Assembly: GCF_003018115.1 (NCBI RefSeq) | Contig: NZ_CP027457.1 | From: Escherichia coli | GTDB taxonomy: Bacteria > Pseudomonadota > Gammaproteobacteria > Enterobacterales > Enterobacteriaceae | Length of the DNA: 64,000 nucleotides | Reading direction: 5' to 3' (one strand) | Part shown: positions 1-64,000 of the stretch, piece by piece | Layout of the letters: the number at the start of each line of letters is the position of its first letter | How positions within the stretch are numbered: position 1 is the stretch's first letter | The notes under the pieces: generated by a model | What the model was told of the DNA's origin: nothing | Database searches by the model: none | What the model saw: only the letters and a program-made list of their open reading frames with translations | Position numbers and translations under genes: made by a program

Positions 1-229
1 GGCTGCTAAAAACAGAAGTATTATTTTCATCTGTTTTTCACCTCTCCGTTGCGTTTATCCCGGATATAGATGAGTTGTTCTTTTAAGAGCTTCCGGCTCT
101 GCATGATGATGTCCTTATATTTGGCATTCCTGAACAAGGAAGAGTAACAACGGGCGGGACGCGAGGGGAATAAATGATTTCTGAAAAGTCCGGTAGCGGA
201 ACATTACCGCCACCGGGAGAATTTGCACG

Positions 230-1057
230 TTAGCCGCCGAACTGGTCAGGATCGGGACCGAGACGCTTGCCCTGATCGAGTTTTGCAATTTCGCCGAGTT
301 CGTCTTTGTCGAGACGGAAATCCCAGACATCAAAGTTTTCGGCAATACGTGAAGGTGTGACCGATTTCGGGATCACCACCAGGCCGCTATCCAGATGCCA
401 GCGGATAACAATTTGCGCCGGGGTTTTGCCGTATTTATCTGCCAGATCGCGAATGACTTTCTGATCGAAAACGCCTTTCCCTCCTTGCGCTAATGGGCTC
501 CAGGATTCGGTCTGGATTTTGTGTGTCGCGTTCCAGGCGTGTAGCTGGCGTTGTTGCATCAGCGGATGAAGTTCGATCTGGTTTATCACAGGCGTCACGC
601 CAGTTTCATCAATCAGGCGTTGCAGGTGATGGATCTGGAAGTTGCACACGCCGATGCTTTTGATTAATCCCTCTTTTTGCAATTCGATCATGCCTTTCCA
701 TGCTTCGACATAATGGTCGATAGCGGGAACGGGCCAGTGTATTAAGTAGAGGTCGATATAATCAAGCTGGAGTTTTTTCAGGCTGTCGAGCAGGGCTTCG
801 CGGGGGCGCTTGTGGTCGTCGTTCCACAGCTTAGTGGTGATGAACAGTTCTTCTCTGTTGACTGAGGCATTTTTCAGGGCTTTGCCGACACCTTCTTCGT
901 TCTTATAGGCCGCGGCGGTATCAATCGAGCGATAACCCACTTCTAACGCTTTTTGAATGGCGGTGATTACTTCCTCATTACTTGCTTGCCAGACGCCCAG
1001 TCCCAACTGGGGCATGACATTGCCATCCTGTAGCTTAATAACGGTTGGATTAGCCAT
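230..1057 (-). CDS. dkgA: 2,5-diketo-D-gluconate reductase A (aldo-keto reductase)
   Basis: 275-aa ORF recognised from memory as E. coli DkgA/YqhE; adjacent to yqhD and yqhC as on the E. coli chromosome. Confidence 0.92.
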   Translation of the reverse strand: MANPTVIKLQDGNVMPQLGLGVWQASNEEVITAIQKALEVGYRSIDTAAAYKNEEGVGKALKNASVNREELFITTKLWNDDHKRPREALLDSLKKLQLDYIDLYLIHWPVPAIDHYVEAWKGMIELQKEGLIKSIGVCNFQIHHLQRLIDETGVTPVINQIELHPLMQQRQLHAWNATHKIQTESWSPLAQGGKGVFDQKVIRDLADKYGKTPAQIVIRWHLDSGLVVIPKSVTPSRIAENFDVWDFRLDKDELGEIAKLDQGKRLGPDPDQFGG

Positions 1058-1161
1058 ACGTTCCTCCTTTATATGAACTCACCGGAGCAGGCTCCGGTGA
1101 GGTGTTGTGAACTTAAGTCTGGACGAAATGCCCGAAAACGAAAGTTTGAGGCGTAAAAAGC

Positions 1162-2325
1162 TTAGCGGGCGGCTTCGTATATACGGCGGCTGACATCCAG
1201 CGTAATGTCATGATTTTCGCCCAGTTGGGTCATGCCGTGCTCTTCCAGTTTTTTCAGCAAAGCCGGGATGGAGCTGCCGTCCAGACCGTAGTCGGAGAGG
1301 TGGGTCGGCACGCCTAATTGCTCAAAGAAATTGCGGGTTGCGGCAATCGCGGCGTCAATACGCTCATCGTCGGAACCTTCAGTGATGTTCCAGACGCGTT
1401 CAGCATATTGCAGCAGCTTAGCGCGCTTGGTATCGCGTTTTTCATTCCACAGTGCAGGCAGGACGATAGCCAGTGTTTGCGCGTGATCCAGACCGTGCAT
1501 CGCAGTCAGTTCGTGGCCCAGCATATGCGTTGCCCAGTCCTGCGGTACGCCAGCGCCAATCAAACCGTTCAGCGCCTGAGTCGCCGCCCACATGACGTTG
1601 GCGCGCACATCGTAGTTTTCTGGCTCTTTCAGGGCTTTCGGACCATCTTCGATTAGCGTCAGCAAAATGCCTTCTGCGAAACGGTCCTGAATTTTGGCAT
1701 CAACCGGTTTGGTAACATACTGTTCCACGGTGTGTACAAAGGCGTCCACTACGCCGTTAGCCACCTGACGCGGCGGCAGGGTGTAGGTATAAACCGGATC
1801 GAGCACGGCAAATACCGGCTGAACATGGGCAGAATGGAACGCCTGCTTGTCGCCTGTGGTTTTACGGGAGATCACCGCGCCTGCGTTGGATTCTGAACCG
1901 GTTGCTGGCAGCGTCAGCACACAGCCCATCGGGATGGCGCTTTTAATCTCTTTACCGCCCGTTTGCAGAATGTGCCACGGATCGATATTTTCCGGATAGT
2001 TAGCCGCTGCGGCGATAAATTTGGTGCCGTCCAGTACAGAACCGCCGCCAACCGCCAGCAGGAAAGTCACTTTCTGTTCGCGAACCAGTTTCACGGCGTT
2101 CATCAGCGTTTCATAAGCCGGGTTTGGCTCAATACCGCCAAATTCCAGCACGTCCATGCCTTTCAGGGCATCCAGAACTTGATCGAGAACGCCGGTTTTT
2201 TTCACGCTGCCGCCGCCGTAGGTAATCAATACGCGAGCATCGTGAGGAATTTGTTCGCGTAAACCAGCGATTGCGCCTTTACCAAACAGAATGCGGGTTG
2301 GGGTGTGCAGATTAAAGTTGTTCAT
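1162..2325 (-). CDS. yqhD: NADPH-dependent aldehyde reductase (iron-type alcohol dehydrogenase family)
   Basis: ORF trimmed to internal Met ([17 protein letters not shown]...) giving 387 aa; GGGS nucleotide-binding motifs; divergent from yqhC. Confidence 0.92.
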
Positions 2326-2461
2326 TACTTGCTCCCTTTGCTGGGCCAATATGAGGGCAGAGAACGATCTGCCTGATGTTTTTCATTGTGATCGCCAGCG
2401 CCCTGGCTCTCAATGCTCATTTCTGCCAATGTCTTGCCTATTTCTCCAGAGTGCTGGAGAA

Positions 2462-3418
2462 ATGCTACAAAATTGCGCACAATCAAATTGCCGCATTATT
2501 CCTAAGAAATTACGCGATATGAAACGTGAAGAGATTTGCCGCTTGCTGGCGGATAAAGTTAATAAACTGAAAAATAAAGAAAATAGTTTGTCAGAACTGT
2601 TGCCCGATGTGCGTTTGTTGTATGGCGAGACGCCTTTCGCACGTACACCGGTGATGTACGAGCCTGGCATCATAATTCTCTTTTCCGGGCATAAAATCGG
2701 TTATATCAATGAACGCGTGTTTCGTTATGATGCCAATGAATACCTGCTGCTGACGGTGCCGTTGCCGTTTGAGTGCGAAACCTATGCCACGTCAGAGGTG
2801 CCGCTGGCAGGGTTGCGTCTCAACGTCGATATTTTGCATTTACAGGAACTGTTGATGGACATTGGCGAAGATGAGCATTTCCAGCCGTCGATGGCAGCCA
2901 GCGGGATTAACTCCGCCACGTTATCAGAAGAGATTTTATGCGCGGCGGAGCGGTTACTCGACGTGATGGAGCGACCACTGGATGCGCGTATTCTCGGCAA
3001 ACAGATCATCCGCGAAATTCTGTACTACGTGCTGACCGGACCTTGCGGCGGTGCGTTACTGGCGCTGGTCAGTCGCCAGACTCACTTCAGCCTGATTAGC
3101 CGCGTGCTGAAACGGATTGAGAATAAATACACCGAAAACCTGAGCGTCGAGCAACTGGCGGCAGAAGCCAACATGAGCGTATCGGCGTTCCACCATAATT
3201 TTAAGTCTGTCACCAGCACCTCGCCGTTGCAGTATTTGAAGAATTACCGTCTGCATAAGGCGCGGATGATGATCATCCACGACGGCATGAAGGCCAGCGC
3301 GGCGGCGATGCGCGTCGGCTATGAAAGCGCATCGCAATTTAGCCGTGAGTTTAAACGTTACTTCGGTGTGACGCCGGGGGAAGATGCGGCAAGAATGCGG
3401 GCGATGCAGGGGAATTAA
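2462..3418 (+). CDS. yqhC: AraC-family transcriptional activator of yqhD-dkgA
   Basis: ORF trimmed to ATG at 2462 (MLQNCAQ...) giving 318 aa; C-terminal AraC-type HTH region; the upstream ORF extension overlaps yqhD and is rejected. Confidence 0.9.
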
Positions 3419-3422
3419 ATAC

Positions 3423-3446
3423 GTTCCCGGTACAGCAACCGGGAAC
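3423..3446. terminator. stem-loop between convergent yqhC and yghB
   Basis: inverted repeat gttcccgg-N8-ccgggaac; no strong U-tract immediately after, so weak. Confidence 0.3.
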
Positions 3447-3457
3447 GGGGAAAATCG

Positions 3458-4117
3458 TCAGGCGTTACAGTATTTTTTTTTAATCACCACAAACAGCGTG
3501 CCCAACAAGCCAGCGGTTAACAAGGCAATTGGCAGGATCATCAGGAACGTCATTACCTGATCTTCATGGCGTTTAACGAACGGAATCATACTTAAGGCAT
3601 AGCCGAAACTGGTTACCACGCTGACCCACAGCAATCCGCTTAACCAGTTGAAAAACTGGAAACGGCGGTTTGGCAGACCGGAAATTCCCGCCATGGTTGG
3701 CAGCAGCGTACGGACAAATGCAAGAAAACGTCCAGCCAGCAGCGCCAGCAGACCGTGGCGGTCAAACATGCAGGTGGCGCGCTGATGATATTTAGCAGGA
3801 AGCTGTGCCAGCCAGCCTTTCACCGTTTTGGTATTCCCTAACCAGCGCCCCTGAATATAACTTAGCCAGCAGCCCAGACTTGCTGCGGCGGTCAGAATCG
3901 CAATCGTAGGCAGAAAATCCATAACCCCCTGGGCAATCAATGCGCCTGCCAGTATCAACAAGCTGTCGCCTGGCAAAAATGAGGCGGGCAGCAGGCCGTT
4001 TTCTAAAAACAGCGTGGCAAACATGACAAAGTAAACAACGCTAACAATATGAGGATCCGCCAGCGCGGCAAAGTCGTGTTGCCAGAGCGCAGCGATGATA
4101 TCTTGAATAACAGCCAT
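3458..4117 (-). CDS. yghB: DedA-family inner membrane protein
   Basis: 219-aa hydrophobic ORF recognised as YghB; gene order. Confidence 0.9.
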
Positions 4118-4256
4118 GGACTTTCCTGTGGAACAGCGTTTAAGCCTTTATCTGCCTATTGTACTCCTGAATCGTCCGGGACGCCTTGATCCCGGACGCA
4201 ACAATTTAAGACTTTTCACAATAAAATGTCTGCAAAATTGTCCAAAAGTGGCAATG

Positions 4257-5444
4257 TTATACAATTCGCGCAAAACCGGCGTCCAGATCGGCAATCAGAT
4301 CGTCGACATCTTCCAGACCAATATGCAGGCGAATCAAGGTCCCGCTAAAATCGATCTCGCCTTGTGGGCGAATGGCGGCGATATGTTCTGGTTGATTTGC
4401 CAGGATCAACGATTCATACCCGCCCCACGAGTAGGCCATGCTGAATAAACTGAAGTTATCCAGATAGTTCGCCAGCTCTTCATCATTGAGTTTTTTCTTA
4501 AGCACAAAGGAAAATAGTCCGCTGCTGCCTGTAAAGTCTCGTTTCCAGAATTTGTGGCCTTTACTGCCAGGCAGAGCAGGGTGGTTAACTCGCGCTACTT
4601 GCGGATGTTCTGCTAGCCATTCAGCCACTTTCAGACTGCTTTCATGATGTTGACGCAAACGCACACCTAATGTGCGCAGGCCACGGCTGGTTATATAGGC
4701 GGTATCGGCATCGACCATCTGGCCCATCAGATAGGCATTTTCCCGTAGCTGCTCCCAGCAACGGGCATTGCACACGGCAGTGCCAATCATCGCATCTGAA
4801 TGCCCAACCAGATATTTGGTGGCGGCTTGAATAGAAACATCAATGCCAAAATCCAGCGCCTTAAACAGCACACCGGCTGCCCAGGTGTTGTCGATCATAA
4901 TGATGGCATCCGGCACCACACTGCGTACGGCGGCAACAATCGCCGGAACGTCGTGGACTTCCATGGTGATGGAGCCTGGCGATTCCAGAAACACGATTTT
5001 AGTGTTTGGCTGCAGATGCTTAACGATATCGGCACCAATCAGCGGATCAAACCACGATGTCGTTACGCCCAGTTTGCTGAGGATTTTGCTACAGAAATCC
5101 TGACTCGGTTCATAGGCGGTGTTGGTCATCAACACATGATCGCCCTGTTCGACAAAAGCAAGAATCGAATTAGCAACCGCTGCCGCCCCGCAGGGAAATA
5201 GCGCGCAGCCTGCGCCACCTTCCAGTTCACACATCGCTTGTTGTAAGGAAAAATGGGTTAACGTTCCGCGCCGTCCATAGAACAACTCGCCATTGGCGCG
5301 ATTGCGCGTCGCGTGCTTTTTGGCTTCCATACTCTCAAATACCAGCGAAGAAGCGCGCTGAATCACGCTATTTACCGCGCCGAGAGTGTATTTTTTGCTG
5401 CGTCCTGCATTCACCAGTTGAGTATCAAGCTTTTTGTCCGCCAT
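4257..5444 (-). CDS. metC: cystathionine beta-lyase (PLP-dependent)
   Basis: ORF trimmed to Met at 5444 ([15 protein letters not shown]...) giving 395 aa; Cys/Met-metabolism PLP enzyme family. Confidence 0.93.
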
Positions 5445-5608
5445 GTCGGGATTCCTGTTTTTATACGTCTGGATGTCTAAACTAGCATGAATATTCGCGG
5501 GCGCATCCTGAAGAATTGGCATAAAGCAGAAAATTTTCGCAAATGGCGTGCTGGTGACTTTTTTACTGCGTAAACGCAAGGAAAAGAAAGCAAAGGTACG
5601 GCAGTATG

Positions 5609-5662
5609 CAAATAGTAATGAGAACGACTATCAATTCGACGTCGTTTTGATATTATTATGCG
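5609..5662 (+). promoter_or_regulatory. putative Fur-box / promoter region upstream of exbB
   Basis: AT-rich segments aatagtaatgagaacgactatc and tgatattattatg resemble the Fur consensus GATAATGATAATCATTATC; exbBD is known to be iron-regulated. Confidence 0.3.
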
Positions 5663-5695
5663 CAGATTTTGTGACTTGCGTCCTGGAGATACACA

Positions 5696-6430
5696 GTGGG
5701 TAATAATTTAATGCAGACGGACCTTTCCGTCTGGGGTATGTATCAGCACGCCGATATTGTCGTTAAGTGCGTGATGATTGGGCTTATTTTGGCCTCCGTA
5801 GTCACCTGGGCAATCTTCTTCAGTAAGAGCGTAGAGTTCTTCAATCAGAAGCGTCGCCTTAAGCGCGAGCAGCAACTGCTGGCTGAAGCGCGTTCCTTAA
5901 ACCAGGCCAACGATATCGCCGCTGATTTTGGTAGCAAAAGCTTAAGCCTGCATTTGCTCAATGAAGCGCAGAATGAGCTGGAACTGTCAGAAGGCAGCGA
6001 CGATAACGAAGGTATTAAAGAACGTACCAGCTTCCGTCTGGAGCGTCGGGTCGCCGCAGTAGGTCGTCAAATGGGCCGCGGTAACGGCTATCTGGCAACC
6101 ATCGGCGCGATTTCGCCGTTCGTTGGTCTGTTTGGTACGGTCTGGGGCATCATGAACAGCTTTATTGGTATCGCGCAAACGCAGACTACTAACCTGGCAG
6201 TCGTTGCGCCGGGTATCGCAGAAGCTCTGTTAGCAACGGCAATCGGCCTCGTGGCAGCGATTCCTGCGGTCGTTATCTATAACGTATTCGCGCGTCAGAT
6301 TGGCGGCTTTAAAGCGATGCTGGGTGATGTCGCAGCGCAGGTATTGTTGCTGCAAAGCCGTGACCTGGATCTGGAAGCCAGCGCCGCTGCGCATCCGGTT
6401 CGTGTCGCACAAAAATTACGTGCAGGATAA
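5696..6430 (+). CDS. exbB: TonB-system energising protein ExbB
   Basis: 244-aa ORF recognised as ExbB; followed 6 nt later by exbD. Confidence 0.95.
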   Translation: MGNNLMQTDLSVWGMYQHADIVVKCVMIGLILASVVTWAIFFSKSVEFFNQKRRLKREQQLLAEARSLNQANDIAADFGSKSLSLHLLNEAQNELELSEGSDDNEGIKERTSFRLERRVAAVGRQMGRGNGYLATIGAISPFVGLFGTVWGIMNSFIGIAQTQTTNLAVVAPGIAEALLATAIGLVAAIPAVVIYNVFARQIGGFKAMLGDVAAQVLLLQSRDLDLEASAAAHPVRVAQKLRAG

Positions 6431-6436
6431 TGTCCG

Positions 6437-6862
6437 ATGGCAATGCATCTTAACGAAAACCTCGACGATAACGGCGAAATGCATGATATCAACGTGACGC
6501 CGTTTATCGACGTGATGTTGGTTCTGCTGATTATCTTTATGGTGGCGGCACCGTTAGCGACGGTAGATGTGAAGGTTAACTTGCCTGCTTCTACCAGCAC
6601 GCCGCAGCCGCGCCCGGAAAAACCGGTTTATCTGTCGGTGAAGGCAGACAACTCGATGTTTATCGGTAACGATCCGGTCACCGATGAAACAATGATTACG
6701 GCGTTGAATGCGTTAACCGAAGGCAAGAAAGACACCACCATCTTCTTCCGAGCGGATAAAACCGTCGATTACGAGACGTTGATGAAGGTAATGGATACGC
6801 TGCATCAGGCGGGTTACCTGAAGATAGGTCTGGTCGGCGAAGAAACCGCCAAAGCGAAGTAA
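6437..6862 (+). CDS. exbD: TonB-system protein ExbD
   Basis: 141-aa ORF recognised as ExbD; single N-terminal TM segment. Confidence 0.95.
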   Translation: MAMHLNENLDDNGEMHDINVTPFIDVMLVLLIIFMVAAPLATVDVKVNLPASTSTPQPRPEKPVYLSVKADNSMFIGNDPVTDETMITALNALTEGKKDTTIFFRADKTVDYETLMKVMDTLHQAGYLKIGLVGEETAKAK

Positions 6863-6871
6863 AGTAGAATT

Positions 6872-7080
6872 GCCTGATGCGCTACGCTCATCAGGCCTAC
6901 AAAATCTATTGCAACATGTTGAATCTTCGTGCGTTTGTAGGCCGGATAAGGCGTTCACGCCGCATCCGGCATTAGGTGCTCAATGCCTGATGCGCTACGC
7001 TTATCAGGCCTACAAAATCTATTGCAACATGTTGAATCTTCATGCGTTTGTAGGCGGATAAGGCGTTTTCGCCACATCAG
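6872..7080. repeat. tandem REP/BIME array (two ~110-bp units)
   Basis: gcctgatgcgctacgct(c/t)atcaggcctacaaaatctattgcaacatgttgaatcttc...gtaggc(c)ggataaggcg occurs twice in tandem; palindromic REP cores. Confidence 0.8.
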
Positions 7081-7100
7081 GTAAGAGTGAATTCACAATG

Positions 7101-7135
7101 ATGCCCGGTTGCTTTTCACAACCGGGCATTTTTTT
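7101..7135 (+). terminator. rho-independent terminator of exbBD
   Basis: hairpin atgcccggttg-cttttca-caaccgggcat followed by ttttttt; directly abuts yghA stop on the opposite strand. Confidence 0.6.
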
Positions 7136-8018
7136 AACCTAAATGCTCGCCGCCGCACACACCGTGCACTTCTGCGGTGACGTAGCTCGACTCCTGACTT
7201 GCCAGATAAACATATACAGGGGCCAGTTCCGCCGGTTGCCCCGCACGTTTCATCGGCGTTTGCTGACCAAACTGCGGGATCTTATCCTGCGTTTGTCCGC
7301 CGGAAATTTGCAGTGCTGTCCAGATCGGGCCTGGCGCGACAATATTTACCCGAATACCTTTCTCCGCGACCTGTTTTGCCAGGCCTCGGCTGTAGTTCAG
7401 AATCGCCGCCTTCGTAGCCGCATAGTCCAGTAAATGCGGACTTGGCTGGTATGCCTGGATTGACGAAGTGGTGATAATACTTGCACCTTTCGGTAGCATG
7501 GGGATCGCTTCCTGGGTTAGCCAGAACAGCGCGAAAACGTTAATGGCAAAGGTCTTTTGAAACTGTTCGCTGGTGAGGTCTGCAATATCCGGAATGGCAA
7601 CCTGTTTCCCGGCGACCAGCGCCATAATATCCAGCCCGCCTAAGGCCTTATGCGCTTCGTGAACTAGCGAACGGGCAAATTTCTCATCGCTTAAATCGCC
7701 TGGCAGCAGAACGGCTTTGCGTCCGCATTCTTCAATGATCTTTTTCACATCCTGAGCGTCTTCTTCTTCCACGGGAAGATAACTGATCGCCACGTCAGCC
7801 CCTTCACGCGCGTAAGCGATGGCGGCAGCGCGACCGATTCCGGAATCGCCCCCTGTCACCAGGGCTTTACGATCTTTCAGGCGACCGCTACCAACATAGG
7901 TTTTCTCGCCGCAATCCGGTACCGGTGTCATCTTCGCCTGGATGCCTGGCGTCGGTTGTTTCTGTTTGGGATATTCACCAGTGTAATACTGCGTGGTTGG
8001 GTCTTTTAAATGAGACAT
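7134..8018 (-). CDS. yghA: NADP-dependent short-chain dehydrogenase/reductase
   Basis: 294-aa ORF with SDR glycine-rich motif (VTGGDSGIG); recognised as YghA. Confidence 0.9.
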
Positions 8019-8139
8019 CGTTTTTCTCCCTTCAGGTTCAACGTCCTTTAAGGGTAGACGCTCTCGATGCGTTGATAAGGGAACCAGGAAGATCCCTAAC
8101 CCTCAGAATTATGCGACAAAGGTTTAACGGATATGTTGA

Positions 8140-8703
<564 letters not shown>

Positions 8704-8710
8704 TCTGATT

Positions 8711-8731
8711 CGGGCGCGGTTCTCGCGCCCG
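8711..8731 (+). terminator. candidate terminator after yqhA
   Basis: hairpin cgggcgcg-gttct-cgcgcccg followed by ttatt. Confidence 0.35.
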
Positions 8732-8742
8732 TTATTAACAGG

Positions 8743-9783
8743 TCATTTATCGGAAGACGCCTGCCACAGATTCAGCTCGCCATCGGCGATATGCTGATCA
8801 ATCTGCGCCAGCTCCTCGGTGCTAAACGTCAGATTATTCAGCGCCTGCACGTTCTCCTCAAGTTGCTCCGCGCGGCTGGCACCAATCAATACCGACGTCA
8901 CGCGATCATCTTTCAGCAACCAGCTTAACGCCATTTGCGCCATTGATTGTCCACGCTGCTGTGCCATTTCATTCAATAAGCGCAGGCTGTTGAGGTTGGC
9001 TTCGGTGAGCATTTTCGGCGACAGGCCACGAACTTTATTCCCTTCACGATGCATCCGTGAATCTTCAGGAATGCCGTTGAGATATTTTCCGGTCAGCAAT
9101 CCCTGAGCCAGAGGAGTAAAGGCAATGCAGCCCACGCCGTTATTTTGCAGGGTATCCAGCAGGCCGCTTTTATCCACCCAGCGGTTTAGTAAATTGTACG
9201 AAGGTTGATGAATTAACAGCGGAATTTTCCACTCGTGCAGCAACTCGACCATTTTTTGCGTCCGCTCTGGCGAGTAAGAGGATATCCCGACATACAGCGC
9301 CTTACCGCTTTGTACCGCATGAGCCAGCGCAGAGGCGGTTTCTTCCATCGGCGTATTTTCATCGACGCGATGAGAGTAAAAGATATCGACATACTCAAGC
9401 CCCATACGCTTCAGGCTTTGGTCGAGGCTGGCGAGCAGGTATTTACGTGAACCGCCAGAGCCGTAAGGGCCGGGCCACATATCGTAGCCAGCCTTGGTAG
9501 AGATAATCAGTTCATCGCGATAAGCGGCAAAATCCTCCCGCAGCAGGCGACCAAAGTTCTCTTCTGCGCTTCCTGGAGGCGGCCCGTAATTGTTGGCTAA
9601 ATCAAAGTGCGTAATGCCCAAATCAAACGCTTTACGCAGGATCGCACGCTGTGATTCCAGCGCGTTAACGTGACCGAAATTGTGCCATAAACCGAGCGAT
9701 AACGCGGGCAGGCGTAAACCGCTTTTTCCGCAATAGCGGTATTGCATCTGCCCGTAACGTTCGGGATTCGCTAACCAGACCAT
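8743..9783 (-). CDS. gpr: aldo-keto reductase (L-glyceraldehyde 3-phosphate reductase)
   Basis: 346-aa AKR-family ORF recognised as YghZ/Gpr. Confidence 0.9.
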   Translation of the reverse strand: MVWLANPERYGQMQYRYCGKSGLRLPALSLGLWHNFGHVNALESQRAILRKAFDLGITHFDLANNYGPPPGSAEENFGRLLREDFAAYRDELIISTKAGYDMWPGPYGSGGSRKYLLASLDQSLKRMGLEYVDIFYSHRVDENTPMEETASALAHAVQSGKALYVGISSYSPERTQKMVELLHEWKIPLLIHQPSYNLLNRWVDKSGLLDTLQNNGVGCIAFTPLAQGLLTGKYLNGIPEDSRMHREGNKVRGLSPKMLTEANLNSLRLLNEMAQQRGQSMAQMALSWLLKDDRVTSVLIGASRAEQLEENVQALNNLTFSTEELAQIDQHIADGELNLWQASSDK

Positions 9784-9939
9784 GACCTCTCCTTTCCACC
9801 GTTCAATTTCGAAACAATGTTTCTAGTTTAGCGATTCGCCAGCGCGTATCCCGTAGTCTGGCTCACAGAGTGACGAAAAACTGGGCAAAAACACGTGCTT
9901 ATGCTTTGCTTAAAAAAACACCAACTGAGGAGTGCAACG

Positions 9940-10827
9940 ATGCCGCGTTTAACCGCCAAAGATTTCCCACAAGAGTTGCTGGATTACTACGACTATTACG
10001 CTCACGGGAAAATCTCGAAACGTGAGTTCCTCAACCTTGCGGCGAAGTATGCGATAGGCGGGATGACGGCATTAGCGTTGTTTGATTTGCTCAAGCCAAA
10101 TTATGCGCTGGCGACTCAGGTAGAGTTTACCGACCCGGAGATTGTTGCTGAGTACATCACGTATCCTTCGCCAAATGGTCACGGTGACGTACGTGGTTAT
10201 CTGGTGAAGCCCGCGAAGATGAGCGGCAAAACGCCAGCCGTGGTGGTGGTGCATGAGAATCGTGGACTGAATCCGTATATCGAAGATGTGGCACGGCGAG
10301 TGGCGAAGGCGGGGTATATCGCCCTGGCACCTGACGGCTTAAGTTCCGTTGGCGGTTATCCGGGTAATGATGATAAAGGTCGTGAGCTGCAACAGCAGGT
10401 TGATCCAACCAAACTGATGAATGATTTCTTTGCCGCAATTGAGTTTATGCAACGCTATCCGCAAGCGACAGGCAAAGTGGGTATTACCGGATTTTGCTAT
10501 GGCGGTGGCGTATCGAACGCGGCGGCTGTCGCGTATCCGGAACTGGCCTGCGCGGTGCCGTTTTATGGTCGTCAGGCACCCACTGCCGATGTGGCGAAGA
10601 TTGAAGCGCCTTTACTACTCCACTTCGCGGAACTGGACACCCGAATCAACGAGGGCTGGCCTGCTTACGAGGCGGCGTTGAAAGCCAATAATAAGGTTTA
10701 TGAGGCGTATATCTATCCGGGGGTTAATCACGGATTCCATAATGATTCCACGCCCCGTTATGACAAATCTGCCGCCGATCTTGCCTGGCAAAGGACACTG
10801 AAATGGTTCGATAAATATCTCTCCTGA
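9940..10827 (+). CDS. yghX: dienelactone hydrolase-family protein (intact YghX)
   Basis: ORF trimmed to ATG at 9940, preceded by GAGGAG Shine-Dalgarno; 295 aa; uninterrupted reading frame here. Confidence 0.8.
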   Translation: MPRLTAKDFPQELLDYYDYYAHGKISKREFLNLAAKYAIGGMTALALFDLLKPNYALATQVEFTDPEIVAEYITYPSPNGHGDVRGYLVKPAKMSGKTPAVVVVHENRGLNPYIEDVARRVAKAGYIALAPDGLSSVGGYPGNDDKGRELQQQVDPTKLMNDFFAAIEFMQRYPQATGKVGITGFCYGGGVSNAAAVAYPELACAVPFYGRQAPTADVAKIEAPLLLHFAELDTRINEGWPAYEAALKANNKVYEAYIYPGVNHGFHNDSTPRYDKSAADLAWQRTLKWFDKYLS

Positions 10828-10945
10828 TAGGTTTATCTCTTACGGGATTACGTCTTAAACAAGCATGAAAAAATAGCGTGCGCAAAAGTCGTTCTTTGCC
10901 TAAAATATCGCTATATATGACAATATATAGCGAATGAGGTGAACG

Positions 10946-11233
10946 ATGAATAACCATTTTGGTAAAGGCTTAATGGCGGGATTAAAAGCAACGCATGCCG
11001 ACAGTGCGGTTAATGTGACAAAATTCTGTGCCGATTATAAACGCGGTTTTGTATTAGGCTACTCACATCGGATGTACGAAAAGACCGGAGATCGCCAGCT
11101 TAGCGCCTGGGAAGCGGGTATTCTGACGCGCCGCTATGGACTGGATAAAGAGATGGTAATGGATTTCTTTCGTGAGAATAATTCCTGTTCTACGTTGCGC
11201 TTTTTTATGGCCGGTTATCGCCTCGAAAATTGA
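10946..11233 (+). CDS. yghW: DUF2623-family small protein
   Basis: 95-aa ORF at the position expected for yghW upstream of hybO. Confidence 0.7.
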
Positions 11234-11421
11234 TCAAACATACGTATTATCTTGCTTTAATTAATTACACTAATGCTTCTTCCCTTCGTTTTAGCGCCCC
11301 GCCGCAGTATCATGATATCGATAACCATAATAAATGTGTGGTAAATGGCGCATCGATCGCATTATTGATTTTGCGATTGAGGCAAAATATATGCCAGGTC
11401 TTCGCAACGGAATAACTATAA
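11234..11421 (+). promoter_or_regulatory. hyb operon promoter/control region
   Basis: 188-bp AT-rich intergenic region upstream of hybO; hyb is known to be anaerobically regulated; individual sites not resolved. Confidence 0.4.
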
Positions 11422-12540
11422 ATGACTGGAGATAACACCCTCATCCATTCTCACGGCATTAACCGTCGTGATTTCATGAAGCTTTGTGCAGCATTAGCCG
11501 CCACCATGGGGTTAAGTAGCAAAGCCGCTGCAGAGATGGCCGAATCGGTTACTAACCCGCAGCGTCCGCCAGTTATCTGGATTGGCGCGCAGGAGTGCAC
11601 CGGTTGTACGGAATCTCTGCTTCGTGCAACGCATCCAACGGTAGAAAACCTCGTACTGGAGACTATCTCTCTGGAGTATCACGAAGTGCTTTCCGCCGCC
11701 TTCGGTCATCAGGTCGAAGAGAACAAACATAACGCTCTCGAGAAGTACAAAGGGCAGTATGTGTTAGTGGTGGATGGTTCCATCCCATTAAAAGATAACG
11801 GTATTTATTGCATGGTTGCCGGTGAGCCGATTGTGGATCACATCCGCAAAGCGGCGGAAGGCGCAGCAGCCATTATCGCTATCGGTTCCTGCTCTGCGTG
11901 GGGCGGTGTTGCCGCAGCTGGAGTTAACCCAACTGGCGCAGTCAGCCTGCAAGAAGTTCTGCCAGGCAAAACCGTTATCAATATTCCGGGCTGCCCGCCG
12001 AACCCGCACAACTTCCTCGCGACCGTTGCGCACATCATCACTTACGGCAAACCGCCGAAACTGGATGACAAAAACCGTCCGACCTTCGCCTATGGCCGTC
12101 TGATTCACGAACACTGCGAACGTCGCCCGCACTTCGATGCTGGTCGTTTTGCCAAAGAGTTCGGTGATGAAGGCCACCGCGAAGGCTGGTGCCTGTACCA
12201 CCTCGGCTGTAAAGGGCCAGAAACTTACGGCAATTGCTCAACGCTGCAATTCTGCGATGTTGGCGGTGTGTGGCCGGTGGCGATTGGTCACCCGTGCTAT
12301 GGCTGTAACGAAGAAGGTATCGGCTTCCATAAAGGCATCCATCAGCTTGCCAACGTCGAAAATCAGACTCCGCGTTCACAGAAACCGGATGTTAACGCTA
12401 AAGAGGGCGGCAACGTCTCTGCAGGCGCTATTGGTTTGCTCGGCGGTGTGGTTGGGCTGGTTGCCGGTGTCAGCGTGATGGCGGTGCGTGAACTGGGTCG
12501 TCAGCAAAAGAAAGATAACGCTGACTCACGGGGAGAATAA
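11422..12540 (+). CDS. hybO: hydrogenase 2 small subunit (Tat signal)
   Basis: 372 aa; twin-arginine motif RRDFMK near N-terminus; Cys-rich FeS ligand region. Confidence 0.95.
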
Positions 12541-12542
12541 CC

Positions 12543-13529
12543 GTGAACAGACGTAATTTTATTAAAGCAGCCTCCTGCGGGGCATTGCTGACGGGCGCGC
12601 TGCCGTCTGTCAGTCATGCGGCTGCTGAAAACCGCCCGCCAATTCCGGGATCGCTGGGGATGTTGTACGACTCGACCTTGTGCGTAGGCTGCCAGGCTTG
12701 CGTCACCAAGTGTCAGGATATCAACTTCCCTGAACGTAACCCGCAAGGGGAACAGACCTGGTCGAACAACGACAAACTGTCGCCGTATACCAATAACATC
12801 ATTCAGGTGTGGACCAGCGGCACAGGGGTCAACAAAGACCAGGAGGAGAACGGCTACGCGTACATTAAGAAACAGTGTATGCACTGCGTCGATCCGAACT
12901 GTGTCTCTGTGTGCCCGGTCTCTGCGCTGAAAAAAGATCCGAAAACCGGCATTGTCCATTACGACAAAGACGTGTGCACCGGTTGCCGTTACTGCATGGT
13001 CGCCTGTCCGTACAACGTGCCGAAGTACGACTACAACAACCCGTTTGGTGCGCTGCATAAGTGCGAGCTGTGCAACCAGAAAGGTGTGGAACGTCTCGAT
13101 AAAGGCGGTCTGCCTGGCTGCGTAGAAGTGTGCCCGGCGGGCGCGGTGATTTTCGGTACGCGTGAAGAGCTGATGGCGGAGGCGAAAAAACGTCTGGCGC
13201 TGAAGCCTGGCAGCGAATACCACTATCCGCGTCAGACGCTGAAATCTGGCGACACTTACCTGCATACGGTGCCGAAATATTATCCGCATCTGTACGGCGA
13301 GAAAGAGGGCGGCGGTACTCAGGTTCTGGTACTGACGGGTGTGCCTTATGAAAATCTCGACCTGCCGAAACTGGACGATCTTTCTACCGGTGCGCGTTCC
13401 GAAAATATTCAACACACCCTGTATAAAGGCATGATGCTACCACTGGCTGTGCTGGCGGGCTTAACCGTGCTGGTTCGTCGCAACACCAAAAACGACCATC
13501 ACGACGGAGGAGACGATCATGAGTCATGA
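12543..13529 (+). CDS. hybA: hydrogenase 2 ferredoxin-type 4Fe-4S subunit
   Basis: 328 aa; GTG start; Tat motif RRNFIK; multiple CxxCxxCxxxCP ferredoxin motifs. Confidence 0.95.
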
Positions 13530-14697
13530 TCCAAAACCGCTGGGCGGCAAAATCATCAGTAAACCGGTCATGATTTTTGGACCGTTAATCGTCATCTGTA
13601 TGCTCCTGATTGTGAAGCGTCTGGTGTTCGGTCTGGGCTCTGTCTCCGACCTGAACGGCGGCTTCCCGTGGGGCGTGTGGATCGCGTTTGACCTGCTGAT
13701 TGGCACCGGCTTTGCCTGTGGCGGCTGGGCGCTGGCGTGGGCGGTATACGTCTTTAACCGTGGGCAATACCATCCGCTGGTGCGTCCGGCGCTGTTGGCG
13801 AGTCTGTTTGGTTACTCACTGGGTGGTTTGTCGATCACTATCGACGTGGGTCGCTACTGGAACCTGCCGTACTTCTACATTCCGGGTCACTTCAACGTGA
13901 ACTCGGTACTGTTCGAGACGGCGGTCTGTATGACCATCTACATCGGCGTGATGGCTCTGGAGTTTGCTCCGGCACTGTTTGAACGTCTGGGCTGGAAGGT
14001 GTCGCTACAGCGTCTGAACAAGGTGATGTTCTTCATCATCGCGCTCGGTGCGCTGCTGCCGACCATGCACCAGTCTTCAATGGGGTCGCTGATGATCTCG
14101 GCGGGCTACAAGGTGCATCCGCTGTGGCAGAGCTATGAAATGTTGCCGCTGTTCTCGCTGCTGACGGCGTTCATCATGGGCTTCTCGATTGTCATCTTTG
14201 AAGGTTCGCTAGTGCAGGCGGGTCTGCGTGGCAACGGTCCGGATGAAAAGAGCCTGTTCGTCAAGCTGACCAACACCATCAGTGTGTTGCTGGCGATTTT
14301 CATCGTGCTGCGCTTTGGCGAGCTTATCTATCGCGACAAGCTGTCGTTAGCGTTTGCCGGTGACTTCTACTCCGTGATGTTCTGGATTGAAGTCCTGCTG
14401 ATGCTCTTCCCGCTGGTCGTTCTGCGTGTGGCGAAGCTGCGTAATGATTCCCGCATGCTGTTCCTGTCAGCACTGAGCGCACTGTTAGGTTGTGCAACCT
14501 GGCGTCTGACCTATTCGCTGGTGGCATTCAACCCGGGCGGCGGTTACGCCTACTTCCCGACCTGGGAAGAACTGTTGATTTCTATTGGTTTTGTGGCTAT
14601 TGAGATTTGCGCTTACATCGTACTCATTCGTCTACTGCCGATACTTCCTCCTTTAAAACAAAACGATCATAATCGTCATGAGGCGAGCAAAGCATGA
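13519..14697 (+). CDS. hybB: hydrogenase 2 integral membrane cytochrome-type subunit
   Basis: 392-aa polytopic membrane ORF; overlaps hybA by 11 nt. Confidence 0.95.
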
Positions 14698-16397
14698 GCC
14701 AGAGAATTACTATTGATCCGGTAACCCGTATTGAGGGGCATTTACGCATCGATTGCGAAATCGAAAATGGCGTCGTTTCGAAAGCATGGGCTTCCGGTAC
14801 CATGTGGCGCGGCATGGAAGAGATCGTGAAAAACCGCGATCCGCGCGATGCATGGATGATTGTGCAACGTATCTGTGGCGTATGTACTACCACTCACGCG
14901 CTGTCTTCCGTTCGTGCGGCAGAAAGTGCGCTGAATATCGACGTTCCGGTTAACGCGCAATACATCCGTAACATCATTCTGGCTGCGCACACCACGCATG
15001 ACCATATCGTTCATTTCTATCAGCTTTCGGCGCTGGACTGGGTGGACATCACTTCTGCACTGCAAGCTGACCCAACCAAAGCCTCCGAAATGCTGAAAGG
15101 CGTTTCGACCTGGCATCTGAACAGTCCGGAAGAGTTCACCAAAGTTCAGAACAAGATCAAAGATCTGGTTGCCAGCGGTCAGTTGGGCATTTTCGCCAAC
15201 GGCTACTGGGGTCATCCGGCGATGAAACTGCCGCCGGAAGTGAACCTGATTGCGGTAGCGCACTACCTGCAGGCGCTGGAGTGCCAGCGTGACGCTAACC
15301 GCGTCGTGGCACTGCTGGGCGGTAAAACGCCGCACATTCAGAACCTGGCGGTAGGTGGGGTCGCTAACCCGATCAACCTCGACGGTCTGGGCGTGCTGAA
15401 CCTTGAGCGCCTGATGTACATCAAGTCTTTCATCGACAAGCTGAGCGACTTTGTTGAACAGGTTTATAAGGTTGATACCGCGGTTATCGCCGCGTTCTAC
15501 CCGGAATGGCTGACGCGCGGTAAAGGTGCGGTGAACTACCTGAGCGTGCCGGAATTCCCGACCGACAGCAAAAACGGCAGCTTCCTGTTCCCGGGCGGCT
15601 ACATTGAGAATGCGGATCTGTCCTCGTATCGTCCGATCACTTCTCATTCCGATGAATACCTGATCAAAGGCATTCAGGAAAGCGCGAAGCACTCCTGGTA
15701 TAAAGACGAAGCGCCGCAGGCACCGTGGGAAGGTACCACCATTCCGGCTTACGACGGTTGGTCTGACGACGGTAAATATTCCTGGGTGAAATCGCCGACT
15801 TTCTACGGCAAAACGGTAGAAGTGGGTCCGCTGGCTAATATGCTGGTGAAACTGGCGGCAGGTCGCGAATCTACCCAGAACAAACTGAATGAAATCGTTG
15901 CGATTTATCAGAAACTGACTGGCAACACGCTGGAAGTGGCACAGCTGCACTCCACGCTGGGCCGTATTATTGGTCGTACCGTTCACTGCTGTGAATTGCA
16001 GGATATCCTGCAAAACCAATACAGTGCACTGATCACCAATATCGGCAAAGGCGATCACACCACCTTTGTGAAGCCGAACATTCCGGCAACGGGTGAGTTC
16101 AAAGGTGTTGGCTTCCTCGAAGCGCCGCGCGGTATGCTCTCTCACTGGATGGTTATTAAAGACGGTATCATCAGCAACTACCAGGCGGTTGTTCCATCAA
16201 CCTGGAACTCTGGTCCGCGTAACTTCAATGATGACGTCGGTCCTTACGAGCAGTCGCTGGTGGGTACACCGGTTGCCGATCCGAATAAACCGCTGGAAGT
16301 GGTGCGTACCATTCACTCCTTCGACCCGTGCATGGCCTGTGCGGTACACGTAGTGGATGCTGACGGCAACGAAGTGGTTTCAGTGAAGGTTCTGTAA
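14694..16397 (+). CDS. hybC: hydrogenase 2 large [NiFe] subunit
   Basis: 567 aa; N-terminal RICGVCTTTH and C-terminal DPCMACAVH Ni-Fe ligand motifs. Confidence 0.96.
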   Translation: MSQRITIDPVTRIEGHLRIDCEIENGVVSKAWASGTMWRGMEEIVKNRDPRDAWMIVQRICGVCTTTHALSSVRAAESALNIDVPVNAQYIRNIILAAHTTHDHIVHFYQLSALDWVDITSALQADPTKASEMLKGVSTWHLNSPEEFTKVQNKIKDLVASGQLGIFANGYWGHPAMKLPPEVNLIAVAHYLQALECQRDANRVVALLGGKTPHIQNLAVGGVANPINLDGLGVLNLERLMYIKSFIDKLSDFVEQVYKVDTAVIAAFYPEWLTRGKGAVNYLSVPEFPTDSKNGSFLFPGGYIENADLSSYRPITSHSDEYLIKGIQESAKHSWYKDEAPQAPWEGTTIPAYDGWSDDGKYSWVKSPTFYGKTVEVGPLANMLVKLAAGRESTQNKLNEIVAIYQKLTGNTLEVAQLHSTLGRIIGRTVHCCELQDILQNQYSALITNIGKGDHTTFVKPNIPATGEFKGVGFLEAPRGMLSHWMVIKDGIISNYQAVVPSTWNSGPRNFNDDVGPYEQSLVGTPVADPNKPLEVVRTIHSFDPCMACAVHVVDADGNEVVSVKVL

Positions 16398-16891
16398 TGC
16401 GTATTTTAGTCTTAGGGGTCGGCAATATTTTGCTGACCGATGAAGCCATCGGTGTGCGGATTGTCGAAGCGTTAGAGCAACGATACATTCTGCCGGATTA
16501 TGTTGAGATCCTCGATGGCGGCACGGCGGGAATGGAGCTGCTTGGCGACATGGCAAATCGCGATCATCTGATTATTGCGGATGCCATTGTGTCGAAGAAG
16601 AGCGCGCCGGGAACGATGATGATCCTGCGGGATGAAGAAGTTCCGGCGTTGTTTACCAACAAAATCTCTCCGCATCAGCTTGGCCTGGCCGACGTCTTGT
16701 CGGCCCTGCGCTTCACCGGCGAGTTTCCGAAAAAGCTGACCCTGGTCGGCGTAATTCCGGAATCACTGGAGCCGCACATCGGCTTGACGCCGACGGTCGA
16801 AGCGATGATTGAACCTGCGCTTGAGCAGGTTCTGGCTGCGCTGCGTGAATCTGGCGTGGAAGCTATCCCACGGGAGGCGATTCATGACTGA
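16397..16891 (+). CDS. hybD: hydrogenase 2 maturation endopeptidase
   Basis: 164 aa; start overlaps hybC stop. Confidence 0.94.
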   Translation: MRILVLGVGNILLTDEAIGVRIVEALEQRYILPDYVEILDGGTAGMELLGDMANRDHLIIADAIVSKKSAPGTMMILRDEEVPALFTNKISPHQLGLADVLSALRFTGEFPKKLTLVGVIPESLEPHIGLTPTVEAMIEPALEQVLAALRESGVEAIPREAIHD

Positions 16892-17372
16892 AGAGATAGC
16901 AGGTTTCCAGACCTCCCCGAAGGCGCAAGTACAGGCAGCGTTTGAAGAAATTGCCCGGCGTTCGATGCACGATCTCTCTTTTCTGCATCCTTCAATGCCG
17001 GTGTATGTTTCTGATTTTACGCTGTTCGAAGGTCAGTGGACGGGGTGTGTGATCACCCCGTGGATGCTGAGTGCAGTTATCTTCCCCGGCCCGGATCAAC
17101 TCTGGCCGCTGCGCAAAGTGAGTGAAAAAATTGGTCTGCAACTGCCGTATGGCACCATGACCTTTACCGTTGGCGAACTGGACGGTGTTTCGCAATACCT
17201 CTCCTGTTCGCTGATGTCACCGCTTTCGCACAGTATGTCGATTGAAGAGGGCCAACGCCTGACGGATGACTGCGCACGAATGATCCTTTCGCTGCCTGTC
17301 ACGAATCCGGATGTTCCACACGCAGGGCGTCGCGCCCTGCTGTTTGGTCGCAGGAGTGGCGAAAATGCATGA
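16884..17372 (+). CDS. hybE: hydrogenase 2-specific chaperone
   Basis: ORF trimmed to ATG at 16884 (MTEEIAGFQ...) giving 162 aa. Confidence 0.9.
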   Translation: MTEEIAGFQTSPKAQVQAAFEEIARRSMHDLSFLHPSMPVYVSDFTLFEGQWTGCVITPWMLSAVIFPGPDQLWPLRKVSEKIGLQLPYGTMTFTVGELDGVSQYLSCSLMSPLSHSMSIEEGQRLTDDCARMILSLPVTNPDVPHAGRRALLFGRRSGENA

Positions 17373-17706
17373 GTTGTCGCTTTGCCAGAGTGCCGTTGAA
17401 ATTATCCAACGGCAGGCGGAGCAGCACGATGTTAAGCGCGTCACCGCCGTGTGGCTGGAAATTGGCGCGCTCTCCTGCGTTGAGGAGAGCGCCGTCCGTT
17501 TTAGTTTTGAAATTGTCTGCCACGGAACGGTGGCGCAAGGGTGCGATTTACATATCGTCTATAAACCCGCCCAGGCCTGGTGCTGGGATTGCAGCCAGGT
17601 GGTGGAGATTCATCAGCACGATGCGCAGTGTCCGCTCTGTCACGGCGAGCGGTTGCGTGTCGATACCGGCGATTCGCTGATCGTCAAAAGTATTGAAGTT
17701 GAATAA
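17365..17706 (+). CDS. hybF: hydrogenase nickel-incorporation protein (HypA paralog)
   Basis: ORF trimmed to ATG at 17365 (MHELSLCQS...) giving 113 aa; CxxC...CxxC zinc motif. Confidence 0.92.
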   Translation: MHELSLCQSAVEIIQRQAEQHDVKRVTAVWLEIGALSCVEESAVRFSFEIVCHGTVAQGCDLHIVYKPAQAWCWDCSQVVEIHQHDAQCPLCHGERLRVDTGDSLIVKSIEVE

Positions 17707-17718
17707 CCGGAGTTAACA

Positions 17719-17967
17719 ATGTGTATTGGCGTTCCAGGCCAGGTGCTGGCTGTCGGTGAAGATATTCACCAGCTTGCGCAGGTTGAAGTATGTGGTATCA
17801 AGCGCGACGTGAATATCGCCCTGATTTGTGAAGGTAACCCTGCCGATCTGCTGGGCCAGTGGGTGCTGGTACACGTCGGATTTGCCATGAGCATCATCGA
17901 CGAAGATGAAGCCAAAGCCACATTAGACGCACTGCGCCAAATGGATTACGACATTACCAGCGCGTGA
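17719..17967 (+). CDS. hybG: hydrogenase maturation factor (HypC paralog)
   Basis: 82 aa beginning MCIGVPGQV (HypC-family N-terminal Cys). Confidence 0.93.
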
Positions 17968-17980
17968 TGATTAGCTTTCG

Positions 17981-18062
17981 TAGGTCTGATAAGACGCGGC
18001 AGCGTCGCATCAGGCATTGTGCTCGATTGCCGGATGCGGCGTGAACGCCTTATCCGGCCTGG
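17981..18062. repeat. REP element pair (BIME)
   Basis: taggtctgataagacgcggcagcgtcgcatcaggc and gccggatgcggcgtgaacgccttatccggcc palindromic units between hybG and yghU. Confidence 0.75.
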
Positions 18063-18082
18063 ATGGCTTGCTGCGACGAACG

Positions 18083-18955
18083 CTAACCCTTACCCCGACG
18101 TTTATCTTCCGTATTCGTCTCAAAATCACTGGCGTCATGGCGCTCATGCAACTGCTCGTTCAGCGGCCCGTTGGTGCGGTTAACAATACGCCCACGTTTC
18201 ACCGCCGGACGTTCGCCCACTTCTTTTGCCCAGCGTTGCACATGCTTATAACTGCCCGCATCAAGAAACTCTGCGGCATCATATACGCCGCCTAATACCA
18301 CGTTGCCAAACCACGGCCAAATCGCCATATCCGCAATGGTGTACTCATCGCCTGCAACAAACTTATGCTGCGCCAGTTGCTTATCCAGCACGTCGAGAAG
18401 GCGCTTGGCTTCCATGGTAAAGCGATTGATGGCGTACTCAATTTTCACCGGCGCGTAATGGTAAAAGTGACCAAAACCACCGCCGAGGAACGGTGCCGCG
18501 CCCTGTAACCAGAACAGCCAGTTCATCGTTTCAGTACGTTTTGCCAGATCCTGCGGCAGGAAGTAGCCAAATTTCTTCGCCAGATAAAGCAGAATCGATC
18601 CTGACTCAAACACGCGGATCGGCGGATTATGGGTATGATCGCGCAGCGCCGGGATCTTCGAATTTGGGTTCACTTCGACAAAGCCGCTGGAGAATTGATC
18701 GCCATCGCCTATGCGTATCAGCCAGGCATCGTACTCTGCACCAGTAACGCCCAGCGCCAGCAGCTCCTCAAGCATAATCGTTACTTTCTGACCGTTCGGC
18801 GTTCCCAGCGAATAAAGTTGCAATGGATGTTTGCCAACGGGCAGCGTTTTTTCATGCGTCGGACCAGAAACCGGGCGATTGATATTGGCGAACGCGCCGC
18901 CAGCGGATTTATCCCACGTCCAGACTTTCGCGGGCTGATAAGTATTGTCTGTCAT
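18083..18955 (-). CDS. yghU: glutathione S-transferase-like protein (Nu class)
   Basis: ORF trimmed to Met at 18955 (MTDNTYQPAKVWTWDK...), ~290 aa. Confidence 0.9.
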   Translation of the reverse strand: MTDNTYQPAKVWTWDKSAGGAFANINRPVSGPTHEKTLPVGKHPLQLYSLGTPNGQKVTIMLEELLALGVTGAEYDAWLIRIGDGDQFSSGFVEVNPNSKIPALRDHTHNPPIRVFESGSILLYLAKKFGYFLPQDLAKRTETMNWLFWLQGAAPFLGGGFGHFYHYAPVKIEYAINRFTMEAKRLLDVLDKQLAQHKFVAGDEYTIADMAIWPWFGNVVLGGVYDAAEFLDAGSYKHVQRWAKEVGERPAVKRGRIVNRTNGPLNEQLHERHDASDFETNTEDKRRGKG

Positions 18956-19159
18956 AGTGAGTTGCCTTCTGAGTGGTAGTGTTGAAGCAGTGTAGCAGGT
19001 CACTTGCTGTACAGAATGTGAATTTTTTAACCCTTTGCGCCAGCCGCTGCGATGAGGTGTATGATTAGTCTGACCTCTGTCCGGTTAATGTCGCTGAGCA
19101 GGTAATCAGAGCACAACAATTACGCCAACTGCTTAGGTTGTATTGTTAAAGGTAAAGTG

Positions 19160-21019
19160 ATGAGCAAAGGAACGACCAGCCAGGATGCCCCGTTCGGGAC
19201 ATTATTGGGCTACGCCCCAGGTGGGGTAGCAATCTACTCTTCAGATTACAGTTCTCTCGATCCGCAGGAATACGAAGATGACGCCGTATTCCGTAGCTAT
19301 ATCGACGACGAATATATGGGCCACAAATGGCAATGCGTTGAATTTGCTCGCCGTTTTCTCTTTCTGAACTACGGTGTGGTCTTTACTGACGTGGGTATGG
19401 CGTGGGAGATTTTCTCGCTGCGCTTCCTGCGTGAAGTGGTTAATGACAACATCCTGCCATTGCAGGCATTTCCTAACGGCTCGCCGCGTGCGCCGGTCGC
19501 GGGTGCGCTTCTTATCTGGGATAAAGGCGGTGAATTTAAAGACACCGGCCATGTCGCCATCATTACCCAATTGCATGGCAACAAAGTCCGTATTGCGGAA
19601 CAGAACGTGATTCATTCCCCGTTGCCGCAAGGGCAACAGTGGACGCGCGAACTGGAGATGGTGGTCGAAAACGGCTGCTATACCCTTAAAGACACTTTTG
19701 ATGACACCACCATTCTGGGCTGGATGATCCAGACGGAAGATACTGAATACAGCTTACCGCAGCCGGAAATTGCAGGCGAGCTGCTGAAAATCAGCGGAGC
19801 GCGTCTGGAAAACAAAGGCCAGTTTGACGGTAAATGGCTGGATGAAAAAGATCCGCTGCAAAACGCCTATGTGCAGGCCAACGGTCAGGTGATCAATCAG
19901 GATCCGTATCATTACTACACCATTACCGAGAGCGCCGAGCAGGAGCTGATTAAAGCCACCAACGAGCTGCACCTGATGTATCTTCACGCAACCGACAAGG
20001 TGCTGAAAGATGACAACCTGCTGGCGCTGTTCGACATTCCGAAAATCCTCTGGCCACGTTTGCGTCTCTCCTGGCAGCGTCGCCGTCACCATATGATCAC
20101 CGGTCGTATGGATTTCTGCATGGATGAGCGTGGTCTGAAGGTTTACGAGTACAACGCCGACTCCGCCTCATGTCATACCGAAGCGGGCTTGATCCTCGAA
20201 CGTTGGGCGGAGCAGGGCTATAAAGGCAACGGCTTCAATCCGGCGGAAGGGCTGATTAACGAACTGGCTGGTGCCTGGAAACACAGTCGTGCACGTCCGT
20301 TTGTCCATATCATGCAGGACAAAGATATCGAGGAAAACTATCACGCGCAGTTTATGGAGCAGGCGCTGCACCAGGCGGGCTTTGAAACGCGTATCTTGCG
20401 CGGGCTGGATGAACTGGGCTGGGATGCTGCCGGGCAACTGATTGATGGGGAAGGGCGACTGGTTAACTGCGTGTGGAAAACCTGGGCGTGGGAAACCGCG
20501 TTTGATCAGATTCGTGAAGTTAGCGACCGTGAGTTTGCTGCGGTGCCGATCCGTACCGGTCATCCGCAAAATGAAGTGCGTCTTATCGACGTATTGCTGC
20601 GCCCGGAAGTGCTGGTCTTTGAGCCGCTGTGGACGGTGATCCCCGGCAACAAAGCGATTCTGCCGATCCTCTGGTCGCTGTTCCCGCACCATCGTTACCT
20701 GCTGGATACCGATTTCACTGTTAATGATGAATTGGTGAAAACAGGTTACGCAGTGAAACCGATCGCCGGTCGCTGTGGCAGTAACATCGACCTCGTCAGC
20801 CATCATGAAGAGGTGCTGGACAAAACCAGTGGTAAATTTGCCGAGCAGAAAAACATCTATCAGCAACTGTGGTGTTTGCCGAAAGTGGACGGTAAATACA
20901 TTCAGGTATGTACCTTCACCGTTGGCGGCAACTACGGTGGGACGTGTTTGCGCGGTGATGAATCACTGGTTATTAAAAAAGAGAGTGATATTGAACCGTT
21001 AATTGTGGTGAAAGAGTAA
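19160..21019 (+). CDS. gss: bifunctional glutathionylspermidine synthetase/amidase
   Basis: 619 aa from ATG at 19160 (MSKGTTSQDAPFG...); N-terminal CHAP-like amidase region and C-terminal synthetase region. Confidence 0.95.
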   Translation: MSKGTTSQDAPFGTLLGYAPGGVAIYSSDYSSLDPQEYEDDAVFRSYIDDEYMGHKWQCVEFARRFLFLNYGVVFTDVGMAWEIFSLRFLREVVNDNILPLQAFPNGSPRAPVAGALLIWDKGGEFKDTGHVAIITQLHGNKVRIAEQNVIHSPLPQGQQWTRELEMVVENGCYTLKDTFDDTTILGWMIQTEDTEYSLPQPEIAGELLKISGARLENKGQFDGKWLDEKDPLQNAYVQANGQVINQDPYHYYTITESAEQELIKATNELHLMYLHATDKVLKDDNLLALFDIPKILWPRLRLSWQRRRHHMITGRMDFCMDERGLKVYEYNADSASCHTEAGLILERWAEQGYKGNGFNPAEGLINELAGAWKHSRARPFVHIMQDKDIEENYHAQFMEQALHQAGFETRILRGLDELGWDAAGQLIDGEGRLVNCVWKTWAWETAFDQIREVSDREFAAVPIRTGHPQNEVRLIDVLLRPEVLVFEPLWTVIPGNKAILPILWSLFPHHRYLLDTDFTVNDELVKTGYAVKPIAGRCGSNIDLVSHHEEVLDKTSGKFAEQKNIYQQLWCLPKVDGKYIQVCTFTVGGNYGGTCLRGDESLVIKKESDIEPLIVVKE

Positions 21020-21035
21020 TACATGTTGTAGCAAT

Positions 21036-21068
21036 CCCGTACTGATTATGAAGAATAGTCAGTACGGG
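21036..21068 (+). terminator. candidate terminator after gss
   Basis: perfect 10-bp inverted repeat cccgtactga ... tcagtacggg with 13-nt loop; weak U-tract. Confidence 0.35.
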
Positions 21069-21310
21069 GATTAATCAAAATATTCAATATTTATATATTC
21101 AAATATTTATTCATTTCATATGTGAATACATTAACCAGCAGAATGCCTGTGTTCTAATTATTTCTAAAGATTTTTAATGAATGCTTATTGTCTGATACAC
21201 AAGAAATAACACTCTTTTTATCGTTAAAAAATGATATTTCACTTTGCCCACACCGTTAAAGTCACTGATAATGCGTCCGTTCGTAAATTCAAAATGGCGT
21301 AATCTAATAT

Positions 21311-22810
21311 ATGCTAAATTTATTTGTTGGCCTTGATATATACACAGGGCTTTTGTTATTACTTGCTCTGGCATTTGTGTTGTTCTACGAAGCAATCAAT
21401 GGTTTTCATGACACGGCGAATGCGGTGGCAACCGTTATTTATACTCGTGCCATGCAACCACAACTTGCTGTGGTGATGGCGGCATTTTTTAACTTTTTTG
21501 GCGTGTTATTGGGCGGACTTAGCGTTGCCTATGCCATTGTCCATATGTTACCAACCGATTTGTTGCTGAATATGGGGTCAACCCACGGCCTGGCGATGGT
21601 CTTTTCCATGCTGCTGGCGGCGATTATCTGGAACCTGGGAACGTGGTTCTTCGGTTTACCGGCCTCCAGTTCGCACACCTTGATTGGTGCGATTATCGGC
21701 ATCGGTTTAACCAACGCGCTGTTAACCGGCTCATCGGTGATGGATGCGTTAAACCTGCGTGAAGTGACCAAAATTTTCTCCTCGCTGATTGTTTCCCCTA
21801 TCGTCGGCCTGGTCATTGCGGGAGGCCTGATATTCCTGCTGCGACGCTACTGGAGCGGAACGAAAAAGCGTGACCGTATTCACCGCATTCCGGAAGATCG
21901 CAAAAAGAAAAAAGGCAAACGTAAGCCGCCATTCTGGACGCGTATTGCGCTGATTGTTTCCGCTGCGGGCGTGGCGTTTTCACACGGCGCTAACGACGGG
22001 CAGAAAGGGATCGGCCTGGTGATGCTGGTACTGGTGGGGATTGCCCCTGCTGGCTTCGTCGTCAATATGAACGCGTCCGGCTATGAAATTACCCGTACCC
22101 GCGATGCCGTCACCAACTTCGAACACTACCTGCAACAGCATCCTGAACTGCCGCAGAAGTTGATTACGATGGAACCTCCATTGCCTGCGGCATCTACTGA
22201 TAGCGCGCAAGTGACGGAGTTTCACTGTCATCCGGCAAATACCTTTGATGCGATTGCGCGCGTTAAAACGATGCTGCCAGGCAATATGGAAAGTTACGAG
22301 CCGTTAAGCGTAAGTCAGCGCAGCCAGCTGCGCCGCATTATGCTGTGCATCTCTGATACCTCCGCGAAGCTGGCGAAACTGCCAGACGTCAGTAAAGAAG
22401 ACCAGAACCTGCTGAAAAAACTGCGCAGCGATATGTTAAGCACCATTGAGTACGCTCCGGTGTGGATCATCATGGCGGTAGCACTGGCGCTCGGCATTGG
22501 CACCATGATTGGCTGGCGTCGTGTTGCGATGACCATCGGTGAGAAGATTGGTAAGCGCGGCATGACGTATGCGCAAGGCATGGCGGCACAAATGACGGCG
22601 GCAGTGTCTATCGGTCTTGCCAGTTATATTGGGATGCCCGTCTCTACAACACACGTACTCTCATCTGCAGTTGCAGGGACGATGGTGGTGGACGGCGGTG
22701 GGTTACAGCGTAAAACGGTAACCAGCATCCTGATGGCGTGGGTATTTACTTTACCGGCGGCGATTTTTCTTTCTGGTGGGCTGTACTGGATAGCATTGCA
22801 GTTGATTTAA
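21311..22810 (+). CDS. pitB: low-affinity inorganic phosphate transporter
   Basis: 499-aa polytopic membrane ORF with PiT-family [10 protein letters not shown] motif. Confidence 0.93.
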
Positions 22811-22819
22811 CCTTCCTGA

Positions 22820-22856
22820 AAATGCCCGGTCCTGGCGATCGGGCATTTCCATTTTT
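22820..22856. terminator. terminator between convergent pitB and yghT
   Basis: hairpin aaatgcccg-N11-cgggcattt followed by ccattttt. Confidence 0.5.
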
Positions 22857-22858
22857 GG

Positions 22859-23551
22859 CTAGTGATAACCACGCGCGGTCATAAAATCCGTAATCGCTTT
22901 TTCTGCATCAACCAACACCTGTTCCAGTGGCTGATTGGCATCGATATCAACCAGTTGTGCACCACCAAAGGTTAACTGTGGCGTTATGGCAATCTTCCTC
23001 GCCAGCGATTCCCGTTTATGGTCGGGTTTACGCGCGCAGGCCACGTCTAGATCGACATTGAGTTTGATGACCAGATCAGGCTTATGGCTCGCCATCCAGT
23101 GAAACGCTTTACGTTCCTGGCTTGCCAGCCATGAGACAAAACGACCACCTTCAACGTTAGGTGGGAACACCGTACCATCGTAAGCGCCAGGAATTTGGTC
23201 CTGAGGATAACGGTCGGTTAGAACAATTAACCCGCGACGACGACAGGCAAGCATATGACGAAAGCGCAGTAAGCGACGGGCGACAAACGCTGTAATTACC
23301 AGCGCCGGAACTGGTCCTGGCAATTTTTTTGCTGTTTTCACCTGATTTCGTTCAATTGTTTTATGTAAGGATTTTCCCATCAACGGTAATTTTGTCACTG
23401 CACGACCGACATTTCCGGCTTGTTTTCCTAAATGAACTCTTTCGGCAGCACCATATTTTTCGACAACGGTAATGAGATGTTCACACACCGTTGACTTGCC
23501 AGAACCATCGCTACCAATAACGGCAATTAATGGAGGTGTTATTGACTGCAT
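22859..23551 (-). CDS. yghT: P-loop NTPase/kinase-like protein (YghR/S/T paralog family)
   Basis: 230 aa; Walker [10 protein letters not shown]; DRYPQ motif; paralogous to the two downstream ORFs. Confidence 0.85.
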
Positions 23552-23724
23552 GAATATATCCTTAAATTTAAATATCCATCCAAAATATTTATTTGGTTAA
23601 TATGTTTTTATGAAAGCGTAATTCAGGTCAATGTCACAATTAACCATTGTCACAATAAGGTTGAACGGATATTCTGAGCACGGACCACGTAATATTCAAT
23701 ACATTATTTACTGCCGGGTTTTTC

Positions 23725-24438
23725 GTGAATCAACGTAATATGTCAATAATTAATTCCACGCCAGTGCGTGTTATTGCCATTGTAGGATGTGATGGTTCAG
23801 GTAAATCGACCCTCACGGCAAGCCTGGTAAATGAACTGGCAGCAAGAATGCCAACAGAACGCATTTATCTCGGGCAATCGTCCGGGCGAATTGGCGAATG
23901 GATTTCACAGCTCCCTGTTATTGGCGCACCTTTTGGGCGTTATCTGCGAAGTAAAGCGGCACATGTGCACGAAAAGCCCTCAACACCGCCTGGCAATATT
24001 ACTGCGCTGGTTATCTATCTGCTTTTCTGCTGGCGGGCGTACAAGTTTCGCAAAATGTTGTGTAGAAGCCAGCAAGGCCATCTGCTCATCACCGACCGCT
24101 ACCCGCAGGTTGAAGTGCCGGGTTTTCGCTTTGATGGCCCGCAATTGGCAAAAACCACGGGCGGTAACGGTTGGATAAAAATGTTAAGGCAGCGCGAGTT
24201 GAAGCTGTACCAATGGATGGCGTCTTATTTACCCGTATTGTTGATTCGTCTTGGCATTGATGAACAAACCGCGTTTGCGCGTAAACCTGACCACCAACTG
24301 GCAGCGTTACAGGAAAAAATCGCCGTTACGCCGCAATTGACATTCAATGGCGCAAAGATCCTTGAACTGGATGGTCGGCAACCAGCCGATGAAATTCTGC
24401 AAGCGTCACTACGCGCAATTCACGCCGCGCTTTCCTGA
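23725..24438 (+). CDS. yghS: P-loop NTPase/kinase-like protein (YghR/S/T paralog family)
   Basis: 237 aa from GTG start (alternative ATG at 23740); Walker A GCDGSGKST; DRYPQ; ARKPDH motif shared with paralogs. Confidence 0.85.
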   Translation: MNQRNMSIINSTPVRVIAIVGCDGSGKSTLTASLVNELAARMPTERIYLGQSSGRIGEWISQLPVIGAPFGRYLRSKAAHVHEKPSTPPGNITALVIYLLFCWRAYKFRKMLCRSQQGHLLITDRYPQVEVPGFRFDGPQLAKTTGGNGWIKMLRQRELKLYQWMASYLPVLLIRLGIDEQTAFARKPDHQLAALQEKIAVTPQLTFNGAKILELDGRQPADEILQASLRAIHAALS

Positions 24439-24469
24439 TCACCAAAATGGATAGGGGATGATTTAACGA

Positions 24470-25228
24470 ATGGATGCACTACAAACACAAACTGTTATTA
24501 GTACAACCGCGCCACAGCCCAACTACATTCCGGGGCTGATTGCGGTGGTCGGGTGTGATGGCACCGGTAAATCCACACTGACCACCGACCTAGTGAAATC
24601 GCTGCAACAACACTGGCAAACCGAGCGGCGCTATCTGGGGCTGCTCTCCGGCGAAGACGGCGACAAAATCAAACGATTGCCGTTGGTTGGCGTCTGGCTG
24701 GAACGGCGACTGGCGGCCAAATCCTCGAAAACCCAAAGCATGAAAACCAAATCTCCGGCGCTATGGGCGGCGGTGATTATGTACTGCTTCTCGCTGCGAA
24801 GAATGGCGAATCTACGCAAGGTTCAGCGACTGGCGCAAAGTGGCGTTCTGGTGGTCAGCGATCGCTTCCCGCAGGCTGAAATTTCGGGCTTTTATTATGA
24901 CGGACCGGGGATTGGCGTCGAACGTGCGACCGGGAAAATCAGCATGTTTCTGGCGCAGCGCGAACGGCGTTTATACCAACAAATGGCGCAATATCGCCCG
25001 GAATTAATTATTCGCCTGGGCATTGATATTGAGACTGCCATCTCCCGCAAGCCTGACCATGACTATGCCGAGCTGCAGGACAAAATCGGCGTCATGTCGA
25101 CGATTGGCTATAACGGCACAAAAATTCTTGAGATTGATTCCAGAGCGCCCTACAGCGAAGTGCTGGAACAGGCACAGAAGGCGGTTTCTCTGGTTGCCAT
25201 CGCTTCTGACCGCCGAAGTTTAACTTAA
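24470..25228 (+). CDS. yghR: P-loop NTPase/kinase-like protein (YghR/S/T paralog family)
   Basis: 252 aa; Walker A GCDGTGKST; DRFPQ; SRKPDH. Confidence 0.85.
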   Translation: MDALQTQTVISTTAPQPNYIPGLIAVVGCDGTGKSTLTTDLVKSLQQHWQTERRYLGLLSGEDGDKIKRLPLVGVWLERRLAAKSSKTQSMKTKSPALWAAVIMYCFSLRRMANLRKVQRLAQSGVLVVSDRFPQAEISGFYYDGPGIGVERATGKISMFLAQRERRLYQQMAQYRPELIIRLGIDIETAISRKPDHDYAELQDKIGVMSTIGYNGTKILEIDSRAPYSEVLEQAQKAVSLVAIASDRRSLT

Positions 25229-25273
25229 GGCTGGCGGGATACTTTTTACTATCAACGATAAGGTCAGGCTGAA

Positions 25274-26623
25274 TTGGCGGGTTTTAACATCAAACATTGG
25301 TTTGCAGATGGCGCGTTTCGCACCATTATTCGCAATAGCGCCTGGTTAGGCTCCAGTAATGTCGTGAGCGCCTTGCTGGGGCTGTTGGCGCTCTCGTGTG
25401 CCGGTAAAGGGATGACGCCCGCCATGTTTGGCGTACTGGTGATTGTGCAATCGTACGCCAAGTCGATCAGCGATTTTATTAAGTTTCAGACATGGCAGCT
25501 GGTGGTTCAGTACGGAACGCCAGCCTTGACCAACAATAATCCGCAGCAATTTCGCAATGTCGTCTCATTTTCCTTCTCGCTGGATATCGTCAGCGGCGCG
25601 GTGGCGATTGTCGGCGGCATTGCCTTACTGCCATTCCTTTCCCATTCATTAGGTCTGGATGACCAAAGCTTTTGGCTGGCGGCGCTGTATTGCACGCTCA
25701 TTCCTTCAATGGCTTCCTCCACGCCGACCGGCATTCTGCGTGCGGTAGATCGCTTTGATTTGATTGCTGTACAGCAGGCGACGAAACCTTTTCTGCGCGC
25801 AGCGGGGAGCGTCGCAGCCTGGTATTTTGACTTTGGTTTTGCGGGTTTTGTTATTGCCTGGTACGTGTCGAATCTGGTTGGCGGCACCATGTACTGGTGG
25901 TTTGCCGCGCGCGAATTACGCCGCAGAAATATCCATAACGCCTTCAAATTGAATCTGTTTGAGTCTGCCCGACACATTAAAGGCGCGTGGAGTTTTGTCT
26001 GGTCAACCAACATTGCCCACTCCATCTGGTCGGCGCGTAACTCGTGCAGCACAGTGTTGGTGGGGATCGTGTTAGGACCCGCTGCCGCCGGGTTATTTAA
26101 AATCGCCATGACATTCTTCGACGCCGCCGGAACGCCAGCGGGTTTGCTGGGTAAAAGTTTTTACCCAGAGGTGATGCGTTTAGATCCGCGCACCACCAGA
26201 CCGTGGTTGTTAGGCGTGAAGTCCGGTTTACTGGCGGGCGGAATCGGTATTCTGGTGGCGCTCGCGGTGTTGATCGTCGGCAAGCCGCTCATTTCGCTGG
26301 TATTTGGCGTTAAGTATCTCGAAGCGTATGACCTGATTCAGGTGATGCTGGGCGCAATTGTGATCTCGATGCTGGGCTTCCCGCAGGAGTCATTGCTATT
26401 GATGGCGGGAAAACAGCGCGCTTTTCTCGTGGCGCAAACCATCGCCTCAATCGGCTACATCGTATTGCTGTTCATGTTCTGTCATCTGTTTGGCGTGCTG
26501 GGGGCTGCATTTGCTTACTTCGTTGGGCAATGTCTGGATGTGGTGCTCTCGTTAATTCCAACCTTAAAGGCATTTTTTCAGCGCCATTCCTTGCTTTATA
26601 ACGCAGCCGGAGAGAAATCCTGA
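25274..26623 (+). CDS. yghQ: MOP/Wzx-like polytopic membrane flippase-family protein
   Basis: 449-codon hydrophobic ORF from TTG at 25274 (true start may be the internal Met at about 25412); recognised as YghQ-like; stop overlaps the next ORF start (ATGA). Confidence 0.8.
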   Translation: MAGFNIKHWFADGAFRTIIRNSAWLGSSNVVSALLGLLALSCAGKGMTPAMFGVLVIVQSYAKSISDFIKFQTWQLVVQYGTPALTNNNPQQFRNVVSFSFSLDIVSGAVAIVGGIALLPFLSHSLGLDDQSFWLAALYCTLIPSMASSTPTGILRAVDRFDLIAVQQATKPFLRAAGSVAAWYFDFGFAGFVIAWYVSNLVGGTMYWWFAARELRRRNIHNAFKLNLFESARHIKGAWSFVWSTNIAHSIWSARNSCSTVLVGIVLGPAAAGLFKIAMTFFDAAGTPAGLLGKSFYPEVMRLDPRTTRPWLLGVKSGLLAGGIGILVALAVLIVGKPLISLVFGVKYLEAYDLIQVMLGAIVISMLGFPQESLLLMAGKQRAFLVAQTIASIGYIVLLFMFCHLFGVLGAAFAYFVGQCLDVVLSLIPTLKAFFQRHSLLYNAAGEKS

Positions 26624-27447
26624 TGATGAGAAAATATTTCCCGCTTGAGGCGAGCGAGCGTCTATTTGTTGCGATTGAAGAAGATGATGTCGTTGATGCA
26701 CAGGTTAGTTTGCCGCCGACTATTGCACTAAGTTGTACCACCGAAATCATTCATGATAATTACGCGTTATGCCTGCAATTCTGGCTCAATGGCGTTAATC
26801 GTCAGGAATTACTGCGTTTAGTTCGCAAACAAGCCAAAGGCGATGAGCTGACTGCTGATGAGCGCAAACAATTTAAATACATGCGAGCGCGCTACAAGCA
26901 CCTGCGTTTTGCGCAACGGCTGTATTTAAAGAAGCATCAGGCCGGATTTTTATTCGGCAAAACGACCGTTTTTCTGGGACGTTTTCAGGACGGATTTCGT
27001 AACGGTAAGAAAAATATTGTGTCGTATTACGGCAACCTGTTACGAATTTATTTAAGCTCTCCGGTCTGGTCGTTGGTGAACTATTCATTACGCCATAGCC
27101 AGTTAGAAAGCGTAAGCGGTTTTATTGCCTATCGGCAAAAGCAAATGCATACCCTGAAAGAGATTATTGCCAAACCGCGACTAACCGGCAGGGAATTTCA
27201 TGATGTGCGAAAAATCATCAGCCAGCAGGTTTCTTATTACGACACCTTAAGATCGCTTGATCCTGAAAATAAAGAGGCGTTACAGATTTCCCGTTTCCTC
27301 GCCGCCATTAATGGCCTGATGGGGGATAAACACGACGACATGGTAGCGGATGATATGGAAAACCGCCAGTCGTATGATGCACCGGTGGCGCTGGATAGCG
27401 ATATTCGCCAGCGCTTAGAGCTGCTGATTTCGCGTTTTCCGCTATAA
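26623..27447 (+). CDS. hypothetical protein, basic, no recognisable motif
   Basis: 274-aa ORF translationally coupled to yghQ (ATGA overlap); no signal peptide or TM segment apparent. Confidence 0.6.
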   Translation: MMRKYFPLEASERLFVAIEEDDVVDAQVSLPPTIALSCTTEIIHDNYALCLQFWLNGVNRQELLRLVRKQAKGDELTADERKQFKYMRARYKHLRFAQRLYLKKHQAGFLFGKTTVFLGRFQDGFRNGKKNIVSYYGNLLRIYLSSPVWSLVNYSLRHSQLESVSGFIAYRQKQMHTLKEIIAKPRLTGREFHDVRKIISQQVSYYDTLRSLDPENKEALQISRFLAAINGLMGDKHDDMVADDMENRQSYDAPVALDSDIRQRLELLISRFPL

Positions 27448-27455
27448 CCGGAGCA

Positions 27456-28019
27456 ATGATGTCATCTCGTTTGATTATTGCGCTGATTATCATGCTCTTA
27501 GCCCCGGGTGTGCAGGCACACAATTTCGTCACTGGCAAAACGGTTACCCCTGTTTATATTCAGGAAGGCGGCGAGCTGCTTCTGAATAGCGACGACGAAA
27601 TTCACTACCAAAAGTGGAACAGCACACAATTGGCGGGAAAAGTCCGCATTATCCAGTATATCGCCGGGCGTAAGTCGGCGAAGAAAAAGAACTCACTGTT
27701 AATTAAAGCGGTTGAAGCGGCAAACTTTCCGCAGGATCGTTTTCAGCCCACCACCATTGTGAACACCGATGATGCCATCTTTGGTACTGGCTATTTTGTT
27801 GTTGGCAAAATCGAAAAAAATAAACGCCGCTATCCGTGGGCGCAATTCGTTATCGACGGCAATGGACAGGGACGCGTTGCCTGGCGCTTGCCGGAGCAGA
27901 GTTCAACCATTCTGGTGCTGGATAAAGCCGGGCAAATTCAGTGGGCAAAGGACGGCAGCCTGACGCCGGAAGAGGTAGATCATGTCATTGCGCTGGCGCA
28001 GAAACTGATCAATGAATAA
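27456..28019 (+). CDS. secreted/periplasmic protein, YtfJ-family-like
   Basis: 187 aa; N-terminal signal peptide (MMSSRLIIALIIMLLAPGVQA/HN); resembles E. coli YtfJ as recalled (TTIVNTDDAI...YPW..F..D.NG, QWAKDG.LTPEEV). Confidence 0.6.
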   Translation: MMSSRLIIALIIMLLAPGVQAHNFVTGKTVTPVYIQEGGELLLNSDDEIHYQKWNSTQLAGKVRIIQYIAGRKSAKKKNSLLIKAVEAANFPQDRFQPTTIVNTDDAIFGTGYFVVGKIEKNKRRYPWAQFVIDGNGQGRVAWRLPEQSSTILVLDKAGQIQWAKDGSLTPEEVDHVIALAQKLINE

Positions 28020-28049
28020 AAAATTCAAAGGATTGAGGGCGTTAGTGAG

Positions 28050-29120
28050 ATGAAGCTGGTTGAACACTACATCATGCGTGGTACGCGCCGTCTGGTGCTG
28101 ATTATCGTCGGTTTTCTGATCTTTATTTTCGCCAGCTACTCCGCACAGCGTTATCTGACCGAAGCGGCAAATGGGACATTAGCTCTTGATGTTGTGCTGG
28201 ATATCGTTTTCTACAAAGTGCTGATTGCACTGGAGATGTTGTTACCTGTTGGTCTGTATGTGTCAGTTGGCGTGACGCTAGGGCAGATGTATACCGACTC
28301 GGAAATTACCGCTATCTCTGCGGCGGGGGGCAGTCCGGGACGCTTGTACAAAGCCGTTCTTTATCTGGCGATACCGCTAAGTATTTTTGTCACCCTTCTG
28401 TCGATGTATGGTCGTCCGTGGGCTTATGCGCAGATTTATCAACTGGAGCAGCAGTCGCAGTCGGAGCTGGATGTTCGCCAGTTGCGGGCAAAGAAATTTA
28501 ACACTAACGATAACGGACGAATGATCCTTTCGCAGACGGTTGATCAGGATAATAATCGCCTGACTGACGCGCTGATTTATACTTCTACTGCCAATCGAAC
28601 CCGCATTTTCCGCGCCCGTTCGGTTGATGTGGTTGACCCATCACCCGAGAAACCGACCGTTATGTTGCACAACGGCACTGCCTATCTTCTCGATCATCAG
28701 GGTCGTGACGACAACGAACAGATCTACCGTAATCTGCAATTACATCTGAATCCGCTGGATCAAAGCCCTAACGTCAAACGCAAAGCAAAATCGGTCACGG
28801 AGCTGGCGCGCTCCGCCTTTCCTGCCGATCATGCCGAACTGCAATGGCGACAAAGCCGTGGCCTGACAGCATTGTTGATGGCGCTGCTGGCCATTTCATT
28901 AAGTCGGGTAAAACCGCGGCAGGGGCGATTTTCAACGTTATTGCCACTGACGTTGCTGTTTATTGCCATTTTTTATGGCGGCGACGTCTGCCGTACGCTG
29001 GTGGCTAACGGCGCGATTCCTCTCATTCCTGGTTTGTGGTTAGTGCCCGGACTCATGCTAATGGGCCTGCTGATGCTGGTTGCACGCGACTTCACTTTGC
29101 TGCAGAAATTTTCCCGATGA
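28050..29120 (+). CDS. LptF-like permease (YjgP/YjgQ family)
   Basis: 356 aa; N-terminal TM bundle then soluble domain then C-terminal TMs; LGQMYTDSEITAISAAG matches the LptF signature region as recalled (LGKLYTESEITVMHACG). Confidence 0.75.
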   Translation: MKLVEHYIMRGTRRLVLIIVGFLIFIFASYSAQRYLTEAANGTLALDVVLDIVFYKVLIALEMLLPVGLYVSVGVTLGQMYTDSEITAISAAGGSPGRLYKAVLYLAIPLSIFVTLLSMYGRPWAYAQIYQLEQQSQSELDVRQLRAKKFNTNDNGRMILSQTVDQDNNRLTDALIYTSTANRTRIFRARSVDVVDPSPEKPTVMLHNGTAYLLDHQGRDDNEQIYRNLQLHLNPLDQSPNVKRKAKSVTELARSAFPADHAELQWRQSRGLTALLMALLAISLSRVKPRQGRFSTLLPLTLLFIAIFYGGDVCRTLVANGAIPLIPGLWLVPGLMLMGLLMLVARDFTLLQKFSR

Positions 29121-30196
29121 ATGTTTTCAGTCGCTATTTAATCCGTCATCTCTTTCTCGGTTTTGCCGCCGCCGCAGGGCTATTGCTGCCGCTTTTTACC
29201 ACCTTCAACCTGATTAACGAACTGGATGATGTCAGCCCGGGCGGTTATCGCTGGACTCAGGCGGTGCTGGTGGTGCTAATGACCTTACCGCGCACACTGG
29301 TCGAACTTTCGCCGTTTATCGCCTTATTGGGAGGGATTGTCGGCCTGGGGCAGTTATCGAAAAACAGTGAGCTTACCGCCATTCGCAGCATGGGGTTTTC
29401 TATCTTCCGTATTGCACTGGTGGCGCTGGTTGCCGGGATATTGTGGACTGTTTCGTTAGGCGCGATAGATGAGTGGGTAGCGTCGCCGTTGCAGCAACAG
29501 GCGCTGCAAATCAAATCGACCGCCACTGCGTTGGGGGAGGACGATGATATTACCGGCAATATGCTTTGGGCCAGGCGCGGTAATGAATTTGTAACGGTGA
29601 AATCGCTGAACGAGCAGGGCCAGCCGGTGGGCGTGGAGATATTTCATTATCGCGACGATCTCTCGCTCGAATCCTACATTTATGCACGCAGTGCCACCAT
29701 TGAAGACGACAAAACGTGGATCCTGCATGGTGTGAATCATAAAAAATGGCTGAATGGCAAAGAAACGCTGGAAACATTAGATAATCTTGCCTGGCAATCG
29801 GCCTTCACCAGTATGGATCTTGAAGAGTTATCAATGCCGGGCAATACTTTTTCTGTCCGTCAGCTTAATCATTACATCCATTATTTGCAGGAAACCGGGC
29901 AACCCAGCAGCGAATACCGCCTTGCACTGTGGGAAAAACTGGGGCAACCCATCCTGACCCTGGCGATGATTTTGCTGGCTGTGCCGTTTACCTTTAGTGC
30001 CCCGCGCTCGCCAGGGATGGGTAGCCGTCTCGCTGTAGGTGTCATCGTTGGCTTACTCACCTGGATCAGCTATCAAATCATGGTCAATCTGGGATTGCTA
30101 TTTGCGTTGAGCGCACCTGTTACCGCGCTCGGTTTACCGATAGCGTTTGTGCTGGTGGCGTTGAGCCTGGTGTATTGGTATGACAGACAACATTAA
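29117..30196 (+). CDS. LptG-like permease (YjgP/YjgQ family)
   Basis: 359 aa from ATG at 29117 (MNVFSRYLIRH...), overlapping upstream stop by 4 nt; NSELTAIRSMGFS resembles LptG RSELVVMQASGF. Confidence 0.75.
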   Translation: MNVFSRYLIRHLFLGFAAAAGLLLPLFTTFNLINELDDVSPGGYRWTQAVLVVLMTLPRTLVELSPFIALLGGIVGLGQLSKNSELTAIRSMGFSIFRIALVALVAGILWTVSLGAIDEWVASPLQQQALQIKSTATALGEDDDITGNMLWARRGNEFVTVKSLNEQGQPVGVEIFHYRDDLSLESYIYARSATIEDDKTWILHGVNHKKWLNGKETLETLDNLAWQSAFTSMDLEELSMPGNTFSVRQLNHYIHYLQETGQPSSEYRLALWEKLGQPILTLAMILLAVPFTFSAPRSPGMGSRLAVGVIVGLLTWISYQIMVNLGLLFALSAPVTALGLPIAFVLVALSLVYWYDRQH

Positions 30197-30230
30197 ACCC
30201 GCCGTGGCGCAACACCACAGCGGGCTCACA

Positions 30231-31403
30231 TTACTGCTTCAGAGTAGCGAACGCTTGAATGATGGCATCAATTTGCTCACGACTGTGGGCAGCGTTTACG
30301 CTACAGCGCAGCAGCGTGATGCCTGCAGGCGCGGCAGGTGGCAGGATAAGATTCACATAAACGCCCAGCGAAATAAGCTCGCGCCAGATGCGTAAACCTT
30401 CCTCTTTCGAACCGATTATTACCGGCACTACCGGGCTAATATGTGAACTTAACTCATAACCCAGTTTTTGCAGACCGTCATACAGATGGTTGGCGTTATC
30501 CATCAGCTTTTGCCGCAGCTCTGGTTGTGTGGCAATGGTTCTTAACGACGAGCGCACGGTCGCAATGCAGGACGGAGAAGGAGAGGCGGTAAAAATATAC
30601 GGGCGGCTGCCGTAGCGCAGCACTTCCATCGCTTCCGAACCGACAGCAAAACCGCCAATCGAGGCCAGACTTTTACTGAAGGTACCAACGATAATATCCA
30701 CATCATCTTCAACGCCAACGGCTTCAGCCAGTCCGCGCCCCGTTGCGCCTAACACGCCAAACGAATGCGCTTCATCGACAATCAAATAACCACCGAGACG
30801 ACGTTTGATATCAACAATTTCCGCCAGCGGCGCAACGTCACCGAGCATGCTGTAGATGCCCTCAACGATGATAATCGCCTCTTTCGCCCGTTCACCGAGG
30901 CGAACCATGCGCCGTTCCAGATCTTTAGCATCGTTATGGCGGAAACGAATAATTTCCGCGCCACCGAGAGAACAGGCGTCATAAATACTGGCGTGGCTGT
31001 CGGCATCCAGTAACACCACGGCGTTATGGTCGGCAAGTGCGCTGATGACGCCTAAATTAGCGGTATAACCGGTTGAAAAAACGATAGCGGTAGGGCGATT
31101 GAAAAACTCGGCAATCTCTTTCTCTAACGCCAGGTGCGGCGCATAACTGCCGTTTGCCATACGAGAACCGGTGGTGCCGGTGCCTTGGGCCGCTAACGCT
31201 GTCTGACCTTCGGCGATGGCATCATGATTAAAGGTTAAACCGAGGTAATTATTGGTCCCGGCCAGAATCACTTTTTTATTGCCGATCCGGCCTTCGGTGG
31301 CGGAATACACTTCATCAATACAGGTGCCAAACGGTGTTAACCCATTGTCACTAAATTGCAGTCGCTCGCCAGCAAGGCGCGCATATTTATCATATAGCCC
31401 CAT
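30231..31403 (-). CDS. alpha-oxoamine synthase family PLP enzyme, serine palmitoyltransferase-like
   Basis: 390 aa; class-II aminotransferase fold with PLP-lysine motif GTFSKSLASIGGF; encoded immediately downstream of a dedicated ACP. Confidence 0.8.
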   Translation of the reverse strand: MGLYDKYARLAGERLQFSDNGLTPFGTCIDEVYSATEGRIGNKKVILAGTNNYLGLTFNHDAIAEGQTALAAQGTGTTGSRMANGSYAPHLALEKEIAEFFNRPTAIVFSTGYTANLGVISALADHNAVVLLDADSHASIYDACSLGGAEIIRFRHNDAKDLERRMVRLGERAKEAIIIVEGIYSMLGDVAPLAEIVDIKRRLGGYLIVDEAHSFGVLGATGRGLAEAVGVEDDVDIIVGTFSKSLASIGGFAVGSEAMEVLRYGSRPYIFTASPSPSCIATVRSSLRTIATQPELRQKLMDNANHLYDGLQKLGYELSSHISPVVPVIIGSKEEGLRIWRELISLGVYVNLILPPAAPAGITLLRCSVNAAHSREQIDAIIQAFATLKQ

Positions 31404-31651
31404 TATTTATTCTCCAGCCATGGAAGTAGAGTTTCCATTAATTGCGCAGGGGTTTTGACATCCAGCAGAATATTAATAGGAATGGAAATATCGAATCTGT
31501 CTTCCAGCATCATTAAGAGATCCATCACTTTGATCGACTCCAGGCCAAGATCGTTGACGAGATCGCTGTCGGGCTTAATTTCCACACCGTTTTCGACCAA
31601 ATCCTGTAAACAGGAAAGGATGTAATCCATTACTATTTCACGATTTACCAT
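31403..31651 (-). CDS. acyl carrier protein
   Basis: 82 aa, acidic; phosphopantetheine-site motif DLGLESI; shares a boundary nucleotide with the downstream synthase gene. Confidence 0.75.
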   Translation of the reverse strand: MVNREIVMDYILSCLQDLVENGVEIKPDSDLVNDLGLESIKVMDLLMMLEDRFDISIPINILLDVKTPAQLMETLLPWLENK

Positions 31652-31682
31652 AGAAACGTTAACACACCTTTAAACAAGACAA

Positions 31683-32597
31683 TCAAAATAGCCCGTTGCG
31701 TAATGCGTGTTCCAGGCTAATCCCGGGAAACCAATTAATATCTTCAGAAATACGGTTATTACTTGCCGACCAGTCGGCGTGGGTTAATTCACGAATTTTC
31801 GAGCGGGTCAGCATAGGTTCTTTACCTGCCAGGCGGCTCAACGCGGTACTGATATCCGCAAGGCAGGTGAGTACCGGCAGAGGAATGCCAACCATTCGCA
31901 CGGAACCACAACGGGCGTCGGCGGCAAGTTGCTGTACGCGTTGCCAGTCATAGCCGCCAGCGACGCCATCGCATAATTCATAGGTTTGCGTCTGTACAGT
32001 TTCGGCGCTTAACCACTGACCCACTGCTTGCGCGAAATCGGTGACGTGCAGGAAAGAGAGCTGTGTATCTGGCGCACCAAGTCGTGGCAGCAGGCCGCGC
32101 AGCATCCAGTCAAACAGCGGTTTTAACTCTTTATCGCCGGGGCCATACACGGCTGTCGGGCGAAAAACGCCCAGCGTAATTTTGTCAGCCATTGCAGTCA
32201 GCCGTTGTTCGGCGACGTATTTGGAATTTGCGTACCAGGAGAGTTCGGGATGGCGCGCCGCCAGCGAAGAGATAAACAGAAAACGTTGGCAAAAACCGCT
32301 CTCTTTTGCCGCCTGCATCAGGCGCAGACTGCCGTCAACGTTACAGCGGGTGAAAATCTCTTCTTTGTGCCCGCGCACTTGTCCGGCGCAATGAACCACC
32401 GCGCTGGCTCCGGCAACCAGTTCGCTAAGCGAATGTGTATCTTCCAGCGAACCGCGCACCCAGGTGAGATTATCATTGACGTGAGCGCGGGCAGTACGCG
32501 TCAATGCGCGAACGTGAAAGCCGCGGGCGAGCAGGTTATTGATAATATATTTACCGATAAACCCGGTAGCGCCCGTCACCGCGACAGTTTGATTCAT
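31683..32597 (-). CDS. NAD(P)-dependent epimerase/dehydratase-family SDR (candidate keto-reductase)
   Basis: 304 aa; N-terminal Rossmann motif VTGATGFIGK; start overlaps stop of upstream acyl-ACP synthetase (ATGA). Confidence 0.8.
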   Translation of the reverse strand: MNQTVAVTGATGFIGKYIINNLLARGFHVRALTRTARAHVNDNLTWVRGSLEDTHSLSELVAGASAVVHCAGQVRGHKEEIFTRCNVDGSLRLMQAAKESGFCQRFLFISSLAARHPELSWYANSKYVAEQRLTAMADKITLGVFRPTAVYGPGDKELKPLFDWMLRGLLPRLGAPDTQLSFLHVTDFAQAVGQWLSAETVQTQTYELCDGVAGGYDWQRVQQLAADARCGSVRMVGIPLPVLTCLADISTALSRLAGKEPMLTRSKIRELTHADWSASNNRISEDINWFPGISLEHALRNGLF

Positions 32598-34327
32598 GCC
32601 AGGGATTCCTGCACATGAAGGCTTGCAGCATAAGCCTTCTGATAACGTTTTTTCGCTTCCGCACGGGCAGGCTTGCCGGAGGACGTTCGGGGAATGCTGT
32701 GGGGCGGCAACAGATCGATAGCCGCGGTCACGCCAAATTCGCTTTGGATCCGTGCTGCCAGCGCGTGGATAAGCTGCCCGCGACGTTCTTCATCGCTGAT
32801 CCGACACTGGATCTGCAAAATGATTTTTTCCTGGGCGGTAACAAAAGCAATCGCATCGCCAGAATGAATTTCCGGTTCCTGTTCCGCTATATATTCAATA
32901 TCCTGCGGCCAGATATTACGGCCACGAATAATAATCAGATCTTTAATGCGTCCGGTGACATACAGATAACCGTCCAGCAGATAACCGAGGTCGCCAGTGT
33001 CTAACCAGCCCGTCGCGGCAATCTCGTCTTGCGAAGCCTGGTCGCCAAAGTAACCGCTCATCAGACTGGGACCGGAGATGCAAATATGGCCTACCACACG
33101 TTCCGCGACCGGCATACCTGCTTCATTGCGGATTTCAATACCATGTTCCGGCAACGCTTTGCCGCAGTTGACGAAAGTCGATACGGCGCGTGTCTCTGCA
33201 CCCGGCGCGACGGCTTTACCCTGATATTCGAGGATGTCGCGATCCACTTCGTTAACCACAACCCCGGAGGCTTCATCAGAGAAGCTGACAGCCAGCGCAT
33301 TTTCTGCCAGTCCGTAGCACGGCATGAAAGTTTTATTGTCAAAGTTAACCTGACGGAAACATTCAGCGAATTGATGGAGTTGTTCTGCGGAGATGGGTTC
33401 TGCACCAATACCAGCGACGCGCCAGCAGGAAAGATCCAGTTCAGCGAGATCTTTTTCATTCACGCGGCGCTGGCACAATTCATAGCCAAACGGCGGCGCA
33501 ACGGAAACGGTGCCGCGATTTTTACTGATCAATTTAAGCCATTGCAGAGGACGCATGGCAAAATCCTGAGTGCGCAAATAATCTACTGAAAGTTGCGTGG
33601 CGACGGGGGTCAGGAGAAAGCCGACCAGTCCCATATCATGGTAGAAAGGCAGCCAGGAGACGCAGCGGTCGCCAGGGCGTAATTTAATGCCATCGTGGCT
33701 TATGGCGCGTAGATTAGCCATCACTTCGCGGTGAGTGATAATGACGCCACGGGGAAAACGGGTGCTGCCGGAGGTGTACTGGAGGTAGGCGATATCGTTC
33801 GGAACTGGACGCTGGAGCGCAACATCGGCTTCCGGTAATGCCTTAAACCAGGCGTGGCTTAAAACATGTAATTCGGGGTTGTTGTTATGCGTCGCGGCAT
33901 TGACCAGCGGTAACCACTCATCACCAGTGATAATGGCTGCGGGCTGGCAACTTGCCAGTAAACCCTGCAGTTTGGCGCTCCAGGAATCCCGCTGACCGAC
34001 GCCCATTGGAATCGCCAATGGTACGGCAACTAATCCAGCATACTGACAGGCAAAAAATGCCTCGACAAACCCGCTACTGGTTTCGGCAATCAGCGCCACG
34101 CGATCGCCTTTTTTCAGGTTTAGCGATAACAACCGCTTCGCACCAGCTTCGGCACGCGCTTTTAACGTCTGATATTCCAGTTGATCTTCAAGTTGGCAAC
34201 GTCTGTCATAAAAATTCATTCCAGCGCTACTCAGAGCGGCGTAGTCCAAAGCATCAACCAGCGTTGGAAAATCGGCATAGCGCATAGGTAGGGAATGCGT
34301 AAAGATTTTATTAGACATATACACCAC
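32594..34327 (-). CDS. fatty acyl-AMP ligase / acyl-ACP synthetase (adenylate-forming enzyme)
   Basis: 577 aa; AMP-binding core motif YTSGSTRFPRGV and downstream GYG/TGD adenylation motifs; first gene of a 4-gene minus-strand operon. Confidence 0.8.
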   Translation of the reverse strand: MVYMSNKIFTHSLPMRYADFPTLVDALDYAALSSAGMNFYDRRCQLEDQLEYQTLKARAEAGAKRLLSLNLKKGDRVALIAETSSGFVEAFFACQYAGLVAVPLAIPMGVGQRDSWSAKLQGLLASCQPAAIITGDEWLPLVNAATHNNNPELHVLSHAWFKALPEADVALQRPVPNDIAYLQYTSGSTRFPRGVIITHREVMANLRAISHDGIKLRPGDRCVSWLPFYHDMGLVGFLLTPVATQLSVDYLRTQDFAMRPLQWLKLISKNRGTVSVAPPFGYELCQRRVNEKDLAELDLSCWRVAGIGAEPISAEQLHQFAECFRQVNFDNKTFMPCYGLAENALAVSFSDEASGVVVNEVDRDILEYQGKAVAPGAETRAVSTFVNCGKALPEHGIEIRNEAGMPVAERVVGHICISGPSLMSGYFGDQASQDEIAATGWLDTGDLGYLLDGYLYVTGRIKDLIIIRGRNIWPQDIEYIAEQEPEIHSGDAIAFVTAQEKIILQIQCRISDEERRGQLIHALAARIQSEFGVTAAIDLLPPHSIPRTSSGKPARAEAKKRYQKAYAASLHVQESLA

Positions 34328-34689
34328 GAAAAAATTGGATATCCAAAATAAAATGACAATAATGCGGTGGATTATATAGGCATAAAAGATAAATGAGATA
34401 GTATTTTCATCAGTGTGAAAATGAACATTGATTTAAATAATGAGTTTAAGTTTTTTTGTTTTTATTGTGAATGATATTTAATTTATGAATATATTAAGAA
34501 GAAGCCTTGTCCGGTCGCCTTAAATCGACAAAAGGCATTGTGGCGCTTCTGTGTAGTCGCTGACCTTATCGTAATCATTAATAAATACTATTTATTCGTC
34601 GTTTGTATTCATTGGGTTGATTATTAAGGTGCCGTTCGTTGCTGTTGCAACCTGTTTGTCACCGTTAATTATTTGTTACCCACAGAACT
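34328..34689. promoter_or_regulatory. AT-rich divergent control region (lipid operon / yghO)
   Basis: 362-bp intergenic region of markedly low GC between divergently oriented genes. Confidence 0.45.
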
Positions 34690-35832
34690 ATGGAATGCGA
34701 TCTGCTGATGATTAAAATTGAAAAAGTAATAAATAAAAACGACTTAAAGGCATTTATCGCTTTTCCGTCATCACTTTATCCCGACGATCCAAACTGGATA
34801 CCCCCTTTATTCATTGAACGCAACGAGCATTTGTCTGCGAAAAATCCGGGGACGGACCATATCATCTGGCAGGCGTGGGTGGCAAAAAAAGCGGGGCAGA
34901 TAGTTGGGCGTATTACCGCGCAAATAGATACCTTGCACCGCGAGCGTTACGGCAAAGATACCGGTCATTTCGGCATGATTGACGCCATTGATGATCCGCA
35001 GGTTTTTGCCGCGTTGTTTGGCGCAGCGGAAGCGTGGTTGAAGTCCCAAGGTGCAAGTAAGATCAGCGGTCCTTTCAGCCTGAATATCAATCAGGAAAGC
35101 GGATTACTGATTGAAGGTTTTGACACACCACCCTGTGCGATGATGCCACACGGCAAACCGTGGTATGCCGCGCATATTGAACAACTGGGTTATCACAAAG
35201 GCATTGATTTACTGGCGTGGTGGATGCAGCGAACCGATCTCACTTTCTCTCCGGCGCTAAAAAAACTGATGGATCAGGTGCGCAAAAAGGTGACCATTCG
35301 CTGCATCAATCGCCAGCGGTTTGCCGAAGAGATGCAGATCCTGCGTGAGATTTTCAACTCTGGCTGGCAACACAACTGGGGATTTGTGCCGTTTACCGAA
35401 CATGAATTCGCGACCATGGGCGATCAACTTAAATATCTGGTGCCGGACGATATGATCTACATCGCTGAGATTGATTCTGCACCCTGCGCGTTTATTGTCG
35501 GCTTGCCGAACATCAACGAGGCGATTGCCGATCTGAACGGATCGCTCTTTCCCTTCGGCTGGGCAAAATTGCTGTGGCGTTTGAAAGTCAGCGGTGTGCG
35601 AACTGCGCGAGTACCGCTGATGGGCGTGCGCGACGAGTATCAGTTCAGCCGCATCGGCCCGGTGATTGCGCTGTTATTGATTGAAGCCTTACGCGATCCG
35701 TTTGCCCGCCGGAAGATCGATGCGCTGGAGATGTCATGGATCCTCGAAACCAATACAGGCATGAATAACATGCTGGAACGCATTGGGGCGGAGCCGTACA
35801 AGCGTTACCGATTGTATGAAAAGCAGATTTAA
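34690..35832 (+). CDS. yghO: GNAT-superfamily-like acyltransferase (full-length YghO)
   Basis: 380-codon ORF (start possibly at internal Met, 34708); position corresponds to yghO next to glcC; acyltransferase assignment is tentative. Confidence 0.65.
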   Translation: MECDLLMIKIEKVINKNDLKAFIAFPSSLYPDDPNWIPPLFIERNEHLSAKNPGTDHIIWQAWVAKKAGQIVGRITAQIDTLHRERYGKDTGHFGMIDAIDDPQVFAALFGAAEAWLKSQGASKISGPFSLNINQESGLLIEGFDTPPCAMMPHGKPWYAAHIEQLGYHKGIDLLAWWMQRTDLTFSPALKKLMDQVRKKVTIRCINRQRFAEEMQILREIFNSGWQHNWGFVPFTEHEFATMGDQLKYLVPDDMIYIAEIDSAPCAFIVGLPNINEAIADLNGSLFPFGWAKLLWRLKVSGVRTARVPLMGVRDEYQFSRIGPVIALLLIEALRDPFARRKIDALEMSWILETNTGMNNMLERIGAEPYKRYRLYEKQI

Positions 35833-35838
35833 TACCAG

Positions 35839-36603
35839 CTAACTCAGGTTCATCTCCAGCGGCACCGCCGAGCGAATCAAATGGTGGCCTTCCAGCTCGA
35901 TATCGTGGAGATTCTTTTTCACGGTCCGCACATGATCGCGTGCTGCGCGCTGGGCGACGTGCGGCAGCCGCTGCAACACCGCGTTGTAGATCCGCGCATG
36001 CTGGCGATCGATCTGCTTTTTTTGCTGTGGTCGATGGTAGAGATTATTTACGCTGGCAAACACTGAATTAAACATCAGGTCGGTCAATGATTGCAGCGTA
36101 AACACCAGCACCTGATTGTGAGAAGCCTGACAAATGGCGAGATGGAAAGCGTGATCCAACTGCGCATGTTCGATCAGCGAAATCTCTTTGTTGTTCTCAC
36201 TGGCGGCGAGCATTTTTTCATAACAGCGGGTTATCACAACAAAATCAGCCTGCGTTCCCAGCGTTGCCGCCAGCCTTGCCGATTCGCCCTCCAGCAATGC
36301 GCGAACGTCGAGCAGATCGTACAGCGTTCGCGGCTGCGTGCTGAACAGATGAATTAGCGGGCTGGTGTCCTGCACCCGATTAAGCCGTGCGACACGAGAA
36401 TCGCGACCCTGCGCCGTTTCAATAATCCCGCGCCCGCGCAGCACGGTCAGCCCTTCACGCAGTGCGGAGCGTGAGAAGCCGAGCTTTTCACACAGTCGAC
36501 GTTCCGAGGGAAGCGGCTGACCGACCTTCAGTACGCCGTCGATAATTAACCGTTCGATACTCTCTGCAACCACTTCGCAAATAGGGCGACGTTCATCTTT
36601 CAT
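35839..36603 (-). CDS. glcC: GntR/FadR-family transcriptional activator of the glc operon
   Basis: ORF trimmed to Met at 36603 (MKDERRPICEV...) giving 254 aa; divergent from glcD. Confidence 0.9.
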   Translation of the reverse strand: MKDERRPICEVVAESIERLIIDGVLKVGQPLPSERRLCEKLGFSRSALREGLTVLRGRGIIETAQGRDSRVARLNRVQDTSPLIHLFSTQPRTLYDLLDVRALLEGESARLAATLGTQADFVVITRCYEKMLAASENNKEISLIEHAQLDHAFHLAICQASHNQVLVFTLQSLTDLMFNSVFASVNNLYHRPQQKKQIDRQHARIYNAVLQRLPHVAQRAARDHVRTVKKNLHDIELEGHHLIRSAVPLEMNLS

Positions 36604-36853
36604 TCCCGGACCTCGTGCACAGGTAGGACCAATTTTTCTGTACTTAACTCGCAAAACACGCACATCACGTAAGTGATTATGTTACATCAATTTAACATTG
36701 AGTTAACCAAGGCAAGGTCACAGAGCTGGAAAAAAAATGGTCTGACCGGTAGCTAAAGAGATAGACGAAAACGAAAAGCCCGCTTAATAACTGTTCACAG
36801 AAGCAGCGCGCAAAAATCAGCTGCCACACAACACAACTAAGCGAAGCCTACTC
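36604..36853. promoter_or_regulatory. glcC / glcDEFGBA divergent promoter region
   Basis: 250-bp intergenic region between divergent regulator and operon; sites not resolved. Confidence 0.45.
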
Positions 36854-38353
36854 ATGAGCATCTTGTACGAAGAGCGTCTTGATGGCGCTTTACCCGATGT
36901 CGACCGCACATCGGTACTGATGGCACTGCGTGAGCATGTCCCTGGACTGGAGATCCTGCATACCGATGAGGAGATCATTCCTTACGAGTGTGACGGGTTG
37001 AGCGCGTATCGCACGCGTCCATTACTGGTTGTTCTGCCTAAGCAAATGGAACAGGTGACAGCGATTCTGGCTGTCTGCCATCGCCTGCGTGTACCGGTGG
37101 TGACCCGTGGTGCAGGCACCGGGCTTTCTGGTGGCGCGCTGCCGCTGGAAAAAGGTGTGTTGTTGGTGATGGCGCGCTTTAAAGAGATCCTCGACATTAA
37201 CCCCGTTGGTCGCCGCGCGCGCGTGCAGCCGGGCGTGCGTAACTTGGCGATCTCCCAGGCCGTTGCACCGCATAATCTCTACTACGCACCGGACCCTTCC
37301 TCACAAATCGCCTGTTCCATTGGCGGCAACGTGGCAGAAAATGCCGGCGGCGTCCACTGCCTGAAATATGGTCTGACCGTACATAACCTGCTGAAAATTG
37401 AAGTGCAAACGCTGGACGGCGAGGCACTGACGCTGGGATCGGATGCGCTGGATTCGCCTGGTTTTGACCTGCTGGCGTTGTTCACCGGATCGGAAGGTAT
37501 GCTCGGCGTGACCACCGAAGTGACGGTAAAACTGCTGCCGAAGCCGCCCGTGGCGCGGGTTCTGTTAGCAAGCTTTGACTCGGTAGAAAAAGCCGGACTT
37601 GCGGTTGGTGACATCATCGCCAATGGCATTATCCCCGGCGGGCTGGAGATGATGGATAACCTGTCGATCCGCGCGGCGGAAGATTTTATTCATGCCGGTT
37701 ATCCCGTCGACGCCAAAGCGATTTTGTTATGCGAGCTGGACGGCGTGGAGTCTGACGTACAGGAAGACTGCGAGCGGGTTAACGACATCTTGTTGAAAGC
37801 GGGCGCGACTGACGTCCGTCTGGCACAGGACGAAGCAGAGCGCGTACGTTTCTGGGCCGGTCGCAAAAATGCGTTCCCGGCGGTAGGACGTATCTCCCCG
37901 GATTACTACTGCATGGATGGCACCATCCCGCGTCGCGCCCTGCCTGGCGTACTGGAAGGCATTGCCCGTTTATCGCAGCAATATGATTTACGTGTTGCCA
38001 ACGTCTTTCATGCCGGAGATGGCAACATGCACCCGTTAATCCTTTTCGATGCCAACGAACCCGGTGAATTTGCCCGCGCGGAAGAGTTGGGCGGGAAGAT
38101 TCTCGAACTCTGCGTTGAAGTTGGCGGCAGCATCAGTGGGGAACATGGCATCGGGCGAGAAAAAATCAATCAAATGTGCGCCCAGTTCAATAGCGATGAA
38201 ATCACGACCTTCCATGCGGTCAAGGCGGCGTTTGACCCCGATGGTTTGCTGAACCCTGGGAAAAACATTCCCACGCTACACCGCTGTGCTGAATTTGGTG
38301 CCATGCATGTGCATCACGGTCATTTACCTTTTCCTGAACTGGAGCGCTTCTGA
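36854..38353 (+). CDS. glcD: glycolate oxidase FAD-binding subunit
   Basis: 499 aa; FAD-linked oxidase family. Confidence 0.94.
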   Translation: MSILYEERLDGALPDVDRTSVLMALREHVPGLEILHTDEEIIPYECDGLSAYRTRPLLVVLPKQMEQVTAILAVCHRLRVPVVTRGAGTGLSGGALPLEKGVLLVMARFKEILDINPVGRRARVQPGVRNLAISQAVAPHNLYYAPDPSSQIACSIGGNVAENAGGVHCLKYGLTVHNLLKIEVQTLDGEALTLGSDALDSPGFDLLALFTGSEGMLGVTTEVTVKLLPKPPVARVLLASFDSVEKAGLAVGDIIANGIIPGGLEMMDNLSIRAAEDFIHAGYPVDAKAILLCELDGVESDVQEDCERVNDILLKAGATDVRLAQDEAERVRFWAGRKNAFPAVGRISPDYYCMDGTIPRRALPGVLEGIARLSQQYDLRVANVFHAGDGNMHPLILFDANEPGEFARAEELGGKILELCVEVGGSISGEHGIGREKINQMCAQFNSDEITTFHAVKAAFDPDGLLNPGKNIPTLHRCAEFGAMHVHHGHLPFPELERF

Positions 38354-39405
38354 TGCTACGCGAGTGTGATTACAGTCAGGCGCTGCTGGAGCAGGTGAAT
38401 CAGGCAATTAGCGATAAAACGCCGCTGGTGATTCAGGGCAGCAATAGCAAAGCCTTTTTAGGTCGCCCAGTCACCGGGCAAACGCTGGATGTGCGTTGTC
38501 ATCGCGGCATTGTTAATTACGACCCGACCGAGCTGGTGATAACCGCTCGTGCCGGAACGCCGCTGGTGGCGATTGAAGCGGCGCTGGAGAGCGCAGGGCA
38601 AATGCTTCCCTGCGAGCCGCCGCATTATGGTGAAGAAGCCACCTGGGGCGGGATGGTCGCCTGCGGGCTGGCGGGGCCGCGTCGCCCGTGGAGCGGTTCG
38701 GTCCGCGATTTTGTCCTCGGCACGCGCATCATTACCGGCACTGGAAAACATCTGCGTTTTGGTGGCGAAGTGATGAAAAACGTTGCCGGATACGATCTCT
38801 CACGGTTAATGGCCGGAAGCTACGGTTGTCTTGGCGTGCTCACTGAAATCTCAATGAAAGTGTTACCGCGACCGCGCGCCTCCCTGAGCCTGCGTCGGGA
38901 AATCAGCCTGCAAGAAGCCATGAGTGAAATCGCCGAGTGGCAACTCCAGCCATTACCCATTAGTGGCTTATGTTACTTCGACAATGCGTTGTGGATCCGC
39001 CTTGAGGGCGGCGAAGGATCGGTAAAAGCAGCGCGTGAACTGCTGGGTGGCGAAGAGGTGGCGGGTCAGTTCTGGCAGCAATTGCGTGAACAACAACTGC
39101 CGTTCTTCTCGTTACCAGGTACCTTATGGCGCATTTCATTACCCAGCGATGCGCCGATGATGGATTTACCCGGCGAGCAACTGATCGACTGGGGCGGGGC
39201 GTTACGCTGGCTGAAATCGACAGCCGAGGACAATCAAATCCATCGCATCGCCCGCAACGCTGGCGGTCATGCGACCCGCTTTAGTGCCGGAGATGGTGGC
39301 TTTGCCCCGCTATCGGCTCCTTTATTCCGCTATCACCAGCAGCTTAAACAGCAGCTCGACCCTTGCGGCGTGTTTAACCCCGGTCGCATGTACGCGGAAC
39401 TTTGA
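38353..39405 (+). CDS. glcE: glycolate oxidase FAD-binding subunit
   Basis: 350 aa; start overlaps glcD stop. Confidence 0.93.
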   Translation: MLRECDYSQALLEQVNQAISDKTPLVIQGSNSKAFLGRPVTGQTLDVRCHRGIVNYDPTELVITARAGTPLVAIEAALESAGQMLPCEPPHYGEEATWGGMVACGLAGPRRPWSGSVRDFVLGTRIITGTGKHLRFGGEVMKNVAGYDLSRLMAGSYGCLGVLTEISMKVLPRPRASLSLRREISLQEAMSEIAEWQLQPLPISGLCYFDNALWIRLEGGEGSVKAARELLGGEEVAGQFWQQLREQQLPFFSLPGTLWRISLPSDAPMMDLPGEQLIDWGGALRWLKSTAEDNQIHRIARNAGGHATRFSAGDGGFAPLSAPLFRYHQQLKQQLDPCGVFNPGRMYAEL

Positions 39406-39415
39406 GGAGCAGGCT

Positions 39416-40639
39416 ATGCAAACCCAATTAACTGAAGAGATGCGGCAGAACGCGCGCGCGCTGGAAGCCGACAGCATCCTGCGCGCCTGTGTTCACTGCG
39501 GATTTTGTACCGCAACCTGCCCAACCTATCAGCTTCTGGGCGATGAACTGGACGGGCCGCGCGGGCGCATCTATCTGATTAAACAGGTGCTGGAAGGCAA
39601 CGAAGTCACGCTTAAAACACAGGAGCATCTCGATCGCTGCCTCACTTGCCGCAATTGTGAAACCACCTGTCCTTCTGGTGTGCGCTATCACAATTTGCTG
39701 GATATCGGGCGTGATATTGTCGAGCAGAAAGTGAAACGCCCACTGCCGGAGCGAATACTGCGCGAAGGATTGCGCCAGGTAGTGCCGCGTCCGGCGGTCT
39801 TCCGTGCGCTGACGCAGGTAGGGCTGGTGCTGCGACCGTTTTTACCGGAACAGGTCAGAGCAAAACTGCCTGCTGAAACGGTGAAAGCTAAACCGCGTCC
39901 GCCGCTGCGCCATAAGCGTCGGGTTTTAATGCTGGAAGGCTGCGCCCAGCCTACGCTTTCGCCCAACACCAACGCGGCAACTGCGCGAGTGCTGGATCGT
40001 CTGGGGATCAGCGTCATGCCAGCTAACGAAGCAGGCTGTTGTGGCGCGGTGGACTATCATCTTAATGCGCAGGAGAAAGGGCTGGCACGGGCGCGCAATA
40101 ATATTGATGCCTGGTGGCCCGCGATTGAAGCAGGTGCCGAGGCAATTTTGCAAACCGCCAGCGGTTGTGGCGCGTTCGTCAAAGAGTATGGGCAGATGCT
40201 GAAAAACGATGCGTTGTATGCCGATAAAGCGCGTCAGGTCAGTGAGCTGGCGGTCGATTTAGTCGAACTTCTGCGCGAGGAACCGCTGGAAAAACTGGCA
40301 ATTCGCGGCGATAAAAAACTGGCCTTCCACTGCCCGTGTACCCTACAACATGCGCAAAAGCTGAACGGCGAAGTGGAAAAAGTGTTGCTTCGTCTTGGAT
40401 TTACCTTAACGGACGTTCCCGACAGCCATCTGTGCTGCGGTTCAGCGGGAACATATGCGTTAACGCATCCCGATCTGGCACGCCAGCTGCGGGATAACAA
40501 AATGAATGCGCTGGAAAGCGGCAAACCGGAAATGATCGTCACCGCCAACATTGGTTGCCAGACGCATCTGGCGAGCGCCGGTCGTACCTCTGTGCGCCAC
40601 TGGATTGAAATTGTAGAACAAGCCCTTGAAAAGGAATAA
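39416..40639 (+). CDS. glcF: glycolate oxidase iron-sulfur subunit
   Basis: ORF trimmed to ATG at 39416 (MQTQLTEEMRQ...) giving 407 aa; two CxxCxxCxxxCP 4Fe-4S motifs. Confidence 0.93.
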   Translation: MQTQLTEEMRQNARALEADSILRACVHCGFCTATCPTYQLLGDELDGPRGRIYLIKQVLEGNEVTLKTQEHLDRCLTCRNCETTCPSGVRYHNLLDIGRDIVEQKVKRPLPERILREGLRQVVPRPAVFRALTQVGLVLRPFLPEQVRAKLPAETVKAKPRPPLRHKRRVLMLEGCAQPTLSPNTNAATARVLDRLGISVMPANEAGCCGAVDYHLNAQEKGLARARNNIDAWWPAIEAGAEAILQTASGCGAFVKEYGQMLKNDALYADKARQVSELAVDLVELLREEPLEKLAIRGDKKLAFHCPCTLQHAQKLNGEVEKVLLRLGFTLTDVPDSHLCCGSAGTYALTHPDLARQLRDNKMNALESGKPEMIVTANIGCQTHLASAGRTSVRHWIEIVEQALEKE

Positions 40640-40643
40640 CAAA

Positions 40644-41048
40644 ATGAAAACTAAAGTCATTCTTAGCCAGCAAATGGCGAGTGCAATTATTGCCGCAGGT
40701 CAGGAAGAGGCGCAGAAAAATAACTGGTCTGTTTCCATTGCTGTTGCCGATGACGGCGGTCATCTGCTGGCGTTAAGTCGCATGGACGATTGCGCGCCGA
40801 TTGCGGCTTACATCTCCCAGGAGAAAGCGCGTACCGCCGCGCTGGGGCGTCGTGAAACTAAGGGCTATGAAGAGATGGTGAACAACGGACGTACCGCGTT
40901 CGTGACTGCGCCGTTATTAACGTCGCTGGAAGGCGGCGTACCGGTTGTTGTTGATGGGCAAATTATTGGTGCCGTGGGCGTTTCTGGTTTAACCGGAGCA
41001 CAGGATGCGCAGGTCGCGAAAGCGGCAGCAGCGGTGTTGGCGAAATAA
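40644..41048 (+). CDS. glcG: GlcG (DUF336/heme-binding-like) protein
   Basis: 134 aa from ATG at 40644. Confidence 0.88.
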   Translation: MKTKVILSQQMASAIIAAGQEEAQKNNWSVSIAVADDGGHLLALSRMDDCAPIAAYISQEKARTAALGRRETKGYEEMVNNGRTAFVTAPLLTSLEGGVPVVVDGQIIGAVGVSGLTGAQDAQVAKAAAAVLAK

Positions 41049-41069
41049 GCGAAAACGAGGAGATAAACA

Positions 41070-64000: not shown

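Follow-up and report, generated by a model that had tools for sequence, protein, structure and literature searches.

Two AT-rich segments lie upstream of exbB in the Escherichia coli DNA analyzed here, a 64,000-nucleotide stretch that we refer to as the window, and an earlier note on this locus had read both of them as Fur-box-like. It is textbook knowledge that the TonB-ExbB-ExbD energy transducer is under iron control; a Fur site at exbB is said to have been first proposed by Eick-Helmerich and Braun in 1989, and Ahmer et al. reportedly described cotranscription of exbB and exbD in 1995. The question raised by the locus is which of the two segments Fur recognizes, and what the other segment is.

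The metC-exbB intergenic region

Of 5426 complete E. coli genomes, 5422 carry a match to window positions 5300-5900, at 95-100% identity, and the matched stretch is annotated with metC and exbB. MG1655 is identical to the window over 5564-5700, so results published for K-12 can be transferred directly. The segments lie within 5609-5662, in the 251-bp divergent region between metC and exbB, and are far richer in A+T than the window as a whole (mean 48%): caaatagtaatgagaacgactatcaat (5609-5635) has 70% A+T and tttgatattattat (5646-5659) has 93%. The 57 bp from 5604 to 5660 are identical in 4218 of 5412 E. coli genomes, and two sampled E. coli variants, G5644A in the spacer and A5658G just 3′ of the -10 hexamer described below, leave both elements untouched. 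The genes and the ribosome binding site are placed as follows.

5444, leftward: first base of the metC ATG, from the MG1655 map
5685-5689, + strand: Shine-Dalgarno sequence GGAGA, ending 7 nt ahead of the exbB GTG; GGAG is kept in aligned orthologues
5696-6430, + strand: exbB coding sequence, GTG start, 244 aa, from the open reading frame list and the annotation in 5422 E. coli genomes and MG1655
6437-6862, + strand: exbD coding sequence, 141 aa, the second gene 3′ of the operator, from the open reading frame list and the MG1655 annotation

The exbB product is named ‘tol-pal system-associated acyl-CoA thioesterase’ in RefSeq/PGAP (WP_000527844.1 and relatives), in every listed non-reference record among the 5,422 matching E. 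coli genomes. This looks like a misapplied name, one that describes YbgC; the product here is ExbB. On the opposite side of the divergent region, roughly 140 bp from the Fur box and just upstream of the metC start codon, tandem ATACGTCT GGATGTCT occur at 5462-5477. They resemble MetJ ‘met boxes’, whose consensus is AGACGTCT, and presumably form the metC operator. A scan of 5400-5760 against Rfam at E<=1 matched no RNA family, and on this result we rejected a structured-RNA reading of the conserved blocks.

The upstream segment is the published exbBD operator

We scored the window with a Fur weight matrix built from 16 footprinted or gel-shifted MG1655 sites at their published centres and three footprint-only regions (fepB, fur and tonB), with exbB excluded. 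The resulting 19-site matrix is symmetric, spans 19 columns and holds 19.8 bits of information; its training sites align as aATGAtAATnATTaTCAtt and score 8.2-28.4 bits when each is left out in turn (median 22.0). The upstream segment scores 20.2 bits at centre 5626, within this range of proven sites. That position ranks first of 63,982 in the window, where the runner-up reaches 12.8 bits and seven positions exceed 10 bits. None of 5000 dinucleotide-preserving shuffles of 5609-5662 reached 20.2 bits, and shuffling the whole intergenic region produced such a score once in 5000. The Fur-related elements of this segment are the following.

5617-5635, centre 5626, strand not given: core Fur box AATGAGAACGACTATCAAT, a 9-1-9 inverted repeat AATGAGAAC-G-ACTATCAAT
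5605-5623, centre 5614: weak overlapping Fur-like site TATGCAAATAGTAATGAGA, 1.8 bits, 12 bp upstream of the core centre
5608-5638: conserved operator block of 31 bp, comprising the core box, an upstream (G/T)AAATAnT and a downstream TCG

The core has the architecture of an inverted repeat, with fixed arms and a central base that is G, T or C across orthologues, and its inner 7-1-7 element, TGAGAAC-G-ACTATCA, matches TGATAAT-N-ATTATCA at 11 of 14 positions. The classical 19-bp Fur consensus that the earlier note had pointed to is matched at just 13/19 over 5614-5632, and because 18 window positions reach at least 13/19, the match count does not discriminate. It leaves 17 equal or better matches in 64 kb, whereas the weight matrix cleanly separates the true exbB site.

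The position of the box agrees with mapped data. Chen et al. (2007; NAR 35:6762, PMC2189734) placed the strongest exbB site, of 19.1 bits, at 3150076 of NC_000913.2, -70 from the start codon. With the offset between NC_000913.2 and NC_000913.3 calibrated on genes whose relative positions are given in Table 4 of that paper, this site corresponds to 3152054 in NC_000913.3 and to 5626 in the window, the very centre found with the matrix. The same study described the exbB cluster as three overlapping sites (walkers) over 31 bp, confirmed the site by gel shift at 150 nM Fur, found no Fur binding to a separate ‘Fur box’ once proposed upstream of exbD, and suggested that exbB and exbD are cotranscribed (PMC2189734).

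Fur ChIP-exo peaks have been assigned to exbB in MG1655, W3110, 042, BL21(DE3) and CFT073, and also in Sakai (Gao et al., 2023; PMC10164565). The Sakai peak, at 3892426-3892438, falls 30-42 bp inside exbB in NC_002695.2, likely through a difference in reference version, and we did not use it as evidence. Adding the length difference of about 128 bp that we assume between the versions of the Sakai record would move it to 86-98 bp upstream, as in W3110. The peaks lie 85-107 bp upstream of the exbB start codon in MG1655 and 85-97 bp upstream in W3110, which translates to window positions 5589/5599-5611 and adjoins the weak site centred at 5614. These peak calls thus sit about 20 bp upstream of the matrix centre and not on it; the yqjH peak, by contrast, sits on its own motif. 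The offset could reflect where a complex of several dimers ends on its upstream side, or simply noise in peak calling. Both exbB and exbD belong to the 36-gene core Fur regulon, and exbB changes by 1.86-5.53 log2 units upon deletion of fur across nine strains (PMC10164565). ChIP-seq in CFT073 likewise supports direct Fur binding in vivo (PMC7157518) and, together with ChIP-exo, places exbBD in the direct Fur regulon. For the binding of Fur, in vitro as well as in vivo, and for the derepression seen in fur mutants, we rely on the literature (PMC2189734, PMC10164565, PMC7157518).

What the present analysis itself shows is that the sequence matches a Fur site, that the match is statistically strong, that it coincides with the published site and that it is deeply conserved across Enterobacterales, as described below. 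The upstream block, with its core at 5617-5635, is a genuine Fur box and is the exbBD operator already known, published and experimentally confirmed. The link to iron regulation of exbBD drawn in the earlier note is therefore borne out, by one experimentally documented Fur operator inside 5609-5662.

Other Fur-like matches in the window

At least one of the 17 other 19-mer matches is likely a coding coincidence. The best classical consensus match in the window (58055-58073, 16/19; 12.2 bits in the matrix at 58067) lies inside gspG, a pseudopilin gene of a type II secretion cluster, where it encodes the conserved ...GNDYQY... motif, and is therefore probably such a coincidence. Only 3328 of 5426 E. 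coli genomes carry this cluster; the strains that match it best are of the ETEC O169:H41 type, a hint at the strain background of the window.

Two further published ChIP-exo peaks map to the window. The MG1655 peak assigned to hybO falls at about 11182-11194, provided that the region is collinear with K-12. Moderate Fur-like sites occur nearby, in the yghW 3′ end and the yghW-hybO intergenic region, with 7.8 bits at 11161, 10.5 bits at 11326 (11317-11335) and a classical consensus match of 14/19 at 11314; hybO starts at 11422. A W3110 peak labelled ‘yqhD,dkgA, intergenic’ (3153216-3153228) maps to approximately 3108-3120, some 2.58 kb upstream of exbB, which on the MG1655 gene map would place it inside yqhC and not between yqhC and yqhD.

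The operator block is conserved across Enterobacterales

A scan for ExbB with one genome per species yielded 80 loci, 67 from Enterobacterales and 13 from Pseudomonas, and column statistics were anchored on the Fur box in the 67 distinct Enterobacterales sequences. The box is present in all 67, at 18.3-25.0 bits. Conservation falls into two sharp islands, 5608-5638 and 5646-5656, amid otherwise unconserved DNA. Over 5608-5637 the columns carry 1.1-2.0 bits of information, except at 5615, 5622, 5625 and 5626, and the flanks carry approximately 0.1-0.5 bits. Of these four positions, 5615 and the central 5626 take any base, while 5622 (G or T) and 5625 (C or T) have only the E. coli base or T, the base of the Fur consensus; the rest of the box arms is invariant.

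The operator begins slightly upstream of a single 19-mer, with a core at 5617-5635 and a conserved footprint of 5608-5638. Two overlapping Fur dimers set 6 bp apart would fit the 31-bp block; the classical 19-mer register here is 5614-5632. At this offset of -6, which takes in the upstream AAATAnT, a second site scores as high as 18.1 bits in other genera and -2.7 bits in E. coli; it matches both the model of two overlapping dimers and the 31-bp cluster of Chen et al. Some of the conservation is not explained by Fur binding alone: all 67 loci have C at 5628, a base that fits neither the Fur consensus nor that of the -35 hexamer, and the TCG at 5636-5638, which borders the 19-mer, is retained at 69-90%.

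In Pectobacterium, Brenneria, Dickeya, Rahnella, Serratia, Yersinia, Providencia, Xenorhabdus, Photorhabdus and Arsenophonus, the module formed by the Fur box and the downstream -10 block is found 283-579 bp before the ExbB region alignable with E. coli (loci L047-L049, L052, L053, L061-L067, L069, L071-L078 and L080-L082). This spacing is consistent with a long N-terminal ExbB extension, as described for Serratia (PMC9008036). The distance from Fur box to downstream promoter block is unchanged at these loci, and the module is conserved regardless. In Pseudomonas, a Fur-like 19-mer, AACAAGAATTACTTGCAAT or variants of it, occurs at 13 of 13 loci (L083-L095), 326-472 bp upstream of the ExbB match; these copies score 11.7-15.6 bits with the E. 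coli matrix, and in most of them, as in the enterobacterial box, the central base is followed by AC and not by AT.

The downstream segment is most likely an extended -10 element

The second AT-rich segment gave a different result: it fails the weight-matrix scoring by which the earlier note had proposed that its own reading be checked and, if scores were low, refuted. The best score within 5646-5662 is 0.6 bits (centre 5655), a chance-level value that 1409 of 5000 shuffles (28%) reached and that 175 window positions equal or exceed, and the segment matches the 7-1-7 consensus at 8 of 14 positions. In the 67 Enterobacterales loci, no conserved Fur-like score was found at +15 to +44 from the Fur centre, where the best score has a median of -3.0, with eight loci above 0 and one above 5. 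Columns 5657-5662, which would form the remainder of a second 19-mer, carry less than 0.4 bits and are unconserved.

What is conserved in this island is the column pattern T-T-T-G-n-T-A-T-n-A-T over 5646-5656. All 67 loci contain TGnTAnnnT, with the T at -12, the A at -11 and the T at -7 that would be expected of a -10 element; it lies at +22 from the Fur centre in 61 loci and at +24 in six. Given this fixed position, the unconserved columns 5657-5662 and the median downstream Fur score of -3.0, the island is best read as an extended -10, most likely that of the exbB promoter. Of the two Fur-like segments claimed earlier, both are found where they had been placed, but only the first is a Fur box; the conservation of the second follows TGnTATnAT, an extended -10 pattern. 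The promoter elements would be arranged as follows.

5648-5656, + strand: probable extended -10 element, TG at 5648-5649, one free base and TATTAT at 5651-5656
5628-5633, + strand: putative weak -35 CTATCA, read from the sequence, 3/6 against TTGACA, with a 17-bp spacer and inside the Fur box
5663-5666, + strand: predicted transcription start, 7-10 nt after the -10 hexamer, placed from the -10 position alone

Scanning 5400-5760 for promoters and terminators with a generic method that requires 4/6 or better in each promoter hexamer gave no hit; it returned no sigma-70 promoter because the -35 is poor, its -35 requirement excluding extended -10 promoters. The supplements of Kim 2012, Conway 2014, Ettwiller 2016 and Beauchene 2015 hold no usable entry for an exbB transcription start.

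A model for iron control of exbBD

We consider it very probable that 5609-5662 comprises the exbBD operator and promoter, with Fur on 5617-5635, the -10 at 5648-5656 and polymerase excluded by Fe2+-Fur; the -10 and -35 assignments, the start and the occlusion mechanism are what we infer from the layout of the region. Fe2+-loaded Fur would bind the 9-1-9 inverted repeat at 5617-5635, and a second overlapping dimer probably extends the contact upstream to about 5608. The Fur box ends 12 bp before the conserved TG and 15 bp before the -10 hexamer, and with a start at about 5663 the Fur core would span approximately -46 to -28. Because the core would then cover the weak -35 region, bound Fur would deny RNA polymerase access to the promoter. 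In iron-replete cells, Fe2+-Fur would thus block polymerase; under iron scarcity, Fur would leave and exbBD transcription would rise.

Alternative readings of the two segments

That the AT-rich segments resemble Fur sites by chance and have no regulatory role is vanishingly unlikely: the mediocre classical consensus count of 13/19, a level met by 18 window positions, would fit such a reading, but it is contradicted by the published binding data, from gel shift and ChIP, and the matrix score, the shuffle tests, the expression of fur mutants and the order-wide invariance likewise speak against it. A reading in which both segments are Fur boxes, with Fur covering the -35 and the -10 through two sites or by spreading, is also very unlikely. 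At high concentration, Fur can spread outward from a strong site over AT-rich DNA, and the second segment does open with TGATATT, a good half-site (6/7), and scores marginally above zero. Yet that score is commonplace among shuffles and in the window, a positive score is seen downstream of the box in only eight of the 67 loci, and the conserved columns spell TG-n-TAT-n-AT and stop short of 5657-5662. In addition, the matrix sites at 5614 and 5626 together span 5605-5635, the 31 bp of the Chen cluster, so the second segment probably lies outside that cluster.

It is less easily dismissed, though still unlikely, that Fur is not the only constraint on the 31-bp block, which would also serve as promoter DNA (the -35 and a UP-like tract, AAATA) or as a binding site for a second regulator; either would be compatible with Fur binding. 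This would explain the frozen non-consensus bases, in that C5628, TCG 5636-5638 and AAATA 5610-5614 carry 0.7-2.0 bits that the Fur matrix does not demand; the block would span about -55 to -25 of the predicted promoter, and the ChIP-exo peak calls have their centres upstream of the Fur core. Against it, variation within the box is limited to the choice between E. coli base and Fur consensus (5622 G/T, 5625 C/T), the free positions 5615 and 5626 are those left uncontacted by a dimer pair offset by 6 bp, and in other genera the upstream AAATAnT itself gives a strong second site for Fur, of up to 18.1 bits. In an informal comparison with the CpxR, Zur, MntR, IscR and NikR motifs, none fitted the conserved block and no other regulator’s motif was recognized. 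A broader version, in which the block 5608-5656 is frozen across Enterobacterales because it is read by more than Fur and polymerase, through a second regulator or a tuned, sub-maximal Fur affinity, seems to us quite unlikely; if true, the tuned affinity would guarantee basal ExbBD for uptake of vitamin B12 and other TonB-dependent uptake.

With the single Fur operator and its adjoining extended -10 as the preferred reading, the result matters little beyond correct annotation. What it usefully adds is the exact boundaries of the operator, core 5617-5635 and footprint 5608-5638, and the reassignment of the second ‘Fur-like’ stretch to an extended -10.

Comparison with known systems

The closest known system is the K-12 exbB Fur cluster itself (PMC2189734), which is the same DNA, with no difference in the core and a published score of 19.1 bits against 20.2 here. 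Beyond the published cluster, the present analysis shows the downstream AT-rich segment to lie outside the operator and the 31-bp block to be near-invariant across Enterobacterales.

The tonB promoter also carries a Fur operator (Young and Postle, 1994, as cited in PMC4676285), whose footprint is listed in Table 3 of PMC2189734. TonB is the partner of ExbB in the same energy-transducing complex and is likewise Fur-repressed, but its site is much weaker than that of exbB in the same matrix, scoring 8.2 bits when left out and 11.7 bits when included. In the 1994 work of Young and Postle, the tonB site reportedly overlaps the promoter, between the -35 and the -10, and an extra anaerobic control is said to act upstream.

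The classical 19-bp Fur box, GATAATGATAATCATTATC, has been reinterpreted as two overlapping 7-1-7 or 9-1-9 sites (Baichoo and Helmann; Chen et al., PMC2189734). As in that box, the exbB register 5614-5632 holds inverted repeats centred at 5620 and 5626, with the expected 6-bp offset; unlike it, the exbB sequence matches at just 13/19, and one of its two sites is strong (5626, 20.2 bits) and the other poor (5620, -2.7 bits). The downstream element, for its part, resembles the extended -10 class of sigma-70 promoters (TGnTATAAT), which usually have a poor -35. The exbB TG-a-TATTAT matches seven of the eight specified bases (TG and 5/6 of the hexamer) and would likewise be paired with a poor -35.

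Follow-up and report, generated by a model that had tools for sequence, protein, structure and literature searches.

REP222, a tandem pair of BIME-1-like units between the convergent exbD and yghA genes of Escherichia coli

A pair of palindromic repeat units lies downstream of exbD in a stretch of Escherichia coli DNA of 64,000 nucleotides (the window), and it raises the questions of what kind of element this is, how old it is and what it might do for the genes on either side. The locus had been flagged in an earlier note, made from the sequence alone, as two near-identical REP/BIME units whose likeness suggested a recent duplication. The REP/BIME cluster at exbD is already known: it is catalogued in the K-12 strain as REP222, under the names REP222a-d and REPv222e, and Murashko et al. 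2023 (PMC10100675) attribute it to exbBD as well as to yghA. The name comes from the literature, and the K-12 RefSeq feature table contains no REP feature in this region. REP222 of K-12 MG1655 occupies the same locus with the same two-unit architecture, and no substantive difference from the array in the window was found. With high confidence, the array is therefore read here as REP222, that is, as two tandem BIME-1-like units, each built of a Z1 REP, a 36-nt L-like linker and an inverted Y, with the history and the RNA-stabilising role proposed below.

The locus and the anatomy of the array

The intergenic region between exbD and yghA measures 271 bp and follows the exbD stop codon (TAA, 6860-6862). 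According to the list of open reading frames, with names as given by RefSeq in matching genomes, the neighbouring genes are metC (minus strand), exbB (5696-6430, plus strand), exbD (6437-6862, plus strand), yghA (7134-8018, minus strand, stop codon at 7134-7136), yqhA and gpr, with yghA convergent to exbD. Over positions 6650-7350 the window was 99.4% identical to K-12, and its source is a different strain. The product name given to exbB by PGAP is 'tol-pal system-associated acyl-CoA thioesterase' (e.g. WP_000527844.1), as against 'Ton complex subunit ExbB' in K-12, and seems to be an error of naming that has been propagated.

An intrinsic terminator for exbBD, comprising a hairpin and a T-run, was located on the plus strand at 7100-7136, directly adjoining the yghA stop codon. 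The terminator scan described the hairpin, at 7100-7130, as 12 pairs, seven of them G-C, followed by TTTTT, and its folding energy was -20.5 kcal/mol (z -6.0). The pattern was found on the plus strand only, and the same scan detected no U-tract on the minus strand. The array between the exbD stop codon and this hairpin is an extragenic REP cluster at the 3' end of a transcription unit, located between two convergent genes.

The tandem REP/BIME pair itself is real, its placement between exbD and the terminator hairpin is as the earlier note stated, and its units were delimited as 6871-6983 and 6984-7099. A repeat search returned a direct repeat of 72 nt (6871-6942 and 6984-7055) that is 97% identical at a spacing of 113 nt and that resumes past a 1-nt indel, at 6943-6969 and 7055-7081, with 85% identity. 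A chance match is excluded, as the probability of at least 70 matches in 72 positions is ~1e-39 per offset pair. Global alignment of the whole units gave 102 identical columns of 119 (86%). The description of the units as near-identical holds for the first three quarters of each: the Z1 REP, the linker and the first 19 nt of Y (6871-6955 compared with 6984-7067) are identical at 82 of 85 positions (96.5%), whereas the 3' remainder is identical at only 20 of 34 (59%), and the difference between the two parts is pronounced (Fisher p = 9e-7). Tandem Repeats Finder, run over 6000-8000 with a minimum score of 30, returned no rows for this array of 1.9 copies and 113-bp period. The miss, despite 97% identity over the first 72 nt, represents a blind spot of that program for two-copy BIMEs.

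The elements are arranged in the order Z1(+), L', Y(-), s, Z1(+), L', Y*(-), so that the REPs alternate in orientation as expected of a BIME. The first REP (6871-6900, plus strand) is a short Z-type element, Z1, ending in CTAC, with one substitution relative to the consensus and a hairpin of -15.3 kcal/mol (z -5.5); its stem starts at 6872, 9 nt past the exbD stop codon. It is joined tail-to-tail by the 36-nt linker L'a (6901-6936), a diverged relative of the L linker of BIME-1 that contains the palindrome CAACATGTTG, to the second REP (6937-6971, minus strand), a canonical inverted Y that reads GTAGG...GGCA on the plus strand, has no substitution relative to the Y consensus and folds at -20.9 kcal/mol. 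A 12-nt head-to-head linker, TTAGGTGCTCAA (6972-6983), which aligns with the linker of the Rfam naRNA4 model, connects the two units. The second unit begins with a Z1 REP (6984-7013, plus strand) that has no substitution relative to the consensus and a hairpin of -13.2 kcal/mol, continues with the 36-nt linker L'b (7014-7049), which differs from L'a at one position, and ends with a degenerate Y, termed Y* (7050-7081, minus strand), in which 28 of 35 positions are identical to the second REP. The hairpin found for this fourth REP, at -9.6 kcal/mol (z -2.3), is weak and is not the canonical REP fold. The remaining 18 nt before the terminator form a tail, TAAGAGTGAATTCACAAT (7082-7099), with a distant likeness to the inter-unit linker.

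Stem-foot tetranucleotides typical of REPs were present in all four elements, as CTAC at 6897-6900 and 7010-7013 and as GTAG at 6937-6940 and 7050-7053. The first three REPs fold singly at -13 to -21 kcal/mol, in agreement with the palindromic-unit consensus, and a 701-nt query that included the REPs matched a median of 33 places per genome, as expected of a high-copy element. When the region 6860-7140 was folded and compared with shuffled controls, the plus strand gave -110.8 kcal/mol (z -6.6) and the minus strand -112.1 kcal/mol (z -6.9). On both strands the inverted REP doublet can fold as one long hairpin.

Elsewhere in the window, a second tandem BIME array was observed at 50324-50632, just downstream of a 1,525-aa open reading frame (45745-50322). 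Its period is ~130-133 bp and it comprises slightly more than two units, 91-92% identical to one another, with Y REPs at 50327, 50460 and 50589 that are separated by Z-like REPs. Rfam matches above the gathering score were also obtained for a C0719 sRNA (43296-43517, minus strand, 293 bits), an ES173 sRNA (1096-1159, minus strand, 99 bits) and a tRNA (62565-62637, minus strand, 68 bits).

Classification of the units and their linker

Published rules distinguish BIME-1, made of z1, y and a long L linker with an IHF site and present as a single copy per locus, from BIME-2, made of z2, y and a short S linker and present in tandem copies, and recognise atypical BIMEs, in which BIME-1 and BIME-2 motifs are chimeric and occur in multiple copies (Ton-Hoang 2012, PMC3333891). 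The short Z at exbD was assigned to Z1 because the Z2 arm of the naRNA4 model is 7 nt longer and because the canonical BIME-1 downstream of dppA pairs a short Z with L. Each exbD unit thus has the z1-L-y composition of BIME-1 (RIB/RIP), in that an inverted Y is joined tail-to-tail to a Z1 by a linker of 36 nt; this linker carries ATTCAA-N4-TTG as does the canonical L, ATTCAATATATTG, and the array stands at the 3' end of a transcription unit. Unlike BIME-1, which is found as a single copy, the exbD locus holds two units in tandem, and its linker is locus-unique and only 68-70% identical to the high-copy canonical L.

The tandem repeats, the alternating REPs, the short head-to-head linker and the copy number that varies among strains recall BIME-2, as exemplified by REP325/naRNA4 between yjdM and yjdN. 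In contrast to BIME-2, the Z at exbD lacks 7 nt of the apical stem of Z2 and the tail-to-tail linker is 36 nt long, so that the combination of z2 with S is absent; REP325 also comprises six units, as against two at exbD. REP325 is described in the Harris 2026 preprint as both a terminator and a stabiliser in a 3'UTR. BIME-1 parts (z1, an L-like linker and y) arranged in tandem and joined by a short head-to-head linker in the BIME-2 style are what is found in an atypical BIME, and by the published rules the exbD array is an atypical BIME built of BIME-1-like units.

The linker was compared with the canonical L downstream of dppA, and 25-26 of 37 columns were identical for L'a and L'b (68-70%). 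As a query it was found in 3,796 genomes at a median of 2 places per genome, and it is confined to this locus; up to 4 places were returned in some genomes, and the two-unit junction query gave 2 places in one genome. For canonical L together with Y, the median was at least 34 places per genome. Each linker contains an IHF-like core, ATTCAACATGTTG, on the minus strand at 6924-6912 and 7037-7025, the two cores being 113 bp apart. Relative to the IHF consensus WATCAANNNNTTR the core has a single mismatch, and canonical L deviates at this very position. The IHF-type core of each linker, like the IHF-binding L of BIME-1, is predicted to bind IHF, a prediction based on a 13-nt core with one mismatch in a linker only 68-70% identical to canonical L. 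A literature search for IHF ChIP at REP elements returned nothing specific to this locus.

Alleles, outgroups and the age of the array

The number of units was determined in 5,426 complete E. coli genomes with junction-specific queries, for which the E-value cut-offs could be reached only by a contiguous alignment. Query coverage is unfit for such counts, as segments of a record are reused and a one-unit genome scores 98% of the two-unit query. Comparison of copy number across E. coli genomes, the check that the earlier note had proposed, found zero, one or two units and never three. The two-unit junction (linker-Y-s-Z1-linker) was present in 3,502 genomes (64.5%), including K-12 MG1655, BL21, strain C and O157:H7. 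An empty site, in which the exbD TAA is followed by AAATG and the terminator, was detected in 1,626 (30.0%), and a one-unit allele in 93 (1.7%). A further 172 (3.2%) carry an IS621-like element inside the second Z1 REP, and 33 (0.6%) belong to none of the four allele classes. A synthetic three-unit junction query matched none of the 5,426. A sequencing or assembly artefact is excluded, as thousands of independent complete genomes share the same allele.

The K-12 array differs from that of the window by one base. Two substitutions distinguish the units, a C/T difference in Z1 and a G/A difference in the linker, and both are shared by the window, K-12 and an IS-carrying strain. The one-unit allele combines the C of unit 1 in Z1 with the A of unit 2 in the linker and ends in the degenerate Y. 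The C in Z1 appears to be derived and specific to unit 1, because E. albertii and a divergent Escherichia lineage carry T at that position. As the single unit is a hybrid of units 1 and 2 and the C is derived, the allele is best read as a deletion from the two-unit array by unequal crossover.

Alignment with the window showed that the segment absent in the empty allele is exactly 233 bp (6864-7096), with the junction GCGAAATAAAAATGATGCCC and no microhomology. The distance from the exbD stop codon to the terminator is then 5 nt, and exbD, the terminator and yghA are intact. All empty alleles examined have a synonymous AAG to AAA change in the last exbD codon (6858-6863 in the window; ~506-520 in the retrieved segments), whereas the codon is AAG in all filled alleles and in the Escherichia outgroups. 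The empty junction occurs on two flank haplotypes, at least 99% identical to the window in 134 genomes and 95-99% identical in 1,491, and the linkage of AAA to the empty site on both flank types suggests a single origin followed by recombination. The number of units largely tracks the flank haplotype, the empty site occurring mostly with flanks of ~97% identity and filled sites mostly with flanks of at least ~99%.

A role for REPIN/RAYT (TnpA-REP) mobility in these changes was considered. An inverted REP doublet of the REPIN type is present at exbD, and the TnpA-REP model of BIME diversification and amplification would explain a change in unit number (Ton-Hoang 2012, PMC3333891). However, the junction of the 233-bp polymorphism lacks the C^T cleavage motif reported in vitro (PMC3333891), and the one-unit allele can be explained by ordinary homologous exchange.

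In NZ_OW849377.1, an IS110-family element of ~1.28 kb annotated as IS621 lies in the second Z1 REP (223-1500 of the retrieved segment; 7006-7013 of the window). The insertion point is ...TTATCAGGCCT^[IS]^CTACAAAATC, and the junctions of the element read ATCAGGCCT^...^CTACAAAA. This IS621-like insertion illustrates the targeting of a defined REP by IS621.

The outgroup comparison was made with ExbD-carrying species-representative genomes among the matches listed, in which E. fergusonii, Salmonella and an E. coli representative did not figure. E. albertii NBRC 107761 contains a single homologous unit at the corresponding site; its flanks are homologous too, and the terminator is the same. The unit consists of a Z1-like REP, an L of 36 nt with 76% identity to the canonical one, and a degenerate Y. 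In this strain only ~30 nt of the 3' end of yghA are left downstream of the terminator (retrieved segment 2080-2700), and the C-terminus of gpr (...ELNLWQASSDK*) is reached within ~100 nt, which points to a deletion of yghA and yqhA. A second genome, labelled E. coli, has flanks only 93-95% identical to the window and so probably represents a cryptic clade. Its two units are unlike each other: the first is made of Z1, a 21-nt linker, Y and TTCGGTGCTTAA, and the second of Z2, a 25-nt linker and a degenerate Y. Among the matches listed, Enterobacter, Citrobacter, Pseudescherichia, Kluyvera and others had no REP at the site. The terminator is kept in the empty-site alleles and in the outgroups, and the tail TAAGAGTGAATTCACAAT is conserved as a flank in both E. 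albertii and the divergent genome. From the alignments, the fourth REP of the window is judged orthologous to the degenerate Y of these two genomes.

The presence of a unit at the same site in E. albertii implies that the element is older than the split between E. coli and E. albertii. The two-unit architecture is, by the same sequence comparison, probably older than E. coli itself; Y and the short linker are generic motifs, for which independent acquisition is conceivable. As both Escherichia outgroups are filled, secondary loss is, on these two genomes, the more parsimonious origin of the empty allele. The polarity of events is that given by E. albertii and one divergent Escherichia genome.

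The proposal in the earlier note that the near identity reflects a recent duplication is unsupported by these data. A strain-level tandem duplication of a ~113-bp segment, whose copies are alike through lack of time, would account for the 82 of 85 identical positions in Z1, linker and 5' half of Y and for the period of exactly 113 nt. At the level of the strain it is refuted by the occurrence of the same allele, with the same inter-unit differences, in the 3,502 two-unit genomes, K-12, BL21, C and O157:H7 among them; a two-unit array is also found in the Escherichia lineage with 93-95% flanks, and identity drops to 59% in the 3' quarter of the units. Identity this uneven does not fit a single 113-bp duplication of uniform age, and a recent duplication is accordingly considered very unlikely. 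Local homogenisation, or rebuilding inside an old array, fits the pattern better than a fresh duplication; the 85-nt block may have been homogenised by gene conversion, unequal exchange or REP-specific rebuilding. Such a homogenised old array fits the published observation that tandem BIME copies within a locus are well conserved and that their number varies among strains (Ton-Hoang 2012, PMC3333891).

The history proposed for REP222 runs as follows. By the time E. coli and E. albertii diverged, a Z1-L-Y element would already have occupied the space from the exbD stop codon to the terminator, and the array would have had two units before E. coli diversified. Later, the 85-nt block of Z1, linker and 5' half of Y would have been homogenised, either through gene conversion or through unequal exchange. 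Subsequently, the array may have shrunk to one hybrid unit in 1.7% of genomes, been lost altogether in 30% and been hit by a REP-targeting IS621-like element in 3.2%.

A probable structured 3'UTR shared by exbBD and yghA

The array most likely forms a structured 3'UTR common to the convergent exbBD and yghA transcripts. In K-12, Northern blotting detected a yghA mRNA of ~1,000 nt and, with a probe over the REPs, an intermediate of ~300 nt, both of which were stabilised by fluoride (NaF) ATP depletion and by inactivation of RNase E; exbB and exbD rise in the same cluster as yghA (Murashko 2023, PMC10100675). These data give direct evidence for transcription of the minus strand of the array and for its action as a REP-type block to 3' decay. 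Since the T-run of 7100-7130 is present on the plus strand only, transcription of yghA should run through into the array, and the stable folding of both strands and of the single REPs also agrees with such a block. On the RNA, the REP hairpins, or one composite hairpin of ~210 nt, stop 3'-to-5' exonucleases, and the removal of REP-protected transcripts and decay intermediates requires ATP-dependent degradosome activity, as experiments on yghA/REP222 in K-12 have shown. In the Harris 2026 preprint, REPs act as terminators or stabilisers according to context, and convergent gene pairs that contain a REP are reported to be expressed at elevated levels. A hairpin less than 16 nt past a stop codon is reported to stall terminating ribosomes and cut translation (Liang 2015, as summarised in PMC12306157). 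The first hairpin of the array, 9 nt past the exbD stop codon, is within this range and may lower ExbD output.

The main competing view holds that the REPs are selfish or neutral and have no host function at this locus, the array persisting by local recombination and by proliferation specific to REPs, and acting on RNA incidentally. The 30% of genomes with an empty site and an intact exbD, terminator and yghA speak for it, and indicate that the array is dispensable, perhaps close to neutral. The fourth REP has decayed, the linker differs among lineages, and the strong terminator hairpin of the exbBD transcript would already protect its 3' end. According to the Harris 2026 preprint, REPs have no uniform effect on half-life genome-wide and terminal REPs do not lengthen it. 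Set against this are the measurable stabilisation of REP222-bearing yghA RNAs in K-12 (PMC10100675) and the retention of an element at this very position from a time earlier than the divergence of E. coli and E. albertii. We regard the absence of a host function as possible, at rather less than even chances. Note that such neutrality is compatible with the structural description given above, and disputes adaptive value alone.

Other functions fit the locus poorly. An sRNA gene of the naRNA4 type, producing a Y-linker-Z transcript that binds HU and organises the nucleoid, is suggested by a match to Rfam RF02564 at 6940-7010 on the plus strand (68.1 bits, above the gathering score of 59.5), and naRNA4, which is made of Y and Z2, is reported to bind HU and condense DNA (Qian 2015). 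The model, however, captures any head-to-head REP pair: the minus strand here also scores 50.2 bits, and a head-to-head Z2-Y pair at 17980-18062, with the 11-nt linker TTGTGCTCGAT, scores higher (84.8 bits at 17983-18059). The Z arm of the exbD pair is Z1 and lacks 7 nt of the Z2 of the model, a scan found no promoter-like site adjoining the array, and the part of REP325/naRNA4 in chromosome compaction is itself disputed, the Harris 2026 preprint reporting none that was measurable. The sRNA gene was rejected as a generic REP-pair match, and its existence is held to be highly improbable. A small protein gene would have to use the open frames of 63 aa (6870-7061, plus strand), which spans the REP array, or 40 aa (6955-7077, minus strand). 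The K-12 locus tags skip from b3003 (yghA) to b3005 (exbD), and the gap suggests a withdrawn ORF call in the intergenic region; yet Pfam gave no match for any of the three ORFs overlapping the array, these ORFs are made of REP palindromes, RefSeq places no feature there in nearly all genomes, and 30% of genomes lack the entire segment, so that a coding function is left with next to no probability. More speculatively, the two putative IHF sites 113 bp apart and the REP hairpin 9 nt past the exbD stop codon might together form a tunable exbBD/yghA insulator-attenuator, in which the polymorphism of zero, one or two units would set ExbD/TonB-energiser levels by lineage and the clean 233-bp empty allele would have arisen by RAYT-type excision rather than by ordinary deletion; this we consider unlikely.

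Variation in BIME copy number among strains was described decades ago, and what the present analysis of REP222 adds is modest: a natural allelic series of zero, one or two units, or of two units interrupted by an IS621-like insertion, and the frequency of each allele across 5,426 genomes. The series could be used to test the effect of REP dosage in a shared convergent 3'UTR on mRNA decay, on termination and on the translation of exbBD, which belongs to the TonB system.

Follow-up and report, generated by a model that had tools for sequence, protein, structure and literature searches.

The region from 11422 to 17967 on the plus strand of the window, a 64,000-nt stretch of Escherichia coli DNA, is almost certainly the canonical and intact hybOABCDEFG operon for hydrogenase 2 (Hyd-2), a membrane-bound [NiFe] enzyme that faces the periplasm, and for its dedicated maturation proteins. 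Comparison of the open reading frames with the GF3-3 and K-12 MG1655 annotations showed that eight genes of the same orientation lie between yghW and yghU in the order hybO-A-B-C-D-E-F-G. This operon is already known and is ordinary, with a normal organisation that is the same as in K-12. A preliminary description of this DNA had listed the region mainly as a reference of normal hydrogenase 2 organisation, an assessment supported by collinearity with K-12, by the organisation being that of the species and the genus at large and by the intact motifs. Judged from its sequence, with the intact motifs and a dN/dS ratio of 0.009 as indirect support, the hydrogenase 2 encoded here is apparently functional.

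Alignment of the operon to its K-12 MG1655 counterpart (b2997-b2990) revealed 72 substitutions over 6,546 nt and no insertions or deletions, an identity of 98.9%. None of the frameshifts that had been set beforehand as evidence against an intact operon was found; the 6,546 nt align without gaps and there are no internal stops. The two operons have the same genes, gene order, gene lengths, types of start and stop codon, junctions and 188-nt upstream region. Six of the eight Hyb proteins are identical to those of K-12, and the substitutions produce only two amino-acid changes, Q6K in HybB and N69S in HybD. We rejected the notion that these changes are damaging, as orthologues vary at both positions; at position 6 of HybB, Salmonella and Citrobacter also have lysine. 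The dN/dS ratio of the operon relative to K-12 is 0.009 (dS, ~0.046), which indicates continuing purifying selection. When 5,426 complete genomes of E. coli were searched, about 5,416 had the hyb region at a coverage of at least 80%, which places the operon in the core genome of the species. The flanks differ slightly from those of K-12 in yghX, which is intact here and a pseudogene in K-12, and in yghU, in which a 1-nt deletion relative to K-12 alters the last residues.

Each of the eight products exceeds, over essentially its whole length, both the gathering score of its Pfam family and the cut-off of its NCBIfam equivalog. The subunits of the enzyme are encoded by the first four genes, all on the plus strand. 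The hybO gene (11422-12540) encodes the hydrogenase 2 small subunit of 372 aa, with a Tat signal peptide and a C-terminal membrane anchor; the protein is identical to that of K-12 and matches equivalog NF007779 with 834.7 bits (cut-off, 659). Starting with a GTG codon, hybA (12543-13529) encodes a periplasmic ferredoxin-like Fe-S subunit of 328 aa (NF008134, 596.9 bits; cut-off, 263), and hybB (13519-14697) encodes the integral-membrane, NrfD-type quinone-interacting subunit of 392 aa that carries the Q6K change. The [NiFe] large-subunit precursor of 567 aa, again identical to the K-12 protein, is the product of hybC (14694-16397; NF007778, 1273.9 bits; cut-off, 969). The remaining four genes, also on the plus strand, are those for maturation: hybD (16397-16891) for the HybC-specific endopeptidase of 164 aa in which N69S is found; hybE (16884-17372) for the Hyd-2-specific Tat proofreading and assembly chaperone of 162 aa (PF11939), which is identical to that of K-12 and is spanned by the NF007776 alignment over positions 1-162 of 162; hybF (17365-17706) for a HypA-type nickel metallochaperone of 113 aa with an N-terminal MHE and the zinc-site motifs CWDC and CPLC; and hybG (17719-17967) for a HypC-type Fe(CN)2CO chaperone of 82 aa with an N-terminal Met-Cys (NF007721, 173.5 bits; cut-off, 115). 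HybF scores highest against a subfamily model, NF009046, and passes the HypA equivalog TIGR00100 (148.8 bits; cut-off, 88.1). The mechanical open reading frames of hybE and hybF reach further upstream and were trimmed to the annotated ATGs.

The motifs needed for export and processing are in place. Tat motifs had been described on HybO and HybA, and we located both: NRRDFMK at residues 14-20 of HybO (11461-11481, plus strand) and NRRNFIK at residues 2-8 of HybA (12546-12566, plus strand). A twin-arginine motif (S/T-R-R-x-F-L-K-like) was found neither in HybC nor in any remaining Hyb protein; hence the small subunit HybO carries the motif and the large subunit HybC does not, the arrangement expected for Tat export of the pair. 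In solved structures HybO starts only at residue 38, so that the first 37 residues, the region of the Tat signal peptide, are missing from the deposited chains. The C-terminal DPCMACAVH motif of HybC is likewise intact, as had been claimed, at residues 544-552 (16323-16349, plus strand) and is followed by a 15-residue tail, VVDADGNEVVSVKVL. Near the N terminus, residues 59-68 (RICGVCTTTH) fit RxCGxCxxxH. HybC has both of the Ni-Fe cysteine motifs (N-terminal RxCGxCxxxH and C-terminal DPCxxCxxH, with four ligands) expected of the group 1 membrane-bound [NiFe] uptake hydrogenases. The large subunit is cleaved between the His and Val that lie three and four residues past Cys-4 (PMC6769069). The mature HybC chain in PDB 6ehq comprises residues 1-552, which agrees with a 15-residue tail past His552. 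Such a tail, with hybD present, leads us to predict that this HybC is cleaved in the same manner, and Glu16, Asp62 and His93 are all present in HybD.

Other group 1 membrane-bound [NiFe] uptake hydrogenases, among them E. coli hydrogenase 1 (hyaABCDEF), have the same fold and Ni-Fe ligand motifs as this enzyme; in them, too, the small subunit is exported by Tat and a dedicated protease cuts off a C-terminal extension. Indeed, structures of the Hyd-1 large chain (e.g., PDB 3uqy) match HybC with E values of about 1e-143 to 1e-144. However, the equivalog for the Hyd-1 large subunit, NF007550, gives HybC only 507 bits against a cut-off of 1101, and HybC is therefore not the Hyd-1 subunit. The two types also differ in their partners, Hyd-2 having HybA (ferredoxin-like) and HybB (NrfD-type) where the Hyd-1 type has a cytochrome b subunit.

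The roles of the Hyb proteins in maturation and export were taken from earlier work (PMC6769069, PMC4273604, PMC9002611, PMC12134894), in which the role of HybE and the hitchhiker mechanism of Tat export (PMC4273604) and the role of HybG (PMC9002611, PMC12134894) are described. From what is known of the family, the products of this operon would act as follows. Pro-HybC would receive its Fe(CN)2CO group from HybG, acting with HypD, HypE and HypF, and its nickel from HybF, acting with HypB and SlyD. HybD would sense the bound nickel and cut past His552, with the loss of 15 residues, and mature HybC would join the Fe-S small subunit HybO, whose twin-arginine signal peptide would be shielded by HybE until assembly was done. 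The HybOC dimer would then pass through Tat with HybC as a "hitchhiker," and HybA, which has its own Tat signal, would together with HybB link the enzyme to the quinone pool.

The genes are tightly packed. The preliminary description had given overlaps of 11 nt for hybA/hybB, 4 nt for hybB/hybC, 1 nt for hybC/hybD and 8 nt for each of hybD/hybE and hybE/hybF; all five are exact, with ATGA at hybB/hybC and TAATG at hybC/hybD, and the K-12 MG1655 and GF3-3 annotations give the same relative coordinates. It had omitted the two remaining junctions, a 2-nt gap between hybO and the GTG of hybA and a 12-nt gap between hybF and hybG. With five overlaps and gaps of 2 and 12 nt, the stop and start codons of neighbouring genes overlap or abut, as is required of coupled pairs. 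We compared the hyb operons of Salmonella enterica subsp. arizonae, Citrobacter koseri, Kosakonia, Providencia rettgeri, a Budviciaceae bacterium and Aeromonas. These operons share the hybOABCDE(F) core, the Tat motifs, DPCM(A/S)CAVH and the 15-residue tail, and the geometry of the junctions is kept in all of them. Four junctions are invariant: the hybO-hybA gap of 2 nt with its GTG (conserved in seven of seven taxa), hybB/hybC as ATGA, hybC/hybD as TAATG or TGATG, and hybE/hybF as ATGCATGA, the last wherever hybF comes after hybE. Others vary in length among genera, hybA/hybB overlapping by 8 to 17 nt and hybD/hybE lying anywhere between a gap of 2 nt and an overlap of 19 nt. There are also differences around the core, Providencia and the Budviciaceae bacterium having hypBCDE downstream in place of hybG and Aeromonas having no hybF at that position and an ABC-transporter gene cluster next. 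Conservation of the junctions over seven taxa supports selection for tight juxtaposition. Nevertheless, the nearby gsp, glc and lptFG operons of the same window have many comparable overlaps, the 1- and 4-nt types included; hence the overlaps in hyb are not exceptional.

From the overlapping stop and start codons we infer that translation of the hyb genes may be coupled: the short overlaps and gaps would keep all eight genes close together on a single mRNA, and ribosomes ending one gene would probably be able to begin the next. The effect would be expected to be strongest at hybC/hybD, where a TAATG junction is combined with a weak Shine-Dalgarno sequence. A full-text literature search returned no paper testing translational coupling in hyb, and a search for a review of the whole set of Hyb proteins gave no match. 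The sole match for the term in a hyb context concerned co-expression of hypD and hybG from a plasmid. The classical signature of coupling, a start hidden in RNA structure, was rejected for this operon, as the predicted cost of opening was unremarkable; opening energies at all eight starts fell within the background of 400 random positions in the operon, with no sign of a masked start. Shine-Dalgarno sequences are strong for hybA, hybB, hybE and hybF (-7.0 to -10.3 kcal/mol, matched by no more than 0.3% of background positions) and moderate for hybC and hybG. The weakest among the internal genes is that of hybD, at -3.5 kcal/mol, which is no better than 23% of random positions. As most of the downstream genes have strong Shine-Dalgarno sequences of their own and starts that are not predicted to be masked, a dependence on upstream translation is not implied, except possibly for hybD.

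These observations bear on an alternative that we regard as possible but rather doubtful, namely, that the overlaps are by-products of genome compaction and coding constraint and that each hyb gene is initiated independently, without functionally important coupling. The strong and moderate Shine-Dalgarno sequences and the absence of any unusually buried start fit independent initiation, whereas the weak sequence ahead of hybD, which probably relies on ribosomes coming from hybC, does not. Compaction would account for the hybE/hybF overlap, in which the hybE stop, TGA, sits within the codons for His2 and Glu3 in the Met-His-Glu start of HybF, and overlaps of 1 and 4 nt occur just as often in other parts of the window, including gsp, 6 of whose 10 junctions overlap. 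However, between E. coli and Aeromonas the ATGA, TAATG/TGATG and 2-nt-gap junctions do not vary, even though protein identity falls to 53-78%. A further reading, which we offer tentatively and with which the evidence is compatible, is that two of the invariant junctions, the TAATG of hybC/hybD and the ATGCATGA of hybE/hybF, are functional devices, beyond compaction. If so, the hybC/hybD junction could restrict HybD synthesis to ribosomes that have just finished pro-HybC, thereby tying the synthesis, and perhaps the location, of a single-turnover-like protease to its substrate, while the hybE/hybF junction would be fixed by the nickel-binding Met-His-Glu with which HybF begins, as its codons provide the hybE stop. 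A very improbable explanation is that hybB, hybE or hybF truly starts further downstream and that the overlaps are artefacts of start choice. Open reading frame lists by themselves leave start codons unfixed, and the untrimmed frames of hybE and hybF illustrate this. Against such an artefact, the alignments to the NCBIfam equivalogs begin at residue 1 or 2 of every protein, the residues just past the starts are conserved among genera (PLGGK in HybB and MHE in HybF), the next in-frame start codons are 17 to 27 codons further on, and a Shine-Dalgarno sequence at proper spacing precedes each chosen ATG. There is equally little likelihood that the operon is intact yet silent or non-functional in this strain owing, for example, to defects in hyp, nik, tat or regulators outside the window. 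The 64 kb of sequence is compatible with such a state and nothing in it speaks in favour; the dN/dS ratio, the identity of the promoter region to that of K-12 and membership of the core genome argue against it.

The regions on either side of the operon were also examined. The 188 nt between yghW and hybO (11234..11421, plus strand), the hyb promoter and regulatory region, are 100% identical to those of K-12 MG1655 and GF3-3. A segment within it, at 11321-11345, matches with one mismatch what we take to be the IscR type-2-like consensus, and this is put forward as a lead only. A 61-aa open reading frame with a TTG start lies at 11230-11415, inside the promoter region, and has no annotation support. 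Downstream, an inverted REP pair (BIME) lies at 17983..18059 on the minus strand, between the convergent hybG and yghU genes. It matches Rfam naRNA4 (RF02564) on the minus strand with 84.8 bits, and its plus strand folds at -53.7 kcal/mol (z = -3.7). A canonical intrinsic terminator was not found past hybG on the plus strand, and the hyb transcript probably ends at the BIME and is stabilised by it. This REP pair is the reason for the many repeated BLAST places per genome. An Rfam scan found no regulatory RNA within the operon, the downstream REP-derived naRNA4 match being the only one.

Three candidate features inside the operon were rejected. Two are long antisense open reading frames, one of 467 aa opposite hybC (14742-16145) and one of 304 aa opposite hybA (12501-13415), which we regard as codon-aligned "shadow" frames and not as genes. 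They arise because TTA, CTA and TCA codons are rare, with 3 among the 567 codons of hybC and 3 among the 328 of hybA. The antisense run free of stops is down to 183 codons in Salmonella, and in Providencia and the Budviciaceae bacterium it shrinks further, to ~60. The third is a terminator-like hairpin in hybF (17467-17492, -23 kcal/mol), whose pairing is lost in Salmonella and Citrobacter and which was taken as a by-product of coding.

In summary, this stretch matters little past quality control, in which a normal, intact core-genome operon offers an internal standard against which annotation, gene-junction statistics and the divergence of this strain from K-12 can be gauged. Its wider interest lies in the junctions that are identical from E. 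coli to Aeromonas, which would make hyb a handy natural system for studying how stop-start overlaps may determine in what proportions an enzyme and its dedicated maturation proteins are made.

The plus strand of the window at 11422–17967 carries eight consecutive genes in the six-frame ORF list: hybO (11422–12540, 372 aa), hybA (12543–13529, 328 aa, with a GTG start), hybB (13519–14697, 392 aa), hybC (14694–16397, 567 aa), hybD (16397–16891, 164 aa), hybE (16884–17372, 162 aa), hybF (17365–17706, 113 aa) and hybG (17719–17967, 82 aa). The mechanical ORFs of hybE and hybF begin earlier, that of hybE at a TTG. All eight products passed Pfam gathering scores, and seven passed NCBIfam equivalog cut-offs over essentially their full length, which supports the chosen start codons; HybF passed the HypA equivalog TIGR00100. 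Megablast with 10000–19000 as query gave at least 80% coverage in 5,416 of 5,426 complete E. coli genomes (with a median of 16 matched places per genome for this 9-kb query because of the REP pair 3' of hybG), and the matched genomes are annotated as hybOABCDEFG throughout, with hybF labelled hypA by PGAP. This is a fully ordinary, already known operon, and the preliminary description of a normally organised hyb locus was correct, matching the annotation of K-12 MG1655 and of other complete E. coli genomes.

Alignment to K-12 had been proposed as a check for frameshifts; from the start codon of hybO through the stop of hybG, 6,546 nt align without a gap, differ by 72 substitutions (98.9% identity) and contain no internal stops in the hyb genes. 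Start and stop codon types are those of K-12, and only two amino acids differ: HybB Q6K, where Salmonella and Citrobacter also have Lys, and HybD N69S, at a position that differs among genera and is not among the metal ligands Glu16, Asp62 and His93, all three of which are present. By Nei-Gojobori counting, dS is 0.046 and dN 0.0004, and the resulting dN/dS of 0.009 is indicative of strong purifying selection. Export and maturation signals are likewise as previously described, with Tat motifs in HybO (NRRDFMK, residues 14–20) and HybA (NRRNFIK, residues 2–8) and an intact HybC processing motif (DPCMACAVH, residues 544–552) followed by 15 residues. Among solved structures, those of E. coli Hyd-2 (6ehq, 6en9 and others) match HybC and show it as a mature chain of 1–552; solved HybO chains start at residue 38 and so lack residues 1–37, the region of the Tat signal peptide. 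HybC also has the N-terminal ligand motif RICGVCTTTH (residues 59–68), HybF has an N-terminal MHE and the zinc motifs CWDC and CPLC, and HybG begins with Met-Cys. HybOC is exported by a Tat "hitchhiker" route, with a proofreading role for HybE (PMC4273604); roles of HybG and HybF have also been described (PMC9002611, PMC12134894).

Between yghW and hybO, the 188-nt intergenic region matches K-12 at every position (100% identity), so any K-12 regulatory sites there are intact. One single-mismatch match to what we take to be an IscR type-2-like consensus lies at 11321–11345, 77–101 nt upstream of the hybO ATG; this is a lead only, and about nine such matches are expected by chance across 64 kb. 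Rfam detected no RNA families within the operon. An inverted REP pair (17983–18059, matched by Rfam on the minus strand; fold of the plus strand −53.7 kcal/mol) lies 3' of hybG, between the convergent hybG and yghU, and, like a second REP/BIME element at 6940–7010 (plus strand), scores above Rfam's gathering cut-off for naRNA4 (RF02564). No canonical intrinsic terminator was found 3' of hybG on the plus strand. Within hybF, a terminator-like structure (17467–17492, plus strand; −23 kcal/mol) consists of a GC-rich hairpin of 10 bp and a T-rich stretch after it; it is identical in K-12, its pairing does not hold in Salmonella or Citrobacter, and it probably arises as a side effect of the codons for ALSCVEESA. 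Two long antisense ORFs, of 467 aa opposite hybC (14742–16145, minus strand) and 304 aa opposite hybA (12501–13415, minus strand), were rejected as codon-aligned shadow ORFs that are not conserved in other genera; they arise because hybC and hybA almost never use TTA, CTA or TCA.

The window is a collinear E. coli chromosome segment (dkgA-yqhD, metC, exbBD, gpr, yghX, yghW, hyb, yghU, gss, pitB, glc, sslE, gsp, then tRNA-Phe and speC). Its nearest relatives are O169:H41 strains and GF3-3, and the similarity is mosaic: 19001–44000 is ~100.0% identical to O169:H41 strains, while the hyb segment (10000–19000) is 99.6% identical to these and to GF3-3. Differences from GF3-3 cluster at 10185–10218 (yghX) and 15188–15387 (hybC, all synonymous), which suggests small recombination patches. 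The yghX ORF (9940–10827, plus strand), a YghX-family hydrolase in the annotation of related strains and a pseudogene in K-12 MG1655, is uninterrupted here; gpr (8743–9783, minus strand) is intact, with an internal stop in GF3-3. The 3' end of yghU (18083–18110, minus strand) has, compared with K-12, a 1-nt deletion immediately ahead of the stop, giving ...KRRGKG* (290 aa) versus ...KRQG* (288 aa); GF3-3, where yghU is annotated as intact, shares the deletion. A variable cluster between yghS and yghO (24470–34327) encodes lptF/lptG-like permeases, serine palmitoyltransferase, acyl carrier protein, an epimerase and a fatty acyl-AMP ligase, the last an uninterrupted ORF (32594–34327, minus strand) whose counterpart in F6326-C1, a nearly identical strain, has an internal stop in the annotation. 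For the 25-kb segment containing this cluster (19001–44000), just 4,041 of 5,426 genomes reached 80% coverage. Rfam also placed, on the minus strand, the sRNAs C0719 (43296–43517, 293 bits) and ES173 (1096–1159, 99 bits) and a tRNA (62565–62637), tRNA-Phe in a related genome's annotation.

The five overlaps previously reported are exact: 11 nt for hybA/hybB, 4 for hybB/hybC, 1 for hybC/hybD and 8 for both hybD/hybE and hybE/hybF, with gaps of 2 nt at hybO-hybA and 12 nt at hybF-hybG. Gene lengths and relative coordinates are equal in K-12, hence so are the overlaps, and none of the 72 substitutions falls inside them. The preliminary description took this arrangement to show extensive translational coupling; the stop-start overlap is indeed extensive, but coupling itself is not proved by the sequence, since four of the starts have strong SD duplexes of their own, opening costs are unremarkable and overlaps are locally common. 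For hybA, hybB, hybE and hybF, pairing to the 16S rRNA tail is strong (−7.0 to −10.3 kcal/mol, equalled at no more than 0.3% of 400 background positions); hybC and hybG have moderate duplexes, and only those of hybD and hybO are weak (−3.5 kcal/mol). Opening costs computed for the hyb start regions all lie inside the background range, giving no sign of starts that depend on an upstream ribosome for unmasking. The hyb pattern does not stand out within the window: six of the ten gsp junctions are overlaps, and the pairs glcD/E, lptF/G and spt/ACP share 1 or 4 nt. Searching full texts turned up no study that tests coupling within hyb. "Extensive stop-start overlap" is the better wording, with termination-reinitiation coupling likely at hybC/hybD and plausible at the other junctions.

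Conservation of the junctions bears on the same question. We retrieved hyb loci of Salmonella, Citrobacter, Kosakonia, Providencia, a Budviciaceae bacterium and Aeromonas via HybE homologues and read the junctions directly, the gene calls being automatic. Across these and the window, hybO-hybA (TAA, 2 nt, GTG), hybB/hybC (ATGA) and hybC/hybD (TAATG or TGATG) are invariant, as is ATGCATGA wherever hybE is followed by hybF, an overlap that exists because HybF starts with Met-His-Glu and its His2-Glu3 codons contain TGA, the stop of hybE. An overlap of 8–17 nt at hybA/hybB is present in all seven, and hybD/hybE stays tight throughout, ranging between a 2-nt gap and a 19-nt overlap. The junctions are kept even in Aeromonas, whose Hyb proteins are down to 53–78% identical to those of the window. 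Such conservation across seven taxa argues that the tight juxtaposition of hyb genes is under selection, as coupling predicts.

Follow-up and report, generated by a model that had tools for sequence, protein, structure and literature searches.

The gss-pitB spacer of Escherichia coli is a composite of a gss 3' hairpin, a poorly conserved AT-rich segment, and a proximal block paralogous to the pitA upstream region

Introduction

The closest described counterpart of the DNA upstream of pitB is the promoter and leader of its paralog pitA. For the yhiN/pitA spacer, hexamers identical to those considered here for pitB were printed in a SELEX study with RpoD holoenzyme, whose list includes pitA and not pitB; the same spacer carries an "HNS" mark in SELEX (PMC3946193). 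Control of pitA by the sRNA MgrR is also known (PMC7980370). The paralog pitB is described as without function, under normal conditions, in wild-type K-12 (PMC6469041), and pitA and pitB differ greatly in how they are expressed (PMC3649669). SELEX with RpoS holoenzyme placed a peak of intensity 12.6 at coordinate 3134436 (U00096.2), in the pitB/gsp spacer (PMC5493296).

Other described systems offer further points of comparison. Databases carry pitB as a Pho-regulon gene, which places it with Pho-box promoters, and older work, as cited in PMC6469041 and PMC3649669, described repression of pitB under Pi limitation, whereas ChIP-seq and RNA-seq found PhoB neither bound nor regulating at pitB (PMC10294691). 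AT-rich promoter-upstream regions silenced by H-NS/StpA, of the xenogeneic-silencing type, form a second class. Overproduction of TosR in strain CFT073 raised pitB by a log2 value of 4.9, alongside fimbrial operons, and TosR, which belongs to the PapB family and binds AT-rich DNA, is a predicted antagonist of H-NS and Lrp (PMC5956150). A transcriptionally silent protein-occupancy domain (tsEPOD) at the "pitB locus" silences an inserted lac promoter (PMC4191405). A third class comprises slippage-born intergenic tandem duplications (VNTR-like).

We analyzed a 64,000-nt stretch of E. coli DNA (contig NZ_CP027457.1; hereafter, the window), in which gss (19157-21019) and pitB (21311-22810; 499 aa) both lie on the + strand and are separated by a 291-nt spacer (21020-21310). 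A preliminary description of 21069-21310 had reported a very AT-rich pitB leader with reiterated motifs and a non-coding minus-strand ORF, and had proposed regulatory structure for pitB. The flagged feature proved to be ordinary: AT-rich upstream DNA, poorly conserved, with a duplication most simply ascribed to slippage. The finding in itself carries little weight, and the traits that catch the eye—AT-richness and repeats—belong to the least constrained part of the spacer.

Results and Discussion

Composition and Layout of the Spacer

The gss-pitB spacer is likewise 291 nt long in K-12, where RefSeq has no annotation between the two genes. Over 20950-21450, identity to the window is 100% in strain 504239, 99.8% in O157:H7 strains, and ~96.4% in K-12. 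The reported AT-richness is real: GC content is 26.9% over 21069-21310 against 52.2% for the window, a value equally low in only 0.18% of 242-nt windows, and the GC profile stays at 25-29% over 21050-21250 (lowest 0.2% of windows). The GC content of pitB itself is normal. Two more islands below 32% GC in 242-nt windows lie at 34235-34646 and 45293-45847.

The spacer is a three-part composite, consisting of a gss 3' hairpin, an AT-rich segment, and an 83-nt block proximal to pitB (Table 1).

Table 1. Features in and around the gss-pitB spacer (window coordinates), with identity of the window to E. albertii for the parts compared
Feature	Position	Strand	Identity to E. albertii	Basis or remark
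gss 3' RNA hairpin, 15-bp stem, GAAGA loop	21035-21069	+		RNA folding
E. coli-specific AT-rich segment, 25-29% GC, without pitA counterpart	21070-21227	no strand		GC profile, alignments
Distal AT-rich part	21073-21174		58.8%	
15/16-nt tandem duplication	21080-21110	no strand	60%	ATATTCAATATTTAT (21080-21094) then ATATTCAAATATTTAT (21095-21110)
Antisense ORF, 73 aa, TTG start	21174-21395	-		present; judged non-coding
Middle part	21175-21227		73.6%	
A6 tract, UP-element-like	21226-21231	+		~48-53 nt upstream of predicted start; near-invariant in 71 pitA orthologs, pitB, and second Pit paralogs
Proximal block	21228-21310		94%	
-35 hexamer TTGCCC	21244-21249	+		promoter scan; invariant in 9 E. coli and E. 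albertii; kept in pitA orthologs
-10 hexamer GATAAT	21267-21272	+		promoter scan; ATAAT invariant in all Pit loci examined
GC-rich discriminator GCGTCCG and predicted 5' UTR of ~32 nt	21273-21310	+		paralogous to pitA leader
Two-codon mini-ORF ATG GCG TAA	21294-21302	+		8 nt before pitB ATG; kept in E. coli and E. albertii pitB
Third codon positions of gss / pitB			68%	

The Proximal Block and the Putative pitB Promoter

The proximal part of the spacer, 21228-21310, aligns strongly with the upstream region of K-12 pitA, from ~21228 up to the ATG. Scanning one genome per species with PitB returned three locus types: E. albertii pitB, second Pit paralogs, and ~70 pitA loci. E. albertii pitB has gss upstream and the same gene order as in E. 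coli; pitA loci have yhiN upstream. Each of these Pit loci has an A-tract, then ATATTTCACTTTGCCC, 11 variable nt, and GTCACTGATAATGCG, and its leader closes with TCAAAATGGCGTAA shortly before the ATG. Across Enterobacteriaceae, pitA upstream regions contain a paralogous counterpart of the 83-nt block, which probably came along when pitB arose by copying of an older, pitA-type gene; transcription of pitB would then run from the inherited pitA-type promoter.

For the sequence upstream of 21228, local alignment to four pitA spacers gave nothing above shuffles. The duplication boundary is therefore placed at ~21228, which means that the AT-rich segment did not come from pitA. A likeness to pitA noticed by eye at ~21180-21207 was dropped.

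A promoter scan returned TTGCCC-17-GATAAT at 21244-21272, with 9/12 matches and a 17-nt gap. The scan as a whole was not above shuffles (2 found vs. 2.9 expected), so the hexamers by themselves are weak evidence; they are invariant in 9 E. coli and E. albertii, and the second Pit paralogs and 71 pitA orthologs retain them. Sigma-70 may use the promoter only weakly, as pitB does not figure among the RpoD-holoenzyme SELEX targets. Old K-12 coordinates were anchored through the reporter insertion of Bryant et al. at 3132854, the primer for which matches window 22815-22831; by this anchor, the RpoS-holoenzyme SELEX peak falls at ~21250 in the window, on the -35 hexamer. The position of the -10 hexamer puts the predicted start near 21279 and leaves a predicted leader of ~32 nt, so that most of the region previously called a leader lies upstream of the sole conserved promoter. 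As a control region for pitB, the spacer qualifies in its proximal 83 nt, which hold the putative promoter, and not in its AT-rich repeats. The A6 tract would act as an UP element.

The pitB and pitA promoter/leader regions share the A-tract, TTGCCC, the 17-nt gap, GATAAT, a GC-rich discriminator, CGTTC, and the same leader ending. They differ in the discriminator, where pitB GCGTCCG is 1 nt shorter than pitA GCGCCGCG; in the leader, which is more AT-rich in pitB (TAATCTAATAT vs. TAACGTCCT in pitA); and in the upstream neighbor, which is gss for pitB and the divergent yhiN promoter for pitA.

The second Pit paralog (L005-L008; Pseudocitrobacter spp. and Citrobacter amalonaticus) is 83-85% identical to PitB. 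It has a pitB-like leader, with a discriminator 1 nt shorter and an AT-rich leader end; its upstream genes differ from those of pitB, and its upstream DNA is likewise AT-rich. This distribution suggests a mobile "pitB lineage" and not an Escherichia-only duplication.

Conservation and Candidate Role of the AT-Rich Segment

We aligned nine E. coli alleles spanning the identity range, together with E. albertii, and ran equal-length searches across ~5,400 genomes for a population comparison. Conservation across the spacer, suggested earlier as a check on its function, is split: The proximal block is retained at 94%, whereas the distal AT-rich part, at 58.8%, falls below third codon positions. In ~5,070 E. 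coli genomes, most alleles of 21070-21174 are 90-95% identical to the window; over 21206-21310, most genomes are 95-99% identical, with a second match per genome at pitA. Diversity of the distal segment within E. coli is 5.8% against 10-12% at third codon positions, and complete neutrality is therefore not demonstrable.

Our best guess, toward which we lean slightly, is that the AT-rich segment acts by composition as a nucleoid-protein (H-NS-type) silencing platform for pitB. It would carry no sequence-specific signal; its AT-rich, TpA-rich DNA would be coated by nucleoid proteins of the H-NS/StpA type, this coating would help hold pitB expression low, and the same composition would make the spacer an IS1 target too. 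We infer the silencing role, the coating by H-NS, and the place where transcription begins; the anatomy, the paralogy, the conservation pattern, and the lack of RNA structure come from our own analysis, and polymerase binding at the promoter, the near-silence of pitB, and its de-repression come from published work. Such a platform would help explain why pitB is near-silent despite a pitA-type promoter: What distinguishes pitB from pitA is the upstream AT-rich context together with small discriminator and leader changes, and pitB has no Pho box.

The likeness to H-NS/StpA-silenced regions is one of composition and context. More than 150 nt at 25-29% GC stand in a genome of 52% GC; the adjoining gene, pitB, is poorly expressed and lineage-restricted; pitB rises when TosR, a putative anti-silencer of the PapB family, is overproduced; there is a silent domain in the neighborhood; and IS1 has been attracted. 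Unlike such regions, the AT-rich tract of the spacer is short and the GC content of pitB is normal. The TosR effect was seen in a different strain (CFT073) and may be indirect. In the accessible literature that we searched, neither H-NS occupancy nor hns-mutant expression is reported for the gss-pitB spacer.

The tsEPOD known from the pitB locus was considered as direct support for silencing of the spacer and set aside, and serves as context. Mapping of its coordinates and primers (PMC4191405) places it at ~22301-24098 in the window, over the pitB 3' end, yghT, and the yghT/yghS spacer. It thus lies ~1 kb away, on the 3' side of pitB (~22300-24100), and not over the gss-pitB spacer. The yghT/yghS spacer (23510-23766) is very AT-rich.

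The best-surviving alternative to composition-based silencing, which we regard as unlikely but deserving of weight, is that the segment is neutral filler without effect on pitB, produced when slippage and an AT bias of mutation worked on unconstrained DNA left where the pitB copy joined gss on insertion. Identity to E. albertii (59%) lies under the 68% of third positions; the repeat is missing in E. albertii and polymorphic in E. coli; and the segment has no homology to pitA upstream DNA, no known motif, no Rfam match, and no RNA structure. Against this account stand the diversity within the species, which is lower than that of third codon positions, and the strong response of pitB to an anti-silencer that binds AT-rich DNA. 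In E. coli, moreover, DNA this rich in AT seldom stays inert, since it is bound by nucleoid proteins and RNA polymerase.

Variation at the locus extends to larger events. About 5% of E. coli genomes have no full-length match to the region. IS1-bounded deletions starting in or beside the spacer occur in two genomes: In strain KFu022 (L084 3299-4012), IS1 sits at the window equivalent of 21248, inside the pitB -35 region, and in strain E70 (L085 3059-3769) at the gss stop, with pitB and its downstream neighbors deleted in each. IS1 prefers AT-rich targets. In the species representative SCPM-O-B-8794, the PitB match begins only at residue 117 although the contig continues, which suggests a disrupted pitB.

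The Tandem Duplication

Of the reiterated motifs in the preliminary description, the two quoted strings (at 21097 and 21094) each occur once and overlap one another, and hence belong to one and the same repeat copy; a genuine repeat is nevertheless present. Tandem Repeats Finder reports it over 21080-21110 with period 16, 2.0 copies, and score 55. The copies are identical at 15/15 positions apart from one 1-nt indel, a match reached by 0/300 dinucleotide shuffles, whereas the longest exact direct run (9 nt), taken alone, is unremarkable (190/2000 shuffles). The unit is composed of palindromic AATATT hexamers, with three copies at 21079, 21086, and 21102; for the spaced pair AATATT-N10-AATATT, 0 occurrences are expected in the window and 1 is observed. 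A weak 10-nt periodicity over 21152-21180 in the AT-rich segment (TTCTAATGAT x 2.9; TRF score 37) is probably low-complexity noise.

The duplication would have arisen most simply by replication slippage of a 15/16-nt unit. It resembles slippage-born, VNTR-like repeats in its two head-to-tail units, single indel, AT-rich low-complexity sequence, and lineage specificity: It is absent from E. albertii (60% identity there), and base 21101 is A in the lineage of the window only, where the remaining sampled E. coli have C or TC. Unlike such repeats, it shows no variation in copy number among the 9 aligned E. coli alleles, which carry point differences only.

The repeats had been described as part of a pitB leader. 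That placement is not supported: They occupy the least conserved part of the spacer and sit ~170-200 nt upstream of the predicted pitB start. That the tandem units form a sequence-specific operator—two adjacent AATATT-palindrome sites through which a transcription factor controls pitB from a distance—we consider improbable. The arrangement is non-random, AAATATTCAATATTT reads as a perfect 7-1-7 palindrome, and the 8-mers ATATTTAT and TATTTATT recur in 4/5 other pitB-lineage upstream regions, which 4/200 shuffles also reached. Sharing of 9- and 10-mers with one mismatch, however, is not significant (162/200 and 14/200), the site is not kept in E. albertii although gene order is identical, and ~170-200 nt separate it from the predicted start. 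A Pho box is missing, pitB showed no binding or regulation by PhoB (PMC10294691), and the literature searched yielded no transcription-factor SELEX or ChIP match on the spacer.

The gss 3' Hairpin, RNA Structure, and the Minus-Strand ORF

As + strand RNA, the gss hairpin folds at -23.5 kcal/mol (z -6.8), against only -18.0 on the - strand. Both changes specific to the lineage of the window (21035 C>T and 21058 A>G) preserve pairing only as G.U wobbles of the + strand, and a 13-bp stem with changed bases is retained in E. albertii; together, these observations point to a hairpin at the RNA level that closes the gss message. After the stem comes AUUAAUCAAAAUAUU and no U tract, so the hairpin falls outside the definition of an intrinsic terminator despite its GC-rich stem-loop; the terminator scan passes over it because the T run is missing.

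A hairpin without a U tract, hence no canonical intrinsic terminator, also fits a reading of the AT-rich segment as gss 3' UTR and Rho-dependent termination zone insulating pitB from gss read-through, and a slight excess of C over G (negative GC skew) runs through 21100-21300. We find this reading very unlikely, as the region is AT-rich and not C-rich and is not conserved with E. albertii.

The proposed regulatory RNA structure for pitB was not borne out: The AT-rich segment 21070-21215 folds no better than shuffles (z +0.62), as does the predicted leader (z +0.09), and an Rfam scan of 20500-22000 at E up to 10 returned sub-threshold noise (best 13-20 bits vs. gathering scores of 40-245). That the AT-rich region is a transcribed pitB leader folding into a riboswitch or attenuator is hardly credible, its placement upstream of pitB and some short inverted repeats being outweighed by fold energies at shuffle level (z +0.62; +0.09), Rfam matches that are all far under gathering scores, a sole conserved promoter downstream of the region, and the lack of conservation with E. 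albertii.

The minus-strand ORF was rightly called non-coding. It starts with TTG, different strains end it at different stops, the E. albertii frame is cut short by a premature stop, and its best Pfam match (E 0.091) is under the cut-off; it is annotated in occasional RefSeq records only, as a hypothetical protein. The ORF persists solely because it lies opposite the conserved promoter and coding sequence.

A Pho box consists of a pair of direct repeats of the CTGTCAT type, spaced by 11 bp and close to the -35; when CTGTCATAWAWCTGTCAY was sought across the window with <=3 mismatches allowed, none turned up, in agreement with the PhoB ChIP-seq and RNA-seq results, and pitB stands apart from Pho-box promoters in having neither the box nor PhoB binding or regulation (PMC10294691). 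By-eye matches to Fur, CRP, ArgR, RcsAB, IHF, Nac, and PhoP boxes were partial, and none is claimed.

The Pit Leader

The leader shared by pitA and pitB is near-invariant in Enterobacteriaceae. Over the 45 nt between the -10 hexamer and the ATG, 71 pitA orthologs (loci L009-L083) reach a mean majority frequency of 0.955, which falls between the values for codon positions 1 (0.933) and 2 (0.980) and well over that of position 3 (0.756). The mini-ORF is present as ATG-GCN-TAA in 70/71 pitA orthologs, its sole variable base being the Ala wobble (GCG 62, GCT 8). A Shine-Dalgarno sequence is absent before both the mini-ORF and the main ATG. The predicted pitB leader (21279-21345) has no structure beyond shuffles, and the pitA leader gives z -0.30.

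The GC-rich discriminator (window 21273-21279; in pitA at L003 1105-1112), together with the A-tract at ~-50, recalls stringently controlled rRNA-type promoters; we take the pitA discriminator to resemble rRNA promoter discriminators. In the literature searched, no paper links pitA to a uORF, and no ppGpp/DksA control of pitA or pitB is described.

A doubtful possibility, read from sequence, is that 21267-21310 represents an undescribed, deeply conserved Pit control element of pitA and pitB: an rrn-like discriminator promoter and a leader without a Shine-Dalgarno sequence, in which a translated AUG-GCN-UAA mini-ORF would gate ribosomes via termination 4-8 nt before the main AUG and would couple phosphate-carrier synthesis to growth rate or translational capacity. 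If this were so, the AT-rich tandem repeat would be irrelevant. The near-invariant leader with its mini-ORF offers a cheap and testable lead on how the level of the main enterobacterial low-affinity phosphate/metal carrier is set.

MgrR was considered as a cause of the leader conservation and rejected. Its predicted pairing with pitA (-20.1 kcal/mol; L003 1151-1172, MgrR at L092 1318-1415) lies in early codons, at +9 to +30, outside the leader, and the corresponding site in pitB (21319-21340) is degraded, with best duplexes of -12 to -14 kcal/mol; the conservation of the leader is therefore unexplained by MgrR. The pitB gene probably escapes the PhoPQ/MgrR control reported for pitA.

Follow-up and report, generated by a model that had tools for sequence, protein, structure and literature searches.

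Three Escherichia coli genes, yghT, yghS and yghR, encode paralogous P-loop kinases with the thymidylate kinase fold, which descend from an ancient triplication, retain all catalytic residues and are linked to the genes of ceramide synthesis in many genera. The best explanation of these observations, which overall we hold with about even confidence, is that the three proteins (the trio) have their place in the bacterial sphingolipid pathway rather than in nucleotide metabolism. We see similarly balanced chances that they are catalytically competent, cooperating cytoplasmic ATP-dependent kinases of the thymidylate kinase superfamily, phosphorylating the head group of ceramide, a lipid substrate which we infer. 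Because they are ancient and their genes have stayed next to those of ceramide synthesis across many genera, we regard them as the best candidates for this step.

The steps of bacterial sphingolipid synthesis that lead to ceramide have been clarified only recently, and Caulobacter, with CpgA-D, is the one case in which the chemistry of the head group is known. In E. coli, many other Enterobacterales, Xanthomonadales and Betaproteobacteria the ceramide genes are present and the Cpg enzymes absent; in the literature examined no product has been reported for such lineages. Our analysis nominates a set of enzymes for the missing head-group step, namely YghT, YghS and YghR with a CHAD-fold protein, and places three long-standing E. 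coli y-genes in a pathway context. With the trio there appears to be a second case, following archaeal PPK3, in which thymidylate kinase paralogues and a CHAD protein were recruited jointly, independently of the first. Phosphorylated or oligophosphorylated ceramide in the outer membrane, if gut E. coli does carry it, would be relevant to the sensing of bacterial sphingolipids by the host, to polymyxin sensitivity and to the stability of the envelope.

The paralogues and their locus

The first-pass annotation of the window (the whole 64-kb stretch of DNA analysed) had described three paralogous ORFs of 230-252 amino acids, and both the ORF list and pairwise BLASTP agree with it:

22859..23551, minus strand: yghT, thymidylate-kinase-fold P-loop kinase, paralogue T, 230 aa (ORF, BLASTP and RefSeq annotation)
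23725..24438, plus strand: yghS, paralogue S, 237 aa, GTG start (ORF, BLASTP, S clade of 64 orthologues)
24470..25228, plus strand: yghR, paralogue R, 252 aa (ORF, BLASTP, K-12 name yghR, R clade of 65 orthologues)

YghT is 37% identical to YghS (E 2e-54) and 34% to YghR (E 3e-47), and YghS is 44% identical to YghR (E 1e-62); over this range of 34-44% identity, with E of the order of 1e-47 to 1e-62, the similarity far exceeds chance and, as judged from sequence, the three are paralogues. At the same coordinates of a 100%-identical ETEC genome RefSeq annotates yghT, yghS and an unnamed 'hypothetical protein', the latter being the counterpart of K-12 yghR. The Walker A sequence (GCDGTGKST in the last of those listed) and the DR(Y/F)PQ motif (DRYPQ, DRYPQ and DRFPQ, as listed) are indeed common to all three proteins. 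A shared ARKPDH had also been claimed, which holds for YghT and YghS but not for YghR, where SRKPDH is found, so the motif should read (A/S)RKPDH.

In a tree the trio proteins from 80 loci fall into three pure clades, with R sister to S, and exactly one T, one S and one R are encoded in 60 of these loci; judging from this pattern the triplication is ancient. The catalytic residues are all retained in the three clades alike: GxDGxGKST, DR(Y/F) and R174, which from the alignment would be the LID arginine, are conserved in at least 98% across all clades, and the DRX arginine, R114, in 100%. Further invariant elements of the family are PQxExPGxxDGP after DRx, E146 and KPDH.

The surroundings of the trio comprise the following features:

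22820..22848: hairpin terminator between convergent pitB and yghT, a 12-bp stem then a T-run
23552..23724: divergent yghT/yghS intergenic region, 173 bp, low G+C (ORF coordinates)
25274..26623, plus strand: yghQ, membrane protein of the MOP (Wzx-like) flippase family (NCBIfam MOP, weak match, E 7e-9)
26623..27447, plus strand: unannotated 274-aa protein with a predicted CHAD-like all-helical fold, its start overlapping the yghQ stop
27456..28019, plus strand: YtfJ-family protein (TIGR01626, 214.8 bits, cut-off 151)
28050..29120, plus strand: lptF2, LptF paralogue (RefSeq annotation)
29117..30196, plus strand: lptG2, LptG paralogue, final gene of the co-directional string (RefSeq annotation)
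30231..31403, minus strand: spt, serine palmitoyltransferase (RefSeq annotation)
31403..31651, minus strand: acpR, specialised acyl carrier protein (annotation and PMC9386255)
31683..32597, minus strand: cerR/epi, NAD-dependent reductase of ceramide synthesis (annotation and PMC9386255)
32594..34285, minus strand: aasR, acyl-ACP synthetase, intact in the window (translation without internal stop)
34690..35832, plus strand: yghO, N-acyltransferase, bacterial ceramide synthase candidate (annotation)

The arrangement is as first described: yghT is divergent from yghS-yghR, which are followed on the same strand, at short distances or overlapping, by yghQ (starting 45 bp past yghR), the 274-aa ORF, the YtfJ-family gene and the lptF/lptG paralogues. 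Among the 80 loci yghQ is present in 47, the 274-aa gene in 59 and the YtfJ-family gene in 41, mostly of Enterobacterales; the YtfJ-family protein appears to carry an N-terminal signal-like sequence. Both promoters presumably lie in the 173-bp region between yghT and yghS, which contains a single sigma-70-like match (23647-23675, plus strand) and for which an in vitro FlhDC SELEX peak was reported in K-12 (PMC9962212). Promoter-like sites found by the promoter scan were no more numerous than in shuffled sequence, and from the scan for promoters and terminators the two flanking hairpins alone were noteworthy. A strong hairpin (30194-30228) directly follows lptG2. The E. coli B orthologue of spt, ECD_02854, has been characterised, and yghO/ECD_02850 is listed as 'aca' in the same work (PMC9386255). 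In the twin strain, the identical ETEC genome, aasR is annotated as a pseudogene. In K-12 the trio is the remnant of an IS5 deletion, with yghQ truncated by IS5; the loss of the other locus genes from this strain explains why studies of K-12 never revealed a function for the trio.

Co-occurrence with an Spt-like operon elsewhere, raised by the earlier annotation, was found in many genera by the neighbourhood survey of 80 loci, the partners being spt, acpR, cerR, aasR, yghO, the LptF/G paralogues, YghQ and the 274-aa protein. Outside Enterobacterales the neighbours of yghT include genes for PAP2 phosphatases and for a lipid-phosphate methyltransferase resembling LmtA. Among more distant relatives there are fusions to a MOP flippase (P0221) and proteins encoded directly downstream of a Wzx gene; the N-terminal domain of the fused proteins of about 500 aa carries the motif GETDLDLLVD, has no match in Pfam and shows no similarity to the 274-aa protein.

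Such relatives, the position of the trio genes immediately upstream of yghQ and a locus without an LptB paralogue could also be read in favour of ATPases or regulators, for example an ATP-driven accessory module loading or energising YghQ or LptF2/G2. We find this improbable, since MOP flippases are not known to be ATP-driven, and the two arginines typical of enzymes that pass a phosphoryl group to a second substrate, the DRx clamp and that of the LID, are invariant. Searches of YghT, YghS and YghR with NCBIfam and Pfam profiles revealed no signature of an LptB-like ABC ATPase and no end-to-end ABC match. In Caulobacter the LptF/LptG homologues have been linked to the transport of sphingolipids, and the LptB to which LptF2/G2 bind is the housekeeping one (bioRxiv 10.64898/2026.04.12.717747). 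The trio as the missing ATPase of LptF2/G2 was thus rejected as the main reading.

Relation to thymidylate kinase

The fold had been expected to resemble thymidylate and nucleoside monophosphate kinases rather than ABC ATPases, and this proved correct: the models show a P-loop kinase fold with a LID as in solved thymidylate kinases. In structure comparison the nearest relatives of the trio all phosphorylate nucleotides, and LpxK is absent from the close structural matches. PADLOC gave matches of P-loop length only, and an anti-phage defence module was rejected.

RefSeq product names of yghT and yghS would make the trio ordinary extra copies of dTMP kinase, and weak matches to TIGR00041 and PF02223 (i-E 0.05 or worse in Pfam) point the same way. 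We regard this as very improbable. With TIGR00041, whose curated cut-off is 83.25, the three proteins score 24.6, 21.6 and 32.0 bits and the canonical Tmk of E. coli 234.3 bits; the canonical tmk gene sits apart from the trio in the mltG-tmk-holB cluster. Compared with Tmk, the trio proteins contain an insertion of about 40 residues after strand 2, add the invariant E146 and KPDH, and occur as three copies outside the tmk-holB context, tightly linked to lipid genes. The segment after DRx contacts dTMP and lines the acceptor site in Tmk; in the alignment the invariant PQxExPGxxDGP stands in place of its 'DLSTQAYQ'. A true dTMP kinase was rejected on the sub-cut-off family scores and this comparison with the canonical enzyme.

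Better, though still unlikely, is the case for kinases of a nucleotide or nucleotide derivative, which would supply an activated head-group precursor and not touch the lipid. Besides the nucleotide substrates of the nearest structural relatives, it is favoured by the retained acidic residue of the P-loop, the DRx arginine, and Phe/Leu89 and R93, whose counterparts in the Tmk alignment are the thymine-stacking Phe and the Arg, presumably the thymine-contacting residues. The Caulobacter pathway uses nucleotide-activated intermediates such as CDP-phosphoglycerate. However, the E. coli locus has neither a nucleotidyltransferase nor a CDP-alcohol transferase, the replaced segment is the dTMP-contacting one, and a single soluble precursor would hardly explain three conserved paralogues.

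The CHAD-fold neighbour and archaeal PPK3

In structure comparison the model of the 274-aa protein shows the CHAD helical-bundle fold, which is the fold of polyphosphate-binding modules. Its sequence has no Pfam match even at E 10, CHAD (PF05235) included, and none in NCBIfam, and a 28-sequence profile matched no PDB sequence; the predicted likeness to CHAD is at the level of fold only. The invariant basic and histidine residues (R60, R88, K92, H93, R95, H105, H193, R196 and H237) are compatible with a putative role in polyphosphate binding.

The closest precedent for the trio is archaeal PPK3 (Saci_2019/Saci_2020 of Sulfolobus acidocaldarius; PMC12995831), a heteromeric polyphosphate kinase. 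In both cases several paralogues of the thymidylate kinase fold with a conserved ATP site, mis-annotated as dTMP kinase, are encoded together beside a CHAD-type protein, which in the case of the trio resembles CHAD proteins by structure only. For both, action as a hetero-oligomer is either shown or predicted, with chemistry centred on transfer from phosphate to phosphate. The trio and the CHAD-fold protein could be regarded as a PPK3-like polyphosphate enzyme, making polyphosphate from ATP or consuming it to regenerate NTPs, as PPK3 does with two thymidylate kinase paralogues; within the locus such an enzyme would supply phosphate or energy, or handle polyphosphate at the membrane. We judge this unlikely, if somewhat less so than the nucleotide kinases considered above. 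PPK3 combines one active subunit with an inactive, regulatory one devoid of the DRX arginine (PMC12995831), whereas all three trio clades keep every catalytic residue, this arginine included. In a profile search the trio family is closer to canonical thymidylate kinases (E 4e-10) than to the cPPK3 homologue (2plr, E 2e-4). The PPK3 operon holds PPX and SixA, neither of which is encoded in the 64-kb window; the conserved partners of the trio are genes of ceramide synthesis, flippase and Lpt, not of polyphosphate. Moreover, E. coli already possesses PPK1 (PPK3 preprint), and bacterial homologues of PPK3 are few according to its authors, who name Acidobacteriota and 'Candidatus' organisms.

Proposed ceramide head-group phosphorylation

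In the ceramide-kinase reading, which we prefer, Spt, AcpR, AasR, CerR and YghO would generate dihydroceramide at the inner membrane, and YghT, YghS and YghR, with the basic CHAD-fold protein, would phosphorylate its head group, the four proteins probably forming a hetero-oligomer. Phosphates may be placed at one or more hydroxyls, or added successively onto an existing phosphate in the manner of NMP kinases. YghQ, the MOP flippase, would then flip the anionic product, and LptF2/LptG2 would extract it towards the outer membrane; in other lineages PAP2 phosphatases may trim its phosphate(s), or an LmtA-like enzyme may methylate them, as in lipid A phosphate chemistry. The interpretation given in the first-pass annotation, which had speculated about head-group phosphorylation, is partly supported. 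Literature searches for yghT/S/R, for yghO with sphingolipid and for thymidylate kinase with serine palmitoyltransferase returned no functional study.

A more elaborate and rather doubtful version is that the kinases, acting sequentially or as a hetero-oligomer, build a di-, tri- or longer oligophosphate on ceramide, with the CHAD-fold protein holding the chain. Such a lipid-anchored polyphosphate, made by PPK3-like chemistry, flipped by the MOP protein and exported by Lpt, would substitute for the lipid A phosphates of the outer membrane or complement them. Diphosphate-linked lipids are the usual substrates of MOP flippases.

The logic of the proposed ceramide pathway is like that of LpxK, the lipid A 4'-kinase, and of LpxE, LpxF and LmtA, which edit lipid A phosphates: an envelope lipid is phosphorylated by a cytoplasmic P-loop kinase and only then flipped and exported by an Lpt-type system, and PAP2 phosphatase and LmtA-family methyltransferase homologues are encoded beside yghT in many loci. 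Here, in contrast, the lipid is ceramide-based and three kinases replace one. The job proposed for the trio, the first phosphorylation of ceramide, is performed in Caulobacter crescentus by CpgB, and both loci encode LptF2/G2 and a MOP flippase. Homology of the trio to CpgB was nevertheless rejected, because CpgB is a ceramide kinase of the DAG-kinase/LCB5 type with a GGDG motif (PMC10331486), unrelated in fold to Walker A P-loop proteins of the Tmk fold. A gene for a CpgB-type kinase occurs in just two of the 80 loci of the E. coli type, and some Sphingomonadales appear to carry both such a gene and the trio.

The yghT-yghS-yghR cluster and its surroundings

The three open reading frames (ORFs) lie exactly where the first-pass annotation had placed them. 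The order below follows the RefSeq annotation of an identical strain, and coordinates are those of the window.

Gene order around yghT, yghS and yghR
yghU and gss
21311-22810, forward strand: pitB, phosphate transporter gene, convergent with yghT
22859-23551, reverse strand: yghT
23725-24438, forward strand: yghS
24470-25228, forward strand: 'hypothetical protein', the yghR of K-12
yghQ, 'lipopolysaccharide biosynthesis protein'
26623-27447, forward strand: hypothetical protein of 274 aa (CHAD-like gene)
27456-28019, forward strand: YtfJ-family protein, signal-like at its N-terminus; its gene separates the CHAD-like gene from lptF2 within the operon
lptF and lptG paralogues (lptF2, lptG2)
opposite strand: spt, acyl carrier protein (acpR), NAD-dependent epimerase-family protein (cerR/epi)
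32594-34285, opposite (reverse) strand: aasR, fatty acyl-AMP ligase/acyl-ACP synthetase, translated here without an internal stop; in the near-identical strain NZ_LR882990 RefSeq lists it as a pseudogene containing an internal stop
yghO and glcC

Several ETEC chromosomes match window positions 21000-40000 at 100% identity, and 4042 of the 5426 complete E. coli genomes contain most of this stretch. Pairwise comparison established the paralogy (T/S 37%, E 2e-54; T/R 34%, E 3e-47; S/R 44%, E 1e-62). The Walker A and DR(Y/F)PQ motifs attributed to all three proteins are present, while ARKPDH is confined to YghT and YghS, YghR reading SRKPDH. What had been observed was thus confirmed; its interpretation was partly supported.

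pitB and yghT remain neighbours in 11 loci, from Escherichia, Pseudocitrobacter, Citrobacter and Hafnia (L002-L011, L018), which could be a phosphate-supply link or coincidence. G+C falls to 0.41-0.45, against about 0.53 around, at 20500-22000, 23000-24500 and 34000-35000, dips that coincide with the gss-pitB intergenic region, the one between yghT and yghS, and the region upstream of yghO. In genomic SELEX in vitro, an FlhDC binding peak was located in the divergent yghS/yghT intergenic region of K-12 (PMC9962212), here 23552-23724.

Fold, conservation and age of the triplication

The thymidylate/nucleoside-monophosphate kinase type of fold guessed at first proved right, and an ABC ATPase is excluded, as had been supposed. 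In NCBIfam all three proteins score best against TIGR00041, the dTMP kinase model, but their 21.6-32 bits fall far under the curated cut-off of 83.25; remaining NCBIfam matches are confined to the P-loop, and a Pfam search with YghT gave no match below E 1e-3. Since the canonical tmk resides in its own mltG-tmk-holB cluster and reaches 234 bits on TIGR00041, and since an invariant PQxExPGxxDGP replaces what follows DRx in Tmk, a segment that we take to contact dTMP, the trio are not housekeeping dTMP kinases, and a true extra Tmk is hardly credible.

Relatives were scanned in one genome per species, yielding 248, and the best 79 loci were taken with 10 kb flanks on each side; the annotated twin strain made 80. 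The 79 loci hold 220 family-matching ORFs, exactly three per locus in 61, and assignment to the nearest E. coli paralogue gives one T, one S and one R in 60 of the 80. In a neighbour-joining tree they separate without mixing into a T (86), an S (64) and an R (65) clade, S and R being sisters. Among the taxa represented are many Enterobacterales, Xanthomonadales (Dyella, Rhodanobacter, Luteibacter), Halieaceae and Betaproteobacteria such as Methylotenera and Rhodocyclaceae; judging from these phylogenetic data, the triplication is old. The pattern R-S-T-T in several Halieaceae and Lysobacterales loci (L050, L052, L071, L074, L076, L078), with a second yghT-clade copy, shows a further duplication within the T lineage.

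In 215 full-length orthologues, all three clades share one residue, at least 90% conserved, at each of 31 positions, including the catalytic residues (D15, K19, R93, D113, R114, P116, Q117, D125, E146, R174, K175, D177 and H178 are among the 31), and clade-specific conservation is limited to five. This argues against the diversified substrate specificity proposed for the triplicates. By their sequences all three copies look active, which sets them apart from systems with a dead regulatory paralogue.

Linkage to ceramide genes and signs of lipid phosphate chemistry

The neighbours described as a lipid locus are not novel, since spt, acpR, aasR, epi/cerR and yghO of E. coli B have been studied as dihydroceramide genes (PMC9386255); LptF/LptG paralogues of the Caulobacter sphingolipid locus are implicated in sphingolipid export via the housekeeping LptB (bioRxiv 10.64898/2026.04.12.717747). 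Co-occurrence of the trio with an Spt-like operon holds in many genera, spt being present in 51 of the 80 yghT loci. Homologues of the window proteins were counted among the ORFs of these loci; with so many short contigs, all co-occurrence counts are minimum figures: yghT 80, yghS 67, yghR 65, 274-aa protein 59, acpR 50, cerR 50, yghQ 47, lptF2/lptG2 about 40, aasR 35 and yghO 28. The YtfJ-family gene occurs in 41. Divergence of yghT from yghS-yghR persists across genera although gene order varies. With Foldseek, AFDB yielded further relatives from classical producers of sphingolipids, namely Sphingobium (three near-consecutive accessions), Novosphingobium, Zymomonas, Gluconobacter and Acetobacter.

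Of the 5426 complete E. coli genomes, 4604 carry the trio and 4066 the lipid genes downstream of it; about 10%, K-12 included, have the trio without lipid genes. In K-12 MG1655, IS5 (insH9) stands in place of a segment that runs from the 3' part of yghQ, past aasR, into the beginning of yghO (L084 6147-7341, corresponding to about 26300-34800), which orphaned yghRST; its trio-only state is a derived deletion, not independent conservation. One 'alphaproteobacterial' locus (L028, recorded as Martelella alba) has enterobacterial gene order and proteins 64-78% identical to E. coli throughout, which suggests contamination, mislabelling or recent transfer.

Clustering of ORFs in non-enterobacterial loci revealed recurrent partners: a secreted PAP2 phosphatase just downstream of yghT (23 loci; PF01569, E 9e-15), a membrane PAP2 (SepP/PgpB/LpxF-like, 16), an OlsC/LpxO-like acyl hydroxylase (15), an LmtA-family protein directly upstream of yghT (11; the lipid A 1-phosphate O-methyltransferase model matches at E 2e-30), and likewise an LptA-like protein and GT4 glycosyltransferases. 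In lipopolysaccharide biology, homologues of PAP2/LmtA/LpxO-type enzymes edit lipid A phosphates and acyl chains, and these neighbours point to lipid phosphate chemistry. Loci with an LmtA-like gene upstream and one or two PAP2 genes downstream of yghT lie within L046-L080 (e.g. L071 9276-9821, L077 16545-17231, L080 138-878). ORFs of the DAG-kinase type (GGDG), Caulobacter's kind of ceramide kinase (PMC10331486), occur in only 2 of the 80 loci, and the annotated E. coli locus holds no other candidate head-group enzyme. In a locus labelled Pseudomonas MAG, a 353-aa DAG-kinase/CpgB-like ORF with a GGDGS motif (L025 6392-7453) lies between lptG2 and yghS, so both kinase types can share one locus.

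Proposed role of the three paralogues

Literature searches found no study of yghT, yghS or yghR function. We propose, with about even confidence, that YghT, YghS and YghR are cytoplasmic ATP-dependent phosphotransferases acting on the head group of ceramide before YghQ flips the lipid, that the phosphorylated ceramide would then be exported by LptF2/G2, and that the three kinases would cooperate, joined by the basic CHAD-fold protein. The analysis shows the fold, the catalytic residues, the antiquity and the linkage; substrate, phosphate number and complex are what we infer. The likeness of CpgB and LpxK to the trio lies in this proposed job, not in ancestry. With such a fold, a nucleotide or precursor kinase would also be conceivable, but it is quite unlikely. 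New here is the proposed recruitment of thymidylate-kinase-superfamily paralogues and a CHAD-fold partner to a sphingolipid pathway. By offering a directly testable answer on the enterobacterial sphingolipid head group and its kinase, the proposal is of clear interest to researchers in bacterial sphingolipids and E. coli y-genes.

CHAD domains have been described as polyphosphate-binding modules (bioRxiv 10.1101/567040). The 274-aa family keeps basic and histidine residues invariant and has a pI of 9.4, and its CHAD likeness is structural only, as a sequence profile search matched no solved relative. The gene often accompanies yghT even without spt within 10 kb, and in the alphaproteobacterium Oecophyllibacter its homologues adjoin a T-R fusion protein, with a yghQ homologue nearby. 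Successive phosphate addition, giving a di-, tri- or oligophosphate head group, is improbable; we keep it in view because the trio has an arginine clamp of the NMP-kinase type and a CHAD partner.

PPK3 of Sulfolobus, a heteromeric polyphosphate kinase of two 'thymidylate kinase' paralogues whose genes stand with those for PPX, SixA and a CHAD protein (PMC12995831), comes closest as a precedent; its S. tokodaii homologue, 2plr, is the second-best structural match of YghT. However, none of the trio's subunits has lost the DRX arginine, the window has no PPX or SixA gene, and the family profile favours canonical Tmk (E 4e-10) over 2plr (E 2e-4). The trio falls outside PPK3 on these defining points, and a PPK3-like polyphosphate enzyme is unlikely.

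The acceptor of the proposed kinases could be broader than ceramide, given loci without spt within reach, such as Nitrotoga (yghT and CHAD-like gene, PAP2, GT4 and NodU-like carbamoyltransferase), and some Sphingomonadales with both CpgB and YghT-like proteins.

Natural fusions in the 50%-identity representative library (S-R, P0121; T-R, P0029 and P0122) hint at physical cooperation of the paralogues, with the reservation that a lone fusion from a metagenome can be an artefact of assembly. In relatives further removed (E about 1e-30 to 1e-46), the fusion partner is a MOP flippase (P0221), a GT4 glycosyltransferase (P0259) or a 260-aa N-terminal domain, and one relative with this domain directly follows the Wzx gene in a Wzx/Wzy polysaccharide locus with sulfation genes; the wider family is thus tied to lipid-linked envelope glycoconjugates in general. 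Such fusions would also suit a non-kinase ATPase accessory to flippase or exporter; beside the catalytic residues kept in all three clades, this is very unlikely. The 260-aa domain, which has no Pfam match and occurs in a large group of distant relatives, bears the motif GE(T/K)D(L/M/V)DLLV, reminiscent of nucleotidyltransferases; it is joined to the kinase in proteins of about 500 aa (P0161, P0168, P0171; L081 7223-8731), and P0221 combines flippase, 260-aa domain and kinase in a single chain.

Follow-up and report, generated by a model that had tools for sequence, protein, structure and literature searches.

The σ70 core promoter is defined by a −35 element (TTGACA) and a −10 element (TATAAT) separated by a 17-bp spacer. 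Among the repeated sites that are recognized by regulators, the Pho box has TGTCA as its core and consists of two CTGTCAT-type 7-mers arranged in 11-bp tandem units, while operators of the phage 434 type (Cro/CI, Xre family) have the form ACAA-N6-TTGT. The half-site consensus of CRP is TGTGA/TCACA (PMC12871828), and its complete site, TGTGA-N6-TCACA, is a 22-bp dyad.

Here, we investigated a direct repeat in the spacer between the divergent genes yghT and yghS in a 64-kb stretch of the Escherichia coli genome (the window). The spacer comprises 173 bp (23552–23724; 30.6% GC) and runs from the yghT ATG at 23551 on the minus strand to the yghS GTG at 23725, a start that follows the RefSeq annotation and is GTG or ATG in all relatives (ATG in Pseudocitrobacter). 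A comparison of 501 bases of the window gave 100% identity with E. coli strain F9792. A sequence-only reading had noticed two identical 9-mers 7 bp apart in this AT-rich spacer and had proposed them as an operator for a regulator of both directions. The description of the DNA proved correct in both sequence and position: TGTCACAAT occurs twice on the plus strand, with the gap TAACCAT between the copies and a start-to-start distance of 16 bp, in the local sequence ggtcaaTGTCACAATtaaccatTGTCACAATaagg. The window contains no further exact copy, and the repeat is also present in K-12 MG1655 (NC_000913.3, 3134050–3134026). In a longer alignment the two units read CAATGTCACAAT and CATTGTCACAAT, identical at 11/12 positions.

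Several symmetries are superimposed on the repeat (Table 1). Each copy is nearly palindromic in its context (AATGTcACAAT for copy 1 and ATTGTcACAAT for copy 2), and the 3′ end of copy 1 together with the 5′ end of copy 2 forms the arms of the inverted repeat ACAAT-N5-ATTGT. TGTCACA is symmetric about its central C, so that the pair of 9-mers can equally be read as a 23-bp dyad with 8/9 matching arms.

Table 1. Features of the yghT/yghS spacer and the two flanking genes. Positions refer to the window, identity is the mean pairwise identity per column, and distances marked ~ are relative to the predicted yghS start.
Feature	Position	Strand	Identity	Remarks
yghT	22859..23551	−		P-loop protein paralogous to the yghS product; divergently transcribed
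Whole spacer			0.64	Background 0.60–0.64
Copy 1 of TGTCACAAT	23632..23640	+	0.57–0.62	~−51 to −43; at spacer background
5′ TGT of copy 1			0.44	
CACAAT of copy 1			0.71	
CACAATTA			0.75	Rank 40 of 166 windows
Inverted repeat ACAAT-N5-ATTGT	23636..23650	.		Direct reading; centre 23643, ~−40
Bases between the dyad arms	23643–23645		0.33–0.45	
Perfect 11-bp palindrome ATTGT-C-ACAAT around copy 2	23646..23656	.		
ATTGTCAC	23646–23653		1.0	Invariant in all aligned lineages
Predicted P1 −35, TTGTCA	23647..23652	+	1.0	Consensus scan; 5/6 to TTGACA
Copy 2 of TGTCACAAT	23648..23656	+	0.90	~−35 to −27; overlaps the −35 hexamer
Predicted P1 −10, TATTCT	23670..23675	+	0.94–0.96	4/6 to TATAAT; 17 bp downstream of TTGTCA
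P2 −35 partner, TTCTGA	23672–23677	+		
P2 −10 remnant, TTCAAT	23695..23700	+	0.91 (block)	TACAAT in other genera
yghS	23725..24438	+		P-loop protein, distantly dTMP kinase-like; first gene of the yghS-yghR-yghQ… operon

Neither the direct repeat nor the palindrome nor the dyad exceeds what chance would give. Exact 9-mer direct repeats within 30 bp were found in 3.9% of dinucleotide-preserving shuffles of the spacer and in 13.9% when any distance was allowed, perfect 5+5 inverted repeats occurred in 92% of the shuffled spacers, and an 8/9 dyad in 31%. The real window contains 13 close 9-mer repeats, corresponding to 17 nine-mer pairs versus ~8.4 pairs in shuffles. Any function must therefore be argued from position and conservation. 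One of the 13, AATATTTAT twice at 21086–21110, likewise has its copies 16 bp apart and lies ~200 bp upstream of pitB, an illustration that repeats of this kind are frequent in AT-rich spacers.

The arrangement of yghQ-yghR-yghS opposite yghT was found in Escherichia species including E. albertii, two Citrobacter species, Hafnia, Pseudocitrobacter, Shimwellia, Pluralibacter, Erwinia, Klebsiella, Serratia, Mangrovibacter, and Sodalis, as well as in four lineages recovered from sequencing-run assemblies. In nine of the lineages the spacer is 171–173 bp long (slightly longer in Shimwellia) and can be aligned almost without gaps, and conservation was scored as the mean pairwise identity per alignment column across eight lineages, with E. 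albertii left out. Conservation of the repeat as a pair in the orthologous spacers, a test that had been set beforehand, was not observed, as copy 1 scored 0.62 versus a background of 0.64; one of the copies is nevertheless conserved well above this same background, namely copy 2 at 0.90. Copy 2 is strongly kept in 8–9 related lineages from Escherichia, Citrobacter, Hafnia, Pseudocitrobacter, and Shimwellia. Conservation in the spacer is highest at ATTGTCAC (1.0), ATATTCTGA (~0.95), and AATAT-CAA (0.91), and the invariance of the first extends to A23646 and C23653, one base on either side of the hexamer TTGTCA.

At the aligned position of copy 1, E. albertii and E. whittamii have TGCCACAAT, Hafnia has AGCCACAAT, C. 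freundii AACGACAAT, C. amalonaticus AACGCTAAT, a Citrobacter-like lineage (L027) ACCACAAT, Pseudocitrobacter GCTGACATT, and Shimwellia AGTCACAAA. The 11-bp palindrome around copy 2 takes the form ATTGTCACAAC in Citrobacter and Hafnia (10/11), with 9/11 positions in Pseudocitrobacter and 8/11 in Shimwellia. Neither copy is recognizable at the aligned position in Pluralibacter, Erwinia, Klebsiella, Serratia, Mangrovibacter, or Sodalis. The exact duplication is specific to Escherichia and probably coincidental.

Within E. coli, 4501 of 4684 genomes (96%) share one and the same 48-mer across the two copies, compared with 27% and 66% for the 48-mers on either side. This near-invariance would fit a constraint on both copies within the species. 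The E. coli variants that were sampled have either a change at 23629, outside both 9-mers, or an IS1 insertion beside the repeat. In E. coli PCP06171, the IS1 element directly adjoins copy 1 (~23629) and replaces the yghT side of the spacer, with both 9-mers and the yghS promoter kept despite the insertion.

A consensus scan of positions 23400–23900 returned one promoter-like site only, TTGTCA-17-TATTCT on the plus strand with 9/12 matching bases, which we refer to as P1. In addition, all −35/−10 combinations in eight orthologous spacers were scored with a simple position weight matrix, for which the base frequencies were those of classical E. coli promoter compilations. The P1 pair ranked first on the yghS strand in all eight spacers and at the same aligned position, with a score of 9.2 in each species and at most 8.8 for the runner-up; the Shimwellia version reads TTGTCA-16-TATCCT. 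The third conserved block of the spacer, (T/C)AATAT(A/T)CAA at 23690–23699, would be explained by a second, overlapping tandem promoter (P2) that has the form TTCTGA-17-TACAAT in Citrobacter, Hafnia, and Pseudocitrobacter and TTGAAC-16-TACAAT in Klebsiella, Serratia, and Sodalis. The P2 −10 element is degenerate in E. coli, with the critical A at position 2 lost by the change of TACAAT to TTCAAT, and P1 would be the main yghS promoter in Escherichia as judged from these sequences. Transcription starts of yghS or yghT had no entry in the Cappable-seq, ROSE, and E. coli/Klebsiella start-site paper supplements that were searched.

We propose that copy 2 is part of the core σ70 promoter of the yghS-yghR-yghQ… operon, with TTGTCA as the −35 hexamer. 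Together with TATTCT and the 17-bp spacer between them, this hexamer would direct transcription from a start at ~23680–23684, ~43 nt before the yghS GTG, and copy 2 would be conserved because it overlaps the −35 hexamer of a conserved promoter. Copy 1 as a whole would lack cross-genus constraint, and its identity to copy 2 may be due to chance or to an old small duplication in an AT-rich spacer. At most, copy 1 might provide an upstream contact through CACAATTA, either as a site for the α-subunit (UP-like) or as one half of ACAAT-N5-ATTGT. We assign a probability of roughly 55% to this reading, in which copy 2 is the core-promoter −35 of yghS and the identity of copy 1 is a mere echo within the Escherichia lineage. 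The sequence, its statistics, the conservation pattern, and the conserved promoter prediction were directly observed; the start site, the use of σ70, and the lack of any regulator dedicated to the two sites are inferred from them, and P1 itself is most likely an ordinary, previously unannotated σ70 promoter as predicted from its hexamers.

Like known σ70 core promoters, the predicted P1 combines −35 and −10 hexamers (TTGTCA and TATTCT) that are kept across genera together with their spacing, and it precedes the leading gene of an operon. It differs from the standard case in that conservation reaches beyond the −35 hexamer and in that the relatives have the overlapping tandem P2, the E. coli version of which is degenerate. 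An uncharacterized, H-NS-silenced operon thereby gains a likely promoter position at 23647–23675, equivalent to 3134035–3134007 in K-12 (NC_000913.3), and the example illustrates that exact repeats in divergent spacers, however striking, are not necessarily operators.

What has been published on yghS, yghT, yghO, yghQ, and yghR was, in the literature that was searched, confined to knockout lists, H-NS/SlyA expression data, and a FlhDC peak. yghS is included in the H-NS regulon list and is up 3.1-fold upon SlyA overexpression (PMC5797941). A weak FlhDC gSELEX peak has been assigned to the yghT/yghS spacer, with the proposed box inside yghT and off the repeat. The best promoter candidates on the yghT strand of E. 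coli, TTGACC-18-AAACAT and a second one read by eye, TTAACC-18-GATATT, are weak and lie 40–60 bp further towards yghT than the repeat. In Citrobacter and Hafnia, GTGACA, the reverse complement within copy 2, is a possible −35 element of a divergent promoter, but E. coli lacks the corresponding −10. The repeat is tied to yghT by nothing.

The two words may alternatively belong to an operator that overlaps the promoter, in which a dimeric helix-turn-helix regulator would bind ACAAT-N5-ATTGT, centred near −40 and extended in E. coli to TGTCACAAT-N5-ATTGTCACA (8/9 symmetric), and would act as a repressor occluding the −35 or as a class II activator of yghS; copy 2 could then also be the −35. We regard such an operator as possible, if doubtful. 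The arms are complete (5/5) in E. coli, E. albertii, C. freundii, Hafnia, and the Citrobacter-like lineage and keep 3–4/5 bases in the other lineages, while the three central bases vary among genera (N5 being TAACC, TAGGC, TACCC, TAGTC, TAGAT, TAATT, or GAGTC), and kept arms around a variable centre are as expected of a dimer-binding site. The score of CACAATTA over the background (0.75 versus 0.64), the extra invariant base that flanks the −35 hexamer at either end, and the near-invariance of the segment within E. coli are consistent with this, and as H-NS and SlyA are known to regulate yghS, some protein may bind at the site. However, the right arm is fixed anyway as the −35 box, so that no covariation can be scored, the left arm ranks no higher than the top quarter of all windows and is reduced to CTAAT (3/5 kept) in C. 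amalonaticus, and inverted repeats with 5+5 arms are present in nearly all shuffled spacers. Moreover, the window holds no second site, the nearby gene products that were scanned include no cognate regulator, and we found no report of binding in the literature. The more specific proposal, that the 23-bp dyad TGTCACAAT-N5-ATTGTCACA is the operator of a candidate regulator gating the yghS-yghR-yghQ-lptF/G-like operon of a cryptic sphingolipid-type lipid island, appears unlikely; if true, it would mean that E. coli has sharpened the site into two full palindromes.

As to the operator that the sequence-only reading had suggested for both directions, its location in regulatory DNA is upheld, and the evidence favours a core-promoter element over a two-copy operator serving both genes. 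A two-site operator, with a protomer or a dimer on each 9-mer and control over yghS as well as yghT, is improbable. It would account for two exact and nearly palindromic copies in a divergent spacer, both of them invariant in the sampled E. coli genomes, and for the recurrence of a CACAA or GTCAC word at a distance of 16 bp in Hafnia, the Citrobacter-like lineage, and Shimwellia. Against this stand a copy 1 that scores at the background, with a 5′ half that is unconserved even within the genus, a period of 16 bp, i.e., ~1.5 helical turns, which puts the copies on opposite helix faces as opposed to the 10–11 bp of known direct-repeat binders, and a repeat that lies within chance, has no further copy in the window, and is located ~65–90 bp upstream of candidate yghT promoters that even at their best are weak and do not keep their position among species. 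We find it just as hard to credit that neither copy is functional and that the pair arose by chance or slippage in a silenced, AT-rich, horizontally acquired spacer, with its conservation reflecting shared ancestry only. The chance statistics permit this, the locus is H-NS-silenced in K-12, and the island around it is decaying in many strains (IS5 in K-12, IS1 beside copy 1 in one strain, and a stop in the acyl-AMP ligase gene), but ATTGTCAC and TATTCT are (nearly) invariant across genera in spacers that otherwise average an identity of 0.6, and the P1 hexamers keep a spacing of 16–17 bp that neutral decay does not predict.

Recognition by a known global regulator with a TGTCA- or TCACA-like half-site, such as PhoB or CRP, is very improbable. 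Each copy does contain TGTCA and a perfect CRP half-site, TCACA, and pitB, which adjoins yghT, is presumably Pho-regulated. As in a Pho box, the repeats are direct, have a TGTCA core, and lie in place of or over the −35 region. The period is 16 bp instead of 11 bp, though, and the second adjacent 11-bp unit is absent, the unit that follows copy 2 (AGGTTGAACGG) matching at 3/11 positions. For CRP, direct reading showed that the half-site expected at a distance of six bases has at most 2/5 matches for either copy. Neither yghS nor yghT occurs in the main text of the papers found, a CRP footprint table included, and the literature yielded no PhoB data for the yghT/yghS spacer.

Several other classes of sites were compared with the repeat and rejected. 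An OmpR/PhoB-type direct-repeat operator is ruled out by the 16-bp period versus 10–11 bp on the same helix face, and the two repeats are not both conserved (copy 1 at 0.62 versus 0.64, its TGT at 0.44); a CRP 22-bp dyad is ruled out by the missing N6 partner half-site at either copy. The SlyA site TTA-N6-TAA has no match to the repeat by eye. Also by eye, the MarA/SoxS/Rob box, ArcA, NarL, the DnaA box, and GntR-type dyads either miss conserved positions of the repeat or need bases that differ among species, as do RcsAB, σE, σ32, and σ54 on the conserved downstream block. The operators of the phage 434 type resemble the site in their outer ACAA…TTGT arms, unconserved centre, and overlap with a promoter, but here the arms are separated by N7, one base more, and there is neither an Xre-type gene nearby nor an array of operators.

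The motif was not found elsewhere in the 64-kb window, including the other divergent spacer of the surrounding island (34287–34689, between yghO and the acyl-AMP ligase gene), and no recognizable DNA-binding domain of a cognate regulator was detected among the island proteins scanned. In these scans, YghO and a 274-aa hypothetical protein had no family match. Rfam covariance models did not match either, the hits being at chance level with 19–22 bits versus gathering thresholds of 50–91. When the repeat sequence was looked for in the full text of the literature, the hits were confined to primers and unrelated sites, such as a CRP site at wza/yegH and a Salmonella SoxS site, which share a few letters with the repeat and belong to other loci.

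Further symmetric or repeated elements were observed in these spacers. Over the position of the E. coli P1 −10 and P2 −35 elements (23671–23686), there are perfect 16-bp palindromes in Shimwellia (ATCCTGAATTCAGGAT) and Sodalis (ATCTTGAACCCAAGAT); E. coli has lost the right arm of this palindrome, which as an operator candidate is superior to the E. coli repeat. Upstream of yghS in Erwinia persicina, three direct repeats of TAACCGCA/TAACCTCA follow each other with a 10-bp period (GTTAACCGCACGTAACCGCAAATAACCTCAG), a geometry shared with response-regulator sites. In E. coli, a long-range inverted repeat (11/13) connects AATATCCATCCAA at 23571–23583 with TTGAACGGATATT at 23661–23673, and its arms place GGATATT-type, −10-like words symmetrically before the two divergent genes.

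The island itself (22859–35832), of more interest than the repeat, is intact in this strain, in contrast to K-12, where IS5 has truncated it. One side comprises yghT, yghS-yghR-yghQ (flippase-like), the gene for the 274-aa hypothetical protein, a YtfJ-like protein, and LptF/LptG paralogues; on the converging side are spt, an ACP, an SDR reductase, and a fatty acyl-AMP ligase with an internal stop, with yghO next to it. The spt product was identified as serine palmitoyltransferase by an NCBIfam equivalog model (600 bits versus a cutoff of 500). In Klebsiella, Serratia, and Mangrovibacter, yghT directly adjoins the spt operon. The island looks like a cluster for the synthesis and export of a sphingolipid-type envelope lipid, and a defined promoter with a short list of bases to mutate could help to switch on this cryptic cluster or to find its regulator. 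glcA is annotated as frameshifted in this strain (L015, 5385–7066; ~43.5–45.2 kb in the window), which together with the internal stop in the acyl-AMP ligase gene points to gene decay on both sides of the island. The glcC/glcD divergent spacer contains a perfect palindrome, TCAAT-TTAAC-ATTGA, at 36687–36701.

Follow-up and report, generated by a model that had tools for sequence, protein, structure and literature searches.

Between the flippase gene yghQ and an LptF/LptG-like permease pair, many Escherichia coli chromosomes carry two uncharacterised genes, referred to here as ORF274 and ytfJ2 (ORF187). What do their products contribute to the locus that surrounds them? The window analysed here is a stretch of 64,000 nucleotides from the chromosome of a non-K-12 E. 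coli (contig NZ_CP027457.1). RefSeq annotation and the literature (PMC9386255; bioRxiv 10.64898/2026.04.12.717747) place the two genes in the known E. coli sphingolipid cluster, of which the UTI89 version is drawn in Fig 2B of the latter report. ORF274 and ytfJ2 are genuine, conserved genes within this published cluster of non-K-12 E. coli. We hold with roughly even confidence that they are functional accessory genes of the Enterobacterales sphingolipid locus, belonging to different modules, with the ligands, partners and steps that we propose below.

The initial annotation had described a locus whose parts lack assigned functions. This description no longer applies to several of them: expression of E. 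coli Spt, AcpR and AasR has yielded active proteins (PMC9386255), and the Caulobacter homologues of LptF2G2 have been tied to sphingolipid export (bioRxiv 10.64898/2026.04.12.717747). Neither ORF274 nor ytfJ2 is given a function in any paper that we found, and literature retrieved with the name 'ybl138' consisted of unrelated yeast papers. In RefSeq, the two products are labelled 'hypothetical protein' and 'YtfJ family protein', respectively, the latter with its start placed at 27459. The cluster comprises 13 genes in the order yghT, yghS-yghR-yghQ-ORF274-ytfJ2-lptF2-lptG2, spt-acpR-cerR-aasR and yghO (Table 1). The scores of YghR, YghS and YghT against NCBIfam dTMP-kinase models were sub-threshold, and YghR had no solved homologue by sequence. 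PADLOC defence-system models were matched by none of ORF274, YtfJ2 and YghQ; the three kinase-like proteins gave generic P-loop matches with E above 1e-4.

Table 1. Features of the sphingolipid locus, in window positions.
Feature	Coordinates	Strand	Description	Basis
yghT	22859..23551	-	P-loop (dTMP-kinase-like) protein, divergent from yghS	weak dTMP-kinase NCBIfam matches; RefSeq; conserved across loci
yghS	23725..24438	+	P-loop kinase-like protein; opens the plus-strand string	ORF; NCBIfam; RefSeq
yghR	24470..25228	+	P-loop kinase-like protein	ORF; NCBIfam; RefSeq
yghQ	25274..26623	+	MOP/Wzx-type (Polysacc_synt) flippase; full length here	
ORF274 ('Ybl138' in UniProt)	26623..27447	+	274 aa; soluble, basic, predicted cytoplasmic protein; predicted divergent CHAD fold	ORF; RefSeq
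ytfJ2 (ORF187)	27456..28019	+	187 aa; predicted Sec-exported, cysteine-free YtfJ-family protein of predicted thioredoxin fold; paralogue of core ytfJ	
lptF2	28050..29120	+	LptF-family permease	TIGR04407, 319 bits; RefSeq
lptG2	29117..30196	+	LptG-family permease; ATGA overlap onto lptF2	TIGR04408, 308 bits; RefSeq start
hairpin	30194..30228	.	16-bp, GC-rich, between convergent lptG2 and spt; likely bidirectional terminator	
spt	30231..31403	-	serine palmitoyltransferase; BL21 orthologue active (PMC9386255)	ORF; RefSeq
acpR	31403..31651	-	specialised acyl carrier protein	ORF; RefSeq; PMC9386255
cerR/epi	31683..32597	-	NAD-dependent epimerase-family ceramide reductase homologue	RefSeq; PMC9386255; PMC11087976
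aasR	32594..34327	-	fatty acyl-AMP ligase / acyl-AcpR synthetase; intact here	RefSeq
yghO	34690..35832	+	acyl-CoA N-acyltransferase, counterpart of CC_1154/bCerS	'aca' in PMC9386255

Both reading frames are present on the plus strand, and the tight plus-strand gene string to which they had been assigned is real. The measured gaps were 31 nt between yghS and yghR, 45 nt between yghR and yghQ, 8 nt between ORF274 and ytfJ2, and 30 nt between ytfJ2 and lptF2; yghQ and ORF274 overlap by 1 nt, and lptF2 and lptG2 by 4 nt. The start of ORF274 had been read as an ATGA on the stop codon of yghQ. The junction is actually TGATG, in which TGA (26621-26623) and ATG (26623-26625) have one base in common. 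Other Escherichia loci and Sphingomonadales do join these two genes by an ATGA overlap. The yghS-lptG2 string is closed by the hairpin and yielded no convincing terminator in its interior, and a promoter-like site upstream of yghS (23647-23675) was not above chance. Overall, the promoter and terminator scan returned no more sites than expected by chance, and it weakly supports an operon reading of yghS-lptG2.

ORF274 and ytfJ2 are under purifying selection. Compared with other Escherichia, dN/dS was 0.06-0.07 for ORF274 and 0.10-0.13 for ytfJ2, and values across yghQ, ORF274, ytfJ2 and lptF2 were 0.03-0.13. The locus is dispensable in E. coli, since the stretch was lost from K-12 through an IS5-associated deletion (yghQ of K-12 is truncated by IS5), is absent from ~23% of complete genomes, and in a near-identical ETEC genome contains an aasR pseudogene with a nonsense SNP at window position 33981. 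Together with the fact that we found no report of a native E. coli sphingolipid in the literature, these losses might indicate that the whole locus, ORF274 and ytfJ2 included, is a decaying, functionless remnant in this species. We consider this very unlikely: all 13 genes of the locus are intact in the window, the dN/dS values are low, the stretch is kept in 4176 of 5426 complete genomes (~77%), and the expressed Spt, AcpR and AasR proteins are active, as noted above. The ORF274-ytfJ2 segment was also considered as an unusually divergent allele. Its dS was above that of its neighbours, yet the identity profile dips only modestly at 26500-27000, and the idea was rejected.

The link of the two genes to the sphingolipid locus is supported by conserved synteny. 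A genome scan based on ORF274 returned 48 loci, 45 of which were evaluable for the position of yghQ. In 43 of the 45, the gene immediately upstream of ORF274 is yghQ, at a spacing of -11 to +17 nt. Two metagenomic contigs were too short to reveal gene context. ytfJ2 adjoins ORF274 in all 43 Enterobacterales cluster loci, which represent ~20 genera, and in all but one it is directly downstream on the same strand, at a distance of -7 to 538 nt. Similarly, whenever an Enterobacterales or Rhodanobacteraceae locus has sufficient flanking sequence, spt, acpR, cerR, aasR and yghO are all found no more than 10 kb away. Across the 48 loci, the two genes occurred neither independently of one another nor independently of the lipid operon. 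Their functional association with yghQ, the LptFG-like pair and the Spt operon, as proposed in the initial annotation, holds.

Within this association, ORF274 and ytfJ2 behave as parts of two modules. In both alpha- and gammaproteobacteria, ORF274 accompanies the flippase and kinase genes. A unit of YghRST-like kinases, YghQ and ORF274 is common to Enterobacterales, Rhodanobacteraceae, Sphingomonadales and a contig designated L057. The order of two to three YghRST-like genes, then YghQ, then ORF274 recurs in Sphingobium, Sphingomonas and L057, and yghQ has orthologues of 41-64% identity in Rhodanobacteraceae, Sphingomonadales and L057. The kinase-yghQ-ORF274 unit of Sphingomonadales is located apart from spt; in Rhodanobacteraceae, ORF274 is in one string with spt, without ytfJ2 and lptF2G2 and with an RND pump instead. 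In two loci that lack yghQ, a YghT-like kinase gene still adjoins ORF274. ytfJ2 is an Enterobacterales-only addition, being absent from sphingolipid loci outside this order. In several genera, lptF2G2 has moved to the other strand and ytfJ2 remains beside ORF274. A link between ytfJ2 and the Lpt branch is suggested mainly by their joint absence in three related genera.

ORF274 had been described as having no recognisable motif. This holds for the sequence libraries: the protein had no match in Pfam, NCBIfam or PADLOC, and the window's ORF274 was not matched by the Pfam CHAD model (PF05235) even at E 10. It does not hold for the fold. In structural modelling, ORF274 is not featureless and has a divergent CHAD fold, with two four-helix bundles related by pseudo-twofold symmetry, and its halves align with each other (hhalign E 0.01) in the register expected for CHAD. 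Among 40 family members, seven matched Pfam CHAD weakly at E 0.1 or better (best, 1.6e-3), and a fusion protein, P0235, matched it at 0.0027. PDB searches with ORF274 family profiles gave nothing or a chance match and recovered no solved CHAD; comparison of the family profile with E. coli YgiF using hhalign was not significant (probability 0.3%). Membership of CHAD by sequence is unproven.

The modelled fold matches CHAD domains proven to bind polyP (PMC6537752), and ORF274 is basic and soluble (pI 9.4, no membrane segment). It could accordingly be imagined as an ordinary polyP-binding CHAD protein, serving for example polyP granules, that is a bystander in the sphingolipid locus. Two stand-alone copies in Pluralibacter, among unrelated genes for a BCCT transporter and an amidohydrolase, would fit such a role. 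However, the family is small (285 representatives) and distinct from Pfam CHAD, and its named matches concentrate in sphingolipid-producing groups. In several orders, ORF274 has also stayed beside yghQ, YghRST-like genes or both while the rest of the locus was heavily rearranged, and no polyP kinase, phosphatase or TTM gene was found near it in the loci examined. A bystander role is highly improbable in our estimation.

The conserved residues of ORF274 bear on a further alternative. In an alignment of 40 members (22-57% identity), R88, H193, R196, H237 and D238 are invariant, and K85, K92, R95 and K197 are nearly so. K85, R88, K92 and R95 are spaced as one helix face, as are H193, R196 and K197, and the N terminus contains a conserved acidic motif (D21, D22). 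Local BLAST and Pfam revealed tandem ORF274 repeats among the longer relatives and one natural fusion of an APH-family kinase with two ORF274-like domains; NCBIfam returned nothing in nine longer relatives, putative fusions included. ORF274 might be a ligand-free helical scaffold or regulatory subunit for YghR/S/T, YghQ or both. Consistent with this, kinase-like genes are its most constant neighbours, even where yghQ is missing, a kinase domain has been fused to it, and the tight coupling to yghQ suggests matched protein amounts; the acidic motif could be a docking element. Nevertheless, conservation is strongest at basic residues and histidines that are spaced as single faces of two equivalent helices, a pattern that resembles the ligand surface of CHAD rather than a typical protein interface. 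A scaffolding role is compatible with ligand binding by ORF274; as the explanation in itself, we think it unlikely.

The resemblance of the 187-residue product to the YtfJ family was confirmed by PF09695 (6.6e-60, residues 26-183) and TIGR01626 (214.8 bits versus a cut-off of 151.1). Its signal peptide is likewise clear: as read from the sequence, MMSSRLIIALIIMLLAPGVQA, with cleavage before HN, has a basic n-region, a hydrophobic core and V-Q-A at -3 to -1. It corresponds to the single N-terminal hydrophobic segment of the protein (KD19 maximum of 2.03 at residue 1), and YtfJ2 is predicted to be exported to the periplasm. The structure model, which is of moderate confidence (pLDDT 75.6), indicates that YtfJ2 keeps an alpha/beta thioredoxin fold of the TlpA/ResA type. 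After the first core strand, at the usual site of CxxC in redox-active relatives, comes a conserved basic motif, GRxSAKxxN. A redox role for YtfJ2 is excluded because the protein contains no cysteine and has GRKSAKKKN instead of CxxC; the mature proteins of 15 aligned relatives, including core K-12 YtfJ, also lack cysteine. An LptC-like role was rejected for both proteins: ORF274 is soluble and modelled as all-helical, with no membrane anchor or beta-jellyroll (PF06835), YtfJ2 has the predicted thioredoxin fold rather than that jellyroll, and neither matched an LptC model.

YtfJ2 is 55% identical to core K-12 YtfJ over its full length and has identical invariant motifs. The core protein is described as periplasmic, and its gene as having a sigma-E-recognised promoter (PMC4447067). 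YtfJ2 might therefore be a redundant duplicate of this envelope-stress protein, with a general periplasmic role, that was captured in an Enterobacterales ancestor. The absence of ytfJ2 from sphingolipid loci in other groups and its variable spacing from ORF274 are in line with such an origin. On the other hand, ytfJ2 keeps its place by ORF274 in every one of the Enterobacterales loci while the spt operon and lptF2G2 shift place or strand, and selection on it is purifying; had it been merely redundant, losses in many lineages would be expected. We give redundancy a minor chance.

From the genes, folds, predicted locations and synteny, we infer the ligand, partners and step served by each accessory protein as follows. 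By analogy with CHAD domains, ORF274 would act on the cytoplasmic side of the inner membrane and bind an anionic, phosphorylated ligand there. This ligand would most likely be the head group or one of its precursors, produced with the YghR/S/T kinases, and ORF274 may couple head-group chemistry to flipping by YghQ. On the periplasmic side, YtfJ2 may bind the same anionic lipid or head group and assist the LptF2G2 export branch. With respect to the envelope-spanning transport module suggested at the outset, the functional grouping of the genes stands, and 'envelope-spanning' goes beyond it: no outer-membrane component is encoded, and the genes form two separate modules.

A more specific version of this explanation is quite unlikely, in our view. 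The ORF274 family would be a lipid-dedicated CHAD branch that recognises a ceramide head group rich in phosphoanhydrides (pyro- or polyphosphorylated) and assembled by YghR/S/T, YghQ would flip an undescribed phosphosphingolipid, and the Enterobacterales YtfJ2 would pass the lipid to LptF2G2. If true, this phosphosphingolipid would be made by many strains of E. coli and by bacteria of several further proteobacterial groups, and YtfJ2 would be one of the field's missing periplasmic components.

Bacterial sphingolipid synthesis has been largely mapped, with flippases, periplasmic carriers and outer-membrane insertion factors as the stated gaps (PMC11087976; bioRxiv 10.64898/2026.04.12.717747). 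ORF274 and YtfJ2 provide two concrete candidates for sphingolipid export, predicted to lie on opposite sides of the inner membrane. The analysis further defines a conserved unit of YghRST-like kinases, YghQ and a CHAD-like protein. In the E. coli locus, the three kinase-like genes next to a putative polyP-binding fold suggest that the head group is phosphorylated. The locus escaped the usual genetics because it is missing from K-12. YtfJ2 may also offer a first functional lead for the core periplasmic YtfJ.

Among known systems, the closest fold relatives of ORF274 are CHAD proteins (PF05235), namely RcCHAD (6qv5), CtCHAD (3e0s), PptA (6rn5) and the C-terminal domain of YgiF (5a61). CHAD domains bind phosphate polymers on conserved basic surfaces (PMC6537752). 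ORF274 differs from them in sequence, since neither the Pfam model nor any solved CHAD matches it significantly. Its neighbours differ as well: it is flanked by a lipid flippase gene, genes for P-loop kinase-like proteins and the sphingolipid genes, not by ones for polyP kinases, phosphatases or TTM enzymes. The fusion or operon with TTM/CYTH, PPK or PPX that marks CHAD proteins was not found for ORF274, whose sole characterised fusion is to an APH-type kinase.

YtfJ2 is like E. coli YtfJ (b4216; YtfJ_HI0045, PF09695/TIGR01626) in its motifs, signal peptide and family models. Core ytfJ, however, is a single gene found in 5417 of 5426 E. coli genomes, whereas ytfJ2 is an accessory gene (4176 of 5426) located within the sphingolipid string. 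The predicted thioredoxin fold is shared with the TlpA/ResA/DsbE/CcmG oxidoreductases and with peroxiredoxins, from which YtfJ2 differs in having neither CxxC nor a peroxidatic cysteine.

The closest counterpart of the locus as a whole is that of Caulobacter crescentus, for which the published analysis reports no CHAD-like or YtfJ-like gene (PMC11324152 S1 Text); the supplements of that paper contain no E. coli orthologue table. Conversely, the 13 annotated genes of the E. coli locus include no LptC2, which is restricted to Caulobacter (bioRxiv 10.64898/2026.04.12.717747), and no CerK (CC_1160) or Tam41-like (CC_1161) gene, and have three P-loop kinase-like genes instead. In both loci, the synthesis genes are clustered with a flippase of the Polysacc_synt type, putatively CC_1166 in Caulobacter, and with a second pair of LptF/LptG genes (PMC11324152; bioRxiv 10.64898/2026.04.12.717747).

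The window derives from a non-K-12 E. coli chromosome and is near-identical to ETEC O169:H41 genomes. Its genes run in the order hyb, yghU, gss, pitB, yghT, yghS, yghR, yghQ, ORF274, ytfJ2, lptF2, lptG2, spt, acpR, cerR, aasR, yghO and glcC. The region corresponds to the E. coli sphingolipid cluster already in the literature: on expression, Spt, AcpR and AasR of BL21 gave 3-oxo-sphinganine (PMC9386255), and a 2026 preprint draws the UTI89 locus alongside those of Caulobacter and Sphingomonas (bioRxiv 10.64898/2026.04.12.717747). According to the same preprint, the Caulobacter LptF2/LptG2 homologues, acting with LptB, are required once anionic sphingolipid is produced. The flippases, periplasmic carriers and outer-membrane components of sphingolipid export are described by the authors as still unidentified (bioRxiv 10.64898/2026.04.12.717747; PMC11087976). 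Neither report discusses ORF274 or ytfJ2, and a literature search found no paper combining 'CHAD domain' with 'sphingolipid'.

Both ORFs proposed in the initial annotation were present, encoding proteins of 274 and 187 aa. In RefSeq, they are labelled 'hypothetical protein' and 'YtfJ family protein', respectively, across thousands of E. coli genomes. The tightly spaced plus-strand string described from yghS to lptG2 was likewise found, ending in a hairpin that faces the convergent spt operon. The overlap of yghQ with ORF274, read as a four-base ATGA, is actually a single base (TGATG). In a consensus scan, promoter-like and terminator-like sites were no commoner than expected by chance, so the scan lends the operon reading weak backing.

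Table. Coordinates and spacing of the features discussed
Feature	Sequence	Coordinates	Strand	Spacing or remark
yghT, yghS, yghR	window	22859-25228	-, +, +	yghS-yghR, 31 nt; yghR-yghQ, 45 nt
yghQ stop codon (TGA)	window	26621-26623	+	yghQ-ORF274, 1-nt overlap
ORF274	window	26623-27447	+	start ATG 26623-26625; 8 nt to ytfJ2
ytfJ2	window	27456-28019	+	30 nt to lptF2
lptF2, lptG2	window		+	4-nt overlap
Hairpin	window	30194-30228		16 bp
spt, acpR, cerR, aasR	window		-	
yghO	window		+	
Low-identity stretch	window	26500-27000		5' part of ORF274
Stretch matching the K-12 locus	window	~26300-34800		
aasR substitution	window	33981		C; T in NZ_LR882990.1
K-12 MG1655 locus	NC_000913.3 (L055)	3129043-3132408		
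aasR pseudogene	NZ_LR882990.1 (L001)	18195-19886		
Second ORF274 paralogue	L019, L031	~10001-10800		
Tandem ORF274 homologues	L045	9152-9955; 10001-10816		Luteibacter
RND pump locus	L043	10804-19619		equivalents in L045, L047
ORF274 homologue	L051	1241-2020		metagenomic
ORF274 homologue	L058	5691-6506		metagenomic

The ORF274-ytfJ2 stretch occurs in 4176 of 5426 complete E. coli genomes. In K-12 MG1655, IS5 (insH9) separates a truncated yghQ from yghO, and the 3' end of yghQ has been lost together with ORF274, ytfJ2, lptF2G2 and the spt operon; thus, the standard laboratory strain is unusable for the study of these genes. The view that the locus is a decaying remnant in E. coli is very improbable, as the genes are intact, dN/dS is low, and three enzymes of the locus have demonstrated activity. 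Against other Escherichia lineages, dN/dS was 0.06-0.07 for ORF274 and 0.10-0.13 for ytfJ2, with comparable values for yghQ and lptF2; ORF274 and ytfJ2 are under purifying selection.

Between these lineages, the 5' part of ORF274 was the lowest-identity coding stretch of the cluster, with a nucleotide identity of 81-85% versus ~90% in its surroundings. Within the same genome pairs, dS was higher for ORF274 (0.64-0.72) than for yghQ and lptF2 (0.24-0.54); recombination or old alleles might account for this divergence. Over 14.6 kb, 4 positions distinguish the window from the ETEC sequence NZ_LR882990.1. One of these creates an internal stop in the ETEC aasR; the copy in the window is intact. 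Separately, a record labelled Martelella alba BGMRC 2031, an alphaproteobacterium, held the cluster with its genes arranged as in Enterobacterales and its proteins 61-78% identical to those of E. coli, and this contig may be a contaminant or mislabelled.

ORF274 had been said to contain no recognisable motif. We assign it a divergent CHAD fold, for which the support at the sequence level is weak but consistent. Pfam CHAD was touched at E <=0.1 by 7 of 40 family members (best, 1.6e-3). An alignment of one half of ORF274 to the other (hhalign E 0.01) matches K-x-x-R-A-x-x-K-H-L-R-F ... G-x-x-Q-D to F-H-x-x-R-K-I-I-S ... G-x-x-H-D, as expected from the internal twofold repeat of CHAD domains (PMC6537752). 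The protein lacks a hydrophobic segment and has a pI of 9.4, consistent with a soluble, basic protein. Among the 40 members (22-57% identity), no variation occurs at R88, H193, R196, H237 and D238, and K85, K92, R95 and K197 are almost invariant; in our reading, these residues, spaced i, i+3, i+7, i+10 on two equivalent long helices, fall on single helix faces. The family is small, with 285 representatives at E <=0.001 among 1.84 billion proteins, and is best described as a separate, divergent offshoot of the CHAD fold. ORF274 was not filed as a Pfam CHAD member because no significant match to the sequence model was obtained.

To survey gene companions, one genome was taken per species, yielding 48 loci, 45 of which had sufficient upstream flank. 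In 43 of these 45, yghQ lay immediately upstream of ORF274, its stop -11 to +17 nt from the ORF274 start; both exceptions were second, stand-alone copies in Pluralibacter. These paralogues (56-59% identity) occur in Pluralibacter gergoviae and a Pluralibacter MAG, the former amid unrelated genes, which encode a BCCT transporter, an amidohydrolase, an MFS transporter and a LysR regulator. The yghQ-ORF274 pairing outlasts extensive rearrangement elsewhere in the locus, with the spt operon upstream or downstream and lptF2G2 on either strand. In Rhodanobacter, Luteibacter and Dyella, yghS, yghR, aasR, cerR, acpR, spt, yghQ and ORF274 make up a single string on the plus strand, with the ORF274 homologue duplicated in tandem in Luteibacter. 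Sphingobium cloacae, a Sphingomonas genome and contig L057 carry, in this order, two to three YghR/S/T-like genes, a YghQ orthologue (41-55% identity) and ORF274 (34-46%), apart from spt. That ORF274 is an ordinary polyP binder merely located here is, set beside this pairing, a remote reading of its fold.

On two metagenomic contigs without yghQ (L051, L058), the ORF274 homologue adjoins YghT-like and MobA-like nucleotidyltransferase (PF12804) genes; Caulobacter CC_1153, required for ceramide diphosphoglycerate, is likewise described as a MobA-like nucleotidyltransferase. In the protein P0235, an APH-family kinase domain is naturally fused to two detected ORF274-like domains, which follow it. 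In P0237, an APH-type kinase domain is likewise followed by ORF274-like domains (~980 aa each), and P0122, a metagenomic protein of 564 aa, consists of two ORF274-like domains fused in tandem. Based on the synteny and the APH-kinase fusion, the constant companions of ORF274 are P-loop kinase-like proteins and a MOP-type flippase. The P-loop proteins YghT, YghS and YghR are paralogues of one another. RefSeq names two of the three 'dTMP kinase', probably wrongly; TIGR00041 scores were 21-32 bits versus a cut-off of 83. The constancy with which their genes accompany those of the flippase and the CHAD-like protein suggests that they act as lipid or head-group kinases. Amid such companions, ORF274 might serve solely as a scaffold for the kinases or flippase; we consider this unlikely and favor ligand binding by its conserved residues.

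The proposed YtfJ-family resemblance of the 187-aa protein was borne out (PF09695, 6.6e-60; TIGR01626, 214.8 bits versus a cut-off of 151.1), as was its signal peptide, read from the sequence as a standard Sec signal with V-Q-A followed by an invariant A-H-N-F. YtfJ2 shares 55% identity with the core K-12 YtfJ, whose gene occurs in 5417 of 5426 E. coli genomes; ytfJ2 is thus an extra, accessory paralogue. It adjoined ORF274 in all 43 Enterobacterales cluster loci, on the opposite strand in one, with gaps of -7 to 538 nt. Beside this adjacency, a redundant stress-protein duplicate seems an unlikely account of YtfJ2. The gene is absent from the loci of Rhodanobacteraceae, Sphingomonadales and L057, and lptF2G2 is likewise absent from the three Rhodanobacteraceae loci. 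In these three (Rhodanobacter, Luteibacter and Dyella), a complete MdtA/MdtB/MdtC-type RND pump and outer-membrane factor adjoin yghO, in the position that corresponds to that of lptF2G2. This pump could provide a different route of export, and echoes the remark that an RND-superfamily (MmpL) transporter lies beside spt in Myxococcus (bioRxiv 10.64898/2026.04.12.717747). This distribution points to two layers: an inner-membrane unit that stays constant (kinases, flippase and CHAD-like protein) and a trans-envelope branch that can be exchanged, consisting of LptF2G2 and YtfJ2 in Enterobacterales and of the RND pump in Rhodanobacteraceae. One caveat is that ytfJ2 remains by ORF274 in loci with lptF2G2 relocated to the opposite strand.

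What the analysis shows is that both genes are real, along with their folds, predicted compartments and synteny. Beyond this, we infer that ORF274 acts at the cytoplasmic face, where it would bind phosphorylated anionic species via the basic helix faces conserved in its family. As ligand, a head group or activated precursor made with the YghR/S/T kinase-like proteins is the most economical candidate, and ORF274 would thereby couple head-group chemistry to flipping by YghQ. On the periplasmic side, YtfJ2 may meet the lipid, bind the same anionic group at a putative GRxSAKxxN site, and aid hand-over to LptF2G2 or shield the lipid in transit. It is highly probable that both genes are functionally part of the sphingolipid locus; the specific ligand and step proposed for each are tentative, and the overall explanation, combining membership with ligand and step, has an even chance of being correct.

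The initial interpretation was right in substance, outdated as to the locus, already published as a sphingolipid cluster, and mistaken in granting ORF274 no recognisable feature. New here are the CHAD-fold assignment of ORF274, the conservation of a kinase-flippase-CHAD unit across several bacterial orders, and the recognition of a cysteine-free periplasmic YtfJ paralogue as a lineage-specific addition, absent with LptF2G2 where the RND pump occurs. ORF274 and YtfJ2 are directly testable candidates for the acknowledged gap in sphingolipid export. Compared with known systems, ORF274 appears CHAD-like by fold but departs from that domain in sequence and in the genes that usually accompany it. 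YtfJ2 is a bona fide YtfJ-family protein and is predicted to have the fold of periplasmic thiol-disulfide oxidoreductases without their defining cysteines. Neither protein resembles LptC. Like the Caulobacter locus, that of E. coli contains spt, acpR, cerR, aasR, a ceramide synthase homologue, a flippase and LptF2G2; in place of the Caulobacter LptC2, CerK and Cpg enzymes, it has three P-loop genes, ORF274 and ytfJ2 (PMC11324152).

Follow-up and report, generated by a model that had tools for sequence, protein, structure and literature searches.

An intact, probable ceramide synthesis and export cluster in an Escherichia coli genome and the absence of 8.4 kb of it beside IS5 in strain K-12

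One question raised by the yghQ-yghO locus of E. coli is whether the two genes that adjoin an IS5 copy in K-12 are the edges of a larger gene set kept by other strains, and what that set encodes. The locus was analysed in a stretch of 64,000 nucleotides of contig NZ_CP027457.1 (hereafter the window). Here yghQ, which is full-length, ends at 26623 and yghO begins at 34690; the 8,066 bp between them are filled with eight complete ORFs, in agreement with the first-pass annotation, which had placed about 8 kb of coding sequence between yghQ and a full-length yghO. All genes are open. The observation in that annotation that no transposase ORF or IS terminal repeats are present was also upheld, since no match to IS5 was obtained anywhere in the window by BLASTN and an annotated record that differs by only 5 SNPs in 19 kb lists no transposase. 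The features of the locus are the following:

22859..23551, minus strand: yghT, P-loop protein (dTMP-kinase-like), first of three paralogs; kept in K-12; weak dTMP-kinase/P-loop matches far under the curated cut-offs
23725..24438, plus strand: yghS, P-loop paralog, with which the plus-strand unit probably begins
24470..25228, plus strand: yghR, P-loop paralog
25274..26623, plus strand: yghQ, full-length with a TTG start, encoding 449 aa; multi-pass membrane protein, MOP/Wzx flippase superfamily (E 7e-9 with the NCBIfam MOP flippase model)
26342..34729, no strand: interval of about 8,388 bp exchanged for IS5 in K-12
26623..27447, plus strand: CHAD-fold protein, 274 aa, all-helical, start codon overlapping the yghQ stop; absent from K-12
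27456..28019, plus strand: ytfJ2, second YtfJ-family copy, periplasmic (TIGR01626, 215 bits, cut-off 151); absent from K-12
28050..29120, plus strand: lptF2, LptF-family permease paralog (TIGR04407, 319 bits, cut-off 230); absent from K-12
29117..30196, plus strand: lptG2, LptG-family permease paralog (TIGR04408, 308 bits, cut-off 240); absent from K-12
30194..30228, no strand: G+C-rich hairpin of 16 pairs between the convergent lptG2 and spt (consensus scan)
30231..31403, minus strand: spt, serine palmitoyltransferase (NF047599, 600 bits, cut-off 500); absent from K-12
31403..31651, minus strand: acpR, dedicated acyl carrier protein whose attachment serine lies in DLGLESI (matches to ACP models); absent from K-12
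31683..32597, minus strand: cerR/epi, NAD(P)-dependent extended SDR (family-level matches); absent from K-12
32594..34285, minus strand: aasR, fatty acyl-AMP ligase loading AcpR, ORF open (NF006624, 868 bits, cut-off 600); absent from K-12
34286..34689, no strand: divergent aasR/yghO intergenic region, 404 bp, A+T-rich (GC 0.41); deleted in K-12
34690..35832, plus strand: yghO, full-length, 380 aa, tandem-GNAT N-acyltransferase, bCerS/aca candidate; in K-12 without codons 1-13/14

The gaps between the plus-strand genes from yghS onwards are, in order, 31, 45, -1, 8, 30 and -4 nt, and yghS-yghR-yghQ-(CHAD)-ytfJ2-lptF2-lptG2 probably constitute a single unit. On the minus strand acpR lies immediately upstream of spt and overlaps its start by 1 nt. 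The hairpin at 30194..30228 is likely, from its sequence, to serve as a bidirectional terminator. Promoter-like matches in 34286..34689 were no more than expected by chance in a consensus scan, and therefore the role of this region as promoter or regulatory region is a presumed one.

The region 3124000-3140000 of MG1655 (NC_000913.3, reverse complement) was aligned with the window by BLASTN. Two collinear blocks were obtained, one covering positions 17683-26342 of the window (98.1%) and the other positions 34732-40875 (99.0%), and between them MG1655 carries an IS5 of 1195 bp (IS5LO/insH9). Read base by base, K-12 has ...GACCTGATTTAG, then IS5, then TTAATAAAAATG..., and at the same junctions the window has ...GACCTGATTCAG GTGATG...(8.4 kb)...AAGTAA TAAATAAAAACG... 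It follows that K-12 lacks positions 26342-34729, with an ambiguity of 1 nt, and that the 1195-bp IS5 stands in place of about 8,388 bp. This confirms, as the first-pass annotation had stated, that the locus is intact here and disrupted by IS5 in K-12; there the element lies exactly at the breakpoint, between two truncated genes. The deleted DNA carries the 94 codons at the 3' end of yghQ, eight genes in full (those for the CHAD-fold protein, the YtfJ paralog, the LptF/LptG paralog pair, Spt, the dedicated ACP, the CerR-type reductase and the fatty acyl-AMP ligase), the presumed promoter region of yghO and its first 13-14 codons; yghT, yghS, yghR, yghQ' and 'yghO are left as orphans. The yghO gene of K-12 had been described as a pseudogene, but in the current MG1655 annotation it is a CDS running 70 nt into IS5 and is not marked as such; the truncation flag of the NCBI pipeline sits on yghQ, of whose 449 codons only the first 355 are left. 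The left K-12 junction was present in 342 genomes and the right one in 351 (about 345), and the 50 listed were without exception K-12-type laboratory strains or derivatives. An explicit statement of the endpoints of this deletion was not found in the accessible parts of the literature searched.

Could the 8.4 kb be a horizontally acquired island, and K-12 the original state without it, into which IS5 was inserted independently? The presence of the segment was surveyed across complete E. coli genomes, and it was found at a coverage of at least 80% in 4,063 of 5,426 (about three quarters), with a core-like identity of 96-98% and always between yghQ and yghO. Orthologs are present in E. albertii, and syntenic modules in Serratia, Pluralibacter, Pseudocitrobacter, Hafnia, Erwinia, Rosenbergiella and Mangrovibacter. 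Since most genomes have the intact state, and E. albertii and other Enterobacterales share it, this state is ancestral; the segment is no island that this strain acquired. Homologous modules do occupy other chromosomal contexts, by dgkA in Serratia and by uspA/pitA in Pluralibacter, which indicates that the module moved during enterobacterial evolution and gives the island interpretation some basis. That interpretation is nevertheless effectively refuted by the truncated halves of two genes that K-12 keeps, whose missing parts are in the window, by the intermediate deletion of strain CY706 (see below), and by the normal G+C content of the segment (~0.51), at the borders of which no tRNA, integrase or repeats were found. 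In about a quarter of the complete genomes the locus is lost or interrupted, among other causes by IS5 in K-12, by IS3/IS66 in O157:H7, and by IS1, ISVsa5 or ISKpn26; the O157:H7 loss is independent of that in K-12.

The ancestral locus having been lost in K-12, the manner of its loss was considered. The K-12 junction is TTAG-IS5-TTAA, with the element exactly at the breakpoint between 4-bp flanks that are not identical, and a simple insertion is therefore excluded. An IS5 copy anchored in yghQ is associated with the loss of 8.4 kb rightward, ending at a TTAA in yghO codon 14. Strain CY706, whose YghR, YghS and YghT proteins are identical to those of K-12, has the same left IS5 junction but a deletion of only 1.36 kb that ends at another TTAA, which shows nested deletions anchored by IS5; it has a second IS5 in the same orientation within acpR, flanked by a proper TTAA duplication. 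A progenitor with a simple insertion in yghQ and no deletion was found in none of the 5,426 genomes (synthetic junction query, 80% coverage), and the T of the left flank TTAG occurs in no intact locus. As to the mechanism alone, homologous recombination of an IS5 copy in yghQ with a second, directly oriented copy at the yghO TTAA has a chance only a little short of even against a one-step intramolecular adjacent deletion. The two IS5 copies of CY706 imply that a relative of K-12 offers the substrate which such recombination needs, the right flank of K-12 is exactly a TTAA site existing in the CY706 allele, and the right junction occurs in more genomes than the left. However, the same flanks are predicted by an adjacent deletion from a single IS5, no IS5 at the yghO TTAA of an otherwise intact locus was encountered incidentally in these comparisons, and the one fixed end common to the K-12 and CY706 deletions is the classic signature of deletions anchored at an IS end. 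The K-12 allele resembles other deletions of E. coli K-12 produced by IS-mediated adjacent deletion or IS x IS recombination in having one IS at the breakpoint, non-matching 4-bp flanks and both neighbours truncated, and differs from them in that a natural relative, CY706, keeps a shorter deletion from the same anchored end. The IS-associated loss suggested by the first-pass annotation is thus supported by the position of IS5, the two truncated genes, the unequal flanks, CY706 and the intact majority of genomes.

The lost genes and yghO together probably form the proteobacterial ('Rhodobacteria'-type) ceramide pathway plus an Lpt-like exporter, and the Spt, LptF, LptG, YtfJ and FAAL products all pass curated models. 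Spt carries the lysine-containing motif GTFSKS. Its family, the alpha-oxoamine synthases, also includes CqsA, BioF and Kbl, and PGAP calls yghQ a 'lipopolysaccharide biosynthesis protein' and the permeases LptF and LptG, so the product might be taken for something other than a sphingolipid: an alpha-hydroxyketone signal of the CqsA/LqsA type, an amino-lipid or an LPS modification, with the Lpt-like genes as a duplicate LPS export system. This is very improbable, because Spt passes the SPT equivalog model alone and remains below the cut-offs of the CqsA-type (220 bits against 428) and BioF (334 against 426) models, and 3-oxo-sphinganine is what the E. coli B enzyme forms from serine (PMC9386255). 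Against it stand also the low scores of LptF2 and LptG2 with the true E. coli LptF and LptG (given below) and the linkage of both to bCerS homologs in 31-34 of 57 long loci.

As for the sphingolipid pathway itself, AasR would adenylate a long-chain fatty acid and load it on the dedicated carrier AcpR, and Spt would join acyl-AcpR and L-serine to give 3-oxo-sphinganine. These first steps have been demonstrated for the E. coli B orthologs: AcpR was shown to bear 4'-phosphopantetheine, AasR works with its cognate AcpR (its acylation specificity is reported there), and 3-oxo-sphinganine was formed by Spt, AcpR and AasR in vivo and in vitro (PMC9386255). Ceramide-like spots seen on over-expression in BL21 were ascribed to intrinsic BL21 enzymes (PMC9386255). 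By homology and synteny, YghO (tandem GNAT, bCerS-type) would N-acylate the long-chain base and CerR would reduce the 3-oxo group, so that dihydroceramide results; which of these reactions comes first is disputed even in Caulobacter. CerR, with SDR/epimerase matches at the family level only, is presumed to be the 3-oxo reductase from its position and from its linkage to spt, seen in 32 of 57 long loci. YghO has a tandem-GNAT fold and counts as a GNAT-fold N-acyltransferase orthologous to Caulobacter CC_1154; of the 57 long loci, 52 have spt, cerR, aasR or lptF2G2 no more than 10 kb away from a YghO homolog, including that of a Caulobacter sp. MAG, where a homolog of 45% identity is beside lptG2 and spt.

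This locus is already known from E. coli B and UTI89, and the statement that the system is essentially unstudied, made together with the proposal of an IS5-associated loss that was confirmed above, is therefore outdated. In E. coli B/BL21(DE3), spt, acpR, aasR, epi (cerR) and yghO (aca/cerS) were named (ECD_02850-02854, epi being ECD_02852) and the products of the first three were characterised biochemically (Padilla-Gomez et al. 2022, PMC9386255), and the UTI89 locus with its lptF2/lptG2 paralogs has been drawn (Uchendu, Isom & Klein 2026 preprint, 10.64898/2026.04.12.717747). The window contains the same locus, with the five ceramide genes in the order yghO / aasR-cerR-acpR-spt and with lptF2-lptG2, and nothing essential differs. 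Neither K-12 deletion endpoints nor a population frequency are given, and yghR/S/T, the CHAD-fold protein and the YtfJ paralog are not discussed, in the accessible text of these two reports.

The Caulobacter crescentus locus (CC_1152-CC_1168 / CCNA_01212-01226) likewise has Spt, AcpR, AasR, CerR, bCerS, a putative flippase and an LptF2/LptG2 pair without an LptB of its own. The window cluster differs in having no LptC2 and no homologs of the ceramide-phosphoglycerate (CPG/CPG2) head-group genes, which were sought at this locus alone by their published domain descriptions: the domains of CpgB (LCB5/DAGK-type kinase), CpgA (CDP-alcohol-type), CpgC, CC_1152/CC_1153 (nucleotidyltransferases) and CC_1158 were found in none of the 13 products of 22859-35832 (NCBIfam, Pfam). 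Instead, the three P-loop paralogs, the CHAD-fold protein and the YtfJ paralog are present, a set that accompanies the core genes in Enterobacterales and was found only there, with partial exceptions in Pseudomonas marginalis and Luteibacter. YghR is 69% identical to a Serratia liquefaciens protein encoded between yghQ and spt, and yghT is linked to spt in Serratia, Erwinia, Rosenbergiella and Mangrovibacter although the gene order is shuffled. Residues 1-22 of YtfJ2 form a hydrophobic, signal-like N-terminal segment. Judging from gene neighbourhood, the products of this set probably modify or handle the head group. The 274-aa protein has the two-four-helix-bundle fold of CHAD domains, which are helical and polyphosphate-binding (e.g. 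Ricinus 6qv5, Streptomyces PptA 6rn5 and E. coli YgiF), but unlike these it gives no match to the Pfam CHAD model even at E <=10, has no CYTH partner, and its gene is translationally coupled to that of a membrane flippase in a lipid locus.

YghQ is a candidate inner-membrane lipid flippase, again from its neighbourhood. Hydrophobic segments are present, its Serratia ortholog matches Pfam Polysacc_synt, and homologs 25-30% identical adjoin spt genes in beta- and gammaproteobacterial MAGs. LptF2 scores only 94 bits against the solved E. coli LptF (6mhu_F) and is therefore a paralog distinct from the housekeeping protein; LptG2 scores 145 bits against LptG (6mhu_G). The pair lies inside the sphingolipid locus, adjoining spt. 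No dedicated LptB-type ATPase was found in the locus: none of its 13 products passes an ABC ATPase model, and YghR/S/T have sub-threshold P-loop matches only. The flippase and LptF2/G2 have been named as transport candidates (PMC11324152), and in Caulobacter LptF2/G2 were shown to bind LptB and to be required during synthesis of anionic sphingolipid (10.64898/2026.04.12.717747). In E. coli YghQ could flip the lipid across the inner membrane, and by analogy with Caulobacter LptF2/LptG2 may borrow the housekeeping LptB and pull the lipid towards the outer membrane.

A further question is whether the locus is a silent, decaying relic that was inherited but makes no lipid under any natural condition, so that its loss from K-12 was inconsequential. 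In the accessible literature no report was found of sphingolipids in E. coli from the native, unforced locus (what is published being over-expression in BL21), nor any on which lipid the native locus yields, how it is regulated or what phenotype it confers in E. coli. Empty-vector BL21(DE3) controls in PMC9386255 showed no product, and the locus therefore seems silent in LB at 30 C. Independent losses and IS insertions are frequent, the divergent promoter region is A+T-rich, as is typical for silenced genes, and codon 102 of aasR, TGG in the window, is TAG in NZ_CP024269.1; the closest complete genome carries a nonsense codon in aasR. In spite of this, a relic is unlikely. Compared with a divergent Escherichia, dN/dS is 0.02-0.13 in all ten genes (dS 0.13-0.64), which indicates strong purifying selection and is incompatible with neutral decay; thousands of genomes have intact ORFs; and expression of the E. 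coli B enzymes gives activity, with intrinsic BL21 activities that appear to take 3-oxo-sphinganine further (PMC9386255).

With high probability, then, the region 22859-35832 is the form that the proteobacterial sphingolipid locus takes in Escherichia: it is ancestral in this genus and intact in this genome, it would provide for ceramide synthesis and Lpt-like export, and K-12 lost 8.4 kb of it in an IS5-associated deletion.

The locus from yghT to yghO (window 22859-35832) carries genes for ceramide synthesis and export. Over window positions 21000-40000 only 5 SNPs separate it from E. coli F8111-1SC3 (NZ_CP024269.1), the closest complete genome, in which the genes are ordered pitB, yghT, yghS, yghR, yghQ, hypothetical, YtfJ-family, lptF, lptG, spt, ACP, NAD-dependent epimerase/dehydratase, fatty acyl-AMP ligase, yghO, glcC and glcD. 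The fatty acyl-AMP ligase gene (aasR) of NZ_CP024269.1 is annotated as a pseudogene; its codon 102 (window 33981) reads TAG in that genome and TGG (Trp) in the window, where the ORF is open. Gene spacing suggests two convergent units, yghS-yghR-yghQ-CHAD-ytfJ2-lptF2-lptG2 (gaps of 31, 45, -1, 8, 30 and -4 nt; CHAD encodes a 274-aa protein) and, on the opposite strand, aasR-cerR-acpR-spt. A 16-pair hairpin (30194-30228) lies where both units meet and was the sole standout of the promoter and terminator scans, the counts of which, this hairpin excepted, were not above those of shuffled sequence. The yghO and aasR genes are divergent across a 404-bp A+T-rich region.

Curated NCBIfam models were passed by five locus products.

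Locus products passing NCBIfam models (model; score; cut-off)
Spt (serine palmitoyltransferase): NF047599; 600 bits; cut-off 500
Fatty acyl-AMP ligase (AasR): NF006624; 868 bits; cut-off 600
LptF-like protein: TIGR04407; 319 bits; cut-off 230
LptG-like protein: TIGR04408; 308 bits; cut-off 240
YtfJ-family protein: TIGR01626; 215 bits; cut-off 151

Since the LptF- and LptG-like proteins score merely 94 and 145 bits, respectively, against the solved E. coli LptF and LptG, they were taken as paralogs (LptF2 and LptG2). The ACP (AcpR) has 82 aa, with the attachment serine within the motif DLGLESI. The YghO family comprises 6,502 representatives, and its neighbourhood was sampled in 80 loci from a species-level genome collection, 57 of them long. 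In 52 of the 57, spt, cerR, aasR, lptF2 or lptG2 was located within 10 kb of the YghO homolog, including a Caulobacter sp. MAG where this homolog (45% identical) adjoins lptG2 and spt. The name given to YghO in MG1655, "putative DNA-binding transcriptional regulator", was unsupported, the predicted fold being that of a tandem GNAT acyltransferase. A screen of candidate GNATs for lysine acetyltransferase activity (PMC6199490) included YghO, which was not found as a named positive there. Pfam searches with YghO and the 274-aa protein returned no matches, and none of the PDB sequence hits obtained with YghO, YghR, the 274-aa protein or YtfJ2 was significant.

The corresponding region of K-12 (MG1655, NC_000913.3) was retrieved and aligned to the window. 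Alignment blocks covered window positions 17683-26342 and 34732-40875, with a 1195-bp IS5LO/insH9 element in between; IS5 was searched across the 64-kb window and no match was found anywhere. Read base by base, the K-12 junction consists of ...GATTTAG, IS5 and TTAATAAAAATG, which indicates that window positions 26342-34729 (~8,388 bp), absent from MG1655, were replaced by IS5. As a result, K-12 yghQ keeps only the first 355 of its 449 codons, and yghO lacks its promoter region and the first 13-14 codons. The first-pass annotation had described this locus, intact in the window, as disrupted by IS5 in K-12, with yghO as a pseudogene beside the element. The alignment bears out the disruption and the IS5 site with small corrections, the pseudogene status of yghO being the part that did not stand: its current MG1655 CDS (b2981) extends 70 nt into IS5 and bears no pseudogene flag, and the truncation flag of the NCBI pipeline sits on yghQ.

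The sequences flanking the K-12 element are unequal (TTAG versus TTAA, 4 bp) and, therefore, this is not a simple IS5 insertion. Strain CY706, the YghR, YghS and YghT proteins of which are identical to those of K-12, carries an IS5 copy (positions 2806-4000 of its locus) that shows the K-12 left junction on one side and continues with window position 27699 onward on the other. Its deletion comprises 1.36 kb (window 26342-27698) and ends at a TTAA within the ytfJ-like gene, the remaining locus being present. The 5' end of yghO in CY706, GTAATTAATAAAAATG, contains the TTAA target where the K-12 deletion stops. A second IS5 (7744-8938) is located in the same orientation inside acpR (~window 31438-31441) as a simple insertion with the normal TTAA duplication. 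Read together, the CY706 and K-12 junctions indicate nested deletions running rightward from an IS5 end anchored in yghQ; these could have formed either by intramolecular transposition or through recombination with another IS5 copy. The suggestion that K-12 lost the system through an IS5-associated deletion was supported by the unequal flanks and by the nested deletion from a shared left junction; an insertion of the 8.4 kb in the strain of the window, a rival explanation, was rejected.

At window position 26339 (yghQ codon 356) K-12 and CY706 have T (TTAG), against C (TCAG) in every genome with an intact locus. With T, this codon becomes an in-frame TAG stop and an IS5-type target arises; T was seen solely with IS5 adjoining. 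No intact locus with the T allele was found, the best full-length matches carrying one mismatch, which indicates that T is either confined to the lineage that bears IS5 or was generated during the insertion. A deletion-free IS5 copy at the yghQ site was found in none of 5,426 genomes.

These 5,426 complete E. coli genomes were also surveyed for presence or absence of the locus. The segment missing from K-12 was present at a coverage of at least 80% in 4,063 of them (75%), and 4,271 gave some match. The K-12 left junction occurred in 342 genomes and the right one in 351; all 50 among the matches listed were K-12-type laboratory strains or derivatives. The loss of the whole region from O157:H7 was an event separate from that in K-12. 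In O157:H7 BB24-1 (8311-17836; window 21311 onward) IS3/IS66 remnants cut pitB short, beyond them lies an efa1/lifA-like (TcdA/TcdB glycosyltransferase) island, and the whole side from yghT to glc had no match; this pitB junction was present in 296 complete genomes. Further lesions in other genomes were associated with IS1, ISVsa5 or ISKpn26, and the region has been struck repeatedly by IS elements. The K-12 and O157:H7 losses, these additional IS lesions and the TAG codon in aasR evidence that loss of the locus is recurrent. Despite this, dN/dS between the window and Escherichia strain SCPM-O-B-8794 was 0.02-0.13 in all ten genes (dS 0.13-0.64), indicating that the locus is maintained by selection.

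In the segment that corresponds to window 26343-34731, insertions of ISVsa5 or ISKpn26 (IS5-family) were observed in NZ_CP046009.1 and NZ_AP027666.1. Strain SCPM-O-B-8794 is labelled E. coli; its synonymous divergence from the window (0.13-0.64 per gene across the locus, 0.22 in glcC) is much above the usual level within E. coli, given which it may represent a separate, divergent lineage of Escherichia. A complete T2SS-beta with SslE (sslE, pppA, gspS2, gspC to gspM/yghD) is located downstream in the window (~45763-62413). MG1655 retains a remnant made up only of yghD, an 861-nt yghE, yghF and yghG; by annotation comparison, ~8 kb (gspD to gspK) is also missing, a second K-12 deletion in 64 kb.

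The SPT subgroup was reported in E. coli B (ETEC B7A and BL21(DE3)) by Padilla-Gomez et al. 2022 (PMC9386255), with the genes named aca (yghO, ECD_02850), aasR (ECD_02851), epi (ECD_02852), acpR (ECD_02853) and spt (ECD_02854). In that work, AcpR bears 4'-phosphopantetheine, AasR puts the fatty acid onto AcpR, Spt forms 3-oxo-sphinganine from acyl-AcpR and serine, the three proteins jointly yield 3-oxo-sphinganine, and spots migrating like sphinganine or ceramide were ascribed to intrinsic BL21 enzymes. To judge from homology and synteny, YghO would then N-acylate the long-chain base and CerR would reduce the 3-oxo group to give dihydroceramide. YghQ, a multi-pass membrane protein of the MOP family, would flip the lipid across the inner membrane, and LptF2/LptG2, driven by the housekeeping LptB, would extract it towards the outer membrane. 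In Caulobacter, LptC2/F2/G2 plus a flippase were proposed as sphingolipid transporters (Olea-Ozuna et al. 2024, PMC11324152), and a preprint (Uchendu, Isom and Klein, 2026, 10.64898/2026.04.12.717747) describes that LptF2 and LptG2 form a complex, that this pair binds the single LptB and that it is essential only when anionic sphingolipid is made; the UTI89 locus of E. coli is depicted in Figure 2B of the preprint.

From PMC9386255 and the 2026 preprint it follows that the locus was already known. The description of the system as "essentially unstudied" consequently fails for the locus and its core enzymology, and applies only to how the locus is regulated in E. coli, to its native product there and to its physiology. 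The observation itself stands, as does its main interpretation, yet with the locus and core enzymology published the added value is modest: the exact K-12 endpoints, the frequency of the locus in the population, the nested deletions at IS5 and the conserved accessory genes. No explicit account of the K-12 sphingolipid-gene deletion was found in the freely accessible literature searched.

None of the Caulobacter head-group genes, for example that of the LCB5/DAGK-type kinase CpgB, is present in the window cluster, which, unlike that of Caulobacter, includes three P-loop paralogs (YghR, YghS and YghT) and a signal-peptide-bearing YtfJ paralog. YghR, YghS and YghT were considered as homologs of CpgB, the Caulobacter ceramide kinase, and rejected because CpgB is not a P-loop protein. 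The P-loop and YtfJ paralogs accompany the ceramide genes in E. coli, Pseudocitrobacter, Pluralibacter, Hafnia, Serratia, Erwinia, Rosenbergiella and Mangrovibacter, even where the order is shuffled (for Serratia and Pluralibacter, by gene tables and pairwise BLASTP). The family of the 274-aa CHAD-fold protein has only 344 members in a large protein collection, nearly all from Enterobacterales. Two partial exceptions were observed outside this order. In two Luteibacter loci (19806-21112) a yghQ homolog (62% over the part compared) adjoins a CHAD-fold homolog (51%) 10 kb from a YghO homolog, and spt was not found within 10 kb; in Pseudomonas marginalis a single P-loop homolog is located near spt. 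Going by their shared neighbourhood, the accessory genes may build or handle a distinct head group. Taken as a whole, a wider reading appears to us rather unlikely, and is offered tentatively: the majority of natural E. coli, UPEC, ETEC and B strains among them, and many other Enterobacterales could make an outer-membrane sphingolipid with a head group other than the phosphoglycerate of Caulobacter, using a lineage-specific accessory set of membrane-proximal, kinase-like P-loop paralogs (YghR/S/T), CHAD and YtfJ. Under this reading the CHAD-fold protein, coupled to the YghQ flippase, probably binds a phosphate polymer, the periplasmic YtfJ paralog may substitute for the missing LptC2, and K-12 and O157:H7, the two most-studied lineages, would both happen to be without the system.

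Textbooks present E. coli as the example of a simple bacterial membrane made of three phospholipids and devoid of sphingolipids. This sphingolipid-free picture derives from K-12, which bears a deletion scar at a ceramide synthesis and export locus that is intact and selectively maintained in about three quarters of complete E. coli genomes. The locus offers a concrete account of why K-12 carries five orphan 'y' genes (yghO, yghQ, yghR, yghS and yghT). K-12 and O157:H7 are both unrepresentative at the sphingolipid locus, and the suited background for its study is natural isolates or a restored K-12.
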